IMG/VR virus record: IMGVR_UViG_3300029309_000058
Span: 1 to 53,928 of that record
DNA: 53,928 nucleotides
Source: a virus
Taxonomy: Duplodnaviria > Caudoviricetes
Strand: one strand, 5' to 3'
Part shown: positions 1-53,928 of the stretch, piece by piece
How positions within the stretch are numbered: position 1 is the stretch's first letter
Layout of the letters: every line of letters begins with the position of its first letter
Made by a program: the position numbers and the translations under genes
The notes under the pieces: generated by a model
The model's input: the letters and a program-made list of their open reading frames with translations, nothing else
What the model was told of the DNA's origin: nothing
Databases searched by the model: none

Positions 1-703
1 CAGAGCCTAAACCTCCTGCATTTTATCAAAAAGACCCATCAGCAATTGGTTTTGAGCTGCGTAATTACCTTCAAGAACGAGAGATAATTATTAATCAAAC
101 TAACGCTAATATAAAATATCAAAACGAGTTAGCAGATTATTACAGACGTTTTGCTCAAATTATGAATACTGGCGGTACTGATTTAGCTCGTGCTAAAGAA
201 CTCAGTCAGCTTGCTACAAATGCAGAGATAGCAGCTACTGATACTCGTACTAAAGGTATGCTTGAAGCTAACAAAGCTGAGAATAAAATTTTATACCTAC
301 AAGGTATGCAAGCACTGTCAGACCTTACTAAAGGTAGTGTAGACAGAGCTGCTATGGTGTGGTCACAATATTCAGGACTAGATATCCGTATTAATCCACG
401 ATCTGATGGTAAGTATGATGTCACGATTGGTGGTAAACCATATAAAACTATGGATTCAAAAACTCTTAGCAACACGTTACAGCTAGCTTTTGACCAAGGA
501 TATAGAGGATCACAAGCTACGCTTAGAGGCGAACTAGCTATGCTAGACTATAAGAGCACTCTTGCTATTGTTGAACAACAGTATAAAGACAATGCCGCTA
601 ATTATAGAGAAAGACTCAAAGCACAGTTTGATCTACTAAAAGAAAAATATAAAGCAGACAACACCGTTAAAATACAACAGACTGGCGATGGCGGAATTGT
701 TAT
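1..703. repeat. Terminal overlap copy A (allelic to 53226-53928); indicates a circular or terminally redundant genome
   Basis: First 40 nt and last ~95 nt are identical to the window end; same length with no indel; central part diverged. Confidence 0.95.
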
Positions 704-836
704 TACCAAAGGTAAAGATACATTTATATTGCAGGAGCAAAAGTTTACCGACATCAATGGCAAAGATTCATATAGATTTATAGAACAAAAAGTTACGTCA
801 GTAGATGGAACAGGCACTAATTCGTATAAGAGGTAA
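1..836 (+). CDS. C-terminal part of the SLT-containing internal virion protein (continues from 51575 across the junction)
   Basis: Frame is open from nt 3 (EPKPPAFYQKDP...) to the stop at 834-836 and matches the frame of 51575-53928; ATG 162 is internal. Confidence 0.85.
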   Translation, partial: EPKPPAFYQKDPSAIGFELRNYLQEREIIINQTNANIKYQNELADYYRRFAQIMNTGGTDLARAKELSQLATNAEIAATDTRTKGMLEANKAENKILYLQGMQALSDLTKGSVDRAAMVWSQYSGLDIRINPRSDGKYDVTIGGKPYKTMDSKTLSNTLQLAFDQGYRGSQATLRGELAMLDYKSTLAIVEQQYKDNAANYRERLKAQFDLLKEKYKADNTVKIQQTGDGGIVITKGKDTFILQEQKFTDINGKDSYRFIEQKVTSVDGTGTNSYKR

Positions 837-842
837 GAAAAC

Positions 843-3800
843 ATGGCTCCAAAAAAAGCAGGGCTAAAAGCATTTGACAGCTCATTTTATGACGCTACAT
901 CTGCGCCCGGAGCTGGTAATCCTTTCGAGCCTGTCGTTATGGGGTCAGGACTCCAAGGATTAAAAGCAGGACTTGCTGATCAACTCGTACAACAACAAGA
1001 ACTAGACAAACAACTAGAGGGTGCTTTACTGGGTGGATTTGATAAACCACCTGAGACTGGGCCACTTGTGTTGTTTAACCCATCGACAAACGAGATGTTT
1101 GTTAATGGTGCATTGTATAATGCTGATGACAAACAATCAGCACTAGATGCAGAATCCAGAGGATATCTAGACCGACCTAGGGCTAAACAGCCTGATGGTG
1201 ATTGGCAGTTTGTATCTCCTGATTCTTACAAAACATTTATGAATAATATTGAAGACCCTAGTTTGGGTACTTTGTTTGCAAGAAACTTTGAGATTGGTAC
1301 AGATAACTTAAAACTTCTTGCTGGTAGAGGTGCTCAGTTTCTTGGGTTTGAAGATTATGGTCAAGAGTTAGTAGATAATGCAGTCAAAGAGTTATACTAC
1401 AACCAACCATTTCAAAGAGAGTTTAAGAGTGAAGATGGTGAATATTTTAAAGGTGGTGCTATTGACTGGTTCGTTGCTAACTTTGCACAACAAGGGCCAA
1501 ACTTAATAGAGTCTATTGCATTTGCTTTGGCTGGTGCAGGTGCAGGTGCAGTCGCAGGTGGTGGTGCTAACCCATTTACAGCAACTGGTGGTGCTATATA
1601 TGCACTACTAGGTAAAGACTCAGTAAAACTAGCGGTAGCATCAGCTGCTAAAAAATACATGAAAGGTCAAGCTCTTTCCAAAGGTGAGAAAAAACTTCTT
1701 CGTGAGTTTTCAGGTCTAACCGCTGCAGCAAAAATTAAAAACCCAAATGCTTTTATAGTCACCCCCGGTGGCACAGCTATGACAGGACAAGAGTTTCTCA
1801 AGCGTTTAGGTAAACAAAAATTTGAAGACTCTGTAGGTGTAGGCGCACTAAAAGCAGGTAAGATAGGTAAAGGACAAGCTGTAGCAGGCGGTGCGTTTGG
1901 CGGATCAGTTATTAGTTCTTATGCTATGGGTGTTGCTGATATCTATGGCGAAGTAAGAGATACAGGCGTAGGTGATAGAGGTACAGCAGCAGGATTGGCT
2001 ATACCATATGCAGCTATGGAAGTAATACCAGAATTTTTCTTGGCAAGCCGTATTTTTGGGCTTGGGCCAAATGTTCTAAAATCAGGTGGTGTTGCTAAAC
2101 GAGTAGGTAAAGGTGTCGGAGTCGGTGGTACACTTGAAGGTCTTACAGAACTTGGTCAAGAATCTTTACTCTTATATGGTACAGATCAATCGTTTGGCGA
2201 TGAAGAAACTACTAGACGACTAATCAACTCTTTTGCAGCAGGCTTTGCTATTGGTGGCCCACTAGGTGGTGGCGCTAATTTACTCAAAGCAGGCGAACCA
2301 ACTAACATACTTAATAAAGATAATCCACAAGCGGATCAAAAATTACTACCTGCTCCTCCCCTTGACGGCGAAATCGTAGGCTCTGAGACTCCTCCACAGG
2401 GTCAGTTGCCGGGTGCAGGCGGTGCTGCGGCTCTCCCTGCTCCTACCCCAGCGGTTACTAGAGTGTCTGGGCCTCCTGATTTTGTTGCAGGTGCACAAGG
2501 TATTAGGGCGGGAGAGCCGTTAGATACAGTAGTTCAGACAAACCAACAGGTTATTCCGGGTCAAGCTGAAGGTCAGCAAGGGATTATGTTCCCACCTGAA
2601 CAAACAACTGCGGCTGAACTAAATAGATTATCAGAACCTCAACAGACAGCTGGTGAAGCATTGGCTGCAGCACAGCAAGCTAACGCACAACCACAGCCTA
2701 CACAAGCTGAGCTAGAAGCAGCAGGACAACTAACGCTACCAACTCCTGATGTAGCACAAACAACACAAGACTTGGCTACCCCGGCAGCACAAGAGACAGC
2801 CATAGGACAACAACTTCTACAGGCTGCTAACACAAGAATCCAAGAGCAACAGAATCAACTTGCTGAGCAACAAAGACTTAGAGCAGAAGAAGCTGAACGA
2901 GCACAAAGACAGCAAGAGTTTGATTTAGCTGAACAGCAAAGACTAAATGAGCAAGTGGCTCAGTTAGAAAATGCTAGGGTAGAACAGATATTAAAAGAAA
3001 ACGAAAGGCTTACTCAAGAAGTTGAGGAGCGTAAAGCTCGTGAGCAAGCACAAATTGCTGTGCCACAGAGAACACCTACACAACTAAGTTTGCCGGGAAT
3101 GGCTGCACCTAAACGTAAGTTCAGTGCAAGACGAGAGGCATTACGAAGAGGTCAAGCGGCTGTTGCTGCAGAGCCTACTATTGCTGAGCTAGAACAAGAA
3201 GGGCAGATGAGATTACCATTTCCTGAAGCTCCTGCTCCTGAGATAACACCACTGGTTAATCAGATGGTAGCTAATAATATACCTATGGAAAACATCCAAG
3301 AGTTTATAGATGACTTTCAAGTTGCTATAGATAATAACGATTTGGCAGAACAAGATAATATTATTGCAGAGATGGAAGGTATTATAGAAAGTTTTGATAG
3401 ACCTCGTAGAAGACTATCAGCAGGGCCAGTAGTAGAAGAAACAGGTCAACCTATAACAGGAGCAATGCTTACAGGGCAAGCACCTATCGAAAGAGTAGGT
3501 AGAGGTACAGAACGAGTTGATCCTGAAACAGGGGAGACTTTTATTTCATACCCATCATTACCAACACCACAAAGGAGGACAGATGCCGTTCAAGTCGGAA
3601 GCACAGAAGAAGTGGCTGTACGCCAACAAACCGAATCTGGCAGCGCAGTTCGAGGAAGAGACACCCAAGGGGGCCAAGTTGCCGACCAGAGTAGGGGTCA
3701 AGAGCGCCTCAGAAAAGCGTCAGTACGCCAGACAACAGCGAATCAACAAGAAGAACAACGAGCGCTTCGGGAAGCTCGCCAAGAAACTCGTCAAAAACAA

Positions 3801-6800
3801 GCTCAGGAATCAGACTCTCGTATAAGCCCAGTTTATATTGATGTTACAGGTCAAACACCTATAGAAGCATGGAACAACCTAGCACCTGCTGGTACTGTAC
3901 CACTAGATAGATTACCTCAACAAGCTAAAGAACAGTGGAGTCAGTTAGTAGCTGGTAATGCTGTAAATGGTGATATTGCACAACAAATTGTTGATGATAA
4001 CTACTACAACCTAAAGCTAACAGCACAAGAAGAACTCAATGAGTTCAAAGCTAAGTTTGACACAACTACTGATTTTACCAAGCATGGTGAAGCATGGTCA
4101 TATGCACACCAGCTCATGGCTTTTGCATTCTTTGAAGTTGACTCAAACCTTACTAAACAAGGTATTCAAGCTAGTGCTATTGAGTATCTAAATAAAACTG
4201 AATTTACACCACAGCAACGTAAAGCATTACATGATGCGTTTGTAACTCAAGCTAACGCACAGCCACTAGAAGGTACATTTACTAGAGGTTTTAACAAAGG
4301 TAAGAACAAACCTTGGTTAGAGTATGCTACTAAAAACCATCTACTTGCTGAAGTTCAAGTGGCTCTTACTAATATGCCAGCGTGGTATACATCACCACAG
4401 CAAGAAGCTATTAACCAAGCTATCTCACAAGAAACTCAAGGTGAGGTGCTAGGACAAGATACTGCTGATAGGGTACTTAATGCTCTACGAAGACAACAAG
4501 CTGCTGGAGATAAGATTGACTTTGATGCTTTTAGAAAAGCATATGAAACAGCTCTGGGTAAAAAAGGTAGAAAAGTTGCTGCTGAAAAAACAGCACAGAT
4601 ACAGCTAGAAAACTCTAGGCTGTTAGAAGATATACTTACCTCACACCTAGAAAGATATGAGTTTAAATCATTCAGTGGTTATAATCCTGTAGTTGAGCTT
4701 ACATCTGACAGGGCTTCTGTAGAACAACGAACTCAAGAGGGCGGCACATCTACTGGTAGTAGAGAGCTTAACCGTATCCAAACTATTTTTGCTAACTCAG
4801 ATAGAAATTATTTGATGGCTAATGGTTATTCACTTAGAGATTTCTTTGATGCTAGGGGTAATCTAAAAACTAAAAGATTATATAATGGTCGTATTGTACC
4901 TGACCCAACGCCTGAAACACAGACCGAAAGAAGGTCACAAGAGGCAGAAGGTCAGCGTCTACTCAAGAAAGGTAAACGTACTCAGCGTGAAAACGCAAGA
5001 GTAAACAGGCTACAACCTACCGCTGAAATTATGCGGGAAATGGATTCTAAAGCTGAAGATGGTAATTTCCGTAGGGCAGATGGTAAGCCTACAGAACCTT
5101 TGGGTAGAGGTGAGATAGACCTTGTTATTAAACAAGTCCTTAAAAAACTAAAAGTAAAACCAACTGTTACTGTTGTAGCTAACGTACAAGAACTGGCTAG
5201 AACCAATCCCGAACTATATAATCGTGCCAAAGCAGGTAGACCACTTGGTGACTTTGATACAGTAGAAGCTGTTGGTTATTCTGTTGGTGATCAAGTTATT
5301 ATTTTTAGTGACTATGCACGAACTAAAGAACAGATCAGATTGACTGTTGCTCACGAAGCATTAGGTCACTTTGGTTTTCGTGCGTTCATGCCTCGTAACA
5401 GACTAGATTTTATATTCCGTGAAATATACAAAACGGATGGTCATGTCAGAGCTGCAGCTGATATTATACGAAGAGCTAATCCTAAGATAGATTTACTAGA
5501 AGCTGTTGAAGAAGTGCTTGCTGAACGAGCTGCTGCACTTGATGTCAGCATGATAGCTCGACTTAAAAATGTAATTAAATCTGTACTTGAGGTTATAGGT
5601 CTAGGTGGTTTTGTAGAAGGCGATCCTGATCTTACCCGGTACTTCCTAAATCAATCTCGTAAGAACTTACGCTCAGGTGGCAGAGGTGTTGTAGGCGCGC
5701 AACAGTTAGCTCTTAACCTAAAAGACCTACAATCAGAAAGTGAGTATGGTCGATTCCAAATAGAAGATATACGAGCTGACCACGCTACTAACTTTTTTCA
5801 AGCTGATGCTTTCAATCGTAGATCAGGAAAGTATGGTGGGTTTGATAGTGTAGCTGAGCTAGTAAAAAATCTTCCAAGGGGTAAAGGCAAAGCAGTAAGC
5901 CGAATGTTTGCTGAGATGTCTGAAGCATTACAGACCTTAGATAATAAAGCCCAACGTAGTGAGGGTTTGTCAGACATATTTAAAATTTTCCAGAATCAAT
6001 CTGGTAAAACAAGACGAGCAATGTCTGAGTATGAAAGACTTACAGCGTTTACACATACACCAGATTGGATGGGGCTTAGTAGTAAAGGGCCAACTAAACT
6101 TGAGCTTGAGCAGGCAGGAGAGATGCTTGCTTATGGTGCGTTACTTAAAGCAAACCAAAACACAGACCAGATTATAAAAGATTTAGATAACCTTATGCAG
6201 GGTATGGATTCAGGCGATCCACAAATAAATGAAGCTGTTCGTCAACGACTAGAAGAAATGGGTACAGTATCCAGAGAAGAGTTTGAACGAGGGTTTACTG
6301 TTACAAACTCTATGCAACAAGATGTATTCAAGAATTTTACTGTCACTGATAACACATGGCGTATTTACTCTGAAAACAGAGCAGCTGTAAATCAAGCTGC
6401 CATTGATGTTCTTATGGCTAATATGGATGCAGTCAAAGGACAAAGAGAACAGGCACTAGAAAACTTTTCAAACTTTGTAGGAGAAGGTGGTGCAATACCA
6501 AGTGAGGCAGACGTTGCTGTATTTAGAAGAGTTATAGAAGAATACTCTAGTCTATACCAAGAGAATGCTACGTTAGATGGGCCTATTGATGATTCAATAC
6601 AGAAAGCTAATAGGTTCTTAGCTGCTGTCAACAGAGCTATGTGGGAAGATAAAAAGATAGATGACTGGTTTGGTAGAAGTACAGACGCCAATGGTAATCC
6701 AACATTTGATAACACTGCAGAGTTTCAGACTGATAGGTATAGAGATATCATTGATGCTTTACCAAGGTTGAGAGCTTTACAATTTAACAAAGATACTTCT

Positions 6801-9383
6801 TTCGATGTAACTAATGCTATTCAAAACTTGTTCTTGTTAGATACAAGGGCTATTAATGCTGACTTTTCTGCAAGACGTACTCTTGTAACAGGGTATGTAC
6901 CATTTACCAGACGAGGTAAGTGGCAAGTTCGTATGCAGGCATATGACGCAAGCACAGGTCAAGCTGTTGAGTTAGAAGAAACATACGCTGGTTCTATACC
7001 ATTTTTCCAGACTGCAGCTGAACAAGATGCAAAAGATATAGCTGTCAAACTGCAAGATATGGTAGCAGAGAGTAATAACCCTATAACTTATCAAATGAGA
7101 GATAAGTCTGGGCAAACTAGAAACATACAGTTTAGAGCACAAGTATCAGAAGCTAGACAGTCACAACCACTTACTAACTCTATGAATCTTACAGAGTTTA
7201 TGAGTGTGGTTCAGCGTTTAGATATTGGTCTTACACCTCAAGAACGACAACGTATTATTACAGCTCTAACTGGTGTTCAGTCTACTGCAAGAAAAAGTTT
7301 GCAGAGGTCAGGTAACGTAGGTTGGGATAAAGATGTTATCAGAAGTGTTGCAGAACACTTAGAAACACAAGCTCATGTAGCAGGTAAGATTACTTACTCA
7401 TGGCAGCTAAACGATATTATGGCAAGCAACAGTAAGTTTAGAGGTGATCCTGAAAAACTACAGAGACTAGAAGAAGCTACAACACGAGGCACAGAAGCAC
7501 AAAGAGAAACAGCTAGAAAAGCATATGATGCTTACGCATATCAGTATAGTCATATGGCTGATCAAAATGCTCCTGTTCAAGCTAAAGATAGAAATGGTAA
7601 CGCTATACCAAACGAAGGTCGTGGTGAAGCGTACAGAGAAGAAGCTAAAAAATTACTGCAGTTCTATGCAGATGCAGCAAATATTCAAGATTCAACAGAA
7701 GACATTCTATCTGGTGAGATTGGTTCTAGGTTTAAACTATATGCTGTACTACTACAACTTGGTGGTTCTATTGCTACTGCTGCAGTAAACATGATGTCTA
7801 TGGTTACTCACGCTATACCTTATCTTGGTAGTTATAATCCAAACAGAGGTTATGGTGGTGGTTTTGGTTTAGCTAAATCTGCAGGTGCTATGGGTAGAGC
7901 AGTTTATAATGCTGGTAACTTTAGGTTATCTAACTATGACTACATGGTTCGGGTTGCTAATCCAACGCGAGACCCAGCGCTACAAGCAGAAGCTACTAGA
8001 CTACAACAACAGCACGGTTTAACTCCTGATGAAGCTGACGCTATGCTAGATGCTACAGCCGCAGGTGTGTTGCAGGCTGCACAATTTAATGCGCTTGTTG
8101 GTACATCACGAGGCGGAAGAAGTAGTAATAACTATAATGGTTTAATTAAAACATGGATGTCTGCGTTTTCTTACACAGAACAACTTAACAGACGTACCAC
8201 TTTCTTAGCTGCTTATAGAATGGAACGAGAAAGAATACTAGCATCCAACCGATTTGGAACTAATATCTCTAACCTTCCGGAAGCCGAAGCTGCTGAAGTA
8301 GCGCTTCAATCTCAAGAGTTTGCTACGAAAGCAGTGAATACATCACAGGGTGAATACGCTATGTATAACAGACCCGAGATGGCTAGAGGTAACTTCCTAC
8401 AATATATCTTCATGTATAAACAGTTTGTGATTGTTAGCGTACAGTTGATGAAAGGTATGGATAAGAAGGGCAGAATAGCTATGTTGACTATGCTGTTCTT
8501 GATGGCAGGTATGAAAGGACTACCATTTGCTGACGACTTGATGGACTTGATTGATACTCTTGCTCAGAAGTTTGGTATCAAGATGAAAAGCGTAGAGGAA
8601 GAAACTGCACGGCTTGTTGATGCTTTTATCCCCGGCGCTTCGCCGTACTTCATGCGAGGATTTCTTGACCAGTGGACAGGAGCAACAATATCTACAAGAC
8701 TTGGCTTTGGTGATTTGATTCCATTGTCGGGTGCTTTCAAAGCAAAGAGTCATGCTGGAGAGTATTGGAGAGAAGCAGAGAACTTCTTTGGGCCAGTGTA
8801 CTCTGGAATGGCAGGGTTGTTTGGCACAGGAGCACAACTTCTCAGGTATGGTGCAGAGACTGTGGGCCTGAAAGATGGAACAACACGATTCGCAGATATA
8901 CTTAGAGATGCACCATCTTCTGCTGTAAGAGGTTTGGTTGATGGTATGACTTATCTACACGATGGAAAGATTACTAGAGCAGATGGTACAGTCTTGGATA
9001 ATGATGTAGGTGTTATGACTTCTGTATTTAGAATGATGGGTTTCTATCCATATCAAGTTATGGTGCAGAACGATATCATTAGAATGACAAAGCAGACTCA
9101 AGCCTATGTTCAAGACATGAAGGCTCACTACAAGCAAGCCTATATTAAAGCTAAACTAGAAGGTGACAGAGATGAGGTTCGTAGAATCTTAAACTTTGTA
9201 AAAGAATATAACAGAGATACCAAAGGTACAGAGTTCTACTTTAAAGACTTTGTTGGCTCTGCAAATAAATCATTGAAGTCTGCTAAGAAGAATAGTGTGA
9301 ACAGATATAGGAAGTTTGCACCAACTACGATACGCCCAACCATCAATGAATTGCTAGATATCTATGGAGTAGAGGCAAATTAG
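843..9383 (+). CDS. Giant (2846 aa) internal virion / DNA-ejection polyvalent-type protein
   Basis: Last of the ejection cluster; Gly/Ala hydrophobic N-region, Q/E/P linker, HEALGH metallopeptidase-like motif, YVPFTRRG (PLxRFG-like) motif. Confidence 0.7.
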   Translation: MAPKKAGLKAFDSSFYDATSAPGAGNPFEPVVMGSGLQGLKAGLADQLVQQQELDKQLEGALLGGFDKPPETGPLVLFNPSTNEMFVNGALYNADDKQSALDAESRGYLDRPRAKQPDGDWQFVSPDSYKTFMNNIEDPSLGTLFARNFEIGTDNLKLLAGRGAQFLGFEDYGQELVDNAVKELYYNQPFQREFKSEDGEYFKGGAIDWFVANFAQQGPNLIESIAFALAGAGAGAVAGGGANPFTATGGAIYALLGKDSVKLAVASAAKKYMKGQALSKGEKKLLREFSGLTAAAKIKNPNAFIVTPGGTAMTGQEFLKRLGKQKFEDSVGVGALKAGKIGKGQAVAGGAFGGSVISSYAMGVADIYGEVRDTGVGDRGTAAGLAIPYAAMEVIPEFFLASRIFGLGPNVLKSGGVAKRVGKGVGVGGTLEGLTELGQESLLLYGTDQSFGDEETTRRLINSFAAGFAIGGPLGGGANLLKAGEPTNILNKDNPQADQKLLPAPPLDGEIVGSETPPQGQLPGAGGAAALPAPTPAVTRVSGPPDFVAGAQGIRAGEPLDTVVQTNQQVIPGQAEGQQGIMFPPEQTTAAELNRLSEPQQTAGEALAAAQQANAQPQPTQAELEAAGQLTLPTPDVAQTTQDLATPAAQETAIGQQLLQAANTRIQEQQNQLAEQQRLRAEEAERAQRQQEFDLAEQQRLNEQVAQLENARVEQILKENERLTQEVEERKAREQAQIAVPQRTPTQLSLPGMAAPKRKFSARREALRRGQAAVAAEPTIAELEQEGQMRLPFPEAPAPEITPLVNQMVANNIPMENIQEFIDDFQVAIDNNDLAEQDNIIAEMEGIIESFDRPRRRLSAGPVVEETGQPITGAMLTGQAPIERVGRGTERVDPETGETFISYPSLPTPQRRTDAVQVGSTEEVAVRQQTESGSAVRGRDTQGGQVADQSRGQERLRKASVRQTTANQQEEQRALREARQETRQKQAQESDSRISPVYIDVTGQTPIEAWNNLAPAGTVPLDRLPQQAKEQWSQLVAGNAVNGDIAQQIVDDNYYNLKLTAQEELNEFKAKFDTTTDFTKHGEAWSYAHQLMAFAFFEVDSNLTKQGIQASAIEYLNKTEFTPQQRKALHDAFVTQANAQPLEGTFTRGFNKGKNKPWLEYATKNHLLAEVQVALTNMPAWYTSPQQEAINQAISQETQGEVLGQDTADRVLNALRRQQAAGDKIDFDAFRKAYETALGKKGRKVAAEKTAQIQLENSRLLEDILTSHLERYEFKSFSGYNPVVELTSDRASVEQRTQEGGTSTGSRELNRIQTIFANSDRNYLMANGYSLRDFFDARGNLKTKRLYNGRIVPDPTPETQTERRSQEAEGQRLLKKGKRTQRENARVNRLQPTAEIMREMDSKAEDGNFRRADGKPTEPLGRGEIDLVIKQVLKKLKVKPTVTVVANVQELARTNPELYNRAKAGRPLGDFDTVEAVGYSVGDQVIIFSDYARTKEQIRLTVAHEALGHFGFRAFMPRNRLDFIFREIYKTDGHVRAAADIIRRANPKIDLLEAVEEVLAERAAALDVSMIARLKNVIKSVLEVIGLGGFVEGDPDLTRYFLNQSRKNLRSGGRGVVGAQQLALNLKDLQSESEYGRFQIEDIRADHATNFFQADAFNRRSGKYGGFDSVAELVKNLPRGKGKAVSRMFAEMSEALQTLDNKAQRSEGLSDIFKIFQNQSGKTRRAMSEYERLTAFTHTPDWMGLSSKGPTKLELEQAGEMLAYGALLKANQNTDQIIKDLDNLMQGMDSGDPQINEAVRQRLEEMGTVSREEFERGFTVTNSMQQDVFKNFTVTDNTWRIYSENRAAVNQAAIDVLMANMDAVKGQREQALENFSNFVGEGGAIPSEADVAVFRRVIEEYSSLYQENATLDGPIDDSIQKANRFLAAVNRAMWEDKKIDDWFGRSTDANGNPTFDNTAEFQTDRYRDIIDALPRLRALQFNKDTSFDVTNAIQNLFLLDTRAINADFSARRTLVTGYVPFTRRGKWQVRMQAYDASTGQAVELEETYAGSIPFFQTAAEQDAKDIAVKLQDMVAESNNPITYQMRDKSGQTRNIQFRAQVSEARQSQPLTNSMNLTEFMSVVQRLDIGLTPQERQRIITALTGVQSTARKSLQRSGNVGWDKDVIRSVAEHLETQAHVAGKITYSWQLNDIMASNSKFRGDPEKLQRLEEATTRGTEAQRETARKAYDAYAYQYSHMADQNAPVQAKDRNGNAIPNEGRGEAYREEAKKLLQFYADAANIQDSTEDILSGEIGSRFKLYAVLLQLGGSIATAAVNMMSMVTHAIPYLGSYNPNRGYGGGFGLAKSAGAMGRAVYNAGNFRLSNYDYMVRVANPTRDPALQAEATRLQQQHGLTPDEADAMLDATAAGVLQAAQFNALVGTSRGGRSSNNYNGLIKTWMSAFSYTEQLNRRTTFLAAYRMERERILASNRFGTNISNLPEAEAAEVALQSQEFATKAVNTSQGEYAMYNRPEMARGNFLQYIFMYKQFVIVSVQLMKGMDKKGRIAMLTMLFLMAGMKGLPFADDLMDLIDTLAQKFGIKMKSVEEETARLVDAFIPGASPYFMRGFLDQWTGATISTRLGFGDLIPLSGAFKAKSHAGEYWREAENFFGPVYSGMAGLFGTGAQLLRYGAETVGLKDGTTRFADILRDAPSSAVRGLVDGMTYLHDGKITRADGTVLDNDVGVMTSVFRMMGFYPYQVMVQNDIIRMTKQTQAYVQDMKAHYKQAYIKAKLEGDRDEVRRILNFVKEYNRDTKGTEFYFKDFVGSANKSLKSAKKNSVNRYRKFAPTTIRPTINELLDIYGVEAN
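3583..3825 (+). CDS. Nested 80-aa basic protein in the +1 frame of the giant gene (MPFKSEAQKKWLYANKP...)
   Basis: AGGAGG at 3573-3578 just before ATG; N-terminus resembles a small basic phage protein family recalled from memory. Confidence 0.7.
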   Translation: MPFKSEAQKKWLYANKPNLAAQFEEETPKGAKLPTRVGVKSASEKRQYARQQRINKKNNERFGKLAKKLVKNKLRNQTLV

Positions 9384-9395
9384 GGGGGTACTAAA

Positions 9396-9602
9396 CTACC
9401 TAGAAGGGTCGTTTCGCCTCTGTACGGGCTTCTCAGAGGCTTGTTTTTTCAGATACTCCTGTCTTTTCTGCCAAATTCGCTCTGCGCTAAACAATTTCTT
9501 GTTTATACGCTCTATGGTTTTAGGGTGTGCAAACTTGTATGGCGGAGTATCCAACCTAAGATAAAGGTATCTACCATTAGGTAATCTTATTTTATCAAAC
9601 GT
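9396..9602 (-). pseudogene. 68-codon frame beginning ACG, overlapping the primase stop (start-lost or non-AUG gene)
   Basis: Open frame (T)FDKIRLPNGRYLYL... fills the whole gap; no ATG at its start. Confidence 0.35.
9416..9449 (+). terminator. Intrinsic terminator ending the late block
   Basis: GCCTCTG/CAGAGGC stem followed by TTGTTTTTT at the convergence point. Confidence 0.6.
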
Positions 9603-12450
9603 CTTTATCTTTCACTACCTGTAGCTGTCCATATGCCATATCATCAGCCGCTGTGTCTGCATTCTCAAGCAGACTTTGGAATCTTGGGTGTGTTAGATTG
9701 AATCCTATGACATAGCTTTGTGCTAGTTTGATTGGAGTATCCTTACCTAGTGATGCTTTCTCTGAACGTGGTGTAGCTAACGCATTCTCTACAGTAAGTT
9801 CCTGTTTGAATGACTTGTAATCAGCGCCCCGCACAGACAACCATTTCCTAAAGTGAGTCCTATCAATCATCATAGTACCCTTATCAAATACTTCGGCAGG
9901 TGATTTTCTAAACACATCCAATCTGATTCGGATGTCACCCCTTGGTATCCTAGAGAAGTCGGGTTGCGGTTTCTGTCCTACAGTGTGCATAATGGTTACA
10001 GATGTATCAGCACAGTCAGCCATATACTCAGCAACAAGATCAAAGCAATCAACTTGGTTTTCTTGTACTGTCCTACGGATAGCACCTATTTGTGCTAGTA
10101 CCCACTCGGTAGCTTGTGTGTAATCAAACTTAATTAATCCCCACTCACTAGCTAGTTTCATACCTAAGTCTGCCAGTATTATTGACTGCTCCCAGTATCT
10201 TTCTTCACCACTAAACTTAGCTTTGTACTTCTTATGGAAGTTATCTGATGCTTCAGCTATCGCAGACTGGATACCTTCTTCACCCATTGACAATAAGTTT
10301 ATGATATATTGTCTTCCTACTGACCCATAATGAGCATGGACGGCTTCATATATTTTACGACCTGCTTCAGAGCCTCGAGTAAACAGAGGTACAGACGGTA
10401 CAGTAAGTTCTAGTAGACGAGCCATCTGTGCATCTGTATCCAGACCAGACGCTATCAGCTTACTTTGTAGAGACTTGTTGGTAGATACTATGACAGGTGT
10501 TGCCCATGTCTTTGCATCTCTTTCTTCAGCATTACGATTCAGCCTAGCTTTATCTCTACCCTGTGATACCCAATAACAGAAGTCACCGACCTCTTTATCC
10601 TGCATCATAGTCACTTCATCTATTGTCAGCGGCAGGTTAGCGTATGTACCAAGTCGTGAAAACAGACTGTTCTGTGTGTACTTAGCCGCAAAGTGTAGCT
10701 TGTCGGGGTTGCCATAGATAGACTGCGCCCAGTATTGTGCTAGTGTTTTACCACCACCAGTTGGGCCGTAGAGAGATACAGTTAATCCCTTGAGTCCTGT
10801 GAAGTTATACAATGGTGCTGAAAAGCCAACACCTAAAGTAAACATATGTGATTTCAAACCTGCTTTTTCTAACACTGATGTTAGGTTTATCCACTGTTCC
10901 GCATCACCCTTACTTGTAAATAAGTCTGCGCCTTGCTTCTGTATGCCCGATGCAAGACTGATTGATTCTTCTGTCACTCCTTCTGCTGTACGCTTTAGAA
11001 GTGTATCGCCTAAGACAAATGCCGTATTCTTCTCTTTCCAACCCATAGTAGAATATAAGTTAGTCATAGTACGGATTTGCCTCAACTCATCCATATATGT
11101 TCTTAACATAAGCTGAAAATACTCCGTTTGTCTTTTGTTATATAACACAATCCCTTGATCTGCTATAGCTGTAGCAAACTCACGATTGCCTTCTGTTAGA
11201 TATGCCTGTCTTAGTATAAGGTCTTGCCACCCCATATGAGGTCTATTCCAGTGGTATCTAACTGTTTCATACCCTAGTGATTCATCGAGTCCATAGCTGA
11301 CAGGGTATATATCAAACTTACAGACATCTATATCTGTATCATCTATGGTAACTTTTATACCATCTTGTGTTCTCTTAAATGGTTTTGGTATTGGTATCTG
11401 ATTGGCTTGAGCATCGGGTGCTTCTGCTGATAGTGGTGCTTCTTGATACTGAACACCTAGTCTTGCAGGTGATCCTATCTTACCTTTGTATACACATCCT
11501 CTACACCCGTTCGGTCTATCTATTTCAAACTTACCACAAGTTGTTGGGCCACTAGCTGAATCTTTCCAATGGTTGAGTTTACTTATAGTAGCTTGATAAT
11601 CAAACTTAGGATGACGTTGACTCCACTCTACTGCTGTCTTCTCTGCATCATTACAGAAAGCGGCTACACCTATTAGGTCATACCATAATGGTTCATCAAC
11701 TTTATCTTGATTGTCTACTGCCCAGTCAATCTGCTTACATTTAGATTTAACTATTGAACCAACAGCAAGTGGGAACTCTTGTTTAGACACAAGATTTTCA
11801 AGCAACGTGTTGTCACGAGTGTGACCTTCTTGCGGCCCGGGCACATCACGGTAGAAATAAGATAGTGATTCGGTCAGAGCAGAAACCTCTACTGGTTCTG
11901 CGTCTACCAAAAGTTTTACTTCATTACCATTCTTTGGATTGTGTGTACCAACAGGTCTTAGCACTAACGCACTGTTAGCTGTGAGTCCTGCGTCTATCTT
12001 AAACTCTTTATCCAATGCCGCTTGCTTCATAGCATTGGCTAGTGGCTTCCAATCTTGTGGCTCTAGTTCTTCTGTAAGTACCCAATACACATGTAACCCA
12101 TTACCCGAATATACTATCATCGGCTTGGGTAAACTCATTGTGTGTACAAACTTACCTAGTTCTTGTAATCCTTCTTTCCAAGATGCGTATGGCTTTCCTT
12201 CACCACAATCCACATCTATAGCTACAACCTTAGTAGCCCTAACGTTGTCTTGTTTTCTGTTACCTTTAGCATTGAAAGAAGATATAGCGAAATAAGTGTT
12301 GTTACCTGTGCTATCTAATCTTTCACATGTATGTGCAAGTTCTTCTACCGACTCAAAGAAACCCTGTTTCCGACCATCTTGGTTGATAACAGTGGTTACA
12401 TAAAACCCTTCTATCGGTAGGACTCGCTTGAGAAACTCTAGCGTGTTCAT
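9595..12450 (-). CDS. Primase-helicase: AEP-like primase, Cys cluster, DUF927, P-loop helicase
   Basis: AIDVD and SGNGLHVYW primase motifs; CKQI...CGKF...CRGC; Walker A GPTGGGKT; Walker B LTIDE. Confidence 0.85.
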   Translation of the reverse strand: MNTLEFLKRVLPIEGFYVTTVINQDGRKQGFFESVEELAHTCERLDSTGNNTYFAISSFNAKGNRKQDNVRATKVVAIDVDCGEGKPYASWKEGLQELGKFVHTMSLPKPMIVYSGNGLHVYWVLTEELEPQDWKPLANAMKQAALDKEFKIDAGLTANSALVLRPVGTHNPKNGNEVKLLVDAEPVEVSALTESLSYFYRDVPGPQEGHTRDNTLLENLVSKQEFPLAVGSIVKSKCKQIDWAVDNQDKVDEPLWYDLIGVAAFCNDAEKTAVEWSQRHPKFDYQATISKLNHWKDSASGPTTCGKFEIDRPNGCRGCVYKGKIGSPARLGVQYQEAPLSAEAPDAQANQIPIPKPFKRTQDGIKVTIDDTDIDVCKFDIYPVSYGLDESLGYETVRYHWNRPHMGWQDLILRQAYLTEGNREFATAIADQGIVLYNKRQTEYFQLMLRTYMDELRQIRTMTNLYSTMGWKEKNTAFVLGDTLLKRTAEGVTEESISLASGIQKQGADLFTSKGDAEQWINLTSVLEKAGLKSHMFTLGVGFSAPLYNFTGLKGLTVSLYGPTGGGKTLAQYWAQSIYGNPDKLHFAAKYTQNSLFSRLGTYANLPLTIDEVTMMQDKEVGDFCYWVSQGRDKARLNRNAEERDAKTWATPVIVSTNKSLQSKLIASGLDTDAQMARLLELTVPSVPLFTRGSEAGRKIYEAVHAHYGSVGRQYIINLLSMGEEGIQSAIAEASDNFHKKYKAKFSGEERYWEQSIILADLGMKLASEWGLIKFDYTQATEWVLAQIGAIRRTVQENQVDCFDLVAEYMADCADTSVTIMHTVGQKPQPDFSRIPRGDIRIRLDVFRKSPAEVFDKGTMMIDRTHFRKWLSVRGADYKSFKQELTVENALATPRSEKASLGKDTPIKLAQSYVIGFNLTHPRFQSLLENADTAADDMAYGQLQVVKDKDV

Positions 12451-12514
12451 ATTACCTACCTATGTTATAGGGGAGAGCATTAATGCAGTCTCAACTACTC
12501 TCCCCTTTGTTATA

Positions 12515-12799
12515 CTACCCTGTTTTGTCAATAACCTCAAGAAGCCTTTGGAATCTATACTTCTGTTCCATAGCTATAACATCGGGTGCAGGCCACCCTT
12601 CTGTCATAACATCAAGCAGTTCCTTGAGTGTGCTTCGTACTTTCTTATCATTGTTCTTACGGATTTTGTTACCCTTAACCCAACCATAATAAGTCATACG
12701 AGACACACCAAGAAGTTGTGCCATGTTACCTGTGGTCAAAAGCATATGCTTTCGTAAGGCTTCCACTTTCTTGAAATCAAGAGGTGGTGTGTTAGCCAT
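12515..12799 (-). CDS. XRE/Cro-like HTH transcriptional regulator
   Basis: LRKHMLLTTGNMAQLLGVSRMTYYGWVKG HTH pattern; GGAG RBS favours start 12799. Confidence 0.75.
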   Translation of the reverse strand: MANTPPLDFKKVEALRKHMLLTTGNMAQLLGVSRMTYYGWVKGNKIRKNNDKKVRSTLKELLDVMTEGWPAPDVIAMEQKYRFQRLLEVIDKTG

Positions 12800-13538
12800 T
12801 GTCCACATCTCCTACGAGTTGTGCGATCTCTGCGGCTAGGTCATCAGCACCACTGACAGTCTTTGCCGCCTTTGGCTCTTCGACTACCTTTGGTGTTTCA
12901 ACAGGCTTCGCTTGTTGTACAGGTTTAATAGCTTGCACTACCTTTGGTTTGGCAGGAGCAGGAACTGGTTCTTCCGCTGCAGGTGCTGCAGGAGAAGTCT
13001 CACTCACAGAAACATCTTCTTCTATGGTGAATCCGTCTACCTCATCAAAGCCAAACTTATTAGCACCACTAGCACCCTCTACATATGAGATGACTTGTAC
13101 TGCTCTGAGTCTGATTGATACACCTGCACCGATCATAGCTGTGTGAAAGAAAGCACATGAGCCATTGACCTTGAGTTCTGACCCACCATAGATATTAGAG
13201 TTGGTCATCATGTTACCCTTACTATCAAAGACAGCAGGTTTATATGCGGCTTTAGATTTGAATTTGATAATCACATTACCTGTAGGATTACCATCTTCAT
13301 CCACCTCTTTACTAAACGGAAGTGGTGCTTGTTTGATTTCCATATTAGGCTTGTCTTTCTTCAAAGCCTTAATACCTTCAACAACAGTCTGCTTGATAAC
13401 TTCAATCACAGGCTGAGCATCTTCCTCTGACAAACAAAGGTTCACTTTGTAGTGTCCTTGCTCATCAAACTTAGTGTCGGGCGCACTGATGTAAGGGTAG
13501 TACGCAATCCCTTTAGCGGTTGTAAAAGTTTTATTCAT
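12792..13538 (-). CDS. ssb: Single-stranded DNA-binding protein (T7 gp2.5-like) with Pro/Ala tail
   Basis: TxKGxAxYP..PDTKF..G.YKVNL, FKSKA, IYGGSELKV, GVSIRLRAVQVI pattern; acidic FGFDEVDGF. Confidence 0.75.
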   Translation of the reverse strand: MNKTFTTAKGIAYYPYISAPDTKFDEQGHYKVNLCLSEEDAQPVIEVIKQTVVEGIKALKKDKPNMEIKQAPLPFSKEVDEDGNPTGNVIIKFKSKAAYKPAVFDSKGNMMTNSNIYGGSELKVNGSCAFFHTAMIGAGVSIRLRAVQVISYVEGASGANKFGFDEVDGFTIEEDVSVSETSPAAPAAEEPVPAPAKPKVVQAIKPVQQAKPVETPKVVEEPKAAKTVSGADDLAAEIAQLVGDVDNG

Positions 13539-14223
13539 AGTCTGAACCTCCTAGTTCATTGGTTAATATAAATCCATCTTCTTCGACAAAACCGAAATCA
13601 TCGAATCCGTGGGCGGACTGTCCTATTTCAACAGCAAGTTCTCCTGTGACAATCCTAGTCTGTTTAGTCCCCAAATGCTCATCGACAAGAGTTTGGTTCT
13701 TATCACTATTGAATCCACGGAAGCTAAATCGTAGCTTCGGGAAAGCGGCTAGTGTATCAAACTCTATCCTTGTCCTTACTATCTCGGGTGCAATACCACG
13801 CATGGACAATTCTTTTTGATAAGCATTCAAGTTCTTCAAAGACGCAGGAGTAACTTGTAGTAAGTATGCTTCACTAAATGGGCCCTCTGCTAAGACAACT
13901 GCCAATCGTTTCTGATCGACACAAGCCTTAACTTTATTCCCTGTCGGTGTAGTCCTAGAACCCCAAGCATTCTGTGGGCAAGAAACACACATGTCATTTT
14001 GCATGGCATGACTGTTCTTGTTTGGATACACACCATCTAGTGAGTAGCAATCGGGAGTAGAAGATTGACTATCTTCTGACCATTCCTCTGCATACCAAGA
14101 TTTGGATAGCTTTGGGTTCGCACCGACAATGACAACATCTATACTCTTGTCGAGTACAGTCTCCTCGTCACCACTGACAGCACGAAACTGTTGGCCTTTG
14201 ATAGAAATCTTCGGTGCAATCAT
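13531..14223 (-). CDS. Conserved Cys-containing replication/recombination protein (possible SSB/annealing protein)
   Basis: PDCYS, CVSCPQNAWGS, KACVD motifs; sits in the replication module; acidic aromatic tail. Confidence 0.5.
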   Translation of the reverse strand: MIAPKISIKGQQFRAVSGDEETVLDKSIDVVIVGANPKLSKSWYAEEWSEDSQSSTPDCYSLDGVYPNKNSHAMQNDMCVSCPQNAWGSRTTPTGNKVKACVDQKRLAVVLAEGPFSEAYLLQVTPASLKNLNAYQKELSMRGIAPEIVRTRIEFDTLAAFPKLRFSFRGFNSDKNQTLVDEHLGTKQTRIVTGELAVEIGQSAHGFDDFGFVEEDGFILTNELGGSDYE

Positions 14224-14627
14224 TTGTCGTCTGCCTTATTCACAGGCTTACGGACATTGACATCTATTCGTGTGCCATAATTAACACCATCGGGAACAGC
14301 TTTGTTGGCATCAATATAGCCACGCACTGCTGTCTTACTGACTCTTTTCTCTAGCATATCCCACGCTTCATTATTCTTTATAAAGCCTAGGACTGCATCC
14401 CAATCTCCCACTTGGGCAAAGTCGGTAGTCGTTATGAACGCTGTACCAAATGGTGTCTTCTTAGAAGTTTCACCATCAGCATCCATCTTTTCTTTTAGCC
14501 ACGCTTCAAGTTTGAGAAGATTAGCTTTTATATCTGCAACCTTTTCTTTGGTCTCAGCTTCTATAGCTTCCTTCTGTCCTCTCAACTTGAGGTATGTGGC
14601 AATAACTTTATCTGTAGTTAGTTCCAT
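14220..14627 (-). CDS. Conserved coiled-coil phage replication-module protein
   Basis: GAGGTAACTATG start; helical N-half; VPDGV C-terminal motif. Confidence 0.7.
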   Translation of the reverse strand: MELTTDKVIATYLKLRGQKEAIEAETKEKVADIKANLLKLEAWLKEKMDADGETSKKTPFGTAFITTTDFAQVGDWDAVLGFIKNNEAWDMLEKRVSKTAVRGYIDANKAVPDGVNYGTRIDVNVRKPVNKADDK

Positions 14628-14629
14628 AG

Positions 14630-16180
14630 TTACCTCGTTTCCTTCTGTATAAGGTCTAGTAAAAGACCTTGTAGCTTTTGTTTATTTTTAAGCCTCTCAT
14701 ACATCTTATACTCTAGGTCTGTTGACTCTATGTGTATGACGTTAGAGACATGTTTCTTACCTATCCTTTCAATACGACCATTCGCTTGAATGTACTGCTC
14801 GTTGCTAGTCACTGGCCCATACCACACCACAGTAGATGCGGCGGTAAGAGTTAGACCATGTGCCATAGTCGCAGGGTGAGCAATTAGTACATGTGGATTC
14901 TTTTCATTCTGAAAGTTATGGAAGATAGTGTTTCGTTTTGAAGCTGATACTTCTCCATTAACAACGGCTACATCCCATGTCTTTGAAAGTTCTCTTTCCA
15001 ACATGTTTAATGTTCCTGTAAGGGGAACAAAAACTATAACCTTACCTCCTACTTCCTCTATAATCTCTTTAACAACTTTGACTCTTGGCGAACAATCTAC
15101 TTCGATATGCCTGCCATCATCTCCGTACACTACACCACAACTTATCTGTACAAGTTTCTGTAGCTTCACGGCTTCATTGACAGCAGTGATTGTTCCTTCT
15201 TCCTCAAGCTGTGTTACAAAATGTTTCAGCATGATTGAGTAATGTTTCTTCTGTTCGGGGGTGAGGTCTATCTTTCTTGTCTGATAGACTGTATCGGGTA
15301 GGTCAAAGCATTCATCTCTTGTATACCTAACAGCAGGATACAGAATGTGCTTTACTATCTCTATTGATTCGGGTCTTGGTATCCATCTCCACTGACCTAT
15401 CTTCATCATCACGGCTTCTCTGAAAGCAGTATATGTTTTGGTGCAGTGTGGACTATCTACTAGCTTAGCTAATGCCCAAGCATCGGTGGGATCATTCGGG
15501 GTGGGTGTACCTGTCATCAACCACAAACGAGTTCTCGGGTGTTTGTCCATAAACTTCCTGAGCGTCTTGAATCTGTTTGTCGATGGGTTTCTAAGAACGG
15601 CGGCTTCATCTACAATAACAAGGTCAAACATGTTGACAGCATCATCGGATATAATATTGAAACCATCGTGATTAATAATATAGAAGTCTGCTTCTGTCTT
15701 GAGTAACTTCTTCCTTCTTGCACTTGTTCCATGCAAGGTTACTGATGTACGATTAGGGAAGTTCATAAAGATACCATCACCCCATACTCTCTCAAGTGTA
15801 GACAGTGGTGATATAATTAGAACCTTCTTAATCTCTCCTATCTCCATAAGATAATCTGATGCCCACAATGCTGACTGTGTTTTACCAGTTCCTATCTCAT
15901 TAAGTACCAATGCCTTTCTGTGCATAGTAAGAAAAGCAGAAGTCATACGTTGGTGTTCGTAGGGTGTAAACCTACCCTCCCAATTATAATAATGTAAGAT
16001 TGGTGATGGTGCTTGGAATCCTAGATTGCGTAGTACCTTAACTTCATCTAGCTTGTGTGGTGCTACAACGAGTTCTGCTCCGTCATACTTTAGCATGCGA
16101 GCTGTAGGTATAGTTTGCAATATCTGATTAGGGTGCTTTGGCTTGATAGCAAGAGCCTTTGCTTGTTCAATAACAATCAT
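14630..16180 (-). CDS. SNF2-family (SF2) helicase
   Basis: EIGTGKT, IVDEAA, MTGTP, AHGLTLT, QANGRIERIG motifs. Confidence 0.9.
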   Translation of the reverse strand: MIVIEQAKALAIKPKHPNQILQTIPTARMLKYDGAELVVAPHKLDEVKVLRNLGFQAPSPILHYYNWEGRFTPYEHQRMTSAFLTMHRKALVLNEIGTGKTQSALWASDYLMEIGEIKKVLIISPLSTLERVWGDGIFMNFPNRTSVTLHGTSARRKKLLKTEADFYIINHDGFNIISDDAVNMFDLVIVDEAAVLRNPSTNRFKTLRKFMDKHPRTRLWLMTGTPTPNDPTDAWALAKLVDSPHCTKTYTAFREAVMMKIGQWRWIPRPESIEIVKHILYPAVRYTRDECFDLPDTVYQTRKIDLTPEQKKHYSIMLKHFVTQLEEEGTITAVNEAVKLQKLVQISCGVVYGDDGRHIEVDCSPRVKVVKEIIEEVGGKVIVFVPLTGTLNMLERELSKTWDVAVVNGEVSASKRNTIFHNFQNEKNPHVLIAHPATMAHGLTLTAASTVVWYGPVTSNEQYIQANGRIERIGKKHVSNVIHIESTDLEYKMYERLKNKQKLQGLLLDLIQKETR

Positions 16181-16506
16181 CTGTTATCTCTCCAAAAACT
16201 TCTGCAATCCTGTGCCTTCTCTATATAGTCTACAACCTCCTGTATAGTTTCTTCACTGTAGACTAAAAAACATTTACCACCGTTCACTTCTATGTCCTCC
16301 ATTGTTTTGGTTTGCAATGCAGTCGGCTTCTTTGTTTTATCAGCCTTGCATTCTATACCTACAAATTTACCCTCGACTATGGCTACCCTATCGGGTATGC
16401 CTGCCTTACCGAAAGGCCCACTCTGTGGACTGTAAAACCAAACACCAAGTTCTTTTAACTTCTTATCTAACTTACGTTTAATTTTTCCCTCGGGGGTATT
16501 ACTCAT
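16177..16506 (-). CDS. VRR-NUC domain nuclease / resolvase
   Basis: TPEGKIK, GIPD, FVGIECKA, PTALQ motifs. Confidence 0.85.
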   Translation of the reverse strand: MSNTPEGKIKRKLDKKLKELGVWFYSPQSGPFGKAGIPDRVAIVEGKFVGIECKADKTKKPTALQTKTMEDIEVNGGKCFLVYSEETIQEVVDYIEKAQDCRSFWRDNR

Positions 16507-16530
16507 AATATAATTATCTTTACATATATG

Positions 16531-17181
16531 TCAAGTTGAATATTCACAAATATTTTTTGCAGGGCAAAACCTACATAAACCACTAGGTTTTGGCGGCCAA
16601 TTATTATTTGTAAATGACTGGTTAATTCGTTCTGTTTTACTTAATAACTTTACCCACATGTCATCTGTATCTACTCTACTATATGTATGTGAGTCTAGTG
16701 CCATATCCTTCAGCCATACAAAAGTTGACTGTACTTTCTTTACGCTAGGAAAATGTTGGAACACCTGCAACGCAAACATCTCTAACTGTGAGAAGTCGGG
16801 TCTGCGTTTACCTGTCTTCCAATCCATAACGATAGCCTTATCATCAAACAAAATAAGAACATCAAGTATGGATCGTAACCAAGCATCCTTCTCCCACCAA
16901 GTTGTTGGTGTAAGGTTTTCATTTAGTGTTAGCTTCTGCTCTACCTGTAAAGTTCCACCCATATCCTCTATGCTTTTACATAGAGGTTCATAGGCTTCTG
17001 ACTCAGTAGGTAATGCCACCTGTTTATCTAGTCTATGTTCAAGTGCTTCGTGTACTCGTTCACCATAGATAGTGGCATCACTACCTGTATCCTTTACTTC
17101 TTTAGTTACCCTTTGATGGTAGTATCGTTTAGGGCAGTTCTCGTACATCTTAATAGACGAGAATGAATGTGATAATGTCAT
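16531..17181 (-). CDS. PD-(D/E)XK Cas4/RecB-like exonuclease
   Basis: SFSSIKMYENCP, GERVH, LDV..DWKTGK, C-terminal CRFCPAKNIC. Confidence 0.85.
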   Translation of the reverse strand: MTLSHSFSSIKMYENCPKRYYHQRVTKEVKDTGSDATIYGERVHEALEHRLDKQVALPTESEAYEPLCKSIEDMGGTLQVEQKLTLNENLTPTTWWEKDAWLRSILDVLILFDDKAIVMDWKTGKRRPDFSQLEMFALQVFQHFPSVKKVQSTFVWLKDMALDSHTYSRVDTDDMWVKLLSKTERINQSFTNNNWPPKPSGLCRFCPAKNICEYST

Positions 17182-17423
17182 GTAGACATCCTCTTAATTA
17201 TGTCATGCTTGAGCATTTCAAGTATAGCTATGGTTTCTGTACTGCTTTCTAACATACTAGAAAACCTTACATACTCTCCGTCTAACTTTACCATGACAAG
17301 TAGTTCTTCTGCCGAGGGGTTCTCCTTTACGGCATTGGATACCTTGCCAAGTATCTCAAGTATCCTTTGTTTCTTATTATTATGTGCCTTAAATTCGTTA
17401 GGCAATTCATCTTCGTTCATCAT
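17178..17423 (-). CDS. Hypothetical protein
   Basis: ATGA-coupled to both neighbours; GGAG upstream. Confidence 0.7.
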   Translation of the reverse strand: MMNEDELPNEFKAHNNKKQRILEILGKVSNAVKENPSAEELLVMVKLDGEYVRFSSMLESSTETIAILEMLKHDIIKRMST

Positions 17424-19294
17424 TTCGCTTCTCCATAATTATAGCCTACACCCGACTCGCATGCAACAGGCAAGTCCTTTGCCCAGCGCGGTGGGGTAGA
17501 CATCTTTCTCTCAACAAGTTGTCGTGCGTGTGTTGTGTCGTGTTCCCGGGTAGTGATAATAACTTCATCATGTACTTGAAAAGCAACATGATATGACTGT
17601 CCGATTGATGCCATCTGTTCTGCGACTACAATCCTAGCCAAAGCCTGTACCACATTCTCTGTAACTTTACCTCCGTAAATCCTAGTCCAGTCGATCTTCT
17701 GCTGTTCACCAGTCATTAGTCTTTTCTGTGTAAGCTTACGGAAAGTCCTAGCGTCAGATATATATTCAAAACCATCAGCCGTATTACGCAACGCATTGTA
17801 TTTTATTCTCAGTCCATTAGGTAAAACTATACCATCCTTATCATAAGGTAGTAGGTCACATATGTTACCCGATGCACTCGACACCATACCATTCAAAGCA
17901 TGACCACAGCTATGCCATAGTGATACTATCTTATGGTTCTTTTGTCGGTATAAGTTTACAATACGTTTGGCTTCGTTCTCATCTATATCTACAGCTATAC
18001 CACCTTGCCCAAGAGCAAGAGTGGCTCTAAACTTTACATGACCCATACCATACCCGAGTCCAAGAATACAAGTTTTCCCTACAAACCTTTGAATCTTATC
18101 ATCTTTTGTAACTTTCTTACCATAGACTTCGGATGCAAACTCACTGTACACATCACGCCCCTCACGGAACGCTTGCACAAGATCATCTTGTCCTGCAATG
18201 TACGCAACCATACGGGCTTCTATCTGTGACGAATCACAAGCAATCATTACATCCCCTTCGGGTACAGTAATAGCCTTACGAATCGCACCATTCCTAGGTA
18301 AGTTCTGTAAGTTCAGCTTATCACCACCACTAAACCTACCTGTGTGTGCGCCATAGTAGTTGAGCATAATAGGTAATGCTCCCCTGTCTGCCACTTTCAT
18401 AAGGTTTTCAGTCCTAGTCTCTTCGATGGTAGACTTTGTACCAAGTCTCGCCGCCACTAGAGTTTGAACCTTTGGGTTAGGATGGTCGAGCAAAGCAGTA
18501 AACTCTTTGTCTGTCTTTGCAAACGCATAGGTTTCTTTACCAGTGCGTAGGCTAGTCTTCATCGGTGGTTCTACACCAACAGTTTCTAGTATCTTTGCAA
18601 AGATTTGATTAGACATCAGAGCCTTCTTAACTCTGTCCTCACTAATACCTTTAAGTGCTAGTGATTCAATCAGTTGTCGCTTGTCATCCTTAACCTTTTG
18701 TAGATGGTCAGCTAGAACCTGCTTATCTAGTTGTATAGTAGGCTCAGTATACATACGAATTGTTTGGTCTATAATCATAAGTTCAGACACAGGTACTTTC
18801 TGTCTTAGCTTTTCATACAGTTTGTATGTCAAGTTTATATCCTGCAAACAATAGTCAGCATACCTGTCAAGTTCTTGTGGTGAGAAGTCATTGCGTTTCT
18901 TACCAAGACCTTGTATAATCTCATCCCCTTTTTGACCAAGGTTATAGAAGTTTGCCAATGCCTTGAGAGACCCCCCCACATTTGCATGGTGGAATGGTCT
19001 AGCCATAGACAAAGTATCAAACCAAAACTTAGGCTTAATACCATACAACCAAGATAGGATAGCACCATCGAACGCAGTATTGTGTGCAAGGATAGCATCT
19101 TCCGAATAGTCTAGTGAGTTCAGAAACCTACCGACATCCTCCCCACTATACCAATCGGGTGGGTTATCATCTACCTTTACACCTACACCAATAACCTCAA
19201 ACCTTGGGTCTCTGATGTAGGCTTCAGTTGTCATCTTGGATAGGGAATACTCACGACTATAGTATGTTTCAAAGTCAATCGTGATTACTCTCAT
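17420..19294 (-). CDS. polA: Family A DNA polymerase with 3'-5' exonuclease
   Basis: IDFETY, HNTAFD, YCLQD exonuclease motifs; DSSQIEAR (A), RFVGKTCILGLGYG (B), VHDE (C); ATGA overlap sets start at 19294. Confidence 0.92.
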   Translation of the reverse strand: MRVITIDFETYYSREYSLSKMTTEAYIRDPRFEVIGVGVKVDDNPPDWYSGEDVGRFLNSLDYSEDAILAHNTAFDGAILSWLYGIKPKFWFDTLSMARPFHHANVGGSLKALANFYNLGQKGDEIIQGLGKKRNDFSPQELDRYADYCLQDINLTYKLYEKLRQKVPVSELMIIDQTIRMYTEPTIQLDKQVLADHLQKVKDDKRQLIESLALKGISEDRVKKALMSNQIFAKILETVGVEPPMKTSLRTGKETYAFAKTDKEFTALLDHPNPKVQTLVAARLGTKSTIEETRTENLMKVADRGALPIMLNYYGAHTGRFSGGDKLNLQNLPRNGAIRKAITVPEGDVMIACDSSQIEARMVAYIAGQDDLVQAFREGRDVYSEFASEVYGKKVTKDDKIQRFVGKTCILGLGYGMGHVKFRATLALGQGGIAVDIDENEAKRIVNLYRQKNHKIVSLWHSCGHALNGMVSSASGNICDLLPYDKDGIVLPNGLRIKYNALRNTADGFEYISDARTFRKLTQKRLMTGEQQKIDWTRIYGGKVTENVVQALARIVVAEQMASIGQSYHVAFQVHDEVIITTREHDTTHARQLVERKMSTPPRWAKDLPVACESGVGYNYGEAK

Positions 19295-19587
19295 TGCTTC
19301 CCCCTTGCAGGAACTTGTTCTCCTGCTAATGCACCATAGCCACACATGTCCACATAGTTATCAACATGCTCGGGGTTCTGTTTTATCCTAGCTACTTTCA
19401 GTAAAGCCAACATGACTGGTACATCGTGGGGGTTAAACTCAACCCCCTTGTATGTAGTCCACAACTCTGCTGTAACTCTAGCATTATCTGCAAAGTCTCC
19501 GTGGTCGTCTTGTCTGTCTACTGATGTTAGCTTGTCTGCTTTCTTTAGTATGTTACCTCGTTTATACTTAGCATTCTTTCTGCTCAT
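19291..19587 (-). CDS. DUF6378-like protein
   Basis: DRQDDHG..N....AELW..Y...DV..M.ALLKVAR...DNYVD..GY pattern; GGAGGTAACGATG start. Confidence 0.75.
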   Translation of the reverse strand: MSRKNAKYKRGNILKKADKLTSVDRQDDHGDFADNARVTAELWTTYKGVEFNPHDVPVMLALLKVARIKQNPEHVDNYVDMCGYGALAGEQVPARGKQ

Positions 19588-20026
19588 CGTTACCTCCATG
19601 TAAAGTGAATAATTCCACACCTTTACCACATTGTAAAGAGTGTTCGTTACAAATGTTTACAGCTTGACTTGCAGTAGCACCCATTGCTAACGCACCAAGT
19701 GCTATCTCCTTCCCATCTCCGAACGCAGAGTATGGTGCTGTGTTTGGTATCAACATCTTGTACGATAATTCATACAGTCCATCTTTCTTCACAACGATTA
19801 GCTTTGCTTGACTAGGTGCTACATCGGGCATGATATCGGGCATACCTTGCTGATACCATTCCGATAGTTGTCTGATGTAGTGTGCTAGTCCAACACCTGT
19901 AATGATTACTACTTCTTTATCCTTGCTCATGCCATACCAAGCCTTTGATGACTCCCATTTCTGAGAGCCATCATTAGCCATTCTGTCAGTAGCAAGGGTC
20001 TTTCCATCCCATGCTATTACTGTCAT
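19568..20026 (-). CDS. HslV/proteasome-beta-like Ntn-hydrolase
   Basis: N-terminal (M)TVIAWDGKTLATD; AFGDGKEIALGALAMGA..QAV (GDG where GSG is usual). Confidence 0.65.
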   Translation of the reverse strand: MTVIAWDGKTLATDRMANDGSQKWESSKAWYGMSKDKEVVIITGVGLAHYIRQLSEWYQQGMPDIMPDVAPSQAKLIVVKKDGLYELSYKMLIPNTAPYSAFGDGKEIALGALAMGATASQAVNICNEHSLQCGKGVELFTLHGGNDEQKEC

Positions 20027-21138
20027 AGTTTCCTCGCTTCCTCTATTGTTAGCATTCGGTTACTCATATAAGATGAGAACCTGTACTTATCCTCACGCTT
20101 CTCATCATGTCCTTCTTTCTCAAAGACATCGAATCGTCTACGCAATTCAACCGACATGTCTGTCAGTATCTTGTGGACACCATCAAACACTTCCTTGCTT
20201 GTAGGCTTGGACTGTTGGTAGTATCCACTCGATGGTGTAGAACAGAAACCAATCAACAACTCTTTTGAGAACTCGTTGTCTCGTATTGATTTTTCAAGCA
20301 AGTCAAGCCAAGGTTGACTAGACCAATCGGGTTGCTTCCAATGGTATGTACTCTGCCCTTGTCTCTCTGCCCACACCTTCTCAATCAATGGATCAAAGGC
20401 ACGAACCTTTGCCCTTGCTTTGATACCACGCTTGAACTTGGCTAGTGCTTGTCGCCATACCTTACGTTCGTCAGCTTTCTCAACGAACTTGTCATCGGGT
20501 CTACGATTGAGACACTCACCAGTAATGATGTTGAACTTCAGACCTTGAAAGTATGCAGGTGATTCCTTCATCATCCTGCTTTGTATGCTGTATGATGACA
20601 TGTAGCATGAAGACTTGAAGTCATTGCATATAGCTTCGCCAACATTGTCAGACAACATCTCAGCTTTTGCTAGTTGGTTTTTGTACCATTCTTCTACTCT
20701 CTTAACCATTGCCTTGGCATGATGACCTGTGTGTTGTACCCGATACAAACCTTTCTTGTGTCGTTCGAACATGAATGGTATCCAACGATACGCTGATGAC
20801 ACAATAGATTGTGAGTGTTGCCATACCACAGATGGTGGTGCAACAAACTCCACTATGTTGTCAGGTGTTATACGCATAAAAGCTGTACTGCCGTACCCCT
20901 CAACGTGAACATCATAACATGTGACACCTTGTTGTACTGTCTGAAACAGTCTGAAGCTTGCCGATATCTTACGACCCTTTGACTTGTCACGACACCTTGC
21001 AAACTGATTGGCAAAATGGTCATAGGTTTCTAGCCTACGACCACCGTTGTCTGTGTCTGCATAACTGCTGTATCGATACTCATTAGCCATCTCTTGTTTG
21101 ATGTACGCAATGAGTTCTTGTTTGTTACTTACTTCCAT
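20023..21138 (-). CDS. Hypothetical protein (371 aa)
   Basis: Long ORF with GAGGTAACTATG start. Confidence 0.8.
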   Translation of the reverse strand: MEVSNKQELIAYIKQEMANEYRYSSYADTDNGGRRLETYDHFANQFARCRDKSKGRKISASFRLFQTVQQGVTCYDVHVEGYGSTAFMRITPDNIVEFVAPPSVVWQHSQSIVSSAYRWIPFMFERHKKGLYRVQHTGHHAKAMVKRVEEWYKNQLAKAEMLSDNVGEAICNDFKSSCYMSSYSIQSRMMKESPAYFQGLKFNIITGECLNRRPDDKFVEKADERKVWRQALAKFKRGIKARAKVRAFDPLIEKVWAERQGQSTYHWKQPDWSSQPWLDLLEKSIRDNEFSKELLIGFCSTPSSGYYQQSKPTSKEVFDGVHKILTDMSVELRRRFDVFEKEGHDEKREDKYRFSSYMSNRMLTIEEARKL

Positions 21139-21146
21139 AGTTACCT

Positions 21147-21839
21147 CTACTTTCTTGTTAGTTTATTGAATGTTACTTGAGCCGTCATACTGTTTAGGTC
21201 TACACCAATATCTTCTGCTGTCTTTGGCTTGACCTTCTCAGTAATTTTCTTGTGGCGTTCCTTGGCATCATCGGGTAACAAATCCCACAATGGTTGCCAT
21301 GCTTTCAACGCAGGTGCTAGTGTTGTATAGGTAGTCACAATCTGCTTGACCCCTGCTACAAACTCATCCTTCTTAGCTTCTGCATTGAAGATACCTTGGG
21401 TATACTTCTTGAATGGTTCATGTAGCCATTCAAACTTCTCATTGTGGTAATCAATCTCACACCTTGAGTAGTCCATGTAGTACCCACTATCTATCTTACC
21501 TTGCCACTCTTTCTGTGGTGGAAATGGTAACGGACTTGGTAGTTGTAAACGTAAGTCTACATGCTTCCATGTTTCTACCTTGGTATGTGCTGTCTGCCAT
21601 ACATCTTCGGGTGCATTCTTGAACCCTGTAAGTGTTAGGCATTCAACCTTACCAAAGAATCCATCGGGCAAAGCATTCATCTTTGCTTGGATATCTGCTG
21701 AGAACAAACTGTCATACAGTTTCTTACCCCAGTCTTTGGGGTAGTTCTTCTTTGCTTGTTCGATGTTGTCATCAAACATTCTCTCTGCATTCTTGACGAT
21801 ATCGTCTTGCAGTTGTTGGCTAAATCTTACTGTTGCCAT
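21147..21839 (-). CDS. Hypothetical protein, weak Nmad5-like C-terminus
   Basis: TTLAPALKAWQPLWDLLP resembles the Nmad5 T..L...WP...LLP end; family call tentative. Confidence 0.6.
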   Translation of the reverse strand: MATVRFSQQLQDDIVKNAERMFDDNIEQAKKNYPKDWGKKLYDSLFSADIQAKMNALPDGFFGKVECLTLTGFKNAPEDVWQTAHTKVETWKHVDLRLQLPSPLPFPPQKEWQGKIDSGYYMDYSRCEIDYHNEKFEWLHEPFKKYTQGIFNAEAKKDEFVAGVKQIVTTYTTLAPALKAWQPLWDLLPDDAKERHKKITEKVKPKTAEDIGVDLNSMTAQVTFNKLTRK

Positions 21840-22012
21840 GTGCTATCTCCTTTGTTCCATTGTTTAATTAAACTACGGACATGTTCTTCTGCCATAGTAC
21901 CTAGTTCCTTGCGTATCTTCTCGAACGCTTGTTCATTGGTCATGCCATATTCATCTAGGCATGTGACCAACATTGTCTCTGCTTCAATGCAGAGATTTTT
22001 AACTTGACCCAT
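21827..22012 (-). CDS. Hypothetical protein (61 aa)
   Basis: GGAGGTAACAATG start. Confidence 0.7.
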   Translation of the reverse strand: MGQVKNLCIEAETMLVTCLDEYGMTNEQAFEKIRKELGTMAEEHVRSLIKQWNKGDSTWQQ

Positions 22013-22196
22013 TGTTACCTCCTTGTGGATAAGCTATTTCTTTGTCGGGTATTTCGATGTACCCTCTTGTTACTTTATGTTTGAAGTAGAGATACCCATT
22101 GGCTCTGTGCATAAACATATAGCCGTTGAGTATCTCCTTACTTGCGTATTCAAACACCTCATCTATGTCGTGTTCAGTTACGAGTTGCCTAGTCAT
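21999..22196 (-). CDS. Hypothetical protein (65 aa)
   Basis: GGAGG RBS before ATG 22196. Confidence 0.6.
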   Translation of the reverse strand: MTRQLVTEHDIDEVFEYASKEILNGYMFMHRANGYLYFKHKVTRGYIEIPDKEIAYPQGGNNGSS

Positions 22197-23319
22197 GGAC
22201 ACCCTCCATGTATACGACCTCACCCCAAGGGGCAGTGCCTTTCATGTTGGATACCCATAAGACTGGATACGCAGGCTCGTCACCAAAGTCGTCACAACAC
22301 AGGTCTGTGAGTACGACACAAGCAACAGGATCAATGTCCTTGTCCTGCATGAATCTGAAGATAGGACTGAACGCAGTACCTCCACCACCATGTGGTTTGA
22401 TTACTGGCTCATCATCTTCAAAGCAGTCGTAGTGACAGACAACAGAGTCAAAGTAGATGACATGTATCTTGGTAGGCGATAAGTCTTGGTAGACTTTAGT
22501 AATCTCACTCGCAAACTGAGTGAGTTCCTCCTCGCCAATCGAACCCGATGTGTCGATAGCAAAGCATAGTTCACCTAGTGCTTCACCCGATACGCTCGGT
22601 AGATACATACCTTGTGACAAGAACCTCCTGTTTGGTCTTGCCCAAGTCCTCGTGTCAGTACGTTGCTTGACAAGAAACCTCTGCATGACATCTTTCCAAT
22701 TCACTCGTGGCTTCATCAAGTCACCAACGAATCGTTCAAGTCCTGCTGATAGTTTGCCCATCATCTTTGCAGACTGAGCCGCTTGAGCAACTTTGACTTT
22801 CCACTCTGCTTTCTTCTGCTCAATCTCAGCAGGGGAAGAGTTCTCCCCTGCATCTTCGATGTCATCGTATGGTTTCATTCCGTTACCATACCCACCATCA
22901 CCATCTTCGGGCATTGGTGGCAACAAGTTGTAGACACCATCGGTAGTACCACCACCTTGCTTGAGCAAGTCTCTGTCCATGACACCACCTTCGATGAACC
23001 TGCCAATGCCCTCGTCTTCAAGCATTGGATTGATGACAGCATCACCTGCATAGTTCCAACGCTTCGGGTCACGACCATTCAACCGAAAGATGTGTTCGAA
23101 CATAGGATGACAAACTTCGTGAGCAACGAGGAACAACAGTTCATCGTCTTTCAATGGCTCACAAAAGTTAGGGTTAAACAACACACGGCTACCATTGGTA
23201 GCCGCTGTTGGAACATCCTCTGATAATTCAAAGGGCATGTTCATTGCCAAGTTACCAAAGAACGGATGCTCAAGTATGAGTGCCGTCTTTGCCTTGGCGA
23301 TTCTTCTTTCTAAGTCCAT
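22189..23319 (-). CDS. DUF2201-type metallopeptidase-like + VWA domain protein
   Basis: TAATNG, HEVCH (HExxH), MIDAS DTSGS, GGGGT, LTD. Confidence 0.85.
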   Translation of the reverse strand: MDLERRIAKAKTALILEHPFFGNLAMNMPFELSEDVPTAATNGSRVLFNPNFCEPLKDDELLFLVAHEVCHPMFEHIFRLNGRDPKRWNYAGDAVINPMLEDEGIGRFIEGGVMDRDLLKQGGGTTDGVYNLLPPMPEDGDGGYGNGMKPYDDIEDAGENSSPAEIEQKKAEWKVKVAQAAQSAKMMGKLSAGLERFVGDLMKPRVNWKDVMQRFLVKQRTDTRTWARPNRRFLSQGMYLPSVSGEALGELCFAIDTSGSIGEEELTQFASEITKVYQDLSPTKIHVIYFDSVVCHYDCFEDDEPVIKPHGGGGTAFSPIFRFMQDKDIDPVACVVLTDLCCDDFGDEPAYPVLWVSNMKGTAPWGEVVYMEGVHD

Positions 23320-24170
23320 TAGTTACCTCCCATAAATGCACCCATCTTATCCATAATAGCCTTCGCTTCCTCAGCCTTGGTACGTCTGAGGTCGGGGTCA
23401 TTACGCAAACTTTCTGGGTGGTTGTTAGCCAAACTCCCCTCAACTTGTTGTCGCATGGCTTCCAAGTTCGGGTCGTCAGCAAAGTTCAACCGACTAAGTA
23501 TTGAACAGACTTCCTTAGTATTCTCTACCAAGGTATCTCTGAACACAGACTTAGGGTCGGCAAGTTTCTCAGCCATGTGTTTCACTCGGTCATACAATCT
23601 CTGCCAAGCTTCTTGCATAGCTTGTTGAGCCGCATCTTGTACTCTCGACTCAACGTCTTGCTGTATCTTTTCCAACTCCTCGTCACCAATACTCACACGG
23701 AAGTCATTGGATGGTACTGGAAACACAGCCATGTCCATCTTGAACTTACGTTGTATATCATGCAGAGCAGGATAGTCATTCCTGTTGTACAAGTTACCAA
23801 GGAATCTCTGTGCATCTGCATGCAGTCGTGGATACTCTTGGAAGAATGTATCAACAAGTTGTTGCCAGTCAGACTTCTCTTTTCTAAACTCTGTCATAAA
23901 GTTTAGGTAGTTAGCTGATGGCAACATCATCGTACCTTCGATACCCCAAGGTAAGGTGTTCGTGTAGAACTTCTTACGGATTAGGGTAGACTTCTGATGA
24001 ATGTTAGTCAGAGCATCGTTCATTGGTAGCAACGATTTGTTGTACCTACCTGCTGTCAATGCACTGGCATTCTGTTGGGCAACCTGTTCGGTTGCCCTCT
24101 TGTCATATTTTCTTGCTGTCCATTGAGAAATGTTCAACTGAACTAGCAATGCTTTATCGCTCAACTTCAT
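23319..24170 (-). CDS. DUF3150-like helical protein of the MoxR/VWA cluster
   Basis: GGAGGTAACTATG start at 24170; lies between the AAA and VWA genes; TLPW motif. Confidence 0.6.
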   Translation of the reverse strand: MKLSDKALLVQLNISQWTARKYDKRATEQVAQQNASALTAGRYNKSLLPMNDALTNIHQKSTLIRKKFYTNTLPWGIEGTMMLPSANYLNFMTEFRKEKSDWQQLVDTFFQEYPRLHADAQRFLGNLYNRNDYPALHDIQRKFKMDMAVFPVPSNDFRVSIGDEELEKIQQDVESRVQDAAQQAMQEAWQRLYDRVKHMAEKLADPKSVFRDTLVENTKEVCSILSRLNFADDPNLEAMRQQVEGSLANNHPESLRNDPDLRRTKAEEAKAIMDKMGAFMGGN

Positions 24171-24180
24171 AGTTACCTCC

Positions 24181-25173
24181 TTAGAATAGAACGTCTTGAT
24201 GGTTAATCGCCCACTTCGTGAACGCTTCATGTGATGCAAGGTCGGGGTTCTTACGACTTGCATACGATACACACAACACCGAGAACTCGGGCGACATACG
24301 TTCAGCGAACTTCACGATGTTTCCAAAGTTTTCTGTGGTTGCTCTCTCACCCAATGCACCAGTAAGTGCATAGCAAGTAGCAGGGTCATCGGGTACAGTC
24401 ACAGACATTGGTGACTGAATGATTGTATCGGGGTTAGGTAGCTTCCGTTCAATCTTCAAGAAGCCACTGAACTCAGCGGCACAACCTTCACCAACAGCAC
24501 CCTTGAATGTCTCGTACTCTGCTTCGGGTGGTACAACACCAATCATGTCAGCAACACCCTCGACCCAACTACGAGGTGATGGGTTCACATCTCTCTGTGG
24601 ATCAAAGTCATGTAGCAATGCAGTACGGAATCGAATGAATGATATGACAACAGGTTTCACTCCGTGGTCAATCGCCCATGATGTCCAGTCATCAAGGTGT
24701 GTCTCCAACTCATACACAGTCTCACGATTACGCAAGTGAGACAGCACTCTGTTAGCACCTGCCCTGTCTGCTTGTCTGTTACCAGTAGACACGACCATCC
24801 AACCTTTCTTCATTGGCTTGCCGTGTAGATTCCTAGCTTGACAGATGTTAGCCAACACCTTCTGCAAGTCTGCACTCGCTTGGTTTCTGTCATCGAAACA
24901 CAGGATACCTTCATTGGGTATGTCATCCCTGCCCTCGTATGGAAACCAATCGGGTAGCTTGTAGTGAAGCATGTCATCACCATTCGGATAGAGGATACCA
25001 AAGTCCTCCACCAACATGGTTGGCATATGCTTCTCGATGTATCCGACACCCAACTCCTTGGCAACTTCTTGCACGATGGTTGTCTTACCTCCACCCGGGC
25101 TACCTTCGATAGCGATAGTCCGTTTGGTTGGGAACAGATTTCTAATAGTTTCCTTCAACAATGTTGCTCGCAT
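24181..25173 (-). CDS. MoxR-like AAA+ ATPase
   Basis: GSPGGGKT; ILCFDDRNQA; STGNR; LRNR; PSPRSW. Confidence 0.85.
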   Translation of the reverse strand: MRATLLKETIRNLFPTKRTIAIEGSPGGGKTTIVQEVAKELGVGYIEKHMPTMLVEDFGILYPNGDDMLHYKLPDWFPYEGRDDIPNEGILCFDDRNQASADLQKVLANICQARNLHGKPMKKGWMVVSTGNRQADRAGANRVLSHLRNRETVYELETHLDDWTSWAIDHGVKPVVISFIRFRTALLHDFDPQRDVNPSPRSWVEGVADMIGVVPPEAEYETFKGAVGEGCAAEFSGFLKIERKLPNPDTIIQSPMSVTVPDDPATCYALTGALGERATTENFGNIVKFAERMSPEFSVLCVSYASRKNPDLASHEAFTKWAINHQDVLF

Positions 25174-25364
25174 TACGCACCTTCCTTTCTGTTATGGTTA
25201 TACTTGCGATGGTCAAAGCCATAGGATACGACTTGTTTGCCGACCCTAGTCCTCTTGGCGACTTGCTTGTCTGAGTAGAAGATGATGTCGCCCTTATCAT
25301 CTCGTACTGGTACTCCACCTTGATGCGTTCTCAGCATGAAGAGTTTCAACGTAGCCTTAGCCAT
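25173..25364 (-). CDS. Small basic hypothetical protein
   Basis: GGAG RBS; coupled to neighbours. Confidence 0.65.
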   Translation of the reverse strand: MAKATLKLFMLRTHQGGVPVRDDKGDIIFYSDKQVAKRTRVGKQVVSYGFDHRKYNHNRKEGA

Positions 25365-25563
25365 TAGTGACTCCTTCTATAATTTGTTGTGGTGTAAGGC
25401 ATGAGTTGTATTCAGTCCAAAGACTTTCATCCCATGTCTCACAACCTAACAACAGGTTGATAATTACAAAGGCAAGAAAGACACCAACACCTGCCGTTAC
25501 GACAAGTGCTAGTATCCATTCCAATACCTTTCGTTTAGTTACAGGGTGTCCGAACATAATCAT
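25357..25563 (-). CDS. Small single-TM membrane protein
   Basis: ATGA-coupled start at 25563; hydrophobic WILALVV...LLLG followed by C..C segment. Confidence 0.6.
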   Translation of the reverse strand: MIMFGHPVTKRKVLEWILALVVTAGVGVFLAFVIINLLLGCETWDESLWTEYNSCLTPQQIIEGVTNG

Positions 25564-25658
25564 AAGCTGAACAAACCCCATCCAAAGTAGATGTCTAGTA
25601 TGGAAACAGTAGCTGATGCCAATGCCCCCCATATAATCCACCATGTGATATCATTCAT
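25560..25658 (-). CDS. 32-aa hydrophobic peptide (MNDITWWIIWGALASATVSILDIYFGWGLFSL)
   Basis: AAGGAGG RBS; overlaps both neighbours; below the ORF-track cutoff. Confidence 0.6.
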   Translation of the reverse strand: MNDITWWIIWGALASATVSILDIYFGWGLFSL

Positions 25659-25863
25659 ACAAACCTCCTTTGTTGTTGATACCTTTCAGTTCTTTCTTGT
25701 TGGATATCACAACGTAGTTAGACTTGTGCATTGGTACGACTGTAAACTTACGCTTACCTGCCGTAACCTGTCCACATTCTAGACACGTTCGATAACCAAG
25801 TTGATAACGAGCAGGCATAACCTCCTCGATACCACAAACATTACAAGTATGTTTATCTGTCAT
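25651..25863 (-). CDS. DksA/TraR-like C4 zinc-finger protein
   Basis: CNVCG....PAR..LG.RTCLEC; GGAG RBS. Confidence 0.6.
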   Translation of the reverse strand: MTDKHTCNVCGIEEVMPARYQLGYRTCLECGQVTAGKRKFTVVPMHKSNYVVISNKKELKGINNKGGLYE

Positions 25864-25881
25864 TGTATCTCCCATAGTTAC

Positions 25882-25914
25882 AAAAAAAGAGAGCATGGTG
25901 TTACCCATGCTCTC
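25882..25914 (-). terminator. Intrinsic terminator/attenuator after the first gene of early unit 2
   Basis: GAGAGCATGG/CCATGCTCTC 10-bp stem, loop GTAACA, then T7. Confidence 0.8.
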
Positions 25915-25924
25915 CAATGAATGG

Positions 25925-26233
25925 TTAGGATAGAACTTCAATGTCGCTCTTTCTTGAAGCAGTCTTTGTAAGGTCACGCTTCTCCAACATGGCTAAGTAT
26001 GGCTTACCACCAAACCTCAAGCTAGCTAGCAGTACAGGTTGTTCTGCTTTGTTAGCATCGGGTACAAACAAGTTCATCTCATACTTCAACTTAGTAGCAT
26101 GCTCTTTCATCTTGTTGTACAACTCAGATACGTTCTCTTTGTTGAACTTACCTTCGGGATTAGGTCTGATGTTAACCTTCTTAGTCTTGTGGTTAGCAAA
26201 CAGTTCTACATTACCTTCGTATAATTTACCCAT
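25925..26233 (-). CDS. Early protein, paralog B
   Basis: AAGGAGG RBS; motif-level homology to 27328-27645. Confidence 0.8.
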   Translation of the reverse strand: MGKLYEGNVELFANHKTKKVNIRPNPEGKFNKENVSELYNKMKEHATKLKYEMNLFVPDANKAEQPVLLASLRFGGKPYLAMLEKRDLTKTASRKSDIEVLS

Positions 26234-26314
26234 GATATACCTCCTTTGTTAAGATCATTGGTATATCGACATAGGAATCTAGAGATATAATACTCTCGCC
26301 CTGCCGATTTTTAA

Positions 26315-26343
26315 AATTTATCAAATCGAAATCGTTTTGTAAA
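26315..26343 (-). promoter_or_regulatory. Sigma70-type early promoter P2
   Basis: TTTACA-17-TAAATT with extended TG; predicted +1 at 26308 (ATCGGCA). Confidence 0.65.
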
Positions 26344-26344
26344 G

Positions 26345-26808
26345 TTTTGGCGTCTTTACAAGATAAACGCAAGTTTAAACAAGTATCTATAAACACACAG
26401 CTTTATACATGTATAGTTACAGGATACCTACAGGTTATAGATACTGGAAAACATAAGTATAACAGCAGGTTACAACTTAGTATATAAACTATCTAGGTGG
26501 AATTAAGTAATACGTTGCTACTCTCGCTATCGTTATATCGTTGGTAATATCTTGCAGACAAAGGGTATATGTATAATTCATAGATAATTTAGATAAACTA
26601 GATAGTATTTCGCTTGTCATATGGCTAAAACGCAAGTAAATCAACGCTTAATGGTAACCTCGGTGTAAAGTTTAGGTATCTAAAACACAACATATTGTGT
26701 CAAGTTAGTAACTAGATAGCTAGATAGCCTGCAACTTTACATTCTAACGATAACATTATCTCCGTAAGTAACGTGCGATAACCCCCCGAACTATGGGATT
26801 ATATATTT
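26345..26808. other. AT-rich non-coding region with 9 TAGATA copies; candidate replication origin
   Basis: TAGATA at 26438, 26581, 26590, 26599, 26713, 26721; inverted at 26384, 26490, 26677. Confidence 0.45.
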
Positions 26809-26859
26809 AAAAAAATAAAAAAGAAAAAAGAAATAAAAAAAGAAAGGGGCCGAAGCCCC
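26809..26859 (-). terminator. Strong intrinsic terminator of early unit 1
   Basis: GGGGC-TTCG-GCCCC followed by ~37 nt T-rich tract. Confidence 0.85.
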
Positions 26860-26864
26860 AATCC

Positions 26865-27071
26865 TTAGTTTGATAGTATCCAAAAGTGATCCCATGACAC
26901 TCGCTTGTCTGTTGGTCTTACAAACTTAGCGATGCGTGGTAGTGAATCCAAGTTATTATCTTTGATTGCACGTTTTAGTTCGAGTAGTTTAGTTGTGGTT
27001 GCATCGAACATGTATTTTACATCTTCACCAGTTAATACTAGTGTGTCGTTTTTATATCTTACTTTGTACAT
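26865..27071 (-). CDS. Small early protein (68 aa)
   Basis: GGAGATAACTATG start. Confidence 0.7.
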   Translation of the reverse strand: MYKVRYKNDTLVLTGEDVKYMFDATTTKLLELKRAIKDNNLDSLPRIAKFVRPTDKRVSWDHFWILSN

Positions 27072-27077
27072 AGTTAT

Positions 27078-27121
27078 CTCCGTTAGTTGTGAGGGAGCCG
27101 AAGCTCCCTCGGTTGATGTTA
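27078..27121 (-). repeat. Intergenic UUCG-hairpin module, copy 2
   Basis: TAACATCAACC-GAGGGAGC-TTCG-GCTCCCTC-ACAACTAACGGAG. Confidence 0.8.
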
Positions 27122-27277
27122 CCTGACACAATGTATTTGTATCTGGTTAGCATAACAGACGTTCTTGTCTATCAGCTGTGACCAAGCCCAATTCTCAGCT
27201 TGTTTCTGAGAAAAGAACCATCTGAAGTAGAAAGAGTTATCTTCAATCCACGTCAACTTCACTGTGCGTTTATCCAT
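27119..27277 (-). CDS. Small early protein (52 aa, MDKRTVKLTWIEDNSFYFRWF...)
   Basis: GGAG RBS; sits exactly between the two hairpin modules. Confidence 0.65.
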   Translation of the reverse strand: MDKRTVKLTWIEDNSFYFRWFFSQKQAENWAWSQLIDKNVCYANQIQIHCVR

Positions 27278-27283
27278 GTTGCA

Positions 27284-27330
27284 CTCCATTGTTGCGAGTG
27301 GAGCCGAAGCTCCACTCTGGGTTGATGTTA
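27284..27330 (-). repeat. Intergenic UUCG-hairpin module, copy 1
   Basis: TAACATCAACCCA-GAGTGGAGC-TTCG-GCTCCACTC-GCAACAATGGAG. Confidence 0.8.
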
Positions 27331-27645
27331 AGCAAGCTTACGTTTCTTGCTTTTGGTAGTAGTCGACTTCTTCGCCATTGGCGGAAGCATAGTCAACTTC
27401 GGCTTGCCGAACTTGTCAGCCAATAAGACTGGTTCGAGATTCTTGGACTTCACTGGGAAGTAGAAGCTCCAAGTGTTAAGCGGAAGCTTTTCAGCCTTGC
27501 TCAACTCGTTAGCCTTAGCTAACAACTCAGAAGCATTTTCTGAATTGAAAGCGCCATCGATATCCTTTTCAAGGCGGATATCCTCTGTGCCGTCCTTGGC
27601 TTCGCCAGTGACAATAGACACATTACCTCTAAAGAGTTTACTCAT
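27328..27645 (-). CDS. Early protein, paralog A
   Basis: GGAGGT RBS before ATG 27645; homology to 25925-26233. Confidence 0.8.
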   Translation of the reverse strand: MSKLFRGNVSIVTGEAKDGTEDIRLEKDIDGAFNSENASELLAKANELSKAEKLPLNTWSFYFPVKSKNLEPVLLADKFGKPKLTMLPPMAKKSTTTKSKKRKLA

Positions 27646-27719
27646 GTAAACACCTCCGTAATGTGAGCATGGGCGAGTGCTCGGGTTATGCCCAATCGGT
27701 CTGTGTTGCCGATGATTTA

Positions 27720-27748
27720 AAGCTATCAAAACTATACACGTTTGTCAA
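27720..27748 (-). promoter_or_regulatory. Sigma70-type early promoter P1
   Basis: TTGACA-17-TAGCTT with extended TG; predicted +1 at 27713 (ATCGGCA). Confidence 0.7.
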
Positions 27749-27912
27749 GTATGAGGCTATACAAGGGTTTTAGAGCCTATATTTCTATAGCCTTATCATT
27801 GTTTATAAAATGTGTTTTAGGGGGGCACATGGATTGCGCGCGACAGCCACCCCCCCATATAAGTAAACCTCTCATAACAAGACCCAAAAAAAGGACGTGT
27901 AAAGTTTACTGC

Positions 27913-27940
27913 TTGACATAGTTTTGGTTTTCGGTATGAT
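27913..27940 (+). promoter_or_regulatory. Promoter for the terminase operon (leaderless)
   Basis: TTGACA-16-TATGAT; ATG 7 nt downstream; no SD. Confidence 0.65.
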
Positions 27941-27946
27941 TTATTT

Positions 27947-28423
27947 ATGGATACGCTACCATTGAAACATACTAAGTGGTCTGACCGTTTAGCTTTTGAT
28001 GTCGCTCTTATGTTAGAGGGCAGCGGCGAGTCTTTGGATGAAGTAATCGAAAGACATGCAATCAAAGCGGAAGACATAATCAAGTTCAACAAAGATCAGG
28101 TCTTTCTGAAGAAGGTCGAGTCTTATCGAAATGATATCCGTGATAAGGGTATGACATTCAAAGTTAAGGCCCGTGCTCAGGCAGAAGAACTCCTGACAAC
28201 TTCTTGGACTTTGATACACAGTCCCGATGTGTCCGCTGCAGTAAAGGCAGACCTCATCAAGTCTACTGTTAAGTGGGGCGGGCTAGAACCAAAGAATGAT
28301 GTTCTAGCAGAAGGAGGATCAGGTGGAGTTAAAATTACAATTAACCTCGGAGACCAAGAACACCGAGCAACTATCATTGACGCAGAGCCAGATGACGAAC
28401 CAGTTGCCCTCGGAACTTCTTGA
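27947..28423 (+). CDS. Putative terminase small subunit
   Basis: Position before terL; helical body with GVKITINLG C-terminal strand. Confidence 0.55.
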   Translation: MDTLPLKHTKWSDRLAFDVALMLEGSGESLDEVIERHAIKAEDIIKFNKDQVFLKKVESYRNDIRDKGMTFKVKARAQAEELLTTSWTLIHSPDVSAAVKADLIKSTVKWGGLEPKNDVLAEGGSGGVKITINLGDQEHRATIIDAEPDDEPVALGTS

Positions 28424-28709
28424 GAAGTTTAATACAGTCTACGAAGGTACAAAAGCTTGTAAGCTAACTAGTATGTTAGACCATGATACGTTGACAGCAC
28501 ATCTAAATAATTTAGGTGTACCTTATAAAACAAAAATTTTACGAAAACCTTCCACAGTATACTATGTATTACTTGTGGATAACTTGGGGATAGATCACGG
28601 AAACTGTGACAGATGCGGGGACAAACTTGTGGACATCTCGTGGTGCAAACATTGTGGAGATATGGGTTGGTTTGAAGAGTGGACTACAATGCAAGGGTAC
28701 TGGGGTTAG
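28392..28709 (+). CDS. Hypothetical protein with C-terminal Zn ribbon
   Basis: CDRC...CKHC; fills the gap between terS and terL; start uncertain. Confidence 0.55.
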   Translation: MTNQLPSELLEKFNTVYEGTKACKLTSMLDHDTLTAHLNNLGVPYKTKILRKPSTVYYVLLVDNLGIDHGNCDRCGDKLVDISWCKHCGDMGWFEEWTTMQGYWG

Positions 28710-30089
28710 ATGGAAATAGATTATACACCATCCAAAGTATGCAAAGAATTTATGCAGTCTGATGCAAAGATGCGTGTGCTTATGGGGCCTGTTGGTTCTG
28801 GTAAGTCAGTAGCAAGTTGTTTTGAAGTTATCAGACGAGCTACGATGCAGAAGCCTAACAAACAAGGAATCCGTAAATCACGAGTAGCGATTGTTCGTGA
28901 AACTGCCAGACAGTTACAAGATACAACCATTAAAACTTTTCACGATTGGTTTCCGCCCGGAATATGCGGAGACTATATGCGTACTACCAAAACATATTTC
29001 TTCAAGGTTGGAGATATAGAGTGTGAGATTATGTTTCGTGCTCTTGATGACTCTGACGATGTTGCAAACTTGAACTCATTGGAATTAACGTTTGCATGGT
29101 TCAACGAGTGCAGGGATATCAACCCTGACATTGTTGATGCTATGTCTAAACGTATTGGCCGTTTCCCGTCATCTAAAGACGGTGGGCCTTCTTGGTTTGG
29201 GATGTGGGGGGATACTAACCCTCCAACAATGGATACATGGTGGTATTATCAGATGGAGGGTTTAGACCCTTCAGATGGTGTAAGTCTTAATGATAATGGG
29301 TGGGATGTATTCAAACAACCTTCGGGCAGAAGCTCCTTGGCAGAAAATGTAAATAACCTGCCCGAAGGCTACTACGACACCCAAGGTAGATCAGATGAAT
29401 ATATTCGTGTGTATATAGATGGCGAGTATGGTTTAAGTTCTGCAGGTCAGCCTGTGTATAAATACTTCAAACCGGACTATCATATGGGACATGCAAAACT
29501 TAAACCTATAATTAACGGTGTGCGTCCAGTTGTGGTCGGAATAGATTTAGGCTTGACACCAGCGGCAGTTATAGGGCAACAAGACCCTCGCGGGCGAGTC
29601 TTGATTCTCGATGAGGCTGTGAGTTTCGATATGGGAATACAAAGATTTGTCCGCACCATTCTGCGCCCGTTGTTGACCGAGAGGTTCTCGGGCGCACCAA
29701 TCTTAATCATTACAGACCCTGCAGGAGTGCAACGTGCACAAACTGACGAGAGGTCTGCCGTGGACATCATAAAGGCCGAAGGTTTTAGAGTTCTCCCTGC
29801 TAAAACCAATAATGTGTCTGCAAGATTGTCTGCGGTAGACGACTTCCTTATGAGGCAAGTCGATGGGGACTCAGCGTTTTTAGTTGATCCCAGATGTACG
29901 CAGCTCAAGGCTGCAATGATGGGAGGATACAGATTCCATTACAAGAATGGCAATATTGATAAAAACAAACATTCACATGTGGCAGAAGCGTTACAGTATC
30001 TTATGCTGCACGTTGGCACTGCAGGTGAAGGCGGGTTTGTTGTACAGAGACGAGAAATAAAAAGGGTTGCGGCAGGAGGCTGGACTTGA
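28710..30089 (+). CDS. terL: Terminase large subunit
   Basis: GPVGSGKS; AWFNE Walker B; GDTNPP; GIDLGLTPA nuclease; SHVAEALQY. Confidence 0.92.
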   Translation: MEIDYTPSKVCKEFMQSDAKMRVLMGPVGSGKSVASCFEVIRRATMQKPNKQGIRKSRVAIVRETARQLQDTTIKTFHDWFPPGICGDYMRTTKTYFFKVGDIECEIMFRALDDSDDVANLNSLELTFAWFNECRDINPDIVDAMSKRIGRFPSSKDGGPSWFGMWGDTNPPTMDTWWYYQMEGLDPSDGVSLNDNGWDVFKQPSGRSSLAENVNNLPEGYYDTQGRSDEYIRVYIDGEYGLSSAGQPVYKYFKPDYHMGHAKLKPIINGVRPVVVGIDLGLTPAAVIGQQDPRGRVLILDEAVSFDMGIQRFVRTILRPLLTERFSGAPILIITDPAGVQRAQTDERSAVDIIKAEGFRVLPAKTNNVSARLSAVDDFLMRQVDGDSAFLVDPRCTQLKAAMMGGYRFHYKNGNIDKNKHSHVAEALQYLMLHVGTAGEGGFVVQRREIKRVAAGGWT

Positions 30090-30095
30090 TACAAT
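30067..30095 (+). promoter_or_regulatory. Promoter for the candidate sRNA, embedded in the terL 3' end
   Basis: TTGCGG-17-TACAAT with extended TG; +1 predicted at 30102. Confidence 0.55.
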
Positions 30096-30101
30096 TCGCA
30101 T

Positions 30102-30159
30102 ATAGTTACCTTCCGACTATGTTACCTTCAAACCCACTTGCTCCGGCAGGTGGGTTTTT
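30102..30159 (+). ncRNA. Candidate ~58-nt anti-RBS small RNA
   Basis: 5' hairpin AUAGUU-ACCUUCC-GACUAU, second GUUACCUUC, terminator; complementary to GGAGGUAACUAU. Confidence 0.55.
30130..30159 (+). terminator. Intrinsic terminator after terL / sRNA
   Basis: AAACCCACTTGC-TCCG-GCAGGTGGGTTTTT. Confidence 0.85.
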
Positions 30160-30175
30160 CTTGTATTTTAAAAAC

Positions 30176-30204
30176 TTGCATATATACTTGTTCCTATGTA
30201 TATT
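30176..30204 (+). promoter_or_regulatory. Promoter of the head/tail operon
   Basis: TTGCAT-17-TATATT directly after the terminator. Confidence 0.6.
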
Positions 30205-30231
30205 TAATTGTAAACTTATTGGAGGTTATTG

Positions 30232-30453
30232 ATGAAAGGACATTGTGGCAGTAAAAAATCCATCATCTATTCGGATAACCCGAAAATGGACACTAGTGGA
30301 ATGTCTAGTGTAATGACTATAGAAATGATGGAAGCAGGTGGGCCTGTAGAAGTAAAAGATATGGGCGCAGTTGTAAAGTATGGATCAGGTGGTAAAGTTT
30401 ATACAAACAAAAACGATAAAGACACCGAAGAAGACATGAAGGACATGGTATAA
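30232..30453 (+). CDS. Small hypothetical protein with xxGGxV motifs
   Basis: GGAGGT RBS; MEAGGPV, YGSGGKV. Confidence 0.7.
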   Translation: MKGHCGSKKSIIYSDNPKMDTSGMSSVMTIEMMEAGGPVEVKDMGAVVKYGSGGKVYTNKNDKDTEEDMKDMV

Positions 30454-30454
30454 C

Positions 30455-32488
30455 ATGGTACTGCAAGTCGTAGGAAATGAAGAACTAGTAAAGCAAGAAG
30501 AAGCTCTTACTAAACAACAGCTAGCTGAAAGGCAGAACCAACCTCTTATTTTAGGATTGGCAGACCACCTACGAACTTGTTGGGACGCAGCAAGGCAGGC
30601 GAAGAAACCTATTGAGCACATCATGCTACGAGCACTCCGTCAAAGAAACGGAGAGTATGAGGCAGATAAACTAGCACAGATTAACCAGCAAGGTGGGTCT
30701 GATGTTTACATGATGGTTACAGAAGTTAAATGTCGTGCGGCAGAAAGTTGGCTGCGTGATATTCTTCTTGATCAGGGTTCACCCCCGTGGGGTCTTGAGC
30801 CTACACCTATCCCTGACTTGTCACCACAACAGACATCAGAGATAGAGAACTCGTTTGCTGAGCAAGTTGTAAAACTTGTTGAGATGAACGGGCAAGCGCC
30901 AACACAAGAAGAAATGATAGAATTAAAAGAAATGGTAACACAAGATTACCGTTTCAAACTATTGCAGGGTGCAGATAACCGTGCAAAGAAAATGGATGTT
31001 AAGATTCGTGACCAGTTTACACAAGGTGGTTGGGGCGAATCATTTAATGAATTTATCACCGATTTGGTTACTTACCCATGTGGTTTTGTAAAAGGCCCTG
31101 TGGTTCGTAGGCAAAGAAAACTTGGCTGGAAATATGAAAATGGTAGAACTACTGTAGAAGCAGACGAGATTATTGCTCCAGAGTTTGAACGTGTTGATCC
31201 ATTTAGAATATATCCTGAGCCGGGTGTAACTAATCTTAATGATGGTTATTTGTTTCAGCATCATCCGCTAAGTCGTTCAGAGCTTGCAGACCTTATAGGT
31301 GTGCCGGGTTACGATGAGGATGCCATCAGGGACGTTCTTGATATTGGTAATGGTACATCTTGGTTTAGTGAAGATGTAGAACTTACTAAAGAGAACGAAG
31401 AAAGAAAGTTTCATACGTTCAACAAACCAACTACAACTTATGATGCTCTAGAGTTTTGGGGTAAAGTAAGTGGTAAGATGTTGAAGGAGTGGGGTCTTTC
31501 TGAAGAAGAAATACCTGATGAAGCAAAAGAGTATGATGCTAACGTTTGGGCCGTAGGTAACTATATCATTAAAGCAGTATTAAACTACGACCCGTTAGGA
31601 GAAAAACCATATGCTAAGACATCGTTTATTAAATGCCCCGGTGCGTTTTGGGGTAAAGGTATACCAGAAATTATTGAAGATTTGCAGAACATTTGTAACG
31701 CTGCTGCAAGGGCTTTGGTCAACAATATGGGGATATCTTCCGGCCCGCAAGTCGAAGTTAACCTCGAAAGAATCCCGCCCAACGAAGACATCACGCAGCT
31801 CCACCCGTGGAAAATCTGGCAAGTCACGAACGACCCGTTAGGTTCTAGTGCACCTGCTGTTAGATTTACACAACCGGATGACAACGCAAATACGTTGTTA
31901 GGTGTTTATGATAAATTTTCTAAACTAGCTGATGACCAATCAGGCATACCATCTTATGTTTACGGCGACTTAAATGTACAAGGCGCTGGTAGAACATCTT
32001 CTGGTTTGTCTATGTTGATGGGTGCAGCTGGTAAAGGTATTCGTCAAGTTGTTATGCACATAGATAACGAAATCATCAAACCTATTGTTCACAGACAGTT
32101 TGTGTACAACATGCGTTATGATGAAGATGAATCAATTAAAGGCGATGTTAACATTGTACCAAAAGGTGCAGTTAACCTTGCAGTCAAAGAGACTGTAAAT
32201 GTTCGCCGTATCGAGTTTCTTAATGCAACCGCCAACGAGGTTGATATGCAAATTGTTGGTAAGGAAGGCCGTGCAGCGATTCTTCGTGAAGTGGCTAAAG
32301 GGTTGCAAATGCCTGTGGATGACATTGTTCCATCTAGGGAAAAAGAACGATTCCAAGATAAGGTTAAGGCGCAGATGCAAGCTCAACAGCAAGCTCAGCA
32401 GCCTACACCGACTCAGCCGGATGGTTCTCCCAAAGGAGGAATGGATGGCAACACAGTGAGTAACCGTGACACTGGAGGTGCTGGATGA
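30455..32488 (+). CDS. Portal protein
   Basis: 677 aa after terL; RVDPFRIYP, FWGKGIPE, SGIPSY.YG..GAGRTSSGLSMLM; Q-rich tail. Confidence 0.85.
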   Translation: MVLQVVGNEELVKQEEALTKQQLAERQNQPLILGLADHLRTCWDAARQAKKPIEHIMLRALRQRNGEYEADKLAQINQQGGSDVYMMVTEVKCRAAESWLRDILLDQGSPPWGLEPTPIPDLSPQQTSEIENSFAEQVVKLVEMNGQAPTQEEMIELKEMVTQDYRFKLLQGADNRAKKMDVKIRDQFTQGGWGESFNEFITDLVTYPCGFVKGPVVRRQRKLGWKYENGRTTVEADEIIAPEFERVDPFRIYPEPGVTNLNDGYLFQHHPLSRSELADLIGVPGYDEDAIRDVLDIGNGTSWFSEDVELTKENEERKFHTFNKPTTTYDALEFWGKVSGKMLKEWGLSEEEIPDEAKEYDANVWAVGNYIIKAVLNYDPLGEKPYAKTSFIKCPGAFWGKGIPEIIEDLQNICNAAARALVNNMGISSGPQVEVNLERIPPNEDITQLHPWKIWQVTNDPLGSSAPAVRFTQPDDNANTLLGVYDKFSKLADDQSGIPSYVYGDLNVQGAGRTSSGLSMLMGAAGKGIRQVVMHIDNEIIKPIVHRQFVYNMRYDEDESIKGDVNIVPKGAVNLAVKETVNVRRIEFLNATANEVDMQIVGKEGRAAILREVAKGLQMPVDDIVPSREKERFQDKVKAQMQAQQQAQQPTPTQPDGSPKGGMDGNTVSNRDTGGAG

Positions 32489-32706
32489 TAAATCCAAAAC
32501 CAGAGGTTATTCAGTCTTTAGCAACCGTGTGTCGTCAATATCCTGAAGTGCTTAATTGGCTGAAGGAATGGCGTGATCACGAGCTACAGAAGCTACCGAG
32601 TGTCTTGCAAAACACGGCGCTTGCACAGGGGCGGTGTCAAGTTTTGTCAGAAGTTACTAAAACAATAGAACAGTCCCCTGAAACGTTTTCAGCAAAGTCA
32701 AAATGA
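32485..32706 (+). CDS. Small conserved post-portal protein
   Basis: ATGA overlap; AQGR motif. Confidence 0.7.
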   Translation: MINPKPEVIQSLATVCRQYPEVLNWLKEWRDHELQKLPSVLQNTALAQGRCQVLSEVTKTIEQSPETFSAKSK

Positions 32707-32740
32707 CAGCTGTTAATTACGCACACCGATAGGAGCGATT

Positions 32741-33748
32741 ATGTCAATACCAAAGCAAGTTCAGAAACAATCAGAGGAAGTACAAGAGTTGTACAAGCAG
32801 ATTAACGGAGAAACAGAAGAAGCACAGGCAAATGCCGAGGCTACTCCTGCAGAGGCTGTTAATGATGTGGCAGAACCTACAACTTCCGACAGTGTAGAAG
32901 GACAAGCACCTCAGTCTGAGCCGCAAGAGCAAGCGGAGTCAGGCGACCAAGAACCGAAACAAGATGACTGGCAACAGAAATACAGATCGTTGCAAGGGAT
33001 GTATAATGCCGATGTTCCTAGGCTTAATGCCGAGAACAGAGACCTTTCTTCCCGTGTGTCTCAACTAGAAGGACTGCTAAGCTCAATGCAAGAGCCTACT
33101 CAACAAACACCAGTTCAGTCTGAGAAATTAATTACAGATGACGATGTTAAAGAGTACGGCGAATCCATTGCTGTTATGCGGAAAGCAGCTCGTGAGGAAG
33201 TTTCTCAAGAGATTGCACAGTTGAAACAACAACTAGGACAACTTCAAGGTGTTTTACCTCAAGTACAGCAGGTACAAGCACAACAGAAGAAGTCTGGCGA
33301 ACAAACGTTCTGGAACACTATTGCTAGCGAAGTACCAAACTGGAGTAATATTAACAACGATCCTGACTTTCAGTCATGGTTGTTAGCGATTGATCCACTA
33401 ACTGGTATTAGCCGACAGACTTATCTGGAAGATGCACAAAAGAATCTGGATTCAGGTCGAGTGGTTAACTTTTTTAGAACTTGGGAAGGGGCAAATGGTA
33501 CGACTAATACTGCTCAAGTTGACCGTAGTTCTGAGCAATCTCAGTTACAGAAACAAGTTGCTCCGGGGCGAAGCCGGAACAATGGTGTAAAAGCTTCTGG
33601 ACAGAACCGAACATATACCCCGAATGATATTCAAGAGTTTTATGCTGATGTCAGGAAAGGTAAATATAAGGGGCGAGATGATGAACGAGGTCGAATCGAA
33701 CGTGACATTTTTGCTGCACAGCAAGAAGGTCGCATTAACGTTGCTTAA
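32741..33748 (+). CDS. Capsid scaffolding protein
   Basis: Acidic Q/E-rich, WQQKY coiled coil, located between portal and capsid. Confidence 0.75.
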   Translation: MSIPKQVQKQSEEVQELYKQINGETEEAQANAEATPAEAVNDVAEPTTSDSVEGQAPQSEPQEQAESGDQEPKQDDWQQKYRSLQGMYNADVPRLNAENRDLSSRVSQLEGLLSSMQEPTQQTPVQSEKLITDDDVKEYGESIAVMRKAAREEVSQEIAQLKQQLGQLQGVLPQVQQVQAQQKKSGEQTFWNTIASEVPNWSNINNDPDFQSWLLAIDPLTGISRQTYLEDAQKNLDSGRVVNFFRTWEGANGTTNTAQVDRSSEQSQLQKQVAPGRSRNNGVKASGQNRTYTPNDIQEFYADVRKGKYKGRDDERGRIERDIFAAQQEGRINVA

Positions 33749-33768
33749 TTAACAAAGAGGAGGTCATT

Positions 33769-34674
33769 ATGGCTTTTGCAACATCATCCGGGCATCCGCA
33801 GTATACCGGGAATTTTATTCCTGAGATATGGTCGGGCAAGCTCATTGAGAATTTCTACGATGCTACGGTATTGTCAGCAATCTCAAACACTGATTACGAG
33901 GGTGAAATTAGAAATATGGGCGATACCGTCAATATTCGAACCACTCCCGAAATCACAATACAAACCTATGTTAAGGGTCAAACTCTATCCGTAGAGAATC
34001 CTGACAAGGCTAAACTACAACTCGTAATTGATAAAGGTGAATACTTTGCCTGCGTTGAAGACGATGTTGACCAAGTACAGACAGACATGAATCTAATGGA
34101 CATGTGGTCGAAAGACGCTTCTGAGCGTATGAAGATCAAAATTGACCAAAGGGTTCTTGCTGATGTTCTAACTGGTGTATCCGCAAACAACAAAGGTCAA
34201 ACAGCTGGAGCAATCTCTGGTAATATTGATCTTGGTGTAGCAGGTACTCCCGAAGCGCTTACTACTACAAACGTGATTGGTAAGATCGTAGACATGGGAA
34301 CAGTTCTTGACGAAGCTAACTGTCCTGAGCAGAATCGTTTTCTTGTGATTCCTGCTAAGATGGCTGGTCTAATCAAGCAATCAGACCTTAAAGATGCGTC
34401 TATCACTGGTGACGGAAGTACACCATTGAGAAACGGGCGTCTTGGTATGATTGACAGGTTTACTGTTTACGTTTCTCATAACCTCGTAAAAAGTGGTAAT
34501 GAGTTCAGCGTTATCGGTGGTCATACAATGGGCTTCACATTTGCATCTCAGATGACAAATATGGAAACCATTCGTTCTGAAACAACTTTTGGTAACATCA
34601 TTCGTGGTCTTCAAGTATACGGCTATAAAGTCGTTAAGCCTGAAGCTCTTGCGACAATGATCGTTACAGTATAA
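33769..34674 (+). CDS. Major capsid protein (P22-coat-like HK97 fold)
   Basis: FIPEIWS, NTDYEGEI..GDTVNI, RGLQVYGYKVVKPEAL. Confidence 0.88.
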   Translation: MAFATSSGHPQYTGNFIPEIWSGKLIENFYDATVLSAISNTDYEGEIRNMGDTVNIRTTPEITIQTYVKGQTLSVENPDKAKLQLVIDKGEYFACVEDDVDQVQTDMNLMDMWSKDASERMKIKIDQRVLADVLTGVSANNKGQTAGAISGNIDLGVAGTPEALTTTNVIGKIVDMGTVLDEANCPEQNRFLVIPAKMAGLIKQSDLKDASITGDGSTPLRNGRLGMIDRFTVYVSHNLVKSGNEFSVIGGHTMGFTFASQMTNMETIRSETTFGNIIRGLQVYGYKVVKPEALATMIVTV

Positions 34675-34685
34675 GGGGGTAAATT

Positions 34686-35144
34686 ATGGCTACTTATAAC
34701 GATGGTAAAGGATACAAACTTGGTACTGGTGCAGCACACGTTGCTAAAGGCATCAATAAAGTTTCATCCATTAGCGTGGACTTGAACTTTGCGACTATCA
34801 CTACTGAGAGGGCAGCAGCTGGTCTGACTGCACTTACAAGTGCTGATATTCTTGAAGTAATCAGGATTCCTGCAAACACATACGTCACTAACGTGGCTCT
34901 GAATGTGACAACTGCCGAAGGCGGAACACTGACTGTTGATGTCGGTGATGGCGATAACCCAGATGGATATATTGATGGTGTTAACGCTAATGCTACAGCA
35001 GCATATCTTACTGTTGCTGGAACAGACGCTTACGAGTCTGGCAAGTATTACACAGCAGCTGATACGATTGACATTGTTCTTAACAATGCTGCAGACGCAG
35101 CGGTTATGACTTTGACAGCCGTAATGGTTGACTGCTCAGAGTAA
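34686..35144 (+). CDS. Capsid decoration/cement protein
   Basis: Follows the capsid gene; beta-rich, IPANT, VGDGD motifs. Confidence 0.6.
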   Translation: MATYNDGKGYKLGTGAAHVAKGINKVSSISVDLNFATITTERAAAGLTALTSADILEVIRIPANTYVTNVALNVTTAEGGTLTVDVGDGDNPDGYIDGVNANATAAYLTVAGTDAYESGKYYTAADTIDIVLNNAADAAVMTLTAVMVDCSE

Positions 35145-35156
35145 TCTAAATTAGTC

Positions 35157-35180
35157 GGGGGGCTTCGGCCCCCCTACTTG
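35157..35180 (+). terminator. UUCG hairpin after the capsid genes (leaky terminator or stabiliser)
   Basis: GGGGGGC-TTCG-GCCCCCC with weak U tract. Confidence 0.6.
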
Positions 35181-35199
35181 TACACGAAAGGAGGTACTT

Positions 35200-35370
35200 A
35201 TGGGTAAAGGTATGAAACATTATCTTCGAGATGGAACTGAGCATAAAGGCACTATGCACAAGATGGCTAATGGAACTTTGCATACAGGTAAAACACATAC
35301 AGCTAATAGTAAAAAATTGTTTCATTTTAAAGATTTGAGCAAAGCAGCGCAAAAAAAGGCTAAGGCATAA
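35200..35370 (+). CDS. 56-aa His/Lys-rich protein
   Basis: AAGGAGGT RBS; MGKGMKHYLRDGTEHKG...HKM...HTGKTH. Confidence 0.75.
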   Translation: MGKGMKHYLRDGTEHKGTMHKMANGTLHTGKTHTANSKKLFHFKDLSKAAQKKAKA

Positions 35371-35615
35371 TGGCTAAAATCGACAAATCTAAAATGGCAT
35401 GTAACAAACCGAAGCGTCAAGTTTCTGGTGGTAAGAAGTTTGTTGTAAAAGCGTGTCAGAATGGTAAAGAAAAAATTATTAGGTTTGGCGATGCGAATAT
35501 GAAGATTAAAAAGAATCAACCGGGCAGGCGCAAGAATTTTCGTGCAAGGCATGGGTGTGATACACGACCACCCTCCAAAATGACTGCTCGTTATTGGTCG
35601 TGTAAGAAGTGGTAA
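35370..35615 (+). CDS. Small basic protein (DUF6321-like)
   Basis: IRFGD.NM...RRKNFRARH.C...ARYWSC.KW. Confidence 0.75.
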   Translation: MAKIDKSKMACNKPKRQVSGGKKFVVKACQNGKEKIIRFGDANMKIKKNQPGRRKNFRARHGCDTRPPSKMTARYWSCKKW

Positions 35616-35619
35616 TATT

Positions 35620-35775
35620 ATGGCAGCACCAAAAGTAAAATCTAAGAAAGACGCTTGTTACCATAAGGTAAAAGCTCGCTACAAAGTTTGGCCATCAGCA
35701 TATGCTTCAGGAGCTTTGGCTAAATGTAGAAAGGTTGGTGCAGCTAACTGGGGCAACAGTAAAAAGAAGAAGTGA
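35620..35775 (+). CDS. 51-aa basic protein (DACYHKVKARYKVWPSAYASGAL..CRK)
   Basis: Open frame missed by the track; motif typical of marine phage small proteins. Confidence 0.75.
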   Translation: MAAPKVKSKKDACYHKVKARYKVWPSAYASGALAKCRKVGAANWGNSKKKK

Positions 35776-35776
35776 C

Positions 35777-36034
35777 ATGGGTAATGTAAGAAAAACAGAA
35801 GCTGGTGCTAACTTACAAAGATGGTTCAAGGAAAAGTGGGTAGATGTAAGAACAGGCAAGCCGTGCGGAAGACAAAAGGGAGAAAGTCGTGCTTACCCTT
35901 ATTGCCGCCCGTCTAAGCGAGTATCATCCAAAACCCCCAAAACGTCCAAAGAACTCACGGCTTCTGAAAAACGCAGTCGCTTGGCTCAAAAGAAAAGTTC
36001 GAAGAAAGTTGAAAGAGTTACAAGAAAAACGTAA
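35777..36034 (+). CDS. Small basic protein (DUF5872-like)
   Basis: LQRWFKEKWVDV..GKPCGR...YPYCRP; true start 35777. Confidence 0.7.
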   Translation: MGNVRKTEAGANLQRWFKEKWVDVRTGKPCGRQKGESRAYPYCRPSKRVSSKTPKTSKELTASEKRSRLAQKKSSKKVERVTRKT

Positions 36035-36058
36035 TATGAAAAAAGAAAGGCGGTAAAA

Positions 36059-36373
36059 ATGACAAGATGGTTAAGAAACATTCAAGATGGTGAGATTTAT
36101 GGTTGGAATGAGATTCTAGCTGAAAACCCACTCACTGAAGAAGTTACTGAAGAAGAGGCATTTCCTGAAAAGCATATGCCTAAAAAACAACGTGGTCGTC
36201 CGGCAAAGGTAGATTTAAAGACAGAAGATATCCCTGATCCAAAAGGTGAAACTCCACCTGAGTTAGCTGAAGAAGCTAGTAAAGGTTTAGAGCGAGCTAG
36301 AAACGATAAAGGACATTATATAAAAGATGATCCAAACACACCAGAAAACGAAGCATGGGTTGAAAAGAAGTGA
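36059..36373 (+). CDS. Hypothetical head-associated protein
   Basis: KQRGRP AT-hook-like motif; RAR..KG....DDP.TPENEAW. Confidence 0.7.
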   Translation: MTRWLRNIQDGEIYGWNEILAENPLTEEVTEEEAFPEKHMPKKQRGRPAKVDLKTEDIPDPKGETPPELAEEASKGLERARNDKGHYIKDDPNTPENEAWVEKK

Positions 36374-37014
36374 TATTAAATGATGTAATAACAGAGGCAA
36401 GACGAATACTACAGGATACTGTATCGCCACAAAGATATAGTGATACTGTAATGTTAGGTTTTGCAAACCAAGCGTTAAAACGTATTGCTGTTTTGCGACC
36501 TGATCTGTTTGCTATTATTGCAGATATACCTACTACACAAGATGCTGTAGTACAAGCAATGCCTGCTGATTCAATTCGTTTGTTAGAAATTTATTCTGTT
36601 AAAGGTGGTAATGGCATTATTGAAACTAATAGAGAAATATTAGATCAATCACTGCCAACTTGGATGAATACTACTGCTGGCCCTGCTATTAATTTTATGC
36701 GTCATGTTAGAAATGCAAACAAGTTTTTTATATATCCAAAAGCTCCTGCTAATCAAACATTGATAGGTGAGTATGCACAAACTCCTCCTGTATATGATGG
36801 TACAACTACAGTCGCTTTACTACCTGATGCTTACTTTCCTGTTGTTATAGATGCAACTGTGTTTATAGCTGAGTCAGTAGATAATGAGCATGTTAATTCA
36901 AATAGAGCACAATTATTCCAAACTTCGTTTACCCAAGCTCTAGGGGTGGCTGCACAAAGCAGAGCAATCACTGATACAGAACGAGGCGGATTAGATGAGG
37001 AGGATGTTGCATAA
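36370..37014 (+). CDS. Head-tail adaptor (DUF6682-like)
   Basis: ARRILQD..RYSD..N.A...RPD, FFIYP motif; position. Confidence 0.65.
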   Translation: MILNDVITEARRILQDTVSPQRYSDTVMLGFANQALKRIAVLRPDLFAIIADIPTTQDAVVQAMPADSIRLLEIYSVKGGNGIIETNREILDQSLPTWMNTTAGPAINFMRHVRNANKFFIYPKAPANQTLIGEYAQTPPVYDGTTTVALLPDAYFPVVIDATVFIAESVDNEHVNSNRAQLFQTSFTQALGVAAQSRAITDTERGGLDEEDVA

Positions 37015-37676
37015 TGCCTACATATACAACTAGAACCTTTCTCGACATTGTTAATCGTCTTTCTCCTAGTGTACCCGGATGTCCTACTCCTGTTATAGAG
37101 CAGTATGTTCGTGATGCTGCCATTGAAGCATGTGAACGTACTCTAGCTTGGCGTTATGAGCAGCCTAGTATACGGCTAGTACCCGGTGCACATGACTATG
37201 CGTATGAGACACCAGATGATGCCGAGGTTCATGCGTTTCTTACCGCTACAGTAAATGGGAGGGTAATGAAACCAATTACTATTGAACAGCTATACGACAT
37301 ATACCCTAAATGGCCTAATCAAGCTGCTAATGAACGAGCAGAACCATGTTATATAACACAGCTTGATCCTGACAACTTTTCTGTTGCACCTGTTCCAGAT
37401 AACAGTACAACATATGATGTAAAAATGATTGTTTGTCTAAAGCCTTTACGGACAGCAACTAAGATGGACAAGAAGTTTTTAGATGAACTAGAAAATGTTA
37501 TAATGCACGGAGCGTTACAGCATCTTCTAGTGCTACCCGATAGAACGTTTAGTGATAGGGAGTTAGCTTCTTATCATGCTAAACAGTTTGCATTTAAGTT
37601 ATCCGAGCGTAGAGCTAGAACTAACTTAGGTGCTGCAAAAGCATCTATGCGGGTGCAAGCACAGAAATTTGCGTGA
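37014..37676 (+). CDS. Tail adaptor / tubular protein
   Basis: VPGCP, AAIEAC, VAPVPD; position. Confidence 0.6.
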   Translation: MPTYTTRTFLDIVNRLSPSVPGCPTPVIEQYVRDAAIEACERTLAWRYEQPSIRLVPGAHDYAYETPDDAEVHAFLTATVNGRVMKPITIEQLYDIYPKWPNQAANERAEPCYITQLDPDNFSVAPVPDNSTTYDVKMIVCLKPLRTATKMDKKFLDELENVIMHGALQHLLVLPDRTFSDRELASYHAKQFAFKLSERRARTNLGAAKASMRVQAQKFA

Positions 37677-37684
37677 GGTGATTT

Positions 37685-38017
37685 ATGGCTGATGTTATTA
37701 GATTAGTAAAAGGAGATGAACTTCCGAATATTATAATTACTCTCACAGACGATGTTGCTAACGCACCTTTTAATGTGTCTGCTGCTACTACAACAGTAAA
37801 AGTAAATTTTAAAGCAGTAGGTGGTGCGACTACTCTAAGTACGATTACTTGCACTAACCTTACGGATGGTACAGATGGTAAAGTTCAATTTAACTTTGCT
37901 AACGGTGTTCTTGATGTAGACCCCGGTGAGTATCAAGGTGAAATTGTTGTAGATCAAAACGGAAGTCTACAAACAGTTTATGATGTATTAAGATTTAGAG
38001 TAAGGTCTAATTTTTAA
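37685..38017 (+). CDS. BppU-N-like structural protein
   Basis: KGD.LP, G.VQF, GEYQGEI, FRVR pattern. Confidence 0.55.
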   Translation: MADVIRLVKGDELPNIIITLTDDVANAPFNVSAATTTVKVNFKAVGGATTLSTITCTNLTDGTDGKVQFNFANGVLDVDPGEYQGEIVVDQNGSLQTVYDVLRFRVRSNF

Positions 38018-39360
38018 TGGCTAATGTAAAAGTATCTAGCTATATTGCAGCTACTATTATATCTGCTACTGTTTCAGTAAGCACTGTAAGCGCTTCTTAT
38101 GATTACAAAAGAGAAGCAATATCTATAGCCGCTAGAGCTTCTTCTATTAGTTTTACAACAGAGCTTGTGCCTATGAGGGCAATGGCTCCAGAAACTATAA
38201 CTGTAACTGATTTAACTCCTGTTCTTGAAGTAGACAAAGTTTCCGGTGATACTGTTACTGTATCTGAATCTCCTGTTATGTCTGTTGATATAATTAAAAC
38301 TGATTCAGTTACTATGCAGGATGTTCCAAATAAAATTATAAATTCTAGTATAGACTTTGACTTATCTGATCCTGATGTTGATCCAGACCCTATCAATATG
38401 TCTGATACTCAAGCATTTGATTTATCAAAGGCAGTTGCTGAGATTAATGAAGTAACAATAGGTGATCTACCGTCTAAACAACCAAACAAATTTCCTACAG
38501 ATAGTGTAACAATGGCTCAATCTTTTGGGCCATTTAACATTGGTAAAAACCCATCTGATTCTATAACTGTTTCTGAAAGTGATGTAAAAACTTTAACAAG
38601 ACCAAATATAACCGATTCCGCATCTATAGGTGATTCTCCTGCAAAAAACATTACACCAGCAGGTAAAACTGATTCTATATCAGTTGCTGATGTACCAGTT
38701 AAAAACATTACACCAGCAGGTAAAACTGATAGTGTTACAATGGCAGATAGTTTTGGGCCATTTACTATAGGTGTAAACCCTACAGATACTATAAATGCTA
38801 CAGAAAGTATTGCTACGCAACTAATATTAGGTGAGTCTAGTTATCTATACCCGACTAGATTTTCTGTATTTGATGGTGCAGAAACAGGTCAAGTTAAAGG
38901 ATATCATATAGGCAACAGTGATGTAGCGTCTCGTGTAGCTGATACTCAATACTTAATGAATGATGAGTTTGGCGTACTTAATGATCATTATATTGGTGGT
39001 GAAAACAGAGACGGTATAAGATTTTATAACAGAGTATTTGAGCAGGATCAATTTAGACTTAGAAATATTGACTACTCTGCACAGATAGCAAATGGTGATA
39101 GTTTACTAAACAGTGCAGTAATGTGGGATTCTGCTACTGATGGTGAAGGGATTAAAGAGTTTACAGGTATTATTGGGTCAGCAGGTTTAATTGGACAACC
39201 TATTGTAAACTCTGATACAATAACTTACGGTGAATTAGTAAATGCTGGACTATTAGTTAATTTTATATATACTGATACTAGTGATTCACCAACAACAGGT
39301 TCTCATGGGGTGAACGGGCATTTCTTAAATGAAACACCAATGGGAGCTGGATCACATTAA
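38017..39360 (+). CDS. Virion structural protein with ~17-19 aa DS[IV]T repeats
   Basis: Repeated DSVTM/DSITV units; exact 30-nt repeat at 38644 and 38701. Confidence 0.65.
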   Translation: MANVKVSSYIAATIISATVSVSTVSASYDYKREAISIAARASSISFTTELVPMRAMAPETITVTDLTPVLEVDKVSGDTVTVSESPVMSVDIIKTDSVTMQDVPNKIINSSIDFDLSDPDVDPDPINMSDTQAFDLSKAVAEINEVTIGDLPSKQPNKFPTDSVTMAQSFGPFNIGKNPSDSITVSESDVKTLTRPNITDSASIGDSPAKNITPAGKTDSISVADVPVKNITPAGKTDSVTMADSFGPFTIGVNPTDTINATESIATQLILGESSYLYPTRFSVFDGAETGQVKGYHIGNSDVASRVADTQYLMNDEFGVLNDHYIGGENRDGIRFYNRVFEQDQFRLRNIDYSAQIANGDSLLNSAVMWDSATDGEGIKEFTGIIGSAGLIGQPIVNSDTITYGELVNAGLLVNFIYTDTSDSPTTGSHGVNGHFLNETPMGAGSH

Positions 39361-39374
39361 AAGGAGATGGATAC

Positions 39375-39815
39375 ATGATAAATGATTCTATAAAGGTTAC
39401 GGGTGAATTAAAACTTACCCTTACACGACCTGACGGACATGTAAAACATGAGGTAATTATACCTAACCTTGTTGTTACAACAGGTAAAAATTACATAGCG
39501 TCACGGATGAAAGATGCAAGCGCTACGGCTATGAGCCATATGGCTATCGGAACTGGTAGTACAGCAGCGGCTGCAGGAAATACAGCTTTAGGTTCTGAAG
39601 CAGGTAGAGTAGCACTTACGTCTACTACTGTTTCTAACAGTGATGTAGCTTATGTTGCAACGTTCCCAGCAGGAACAGGCACAGGAGCTATTACAGAGGC
39701 TGGAATATTAAACGCAAGTTCAGGCGGTACACTATTATGCAGAACTGTTTTCAACGTTATTAACAAAGCAGCAGCTGACACATTAGGTATTACTTGGACA
39801 GTAACAGTAAGCTAA
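39375..39815 (+). CDS. Tail/baseplate structural protein
   Basis: NLVVTTG, MAIGTG, ITEAGI, VINK...L.ITWTV. Confidence 0.7.
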   Translation: MINDSIKVTGELKLTLTRPDGHVKHEVIIPNLVVTTGKNYIASRMKDASATAMSHMAIGTGSTAAAAGNTALGSEAGRVALTSTTVSNSDVAYVATFPAGTGTGAITEAGILNASSGGTLLCRTVFNVINKAAADTLGITWTVTVS

Positions 39816-39825
39816 GGAGTTAGAT

Positions 39826-40761
39826 ATGAGTGTCAAGTTTGCAAATAATGCCCATTCAACCTTAGCCTCTAGTATTTCTACTAGTGCAACTAGCATTACA
39901 GTTGCTAGTGGTCAGGGTGCTCGTTTTCCATCTCTTACGGGTAGTGAGTTTTTTTACGCAACCTTGATTGATACATCTAACAACCTTGAGATTGTAAAAG
40001 TTACAGCTAGGTCATCTGATGTTCTTACAGTAACTCGTGCTCAGGAAAGTACAACAGCTAGAGCTTTTGCTAGTGGCGATCGAATAGAACTTCGTGTTAC
40101 AGCGCAAGGTTTAGTTGATCTTAGAACTATTACAGCTGATGAAATTGTAAATTCTATGATTGCTACCGATGCTGTAAATGCAGATTCTATTGCAGCTAAC
40201 GCTGTAGGTGCTTCAGAAATTAATGTTTCTGGTAATGGTACTTCAGGTCAGGCTTTATTGTCCGATGGTGATGGTACGTTTTCTTTTGGTAATATAACTC
40301 AAAACTTTGTAAAGAGAACGTGTATAGGGCCTAACACTACTAGATATTCACACAGCAGCACTAGTGATAGTGGGAATGTTTGGTCAGGCAGTTTTACAAA
40401 AGTACATGACGATGCAACGTCAGCTATATATCTTACTTGGATGGCTCCTTCTTATGGCACTAACTCAGATTTTTCAGGTGTTTATTTTGATATAGACACA
40501 GGAACCACACATGGCACTGATGGTGCTGATGCTTTTTATGGTGTTGGTTATACAGACAACGGTGAACAAGCAATGCATTGGGGCCTTAAAAAAGTAGACC
40601 GTTCAAGTTTAGATGCTGGAACTCACAATGTAATATGGGGATGGAGGCCAAGAGGGGGAGGGTCTAATAGACCTGGTAATGTTTTAAACCCAAATAACGG
40701 AGATGATAGTAGAATACAAGCAAAAGCATTTTATTGTTTTGTTGATGAGATATTAAAGTAA
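39826..40761 (+). CDS. Tail fibre / receptor-binding protein 1
   Basis: N-terminal anchor shared with 41132; SGQALLSDGDG linker; variable C-domain. Confidence 0.7.
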   Translation: MSVKFANNAHSTLASSISTSATSITVASGQGARFPSLTGSEFFYATLIDTSNNLEIVKVTARSSDVLTVTRAQESTTARAFASGDRIELRVTAQGLVDLRTITADEIVNSMIATDAVNADSIAANAVGASEINVSGNGTSGQALLSDGDGTFSFGNITQNFVKRTCIGPNTTRYSHSSTSDSGNVWSGSFTKVHDDATSAIYLTWMAPSYGTNSDFSGVYFDIDTGTTHGTDGADAFYGVGYTDNGEQAMHWGLKKVDRSSLDAGTHNVIWGWRPRGGGSNRPGNVLNPNNGDDSRIQAKAFYCFVDEILK

Positions 40762-40774
40762 GGAGGTATGTAGT

Positions 40775-41122
40775 ATGGCAATATACAATGGATATAGATG
40801 GCATGAAGACGAAAACAATAAAAGAACTAAGGTTCATATTGATGATGCTCTTTGTGCGTTTGATAATTTTATAGGTTATCAAGGAGAACCACCAACAACC
40901 GCAACAGAGTTTAAAAACTTAAAACCTATGGGTGGAACAAAAAGTAAAACTGTTTGGAAAGAAGATACAACTGCACCAACTTGGACAGAGGTACAAACAA
41001 AACAAACAGAACTAACTACTAAAGCTCAAACTGATATAGATAATAAAATTTCTGCTTATAGAAAACTATCTATGACAGATGATGAAATCAATGCTCTTGA
41101 TCCAAACCTACTTCAAGAATAG
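40775..41122 (+). CDS. Tail fibre-associated chaperone-like protein
   Basis: Follows fibre 1; PTWTEV motif. Confidence 0.5.
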   Translation: MAIYNGYRWHEDENNKRTKVHIDDALCAFDNFIGYQGEPPTTATEFKNLKPMGGTKSKTVWKEDTTAPTWTEVQTKQTELTTKAQTDIDNKISAYRKLSMTDDEINALDPNLLQE

Positions 41123-41131
41123 GAGTCTAGC

Positions 41132-42634
41132 ATGGGAGTTAAAGTAACAAATAACGGGTTCGGAACTCTTTCAGCAGGTATTAATAGTTCTGCCACTACA
41201 GTTACTGTCGACTCTGGACAAGGTGCTCGATTTCCAACTTTAGGTAGTGGTGATTTTTTCTTTGCTACTCTTGTTGACACATCCAATAATCTTGAAATTA
41301 TAAAAGTTACAGCTCGTTCTACTGATTCTATGACAGTTGTACGAGCACAAGATAATACTACAGCTAGTTCTTTTTCTATCGGTGATAGGATAGAACTCAG
41401 ACCTACCGCTGCATTATTTGAAACTATTTTAAGTCAAGGAACTGAAGTTGTAAATGATACCTCTCCGGTTCTTGGCGGTAATCTTGATTTAGATAGCAAT
41501 GATATAAGCGATGGTACACTTCTATTAAATAGTGGACGTATTCGTTTTCCTAATGCTAGTTCTAATCCCGGCTCTCCAAATACAGGAGATGCGTACTATA
41601 ATACTAGTGAAAAAGTAGTAAGACATTGGAATGGTACTCAATGGATTCAAATGTCTAATACCTTTTCAGCTACTGGTGGTACTGAATCAACAGCTACTAT
41701 TAGCGGAACAACCTATAAAATACATACTTTTACTTCGTCAGGAACTTTTGTAGTACAATCTGGAACTGGTAATGTAGAATATTTAGTAGTTGCTGGAGGC
41801 GGATCAGGCGGTATCCAACACTCTGGAGGTGGCGGCGCAGGCGGTTTTAGAACTAATGTGTCAGGAGCTACTTCTGGTGGGGGCGGTTCTGCTGAAGCAG
41901 CAGTGACAGTTTCACCGGGTTCTTTTGTTGTAACTGTTGGTGCTGGCGGTGCAAAAAATACAGCTTTAGGAAACAGCAACGGCACAAGAGGAAACAACGG
42001 TGGTAATTCGTCTATTGGTTTTTCATCAGCCATAACTTCTATTGGCGGCGGAAGAGGCGGACGTTATTCTAATGTTGCTGGTGACTCAGGCGGCTCTGGC
42101 GGTGGCGGAGGAACAGACAGTTCTTCTGGCGGTGCTGGTACGGCAAATCAAGGTTTTGCTGGTGGAGCTAGTAACGGCCCTAACCACGGAGCTACATATG
42201 GCGGAGGCGGCGGAGGCGGCGGCGCTGGCGCAGTAGGAAATGGTGGGAATAATAATAGTTCTGCTACTGGTGATGGAGGAGTTGGTGTTCAATCTAATAT
42301 TGATGGAGGCAACCACTTTTACGCTGGAGGCGGTGGAGGTGCAAGAGTTGTAAATAGTGGATTAAATGGTTCAAGGTCAGGAAATGGCGGCGCAGGCGGC
42401 GGAGGCGGAGCAGGCGATGGCTCAGCTTCTAGTGCTAGTGCCGGAACTGGTGGTTCTGGCCGAAATACTGGTGCTAATGGTCTTCCTGCTTCTGGAAATG
42501 GAGCACCTGCTAATGCATCGCCCGGCGGAAACGGTGGCGCAAATACTGGTGGCGGAGGCGGTTCGTCTGGACGATTCGATTCTTTAGCTGGAAATGGTGG
42601 CTCTGGAATTGTTATTATAAGGTACGAGGTATAA
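41132..42634 (+). CDS. Tail fibre 2 with Gly-rich domain
   Basis: Same anchor; DTSPVLGGNLD; ATGG..YKIHTFTSSGTF; GGSGIVIIRY. Confidence 0.78.
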   Translation: MGVKVTNNGFGTLSAGINSSATTVTVDSGQGARFPTLGSGDFFFATLVDTSNNLEIIKVTARSTDSMTVVRAQDNTTASSFSIGDRIELRPTAALFETILSQGTEVVNDTSPVLGGNLDLDSNDISDGTLLLNSGRIRFPNASSNPGSPNTGDAYYNTSEKVVRHWNGTQWIQMSNTFSATGGTESTATISGTTYKIHTFTSSGTFVVQSGTGNVEYLVVAGGGSGGIQHSGGGGAGGFRTNVSGATSGGGGSAEAAVTVSPGSFVVTVGAGGAKNTALGNSNGTRGNNGGNSSIGFSSAITSIGGGRGGRYSNVAGDSGGSGGGGGTDSSSGGAGTANQGFAGGASNGPNHGATYGGGGGGGGAGAVGNGGNNNSSATGDGGVGVQSNIDGGNHFYAGGGGGARVVNSGLNGSRSGNGGAGGGGGAGDGSASSASAGTGGSGRNTGANGLPASGNGAPANASPGGNGGANTGGGGGSSGRFDSLAGNGGSGIVIIRYEV

Positions 42635-42637
42635 AAT

Positions 42638-42991
42638 ATGGCTCATTATGCAAAAGTATTAGATGGAAAGGTATTAGAAGTAATTGTTGCTGAGAAAGAA
42701 TTTATTGATAGCTATGTAGATACTGTACCGGGAGAATGGATACAAACTTCATATAATACATTTGGTAATAAACACCAACTAGGAGGAACTCCTCTAAGAA
42801 AAAATTATGCAGCAGTCGGCGGAAATTATGATAAAGAAGGTGATTTCTTTTATGCTGAACAACCTTTTCCAAGTTGGTTATTATCAAAAGATACTGGATT
42901 GTGGGAACCCCCCGTTTCTTACCCTGATGACGGAAAAGAATACGTTTGGAATGAAGATAAAAAATCTTGGGATGAAGTAGATTATCTATGA
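42638..42991 (+). CDS. Partner of the Gly-rich fibre
   Basis: MAHYAK, WIQTSYN, RKNYA, PFPSW, WEPP.YP, W.E...W. Confidence 0.65.
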   Translation: MAHYAKVLDGKVLEVIVAEKEFIDSYVDTVPGEWIQTSYNTFGNKHQLGGTPLRKNYAAVGGNYDKEGDFFYAEQPFPSWLLSKDTGLWEPPVSYPDDGKEYVWNEDKKSWDEVDYL

Positions 42992-43155
42992 AAAAAGAAA
43001 TAAAAAGAACACCTCTTGTTATGATGCCCGATGGCAAATTTTTACGAGGCGATGAGTTTGTAAGCGAGGGAGTCGTTGTTGATGAACCACCGCTTTATGA
43101 AAAGCCGCCAGTCGTTGAAGACCAAACAGCAGCGGCGAAAGGTGAAGATGAGTAA
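42988..43155 (+). CDS. Hypothetical protein (55 aa)
   Basis: ATGA overlap; fills the gap. Confidence 0.55.
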   Translation: MKKEIKRTPLVMMPDGKFLRGDEFVSEGVVVDEPPLYEKPPVVEDQTAAAKGEDE

Positions 43156-43330
43156 AAAACGTATGACAACAGCAGAGATTAATACCGAGTTACTACAGCA
43201 TGAGGCTGTGTGTGCTGAACGGTATGAAATGATTCTGTTTAGAATTAACAGATTAGAGCGTGTGTTACTAGGATCAGCAGGTGCTATTATAGTAATACTA
43301 CTTTCTATAATTGTAACCCTAACAACATAA
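43148..43330 (+). CDS. Small coiled-coil + TM protein (XhlA-like)
   Basis: HEAVCAERY..I..RLE then C-terminal TM. Confidence 0.6.
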   Translation: MSKKRMTTAEINTELLQHEAVCAERYEMILFRINRLERVLLGSAGAIIVILLSIIVTLTT

Positions 43331-43342
43331 GGAGGTGATCAA

Positions 43343-43555
43343 ATGCCGGGTTTTAAAATGAAAGATAAAAAGAAGCTGAAGATGGGCACACAGCTGTATG
43401 GCTATGGCGGTGAAGTAAAGAAGAAAAAGAAAGTCATGTATAAAGATGGTAGAGAAGTACCTGAGTTGACTTCAGCGCAGATGAAATTACCAGCTGCATT
43501 AAAAGATCAGATTATTCGATCAAAGAAAAAAGATATGGATAAGAAGAAAGGTTAG
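43343..43555 (+). CDS. Lys-rich small protein
   Basis: AAGGAGGT RBS; YGYGGEV. Confidence 0.7.
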   Translation: MPGFKMKDKKKLKMGTQLYGYGGEVKKKKKVMYKDGREVPELTSAQMKLPAALKDQIIRSKKKDMDKKKG

Positions 43556-43564
43556 GTATGTCCT

Positions 43565-44035
43565 GTGTTAGAATATGTAGCAGCAGCAAATGCGGCATAT
43601 GCCGTTATCCGCAAGGCAGTTGAAAACGGCCGCGAACTAACTTCTGTTGGTAAACAGATTGCGGCTTTTACACATGCTACAGATGATCTAGCCAAACATG
43701 CAAACAAGAAAAAGAACAGTATATGGTCAAACTTTACTGGAAAGGATGAGAGCGATTTAGAAGAGTTTATGGCTCTTGAGGAAATAAAACAAAAAGAAAA
43801 TGAACTAAAACAAATGATGATATATCTAGGCAGACCCGGTTTACATAGTGATTATGTAAGGTTTTGCGTAGAGGCTAGGAAGAAAAGGCAAGAGGCAGCA
43901 AAAGAAAAAGAACGACAGTGGGCTTCGTTTGTAGAAAGTTTTCAAACATGGTTCTTAATAATATTGTTTGTGGTATTAGGGTTAGGAATTTTAGTAGGTG
44001 GCGTTTGGATTCTTAGATATAAAGGAATTATTTGA
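43565..44035 (+). CDS. Membrane-anchored hypothetical protein
   Basis: Coiled coil with C-terminal TM. Confidence 0.7.
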   Translation: MLEYVAAANAAYAVIRKAVENGRELTSVGKQIAAFTHATDDLAKHANKKKNSIWSNFTGKDESDLEEFMALEEIKQKENELKQMMIYLGRPGLHSDYVRFCVEARKKRQEAAKEKERQWASFVESFQTWFLIILFVVLGLGILVGGVWILRYKGII

Positions 44036-44358
44036 TGCCAAAGAAACTACAAAAAGAATCTATATATGCTGAGTATGATCAAGATGGTGACGGTATAGTT
44101 ACTGATGAAGAACTTGGTCATGTCAAAGAAATTAAACAAACAGAAGATGCTTCACGAAAAAACCTAGCTCAACTTAGGATGGCTAGGTTTTCTTTAATTG
44201 CAATGGGTGTATTTACTGCAGCTATGTTTTTTATACCAATAGAAAGAGTTAACGCATTAGCTGATATTAGTAATTTATTTTACCTTACAGGTGGTGGTGT
44301 GGTTGCTACCTATATGGGGACGACTGCTTGGACACAACGCAGTACGAACGGGAAATGA
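44035..44358 (+). CDS. EF-hand-like loop + 2 TM protein
   Basis: DQDGDGIVTDEE; two hydrophobic helices. Confidence 0.65.
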   Translation: MPKKLQKESIYAEYDQDGDGIVTDEELGHVKEIKQTEDASRKNLAQLRMARFSLIAMGVFTAAMFFIPIERVNALADISNLFYLTGGGVVATYMGTTAWTQRSTNGK

Positions 44359-44555
44359 TAACAGTGTTTGCATTGTATGTATATGCAGGTGCTTCACTAC
44401 AACCACCAATAACTTATTGGTATGATGTTAATAGGTGTAGGTATTTCGCTGGTAGATTAATGCGCCAGCCCCCTATACCGGGCGAAAAAAAGCAAAAGAT
44501 TACTGCTGTGTGTAAACTACAACAAGTAAAAAAGGGTACTGAAATTTACAAATAA
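44355..44555 (+). CDS. Small two-Cys exported-type protein
   Basis: ATGA overlap; hydrophobic N-terminus, C...C. Confidence 0.55.
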   Translation: MITVFALYVYAGASLQPPITYWYDVNRCRYFAGRLMRQPPIPGEKKQKITAVCKLQQVKKGTEIYK

Positions 44556-44573
44556 GTGGTATAAAAAGATGAT

Positions 44574-44984
44574 ATGGCTACAAAATTAAGTGAAAACACC
44601 GAGGTATCTTTACCACTTCGTAATATGATAAGCCTGATTGCAGGCGCTGCGTTAGCAACATGGGCATATTTTGGTATTGTAGAAAGGTTAAATACTCTTG
44701 AAACTAGAATTACTTTGATGGAGTCTGATTTAGAAAAAAACACAGAGTTTCGAATTAAATGGCCTAGAGGTGAAATGGGCAGCTTACCTGCAGATTCTGA
44801 GCAGTTTATGCTTATTGAACATTTAGCAAAAGAATTAGAAAAGTTACAGATGCAGATAGAAAGTGGAAAAGCTCCATTTGACCAACAACAAAAATTAACC
44901 TTGGAGTTTTATGAAAAAAGAATTAACGATTTAGAAGATAGAATAGAAAAACTTAGGTCTAACGGATATGGAGATTCGCAATGA
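44574..44984 (+). CDS. TM + coiled-coil hypothetical protein
   Basis: SENT.VSLPLRN, TM helix, heptads. Confidence 0.7.
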   Translation: MATKLSENTEVSLPLRNMISLIAGAALATWAYFGIVERLNTLETRITLMESDLEKNTEFRIKWPRGEMGSLPADSEQFMLIEHLAKELEKLQMQIESGKAPFDQQQKLTLEFYEKRINDLEDRIEKLRSNGYGDSQ

Positions 44985-45205
44985 TTGAGTTAGTTTTTGT
45001 TTTACTTCTATATAGTAACGGAGAAGCTATAGAATACACACCCTATGATAGATTATCAGAGTGTTTGTCTACAAAAAGGACAATTAAACGTAACGTTAAC
45101 GGCGGTGTAAACTTTGATAACCAGTGGAAATGTAAAGAATTAAAAGTAAAGCTGGAAAAAAATTCAGATGGGAGTTATGATATAGTAGAACTTATTGAGG
45201 AGTAA
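44981..45205 (+). CDS. Small two-Cys exported-type protein
   Basis: Hydrophobic N-terminus; LSECL..KR..WKC. Confidence 0.6.
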   Translation: MIELVFVLLLYSNGEAIEYTPYDRLSECLSTKRTIKRNVNGGVNFDNQWKCKELKVKLEKNSDGSYDIVELIEE

Positions 45206-45207
45206 TT

Positions 45208-45603
45208 ATGTTACAAAGTCTAATAGGGCCAGTCACTGGTTTACTTGACAAGTTTGTAGAAGACAAAGATCAAAAAGCTAAGTTGGCACATGACTTGGCT
45301 ACAATGGCAGATAAACATGCCCAGCAGATAGCGCTCGCCCAGATTGAGGTCAATAAGGCTGAAGCAGCATCTGGTTCACTATTCAAAGGCGGTTGGCGTC
45401 CAGCAGTTGGCTGGGTCTGTGCGGTTGCTTTTGCATACCATTTTATCGTAAAAGACCTAATTATATTTGGTGCATCTTTTGCTGGTGCAGAACTACCTGA
45501 GTTACCTGAATTTGACATGGGTACACTCCTAACTGTTTTGGGCGGCATGCTCGGAATCGGAGGACTTAGGACATATGAAAAGCAAAAGGGAATCACTAAA
45601 TGA
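45208..45603 (+). CDS. Holin (3TM GTA-holin type)
   Basis: NKAEA, GWRPAVGWVC, GMLGIGGLRTYEK. Confidence 0.85.
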   Translation: MLQSLIGPVTGLLDKFVEDKDQKAKLAHDLATMADKHAQQIALAQIEVNKAEAASGSLFKGGWRPAVGWVCAVAFAYHFIVKDLIIFGASFAGAELPELPEFDMGTLLTVLGGMLGIGGLRTYEKQKGITK

Positions 45604-46115
45604 GAGAAAACTTTGATAAATCACTACAGCTTCTGTTGAAACACGAGGGCGGATTCGTAAACCACGAACGCGATCCCGGGGGTATGACAAACCTTGGAGT
45701 TACTAAGAAAGTTTATGAAGAATGGTTAGGATACGAAGTCGATAAACAAGATATGATGAAGCTTACACCAGAAGATGTTGCTCCAATATATCTCAATAAC
45801 TACTGGATAAAAGCAGGCTGTGATGAACTACCTTCCGGTTTGGACTACGTTACGTTCGATTGGGCTGTTAATTCTGGAGTAAGCAGAAGTTCTAAAGGTG
45901 TACAAAAATGTTGTGGCGCTAGCCCGGACGGCGTAATAGGGCCAAAGACATTAGAACTTGTTGCAGGGCAAGACACAAAATATATGATAGAAAAGTTTAA
46001 AGAAATAAGGCAAAGTTTTTATGAGGGTCTAAACCACTTTGATGCGTTTGGTAGGGGTTGGACTAGGCGAAACGATGAGGCAACAGAGGTTGCACTAAAA
46101 ATGGTTGAGGAATAA
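45600..46115 (+). CDS. Endolysin, glycoside hydrolase family 108 + peptidoglycan-binding domain
   Basis: HEGGFVNH.RDPGG.TNLGVT; FDWAVNSG; DGVIGPKT; FGRGW.RR. Confidence 0.92.
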   Translation: MRENFDKSLQLLLKHEGGFVNHERDPGGMTNLGVTKKVYEEWLGYEVDKQDMMKLTPEDVAPIYLNNYWIKAGCDELPSGLDYVTFDWAVNSGVSRSSKGVQKCCGASPDGVIGPKTLELVAGQDTKYMIEKFKEIRQSFYEGLNHFDAFGRGWTRRNDEATEVALKMVEE

Positions 46116-48520
46116 TGGGATCAGTAAAACTAACAAAGTTTCTAGGGGAAGCTCCGAAAGTATCTTCGGAGCTACTTCCTGACGGAGCTGCTCAAAATGC
46201 TTTTAATGTTAAGTTGTATTCTGGTGATCTTATACCTTATAGGACTCCAAAGCTTATTGAGAATGTCGGGCGAACGGGTACAATTCAGACACTATATAAA
46301 CTTACTAATCCTGATAACGGTAACAATGTTTTTCTTACTTACTTAAATGATGTAGATATTGCTACAGCATCTGCTCCTTGGACTACCACTTCTAACACAG
46401 AAGATACTGAACAACGATTTTATTATACAGGCGATGGTACACCCAAAGTATCTAATTACGATTTATCTACTAACGGAAGTGCTCCATATCCTGTAACCAA
46501 CGGTTACTACGACCTTGGTTTACCATTACCTGAAACAACTCCAACAGCTACTGCTATAACATTTAATGTTGTAAGTTCGACACACTATGAGCGAGATAGT
46601 GGTAACACTGCAACATTTTACGGAGGAGCATCTCACCACTTACGCTCAGGTAATATTGTATCAGTTAGAGATTTTGGTACTTCAGATGAAGCTAAGTCTT
46701 TTAATGCCACAAACGTAGAAGTTACTGTTCTTAACTCTACTGATTTTACATATTTTAGCCCCGGTGATCAGGTTGCAAAAACAGGAAATACAACTGGTCG
46801 TTCTGAACTTGCGGGTAATACACAGATTAGAACATATGTTTATACATGGGTTACACCTTGGGATGAAGAAGCTATACCATCTCTACCATCAAACGAGGTA
46901 TATATTAAAGAAGGTCAAACTGTAAATGTAACTAATTTACCTACTGCAAAACCTTCTGTGCCTGCACAAAATTTTATACGGGGTATACGGTTATATCGAA
47001 CTGTTGTTTCTTCAGCAGCAACAGAATATTTTTTATTGGCTACTCTGTGGTTTCCGACAGCTACTACTAAAGTAAAACGAGTTGGTAGTGTAGTTACGTT
47101 AACCTTAGCAGAACCGCATAATTTTATTGTGGATGATAGGTTTAAGCTATCTGGCATGACTACAGATAGTGGTAGTATGAATGGTGAATTTTCTGTAGCT
47201 TCTATTGTTGATAAATATTCATTTACGTTTTCTGATAGCGGTAATGCCATTAGTGAAACTGCTGATACTAACGGTACTGTATTCCATGATGTTTCTGAAA
47301 ATTTAGATTTAGTTGCTAGATATTGGGGTGATGGAGGTAGTTTTACTTTTACAGATGATTTTCTTGTGTCAGGTTTATCTAGGATATTAGACTCTGAAGA
47401 TAATGACCCACCACCTTCCGGTATGAAAGGAATTCGTGCAGCACACAACAATATTCTTATTGGGTTTTTTGATAACCAGTTATGTTTTTCTTTTCCTGAT
47501 AAACCACATGCTTGGCCAGAACGTTTTAGATTAACTTTTGATTCTGACATTGTATCAATAGAACCTATACAAGGTTTTATTCTTGTTCTTACAAAAGAGT
47601 ATCCATATCAAGTATCAGGTAATGATCCTGCTACTATGGTGTCTGCTCGTATTGATACGTTATACCCATGCTTATCTAAAAAATCTGTTGTTAATATGGG
47701 TTATGGAGTTTTATGGGCTACACACGGCGGTCTTGCTAGTTATGCACCTTCAGCTGGTATTGACCTTGTAACAAAACTTATTCACGATTGGGATACTTGG
47801 AATGAAGAACTCAACCCTTCTACTCTTATTGGTCATTACTATAACGGCAAGTATTTTGGTTCTCACTCTAGTGAATCATTTATCTATGAACGAGATGATA
47901 AAGTAGGCGGATTTTTTGTAAGTGTAAACTATACTTTTTCAGCCGCTTGTACTGATTACCAAACAGGTATTATGTATTACATTGGTGATAATCAAGGTAA
48001 TCTTTATGAGTGGGATAATAAACAACAAGTGCTTTCTCCATTAGAATGGAAGTCAAAAACTATTGTAACTAAAGATTTTATGAATCTTGGTGCTGCTAGA
48101 GTTATTGCAGATTTTGAAACACCTAATGCTGAAGCTGAAAATATACAAGCTTTTAATAATACATTACCTGCTTTTAATAATGGTGTATGGTCTAAAAGTA
48201 TCCAACTAGGTACAATTAATGGGCCTACAGACTATACAGATGCAGGTACAGCTGTAAATAATATTGGTACTTTAAATGCTTATCCTATTAATGCCGATGG
48301 ACAAACTAGATTCCCACTAGATGTAACAGGTGTACTACCAGTTACTTTCAAATTGTTTGTTGATAAGCAGTTGATCTTTCAAGGAACAGTAAGTTCTGAC
48401 GAAGTATTTAGATTGCCAAGCGGGTATAGAAGTGATACATTTGAAGTCGGGGTATCCGGTTCGTCAAGAATACGGGCGATACATATAGGTGAGACCCCAT
48501 ATGGATTGAGGACAGCATGA
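46115..48520 (+). CDS. Tail nozzle / DNA-stabilisation protein
   Basis: 801 aa beta-rich; YVYTWV, IRLYRT, FS.P..PHAWP, WKSK, FRLPSG. Confidence 0.65.
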   Translation: MGSVKLTKFLGEAPKVSSELLPDGAAQNAFNVKLYSGDLIPYRTPKLIENVGRTGTIQTLYKLTNPDNGNNVFLTYLNDVDIATASAPWTTTSNTEDTEQRFYYTGDGTPKVSNYDLSTNGSAPYPVTNGYYDLGLPLPETTPTATAITFNVVSSTHYERDSGNTATFYGGASHHLRSGNIVSVRDFGTSDEAKSFNATNVEVTVLNSTDFTYFSPGDQVAKTGNTTGRSELAGNTQIRTYVYTWVTPWDEEAIPSLPSNEVYIKEGQTVNVTNLPTAKPSVPAQNFIRGIRLYRTVVSSAATEYFLLATLWFPTATTKVKRVGSVVTLTLAEPHNFIVDDRFKLSGMTTDSGSMNGEFSVASIVDKYSFTFSDSGNAISETADTNGTVFHDVSENLDLVARYWGDGGSFTFTDDFLVSGLSRILDSEDNDPPPSGMKGIRAAHNNILIGFFDNQLCFSFPDKPHAWPERFRLTFDSDIVSIEPIQGFILVLTKEYPYQVSGNDPATMVSARIDTLYPCLSKKSVVNMGYGVLWATHGGLASYAPSAGIDLVTKLIHDWDTWNEELNPSTLIGHYYNGKYFGSHSSESFIYERDDKVGGFFVSVNYTFSAACTDYQTGIMYYIGDNQGNLYEWDNKQQVLSPLEWKSKTIVTKDFMNLGAARVIADFETPNAEAENIQAFNNTLPAFNNGVWSKSIQLGTINGPTDYTDAGTAVNNIGTLNAYPINADGQTRFPLDVTGVLPVTFKLFVDKQLIFQGTVSSDEVFRLPSGYRSDTFEVGVSGSSRIRAIHIGETPYGLRTA

Positions 48521-48876
48521 GCATAGCTAACAGGTTTACAAGTGTACCAGCAGTACCACAAGGGGGTTTTACAGATTACCAAACTGTACTTATTGGTGCA
48601 GTAAAAGAAAATGTAGAATTGTTAACTGGACTTCGTGGTGAAGTTGACACCGTAAGTAAAGCTGTAACTCAAGGTCAAGTAACAGTAAATGAAATGGGCC
48701 AACAAAAAATGCAGCAAGTGTCTGCAAAAGGCGCAGGATTTACAATAAGTAGTCAAGACGTAGCAGCATTAGATGATGTAGAAAAACTTATTCTTGATGT
48801 ACAGACGCTAGCTGGCGATGTAGCTGAAATACGAGCTACACTTAATTTTTTAATTAAACAACTGAAAGGACGGTAA
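48517..48876 (+). CDS. Structural hypothetical protein
   Basis: ATGA overlap; KENVE.LTG.RG; coiled coil. Confidence 0.65.
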   Translation: MSIANRFTSVPAVPQGGFTDYQTVLIGAVKENVELLTGLRGEVDTVSKAVTQGQVTVNEMGQQKMQQVSAKGAGFTISSQDVAALDDVEKLILDVQTLAGDVAEIRATLNFLIKQLKGR

Positions 48877-48878
48877 AC

Positions 48879-49706
48879 ATGGTAATGAAACCTATAACTG
48901 ATCCTATGATGCAAGCTCAAGCTCCTGATTTGGTAAGTCCGGCTGTGCCTGACTCTGTGTCATTGGATTTACCACCAGCGATTGAAACACTAATAACAAT
49001 GCCTGCACCTCCCGTTTCACAGGGAGCGTTAGGTGAAATAGCTACAGGTGTGCAAGCAACTAATCCGCAGTATCCAGCTTTGGATTTTAGGATGCAGCCT
49101 ATGGTAATGCAAGATGGTGGTATGGTTCCAACTCCACCAGCAGGATTACAACCACAGATGCCACAAGGGCCTATGAACCCAGCTATGATGGATGGACAAA
49201 TAAACCAAACAATGTCACAAAATCCAGAAATGGTAGCTAGGATAAGAGCAGCTATTGAGGCAGGTATTCAATCAGGTGAGTTAGACGCTAATGAGCTTAA
49301 TACGATTATACAGCTTGCTAGAACAGTACAACAAAATCCAGCTATGTATCCTCAGATTCGACAAATGGCTATCCAACGAGGTATAATTCCAGCTGAAGAG
49401 ATTCCTGAGCAATATGATGAAGGATTAATTACTGCCATTATTATGGCGGCAAAAGCTATGGAAGCTGATGTACAGATTGAAGGTGCAGAAATGATGCAGC
49501 CACAGCCAACACAAATGATGAATGAAGGTGGTGTACTTGTTGGGCCATCACATGCACAAGGTGGAATACCAGTAAAAGTAGCTGGTGTTAATAATGCAGA
49601 GATGGAAGGCGGAGAATATGTCATCCCTAAAAATGTTGTGAAAGCAAAAGGTACAGAGTTTTTTGACAAGATGCTTAAACAATATGAAGAAGGTGGTGAG
49701 GTTTAA
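48879..49706 (+). CDS. Met/Pro/Gln-rich internal virion protein
   Basis: MQDGGMV, MNEGGVLVGPSHAQGGI, EGGEYVI, YEEGGEV. Confidence 0.65.
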   Translation: MVMKPITDPMMQAQAPDLVSPAVPDSVSLDLPPAIETLITMPAPPVSQGALGEIATGVQATNPQYPALDFRMQPMVMQDGGMVPTPPAGLQPQMPQGPMNPAMMDGQINQTMSQNPEMVARIRAAIEAGIQSGELDANELNTIIQLARTVQQNPAMYPQIRQMAIQRGIIPAEEIPEQYDEGLITAIIMAAKAMEADVQIEGAEMMQPQPTQMMNEGGVLVGPSHAQGGIPVKVAGVNNAEMEGGEYVIPKNVVKAKGTEFFDKMLKQYEEGGEV

Positions 49707-50188
49707 TGACGTTACAAGTAGTGCAACAAGAACAAGAACAAAAACAATACAACGCTCAGCTATTATCTACTAAAGAGTTGTATGATAAATACTGGGGGGC
49801 ATGTATCCCACTGTTTCAAGAGTGTGTTGACAGAGCCATGCACGGTGAAATGACTGTAGAAGATATATATGATCGTGGTCTCAAAGGTCAGATATATGTT
49901 ATTGCAGTTAAAAACGATGATGGTGACGTACCAGATGTAAAGTTGGTAATAGCACTAGAACTTGTTTACTATCCTCAATTTACTGCTATGAATGTATTAG
50001 CTTTAGGCGGAAAAGATTTACGCCATAATATGAAAAGATTTTGGAAGCAGGTCTGTGGTTGGGCACAGATTTGTGGAGTTACTAAAATAGAATGCTTAGT
50101 CGCACCAGCTATGGAAAAGATATTGCAGGCACAGGGCTTTGAACGAAAGTATTCACTACTAAGACAGGATTTAACGAAGGAGGTCTAA
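49706..50188 (+). CDS. GNAT-like small protein preceding the ejection genes
   Basis: Alpha/beta pattern LALGG...WA...G..KIE...IL..GF; position. Confidence 0.45.
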   Translation: MTLQVVQQEQEQKQYNAQLLSTKELYDKYWGACIPLFQECVDRAMHGEMTVEDIYDRGLKGQIYVIAVKNDDGDVPDVKLVIALELVYYPQFTAMNVLALGGKDLRHNMKRFWKQVCGWAQICGVTKIECLVAPAMEKILQAQGFERKYSLLRQDLTKEV

Positions 50189-51565
50189 ATGCAAACTATA
50201 ATCAATCCTTTAGTAGTTTCGGTAGGCCCTACTAGCGAGGCTACTATTACTCCCGTTCCTATGACACATCATGGTGGCGGAGTTAAAAAAGTAATTGCTG
50301 TTGTTGCAGCAATTGCCATTCCTATTGCTGCTCCCGTAATTGCAAGTTCTATTGCAGCGTCAGGTGTTTTAGGTGCAGCAGTATCTACAGCTATGGCTAG
50401 CACAGCTGGAGCTGTTGTCAGTTCAGCGATTGTTGGTGCAGGACTTGGTGCTATTACAGCTAAAGTTACAGGCGGTAATGTAAAAGCAGGTGCTATCTCA
50501 GGACTTATCGGAGGTGGTATCGGTGGTTACACAGCGGCTGCTAAACCGGGAATGTTTGGTAACCCAGCGGCTCAACCAACAACAACGGCTACTTCTAGTG
50601 GTCTACCACAGGTACAAAATGCAAGTTTAAACACAACAACTGGCGGTACAACGGGCACTACGCTATCAAACACTAGCGGTGCACAGCTTCAAAATGCAAG
50701 TTTTGCTGGTGCTAAAAATGTAGCAGATGCAGGAGTTACACTATCTAATCAGACAAGTAATGTAAGTTTTGTAGATAGTATGAAGGCAGGCTTGAGTGAT
50801 GCTGGCGGTAAAGTATTAGACAGGCTTACTAATCCAGAAACACTAGCTAATGCTGCGCTTCAAGTTGGTGGTGCTATAGCTGCAGAAGCTATTGTTGGTA
50901 CTCCACCAGCTCAAACTGCTGAAGAAGCAGCGGCTATCGAGCAATATAAAGCAGAGCTAGAAACTCTTAAACAAAGAGATGAAGCAGCGTTTAATCAGAA
51001 ACTAGATGCAGCTAAACAATATATGGTGCAGGCTGGATATTATGATCCAAACTATTTTGGTCTACAGTCAGCTAACCGAGCTGCCATTGCAGAAGGACGT
51101 AAACTACGAGAGTTTGAACGTAAAGCAGGTTTGACTATGGGTGGTACATCTGCAGGTGAACGTAGACGAGCAGCACTAGCAGGTGGCGCAAACGTACAAT
51201 CTGCATTTGATAGAGGTTTCTTATCAGGTGTTGATCTTCAAAACAGAGCTATGAGTACGGGTGTTGGGCTTATTCCTAATGCTCCTACATCTGGAGCGAC
51301 TGGTGCTTACAACTTAGCTGCGCTAGCACAAAATCAAGGTAATGCTGAACGATCAGCAGCTGATGCTAAGAAAAGCAATATCCAAAAATTCTTTGGTTCA
51401 TTTGCTACGCAAACAGGTTTGACTGATGCTGAGAAAAAGAAACGAGCACAGCTAAGCGGTGGTCTTGATACAAGCGGTATTGATAATGCTCTTGGTAAAA
51501 AAGATGACCCGTTTGTAATTGATCCTAATAAGAAAAAAGACGAACCGATGCAGCAGTACATATAG
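50189..51565 (+). CDS. Internal virion (ejection/pilot) protein
   Basis: Long Gly/Ala hydrophobic N-region followed by a Q/A/N helical region. Confidence 0.65.
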   Translation: MQTIINPLVVSVGPTSEATITPVPMTHHGGGVKKVIAVVAAIAIPIAAPVIASSIAASGVLGAAVSTAMASTAGAVVSSAIVGAGLGAITAKVTGGNVKAGAISGLIGGGIGGYTAAAKPGMFGNPAAQPTTTATSSGLPQVQNASLNTTTGGTTGTTLSNTSGAQLQNASFAGAKNVADAGVTLSNQTSNVSFVDSMKAGLSDAGGKVLDRLTNPETLANAALQVGGAIAAEAIVGTPPAQTAEEAAAIEQYKAELETLKQRDEAAFNQKLDAAKQYMVQAGYYDPNYFGLQSANRAAIAEGRKLREFERKAGLTMGGTSAGERRRAALAGGANVQSAFDRGFLSGVDLQNRAMSTGVGLIPNAPTSGATGAYNLAALAQNQGNAERSAADAKKSNIQKFFGSFATQTGLTDAEKKKRAQLSGGLDTSGIDNALGKKDDPFVIDPNKKKDEPMQQYI

Positions 51566-51574
51566 GAGTCTAGG

Positions 51575-53928
51575 ATGGTATTAGGACTCATTGGAAACAT
51601 AGCAGGAAACCTAGATCAAGACGCATTTGTCGCTGGTGCAGAAAACGAAAGTAAACTGCAGGCACTACAGCGAGCAAATCAAAACCGTATTAATCGGGAT
51701 TTCTTTCGTGATCAACAAGGTGGGCCTCCGGCTATACCTATGCCTACTGCTTTAAATCAAGGTTCGGCAGGTCTGAGCCTAGATGGTTTTGGTGGTAATT
51801 ATATTACTGTACCTCCACCTGTTGTAGAAAAGAAACCTGAAGTAGTAGTACCAGAGTCTAAAGCTATTATACCTCCGGGCCAAGATGATGGTAGCGGAGA
51901 CTCATTCTTTGATGGTGAAGAGGGTGATGGTACAGGCGAAGATCAAATTACTTCTGATACAGGTGATACAGCAAGTAATCAACTATCTGTTCCTGACTTT
52001 GATCCTAATAAAGAATTAGGTTTTGATAAGATTGGACAGTCAGGTGTTACTGACATAACTCAAGTTGATCCTGAGTCTTCAGCATTTGCACAAGATATTC
52101 AAAAGCTGTTTGCTAATGGTGACTTTCAAGCATTATTTAATAGATTAGGTGATCGTGCCGCTACAGGTTATGGTGACAGACTTGCAGGTTCTCCTGCTGG
52201 CAGTATCTATGGCTACTTTATGGATGATGCTGCTGAAGCTAAAGAAAGAAGTAAATCTAAAGAAGCATCTAAATGGTTTCGTACAGAAGAAGCTAAAAAT
52301 TATTTTCTTCAAAACCCTAACCAGTTAACTGCAGCTGCAGTTGATCCAACAGGTTGGTATCTAAAATTTAAAGAAGATGCTCCTAAACGTGAACAAATAC
52401 AAATCAACAGAGAATCTCCAGCTAAAGCTGACAAACGAGTTTCTGATTTAACTACTGATGATGTACTAACCAAAGCACTTGGTAACAAAAAAGTAGTGGA
52501 AGTTAGAAATATAGCCGCAGCAATAGGACTTAACCCTGACTTTGCTATGGCAATCATGGGTATGGAAAGTTCTTTTGGGACTGCTAAGGGCCTGACTTCT
52601 ACTAAAGGTGCTAAAGGTATTATGCAAGTTATGCCTGAGACCTTCGATCAAATGAAGGCATGGTATACAAATCCAGAAAACATTAAGAAATACAATATTC
52701 CTCAAGAAGTAGTTAACTTAGCTGCAGGTATGCAGAAAGGTAACATGCAAGGCCCAGAAGCTGGTCTGCTATATCTAAAATATGGACAATATATTGGTGT
52801 GCCTATGAACTTGCTTGCTGCAGGTTATCAAGGTGGTATGGAATCTGTTTTACAGCGAGGAACACCAACTACGGCTAATGATGGTTCACTTACCAACACT
52901 GACTACAACCGAGCTGTTATTGGTATCTACAATAAAATTTTAGAAAAGACAGGTGGTACAACGATTACCTCCACAAACAACAAGCCATTTAAGGAAAACC
53001 AAACTACTAGCGAAACTACTGGTAGTACAACCACTACTCAAAACAATAACTTAACAGCTGGTCTTATTACTGATGTACAGACAGATACGTCAGGTCAGTC
53101 AACAAATACTAGTAATAAAGCCGAAGCAAGCGGAGATGTCAGCAGTCTTAAAAATGTAGAGCAGAGTGCTGGTGTCGATGATGGTACAAAAGGAAAGCCA
53201 GAAGATAATATACCTGAAACTAAAGCAGAGCCTAAACCTCCTGCATTTTATCAAAAAGACCCATCTCAAACAGGATTTGAGCTTCGTAACTTTCTTGAAG
53301 AGCGAGAGCTAATTATTAATCAAACTAACCAAACTGTTAATATTCTTGCACAGAGGTCAGATTACTTTAGACGACTTGCAGAAGTATCTCGAATCGGTGG
53401 TACTGATGAAACTTCTTATAATGATTTAATGAAACAATCTACTGAGCTTATGGCAAAAGCTACCGATGCTCGTAACAAAGGTGCACTTGAAGCTAAGAAG
53501 GCTGAGAATAAAATTATGTACTTACAGGGTATGCAAGCGTTGTCAGACCTTACTAAAGGTAGTGTAGACAGAGCTGCTATGGTGTGGTCACAGTATTCAG
53601 GATTAGATATTCGTATCAATCCACGATCTGATGGTAAGTATGATGTTACAATCGGTGGTAAACCATATAAAACTATGGATTCAAAAACTCTTAGTAACAC
53701 ACTACAGCTAGCTTTTGACCAAGGGTATAGAGGATCACAAGCTACGCTTAGAGGTGAACTAGCTATGCTAGATTATAAGAGCACTCTTGCTATTGTTGAA
53801 CAACAGTATAAAGACAATGCTGCTAATTACAGAGAAAGACTCAAAGCACAGTTTGATCTACTAAAAGAAAAATATAAAGCAGACAACACCGTTAAAATAC
53901 AACAGACTGGCGATGGCGGAATTGTTAT
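51575..53928 (+). CDS. Internal virion protein with lytic transglycosylase (SLT) domain; runs off the window and ends at 836 (~828 aa)
   Basis: Absent from the track (no stop); AIMGMESS, GAKGIMQVMPET, AAGYQGG SLT motifs at ~52500-52850. Confidence 0.85.
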   Translation, partial: MVLGLIGNIAGNLDQDAFVAGAENESKLQALQRANQNRINRDFFRDQQGGPPAIPMPTALNQGSAGLSLDGFGGNYITVPPPVVEKKPEVVVPESKAIIPPGQDDGSGDSFFDGEEGDGTGEDQITSDTGDTASNQLSVPDFDPNKELGFDKIGQSGVTDITQVDPESSAFAQDIQKLFANGDFQALFNRLGDRAATGYGDRLAGSPAGSIYGYFMDDAAEAKERSKSKEASKWFRTEEAKNYFLQNPNQLTAAAVDPTGWYLKFKEDAPKREQIQINRESPAKADKRVSDLTTDDVLTKALGNKKVVEVRNIAAAIGLNPDFAMAIMGMESSFGTAKGLTSTKGAKGIMQVMPETFDQMKAWYTNPENIKKYNIPQEVVNLAAGMQKGNMQGPEAGLLYLKYGQYIGVPMNLLAAGYQGGMESVLQRGTPTTANDGSLTNTDYNRAVIGIYNKILEKTGGTTITSTNNKPFKENQTTSETTGSTTTTQNNNLTAGLITDVQTDTSGQSTNTSNKAEASGDVSSLKNVEQSAGVDDGTKGKPEDNIPETKAEPKPPAFYQKDPSQTGFELRNFLEERELIINQTNQTVNILAQRSDYFRRLAEVSRIGGTDETSYNDLMKQSTELMAKATDARNKGALEAKKAENKIMYLQGMQALSDLTKGSVDRAAMVWSQYSGLDIRINPRSDGKYDVTIGGKPYKTMDSKTLSNTLQLAFDQGYRGSQATLRGELAMLDYKSTLAIVEQQYKDNAANYRERLKAQFDLLKEKYKADNTVKIQQTGDGGIV
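53226..53928. repeat. Terminal overlap copy B (allelic to 1-703)
   Basis: Colinear 703-nt match with a divergent core. Confidence 0.95.

What the first reader, a model, noticed from the sequence alone, without database searches (positions are those of the whole stretch)
30067..30159. Candidate phage-encoded anti-RBS sRNA aimed at the phage's own early/replication mRNAs
Seen: the terL 3' end carries TTGCGG-17-(TG)TACAAT. Seven nt downstream, the same offset as at P1, P2 and terS, a ~58-nt unit starts: AUAGUUACCUUCCGACUAUGUUACCUUC plus an intrinsic terminator. It folds as stem AUAGUU/GACUAU with an exposed anti-SD loop ACCUUCC, followed by a second single-stranded GUUACCUUC. AUAGUUACCUUC pairs over 12 bp (one G-U) with GGAGGUAACUAU, the start region of the 24170 gene. 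Near-identical sites precede the leftward genes at 14627, 21138, 23319, 22012 and 19587. I saw no rightward gene with this spacer. Established: bacterial sRNAs commonly repress translation through anti-SD seeds in loops. Inference: a trans-acting early-to-late (or lysis-delay) switch in which one sRNA silences a regulon defined by a shared RBS-spacer barcode.
Basis: partly seen in the sequence, partly recalled or inferred. Interest (0 to 1): 0.88.

Follow-up and report, generated by a model that had tools for sequence, protein, structure and literature searches.

The report
Phage small RNA against early genes
Just after the terminase gene, this uncultured marine phage and its many relatives carry a short promoter-to-terminator unit whose sequence changes in step with the ribosome-binding region of one of the phage's own replication-module genes, as expected of a small antisense RNA that shuts that gene off.

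Summary
TTGCGG-17-TGaTACAAT straddles the terL stop codon. A roughly 60-nt unit follows at 30102-30162: a hairpin with loop ACCUUCC, a second GUUACCUUC, and the best intrinsic terminator in 20 kb. Six leftward genes and no rightward gene start with (G)GAGGUAAC-n-AUG.

Relatives make it more than chance. In 70 distinct terL ends from 116 loci, the stop is TGA in 67 and TAnnnT follows it in 63. TTGCnn sits at the -35 position in 64, and 61 have a terminator. The transcribed 5' part is pyrimidine-rich and carries anti-SD-like motifs in 50 of 61, against 27 expected.

The 5' part also co-varies with the start region of the orthologous 283-aa DUF3150-like gene (window 23319-24170). Own pairs beat permuted pairs at z=5.7 (p<=5e-5), and at z=4.1 without the window's own clade. 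The signal is confined to -25..+15 around the start codon. It is absent for terL, the portal gene and the adjacent downstream gene.

No RNA data cover the locus, and G-U wobbles are not enriched, so action as an RNA is inferred. The "barcode regulon" holds only in the window's clade, and two clades pair poorly. I read this as a new, widespread phage antisense sRNA family.

The parts
30067..30072 (+). -35-like hexamer TTGCGG inside the last codons of terL
   Evidence: Sequence. TTGCnn occupies this position in 64 of 70 distinct relatives. The wobble T of the Val codon is 96% conserved, against 34-83% at other wobble sites.
30087..30095 (+). extended -10, TGaTACAAT; the TG comes from the terL stop codon TGA
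   Evidence: TGA is the stop in 67 of 70 and TAnnnT follows it directly in 63 of 70. Column conservation is T .99, A .96, n about .45 (three positions), T .93. All 77 loci that have downstream sequence show it.
30102..30162 (+). predicted small RNA of about 60 nt, from the inferred start to the U-run
   Evidence: Fold -23 kcal/mol, z -4.66. No Rfam family matches. Start and end are inferred, not observed.
30102..30114 (+). seed copy 1, AUAGUUACCUUCC (5' arm of the hairpin plus loop ACCUUCC)
   Evidence: UAGUUACCU is invariant in 12 of 12 clade-A sequences. It pairs with GGAGGUAACUAU of the gene starting at 24170.
30115..30120 (+). 3' arm of the hairpin, GACUAU
   Evidence: Only one-sided changes are seen (U-G/U-A, A-U/G-U).
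30121..30129 (+). seed copy 2, GUUACCUUC, predicted single-stranded
   Evidence: GUUACCU is invariant in 12 of 12. It is the best match to the starts at 22012 and 19587.
30130..30162 (+). intrinsic terminator: 12-bp stem, loop CUCC, U-run
   Evidence: Top-ranked terminator-like site. An automatic rule finds one in 61 of 70 relatives. Stem pairs are kept through changes.
24168..24180 (-). start region GGAGGUAACUAUG of the 283-aa DUF3150-like gene (23319-24170), the main predicted target
   Evidence: The Pfam DUF3150 hit is weak (E 8e-4, below cutoff); the phage-record hit at about 30% identity is annotated DUF3150 in one of three records.
23317..23331 (-). start region GGGAGGUAACUAAUG of the 376-aa DUF2201 metallopeptidase/VWA-like gene (22189-23319)
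   Evidence: It has the best net cofold binding in the window, -19.7 kcal/mol.
21136..21147 (-). start region GAGGUAACUAUG of the 371-aa gene (20023-21138)
14625..14636 (-). start region GAGGUAACUAUG of the 135-aa gene (14220-14627)
22010..22022 (-). start region GGAGGUAACAAUG of a 61-aa ORF (21827-22012)
19585..19597 (-). start region GGAGGUAACGAUG of a 98-aa ORF (19291-19587)

Best explanation
A small RNA of about 60 nt is made from a sigma-70-type extended -10 promoter built into the end of terL. The TGA stop supplies the TG, and TACAAT follows it. The RNA ends at the strong terminator it shares with the terL mRNA, so the same sequence also sits in the terL 3'UTR.

Its 5' end and loop carry sequence antisense to the translation initiation regions of leftward early/replication-module genes. 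The chief target is the 283-aa DUF3150-like gene, which lies between an AAA ATPase and a VWA/metallopeptidase-like gene. Pairing from about -12 to +3 in the window (up to +15 in other clades) would cover the Shine-Dalgarno sequence and the AUG. That would keep the 30S subunit off the mRNA and lower translation of these genes.

Shown here: the anatomy, its conservation, and the co-variation with the target start region. Inferred: that the element acts as RNA, that the effect is repression, and when it acts.
For: Promoter
- In 70 distinct terL ends (116 loci) the stop is TGA in 67, TAnnnT follows in 63, and TTGCnn sits 17 nt upstream in 64.
- Conservation after the stop shows the -10 signature: T .99, A .96, n about .45 (three positions), T .93. 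The wobble T that forms part of TTG is 96% conserved, against 34-83% at other wobble sites (raw sequences).

Terminator
- It is the top-ranked site and is found in 61 of 70 relatives by an automatic rule.

Content of the unit
- The 5' part is 67% pyrimidine. Anti-SD-like 5-mers occur in 50 of 61, against 27.0 +/- 3.6 in shuffles (maximum 39 in 500). Under a strict definition it is 43 of 61 against 14.6 +/- 3.3.
- Distant clades carry CACCUCC.
- The seeds are the invariant parts in clade A.

Target preference
- The top-3 contiguous complementarity to leftward start regions beats shuffled RNAs at p<=0.05 in 7 of 11 genomes. No rightward set reaches that.
- Net cofold binding has a more favourable median for leftward than rightward starts in 11 of 11 genomes (Mann-Whitney p<0.05 in 7).

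Co-variation with the 283-aa gene's start region
- 23 representatives: own against permuted pairs gives z=5.7 for the contiguous score and z=-5.6 for duplex energy; 0 of 20000 permutations reach the observed value.
- 15 deep representatives: z=4.4.
- 14 representatives without the window's clade: z=4.1.
- The signal is confined to -25..+15; seven flanking 40-nt windows all give |z|<1.5.
- Controls give nothing: terL start z=1.3 and 0.07, portal z=0.1 and -0.7, downstream neighbour z about 0, reversed or reverse-complemented RNA not significant.

Concrete pairs
- 14 nt perfect, GAGGUAACUAUGAA (L174).
- AUGAAUGAAAC (L147) against UCAAUGAAAC (L145), with a G-C to C-G swap at position -2.
- GGAGAAAUGAA, 11 nt perfect (L177), with a 12th pair if the first base after the stop codon is counted.
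- GUGACAACU (L192).
- AAUGAGUAAA in clades whose protein starts MSK rather than MKL (G003, G008).

Accessibility
- The pairing segments are mostly predicted unpaired, with P(unpaired) 0.65-0.95.
Against: - No transcript evidence exists. The RNA runs are held only as contigs, and none covers 29741-30257.
- Transition-type mismatches inside own duplexes are G-U in 16 cases and A-C in 14 (p=0.43). Nothing therefore marks the complementarity as RNA-level rather than DNA-level.
- Pairing with the 283-aa gene is weak in several clades: contiguous scores of 4.5-7 in L162, L164, L173, L180, L187 and L198. Clade E keeps an ancestral-looking seed that fits clade A's start region better than its own.
- A first cross-genome matrix of duplex energies showed no own-genome advantage outside the window.
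- By net cofold energy the 283-aa gene is not among the window's five best targets.
- In the window, half of seed copy 1 sits in a stem (P unpaired 0.53).
- L178 lacks the -10 hexamer. L177, L200 and L206 have a TAG stop and no TAnnnT, and their complementary stretch starts right after the stop.
- The representatives are related, so the permutation p-values are not exact probabilities.
Confidence: 0.6

Rival explanations
1. DNA-level inverted repeat: the conserved stretch is a protein-binding or recombination site present both after terL and, inverted, at the starts of leftward genes. No RNA pairing is involved.
For: Mismatches show no G-U excess (16 against 14). No RNA data exist. In DNA terms the complementarity is simply an inverted repeat with 6 leftward copies.
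Against: The co-varying stretch always falls inside -25..+15 of the start codon, although its register moves between SD, spacer, AUG and the first codons. An operator has no reason to track the ribosome-binding window. The copy after terL sits exactly between a conserved promoter and a terminator, and it begins at the predicted +1. No recombinase was noted among the proteins run against PHROGs or Pfam (10 + 10 + 5 proteins), a small part of the window's genes.
Confidence: 0.12
2. Ordinary operon end: the hairpin merely terminates the terS-terL transcript. The promoter-like hexamers and the complementarity are chance or compositional.
For: The terminator is real and strong. The simple promoter scan found fewer sites than in shuffles and did not list this one. 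Cultured Pseudomonas phage Rollin (43% TerL identity) has only a 9-nt gap after terL.
Against: The TGA and TAnnnT invariance and the conserved wobble T are not needed for termination. Own-against-permuted co-variation reaches z=5.7, with null results for terL, portal, the neighbouring gene and flanking windows.
Confidence: 0.08
3. General anti-SD decoy: the CU-rich RNA mimics the 16S rRNA 3' end. It acts broadly on strong Shine-Dalgarno sequences of host and/or phage, or on a pyrimidine-binding host factor, rather than on a specific phage gene.
For: Anti-SD-like motifs are enriched across the family, and distant clades carry CACCUCC. Leftward genes other than the 283-aa gene show weak co-variation (z about 2-3).
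Against: In many clades the complementarity extends well beyond the SD core into gene-specific spacer and codons. Own pairs beat foreign pairs, and rightward strong-SD genes show no preference. The host is unknown, so host targets could not be examined.
Confidence: 0.1
4. Late-operon leader of the lambda PR'-6S-tR' kind: the promoter makes a short terminated RNA until an antiterminator lets polymerase read into the portal and head genes. The short RNA itself has no function.
For: The order is promoter, short transcript, strong terminator, then structural genes.
Against: A second, well-conserved promoter-like block lies between the terminator and the next gene. A leader model does not explain co-variation with a gene 6 kb away on the other strand. 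No antiterminator gene was identified, and none was searched for specifically.
Confidence: 0.07
5. A small leftward protein gene: the minus strand reads GGAAGGTAACTATATG and opens a 35-aa ORF antisense to the terL end.
For: The minus strand shows an SD and ATG with good spacing.
Against: The ATG is absent in many clade-A relatives. Elsewhere the frame closes after about 5-17 codons, by my reading of the sequences. The minus-strand RNA gives no co-variation signal.
Confidence: 0.03

Closest known systems
c4 antisense RNA of phages P1 and P7 (blocks the ribosome-binding region of the icd/ant mRNA; basis of P1/P7 heteroimmunity)
   Same: It is a phage-encoded small RNA. Short complementary stretches, thought to lie in loops, pair with a phage mRNA around its ribosome binding site and block translation, and specificity follows sequence variation between related phages. 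(Passages of the review PMC12197685 seen; the remainder is recalled.)
   Different: c4 lies in the leader of the operon it controls and is cut out by processing (recalled), and it serves lysogenic immunity. Here the unit has its own promoter at the terL stop codon and a terminator. Its targets lie about 6-16 kb away on the other strand. The phage shows no lysogeny genes among the proteins scanned. No Rfam family, c4 included, matches even at E<=10.
3'UTR-derived sRNAs with a promoter inside the upstream coding sequence (MicL, DapZ type; recalled)
   Same: The promoter is embedded in the last codons of the upstream gene. The sRNA shares the mRNA's intrinsic terminator, the seed sits at or near the 5' end, and it acts in trans on start regions.
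   Different: Those are bacterial, Hfq-dependent and act on host regulons. Here the parent gene is a phage terminase, the targets are the phage's own genes, and chaperone use is unknown.
cis-antisense phage RNAs: P22 sar, lambda OOP (recalled)
   Same: Short phage RNAs ending at intrinsic terminators that repress phage genes by base pairing, at the RBS in the case of sar.
   Different: They are transcribed from the opposite strand of their target and are therefore perfectly complementary. Here complementarity is partial (9-28 nt), the RNA is encoded in trans, and pairing is maintained by co-variation.
C/U-rich-seed sRNAs that pair with Shine-Dalgarno sequences (for example the staphylococcal Rsa RNAs with UCCC motifs; recalled)
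   Same: Exposed pyrimidine motifs in loops or single-stranded stretches target the purine-rich SD.
   Different: Different sequence and host, and no Rfam match (RsaF 16 bits against a 60-bit gathering score). Here the pairing extends into gene-specific spacer and codons.
Other phage or satellite sRNAs that regulate phage transcripts (a PLE sRNA acting on ICP1 and PLE; a phage sRNA acting on host replication)
   Same: They show that sRNA control during lytic infection exists. (Titles and abstracts only, listed: 10.1101/2022.04.08.487710 and 10.1101/2024.10.31.621285.)
   Different: No sequence or positional relation to this unit was tested. I did not read those papers beyond the listing.

Membership tests
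Any Rfam RNA family (including phage antisense RNAs) | Covariance-model match at or above the family's gathering score | tested here: not met
   There are 0 matches in the whole window at gathering score. In E-value mode on 30040-30240 the best match is istR at 18.4 bits against a 45-bit gathering score; all 7 matches are far below threshold.
P1/P7 c4-type antisense RNA | Encoded in the leader of the operon it represses and released by processing | tested here: not met
   By anatomy, the unit follows terL on the + strand while its best targets are - strand genes at 14-24 kb. Processing is not testable with these tools.
P1/P7 c4-type antisense RNA | Two short exposed stretches complementary to the target around its ribosome binding site | tested here: met
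   There are two copies of GUUACCUUC, one in the loop and 5' arm and one single-stranded. They are complementary to the SD and spacer of six genes.
Trans-acting base-pairing sRNA that blocks translation initiation | Independent transcription unit (promoter and intrinsic terminator) | tested here: inconclusive
   Sequence conservation fits an extended -10 promoter (63-67 of 70) and a terminator (61 of 70). No RNA ends were observed.
Trans-acting base-pairing sRNA that blocks translation initiation | Complementarity to the target within the ribosome-binding window, kept through evolution by changes on both sides | tested here: met
   Own against permuted pairs gives z=5.7, confined to -25..+15, and z=4.1 without the window's clade. 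There is a G-C to C-G swap between L147 and L145.
Trans-acting base-pairing sRNA that blocks translation initiation | Repression of the target that depends on pairing | not testable with these tools
   This needs reporter assays with compensatory mutations.
3'UTR-derived sRNA with internal promoter (MicL/DapZ type) | Promoter inside the upstream coding sequence; terminator shared with that mRNA | tested here: met
   The -35 lies in terL codons, the TG comes from the stop codon, and there is one terminator for both. This rests on sequence only.
3'UTR-derived sRNA with internal promoter (MicL/DapZ type) | Hfq (or other chaperone) dependence | not testable with these tools
   The host is unknown.
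Intrinsic (Rho-independent) terminator | G+C-rich hairpin directly followed by a U-run | tested here: met
   A 12-pair stem with 6 G-C pairs, then TTTTTCTT.
Lambda-type late leader (PR'-6S RNA-tR') | Late genes depend on read-through of the leader terminator; an antiterminator gene is present | tested here: inconclusive
   A second conserved promoter-like block lies downstream of the terminator. No antiterminator was identified, and none was searched for.

The most novel reading that the evidence does not exclude
The unit is a fast-evolving 'address label' system. A small RNA carried in the packaging-gene transcript silences the AAA-DUF3150-VWA early module (and, in some clades, a wider leftward regulon) of any genome bearing the matching start region. 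It would then serve two roles. It would be the phage's own early-to-late translational switch. It would also be a specificity determinant between co-infecting relatives, comparable to P1/P7 heteroimmunity but in a large clade of lytic-looking, uncultured marine phages. The repeated re-writing of seed and start region between close relatives (clade A, L147, L145, L153, L177/L200, L192) would then reflect diversifying selection from phage-phage competition.
Probability: 0.15. Interest if true: 0.85.

Novelty: new variant of a known kind. Interest (0 to 1): 0.68.

Why it matters
Few phage-encoded regulatory RNAs are known, and most come from temperate phages of model hosts. This would be a whole family found purely from sequence. 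At least 460 viral contigs encode a relative of the 283-aa target gene, and at least 599 encode a close TerL relative.

The phages are uncultured, and the predicted target is clear, conserved and co-evolving. The natural variants form ready-made orthogonal sRNA/start-region pairs, so the pairing rules can be tested directly in a heterologous reporter without culturing the phage. The finding also gives a first regulatory handle on the unexplained AAA-DUF3150-VWA gene triad.

Tried and rejected
RNA evidence. The look-up of sequencing runs found only small-share RNA runs held as contigs. Laying four of them gave no contig over 29741-30257. That is uninformative and counts neither for nor against.

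Database look-ups. Rfam gave nothing at gathering score or in E-value mode. blastn against the phage records found no match. TerL by tblastn finds only relatives at 43% identity or less. The best of these, Pseudomonas phage Rollin, has no intergenic unit after terL. The 283-aa protein finds only three records of cyanobacterial phages (Synechococcus and Planktothrix hosts), at 30% identity. The genome-contig scan returned 8 MAG contigs with mixed taxonomic labels, so no host can be named.

Minus-strand 35-aa ORF. Rejected because it is not conserved.

Cis sequestration of the next gene's SD. No own-against-permuted signal.

Wobble test. G-U 16 against A-C 14. This gives no support for RNA-level pairing and leaves the DNA-level rival open.

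First cross-genome matrix. The mean of the five best duplex energies showed an own-genome advantage only for the window. It used whole 5' parts against all start regions and was superseded by the ortholog-based tests. It still stands as a weaker, partly negative result.

GAGAGG lead. GAGAGG looked like the clade-B barcode. It is strongly strand-biased, but the clade-B RNA does not pair well with its own 283-aa start region.

Not done. Paper supplements are closed and none was needed. Of the papers cited, I saw only search listings with abstracts and four passages of PMC12197685. The two literature searches turned up no report of an sRNA at a terminase 3' end. That is not proof that none exists.
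Full report
**What is there.** The window is a complete 53,928-bp virus record with 41% G+C. Leftward genes run from about 28 kb down to 9.6 kb. They include a family-A DNA polymerase, an SNF2 helicase, a DUF927 primase-like protein, a Gam-like protein, and a triad of an AAA_5 ATPase, a 283-aa protein (weak DUF3150 hit) and a DUF2201 metallopeptidase/VWA-like protein. Rightward genes run from a possible terS, through terL (28710-30089), a 73-aa ORF, the portal and the major head protein, to the tail genes.

The finding lies in the 142-nt gap after terL.
- TTGCGG is at 30067-72. After 17 nt comes TGaTACAAT, whose TG belongs to the terL stop codon.
- Seven nt further on are AUAGUUACCUUCC (30102-14), GACUAU (30115-20) and GUUACCUUC (30121-29).
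- A 12-bp terminator stem and a U-run follow (30130-62).

The predicted fold is exactly the one proposed: -23 kcal/mol, z = -4.66, with 0 of 200 shuffles as stable. The terminator is the top-ranked terminator-like site between 20 and 40 kb. The generic promoter scan does not list the promoter, because its -35 matches TTGACA at only 3 of 6 positions.

Six leftward genes start with (G)GAGGUAAC, then 1-2 nt, then AUG: those starting at 14627, 19587, 21138, 22012, 23319 and 24170. No rightward gene does. That is 6 of 28 against 0 of 38 (Fisher p=0.004).

**Is the unit real? Relatives.** The phage has no close cultured relative; the best TerL match is 43% identical. IMG/VR, however, holds hundreds of related contigs. 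I collected 116 loci that include the terL end and at least 110 nt beyond it, giving 70 distinct sequences.
- The stop codon is TGA in 67 of 70.
- The six bases after it read TAnnnT in 63 of 70, spread over 19 different TAnnnT hexamers.
- TTGCnn lies 17 nt upstream in 64 of 70.
- Column conservation after the stop is T .99, A .96, about .45 at the next three positions, T .93, and then about .33. This is the signature of a -10 element.
- The wobble T of the Val codon that forms part of TTG is 96% conserved, against 34-83% at other wobble sites of the last eight terL codons.

An automatic rule finds a hairpin-plus-T-run terminator in 61 of 70. Eight of the remaining nine show a G+C-rich hairpin by eye with an interrupted T-run (sequences). 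L195 has no unit.

Between promoter and terminator the sequence varies greatly between clades, with predicted RNAs of 47-106 nt. It is 67% pyrimidine. It carries anti-SD-like 5-mers in 50 of 61, against 27.0 +/- 3.6 in shuffles, or 43 of 61 against 14.6 +/- 3.3 under a strict definition. Distant clades carry CACCUCC, which I recall as matching the 16S rRNA 3' end.

Within the window's clade, UAGUUACCU and GUUACCU are invariant in 12 of 12 sequences. The six bases between the -10 and the seed vary, as does the terminator loop. The invariant block therefore begins at the predicted +1.

No Rfam family matches.

**What does it pair with?** I fetched ten related genomes or large contigs and made crude gene calls. 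I then scored contiguous complementarity between each RNA's 5' part and all start regions (-20..+10).
- Leftward starts: the real RNAs beat 200 shuffles with p = .005, .045, .08, .18, .47, .02, .19, .015, .01, .01 and .005.
- Rightward starts: p = .60.98.14.075.71.70.53.48.36.14 and .72.

Net cofold binding, which includes unfolding costs, has a more favourable median for leftward than rightward starts in 11 of 11 genomes. It is significant in 7.

The best targets recur as orthologs. In the window's clade they are the 376-, 283-, 371- and 135-aa genes. In clade D (G007) the top three are the orthologs of the 283-, 376- and 371-aa genes, although both the RNA and the start regions have different sequences.

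**Co-variation with the 283-aa gene.** Using an alignment of its orthologs, I obtained 80 more loci. Of these, 32 hold both that gene's start and the terL end. I took 23 representatives of distinct RNA types and compared each RNA with its own start region and with those of the others.
- Own pairs give z = 5.7 for the contiguous score and z = -5.6 for duplex energy. None of 20,000 permutations reaches the observed value.
- With 15 deep representatives z = 4.4.
- With the window's clade and its look-alike L174 removed, z = 4.1-4.2 (p = 2e-4).
- The signal is confined to -25..+15. Seven neighbouring 40-nt windows from -145 to +175 all give |z| < 1.5.
- Other leftward genes give weaker signals: the 330-aa gene z about 2, the 376-aa gene 2-3 (contiguous score only), the 230-aa gene 2.7-3, and the 152-aa gene 2.3-3.
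- The rightward controls terL and portal give none. Nor does the gene just downstream of the unit, nor the reversed or reverse-complemented RNA.

Examples:
- Clade A: GGAGGUAACUAU(GAA).
- L174: 14 nt perfect, GAGGUAACUAUGAA.
- L147: AUGAAUGAAAC plus three G-U pairs, continuing with gaps to +15.
- L145: UCAAUGAAAC plus GGAGGU, with a G-C to C-G exchange at -2 relative to L147.
- L177: GGAGAAAUGAA, 11 nt perfect, with a 12th pair if the first base after the stop codon is counted. L200: the same helix with transitions that leave G-U pairs.
- L192: GUGACAACU.
- Clades C and C': AAUGAGUAAA, where the protein begins MSK instead of MKL.

Most pairing segments are predicted to be unpaired.

**What speaks against it.**
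- There is no expression evidence. The only RNA runs are stored as contigs and none covers the locus.
- Inside own duplexes, transition-type mismatches are G-U in 16 cases and A-C in 14. The data therefore do not distinguish RNA pairing from a DNA-level inverted repeat.
- Several clades pair poorly with the 283-aa start (L162, L164, L173, L180, L187, L198).
- Clade E keeps a seed that fits clade A's start region (score 13) better than any of its own (8.2). Clade E' keeps the clade-A start region but has a disrupted seed.
- An early cross-genome matrix of duplex energies showed no own-genome advantage outside the window.
- By cofold energy the 283-aa gene is not among the window's top five.
- L178 has lost the -10. 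L177, L200 and L206 end terL with TAG, lack TAnnnT, and have their complementary stretch directly after the stop. At least some lineages would therefore have to use the terL 3'UTR or processing rather than their own promoter.
- The representatives share ancestry, so the permutation p-values overstate independence. The null controls on the same genomes argue that relatedness and composition alone do not produce the signal.

**Mechanism.** The best reading is a trans-encoded antisense sRNA. It is transcribed from a promoter embedded in the terL end and is also present in the terL 3'UTR. It pairs with the SD-to-AUG region of the 283-aa gene and, in the window's clade, of five further leftward genes that share the GGUAAC spacer. 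All the pairing lies in the region where sRNA binding is known to block 30S binding; that rule is recalled, not tested here. Repression, timing (an early-to-late switch) and chaperone use are inferences.

Rivals, with my odds:
- A DNA-level site, 0.12.
- A general anti-SD decoy, 0.10.
- A plain operon terminator with chance features, 0.08.
- A lambda-type late leader, 0.07.
- A minus-strand micro-ORF, 0.03.

**Comparison and novelty.** The unit works like the c4 RNA of P1/P7 (passages of PMC12197685). Anatomically it resembles 3'UTR-derived sRNAs with an internal promoter (recalled). It is not a member of any Rfam family, and it differs from c4 in location, target distance and apparent life style.

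Two literature searches found no description of an sRNA at a terminase 3' end or of an anti-SD phage sRNA of this kind. I saw listings and abstracts only. I rate it a new variant of a known kind. The principle is established. The family, its position, its self-directed early-module target and the clear natural co-variation are new.

Noticed in passing
window 30161-30204: A second promoter-like block lies between the terminator and the next gene. It can be read as TTGCAT-17-TATATT or as TTGTAT-16-TATACT. A GTATA(T)ACT core recurs at the same place in most relatives, and clade D reads TAGACA-17-TATACT. It is probably the promoter or operator of the structural operon.
   Followed up: partly
window 27913-27949: The best sigma-70-like site in 20-40 kb, TTGACA-16-TATGAT, ends 6 nt before the ATG of the 158-aa ORF at 27947, which has no SD. 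This may be a leaderless mRNA. A leftward ORF (27817-28077) with orthologs in relatives overlaps it, so the gene calls here are uncertain.
   Followed up: no
window 22189-25173 (- strand): A conserved triad is present in all ten relatives examined: a 330-aa AAA_5 ATPase, a 283-aa DUF3150-like protein and a 376-aa DUF2201_N metallopeptidase plus VWA-like protein. Its function in phages is unknown.
   Followed up: partly
G001 and G002 (loci L107-L112): GAGAGG occurs 20 against 2 times (G001) and 14 against 2 times (G002) on the leftward-coding against the rightward-coding strand. It is often used as the SD of leftward genes. No explanation was found.
   Followed up: partly
window 29994-30101 (- strand): A 35-aa ORF with a textbook SD and ATG (GGAAGGTAACTATATG) runs antisense to the terL end. 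It is not conserved in relatives and is most likely just the mirror image of the seed.
   Followed up: yes
window 843-9383: A 2846-aa ORF has no Pfam match at E<=0.01. Orthologs of similar size exist in relatives (2768 aa in G002, 2693 aa in G001).
   Followed up: no
L178 and L195: L178 has lost the -10 hexamer and the 5' hairpin but keeps the seed (14-nt match to its own start region) and the terminator. L195 (TerL C-terminus 72% identical) has no unit at all, and the next gene follows terL directly.
   Followed up: partly
L147, L145, L153 (start of the 283-aa ortholog): The serine at residue 4 is encoded by UCU in L147 and by AGU in L145 and L153. The 5' hairpin region of the RNA differs correspondingly (GUCAUCCGAC, GUCAUCCAAC, GUCACUUGAC). 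In L153, GUCACUU pairs with AAGUGAC at +9..+15.
   Followed up: partly
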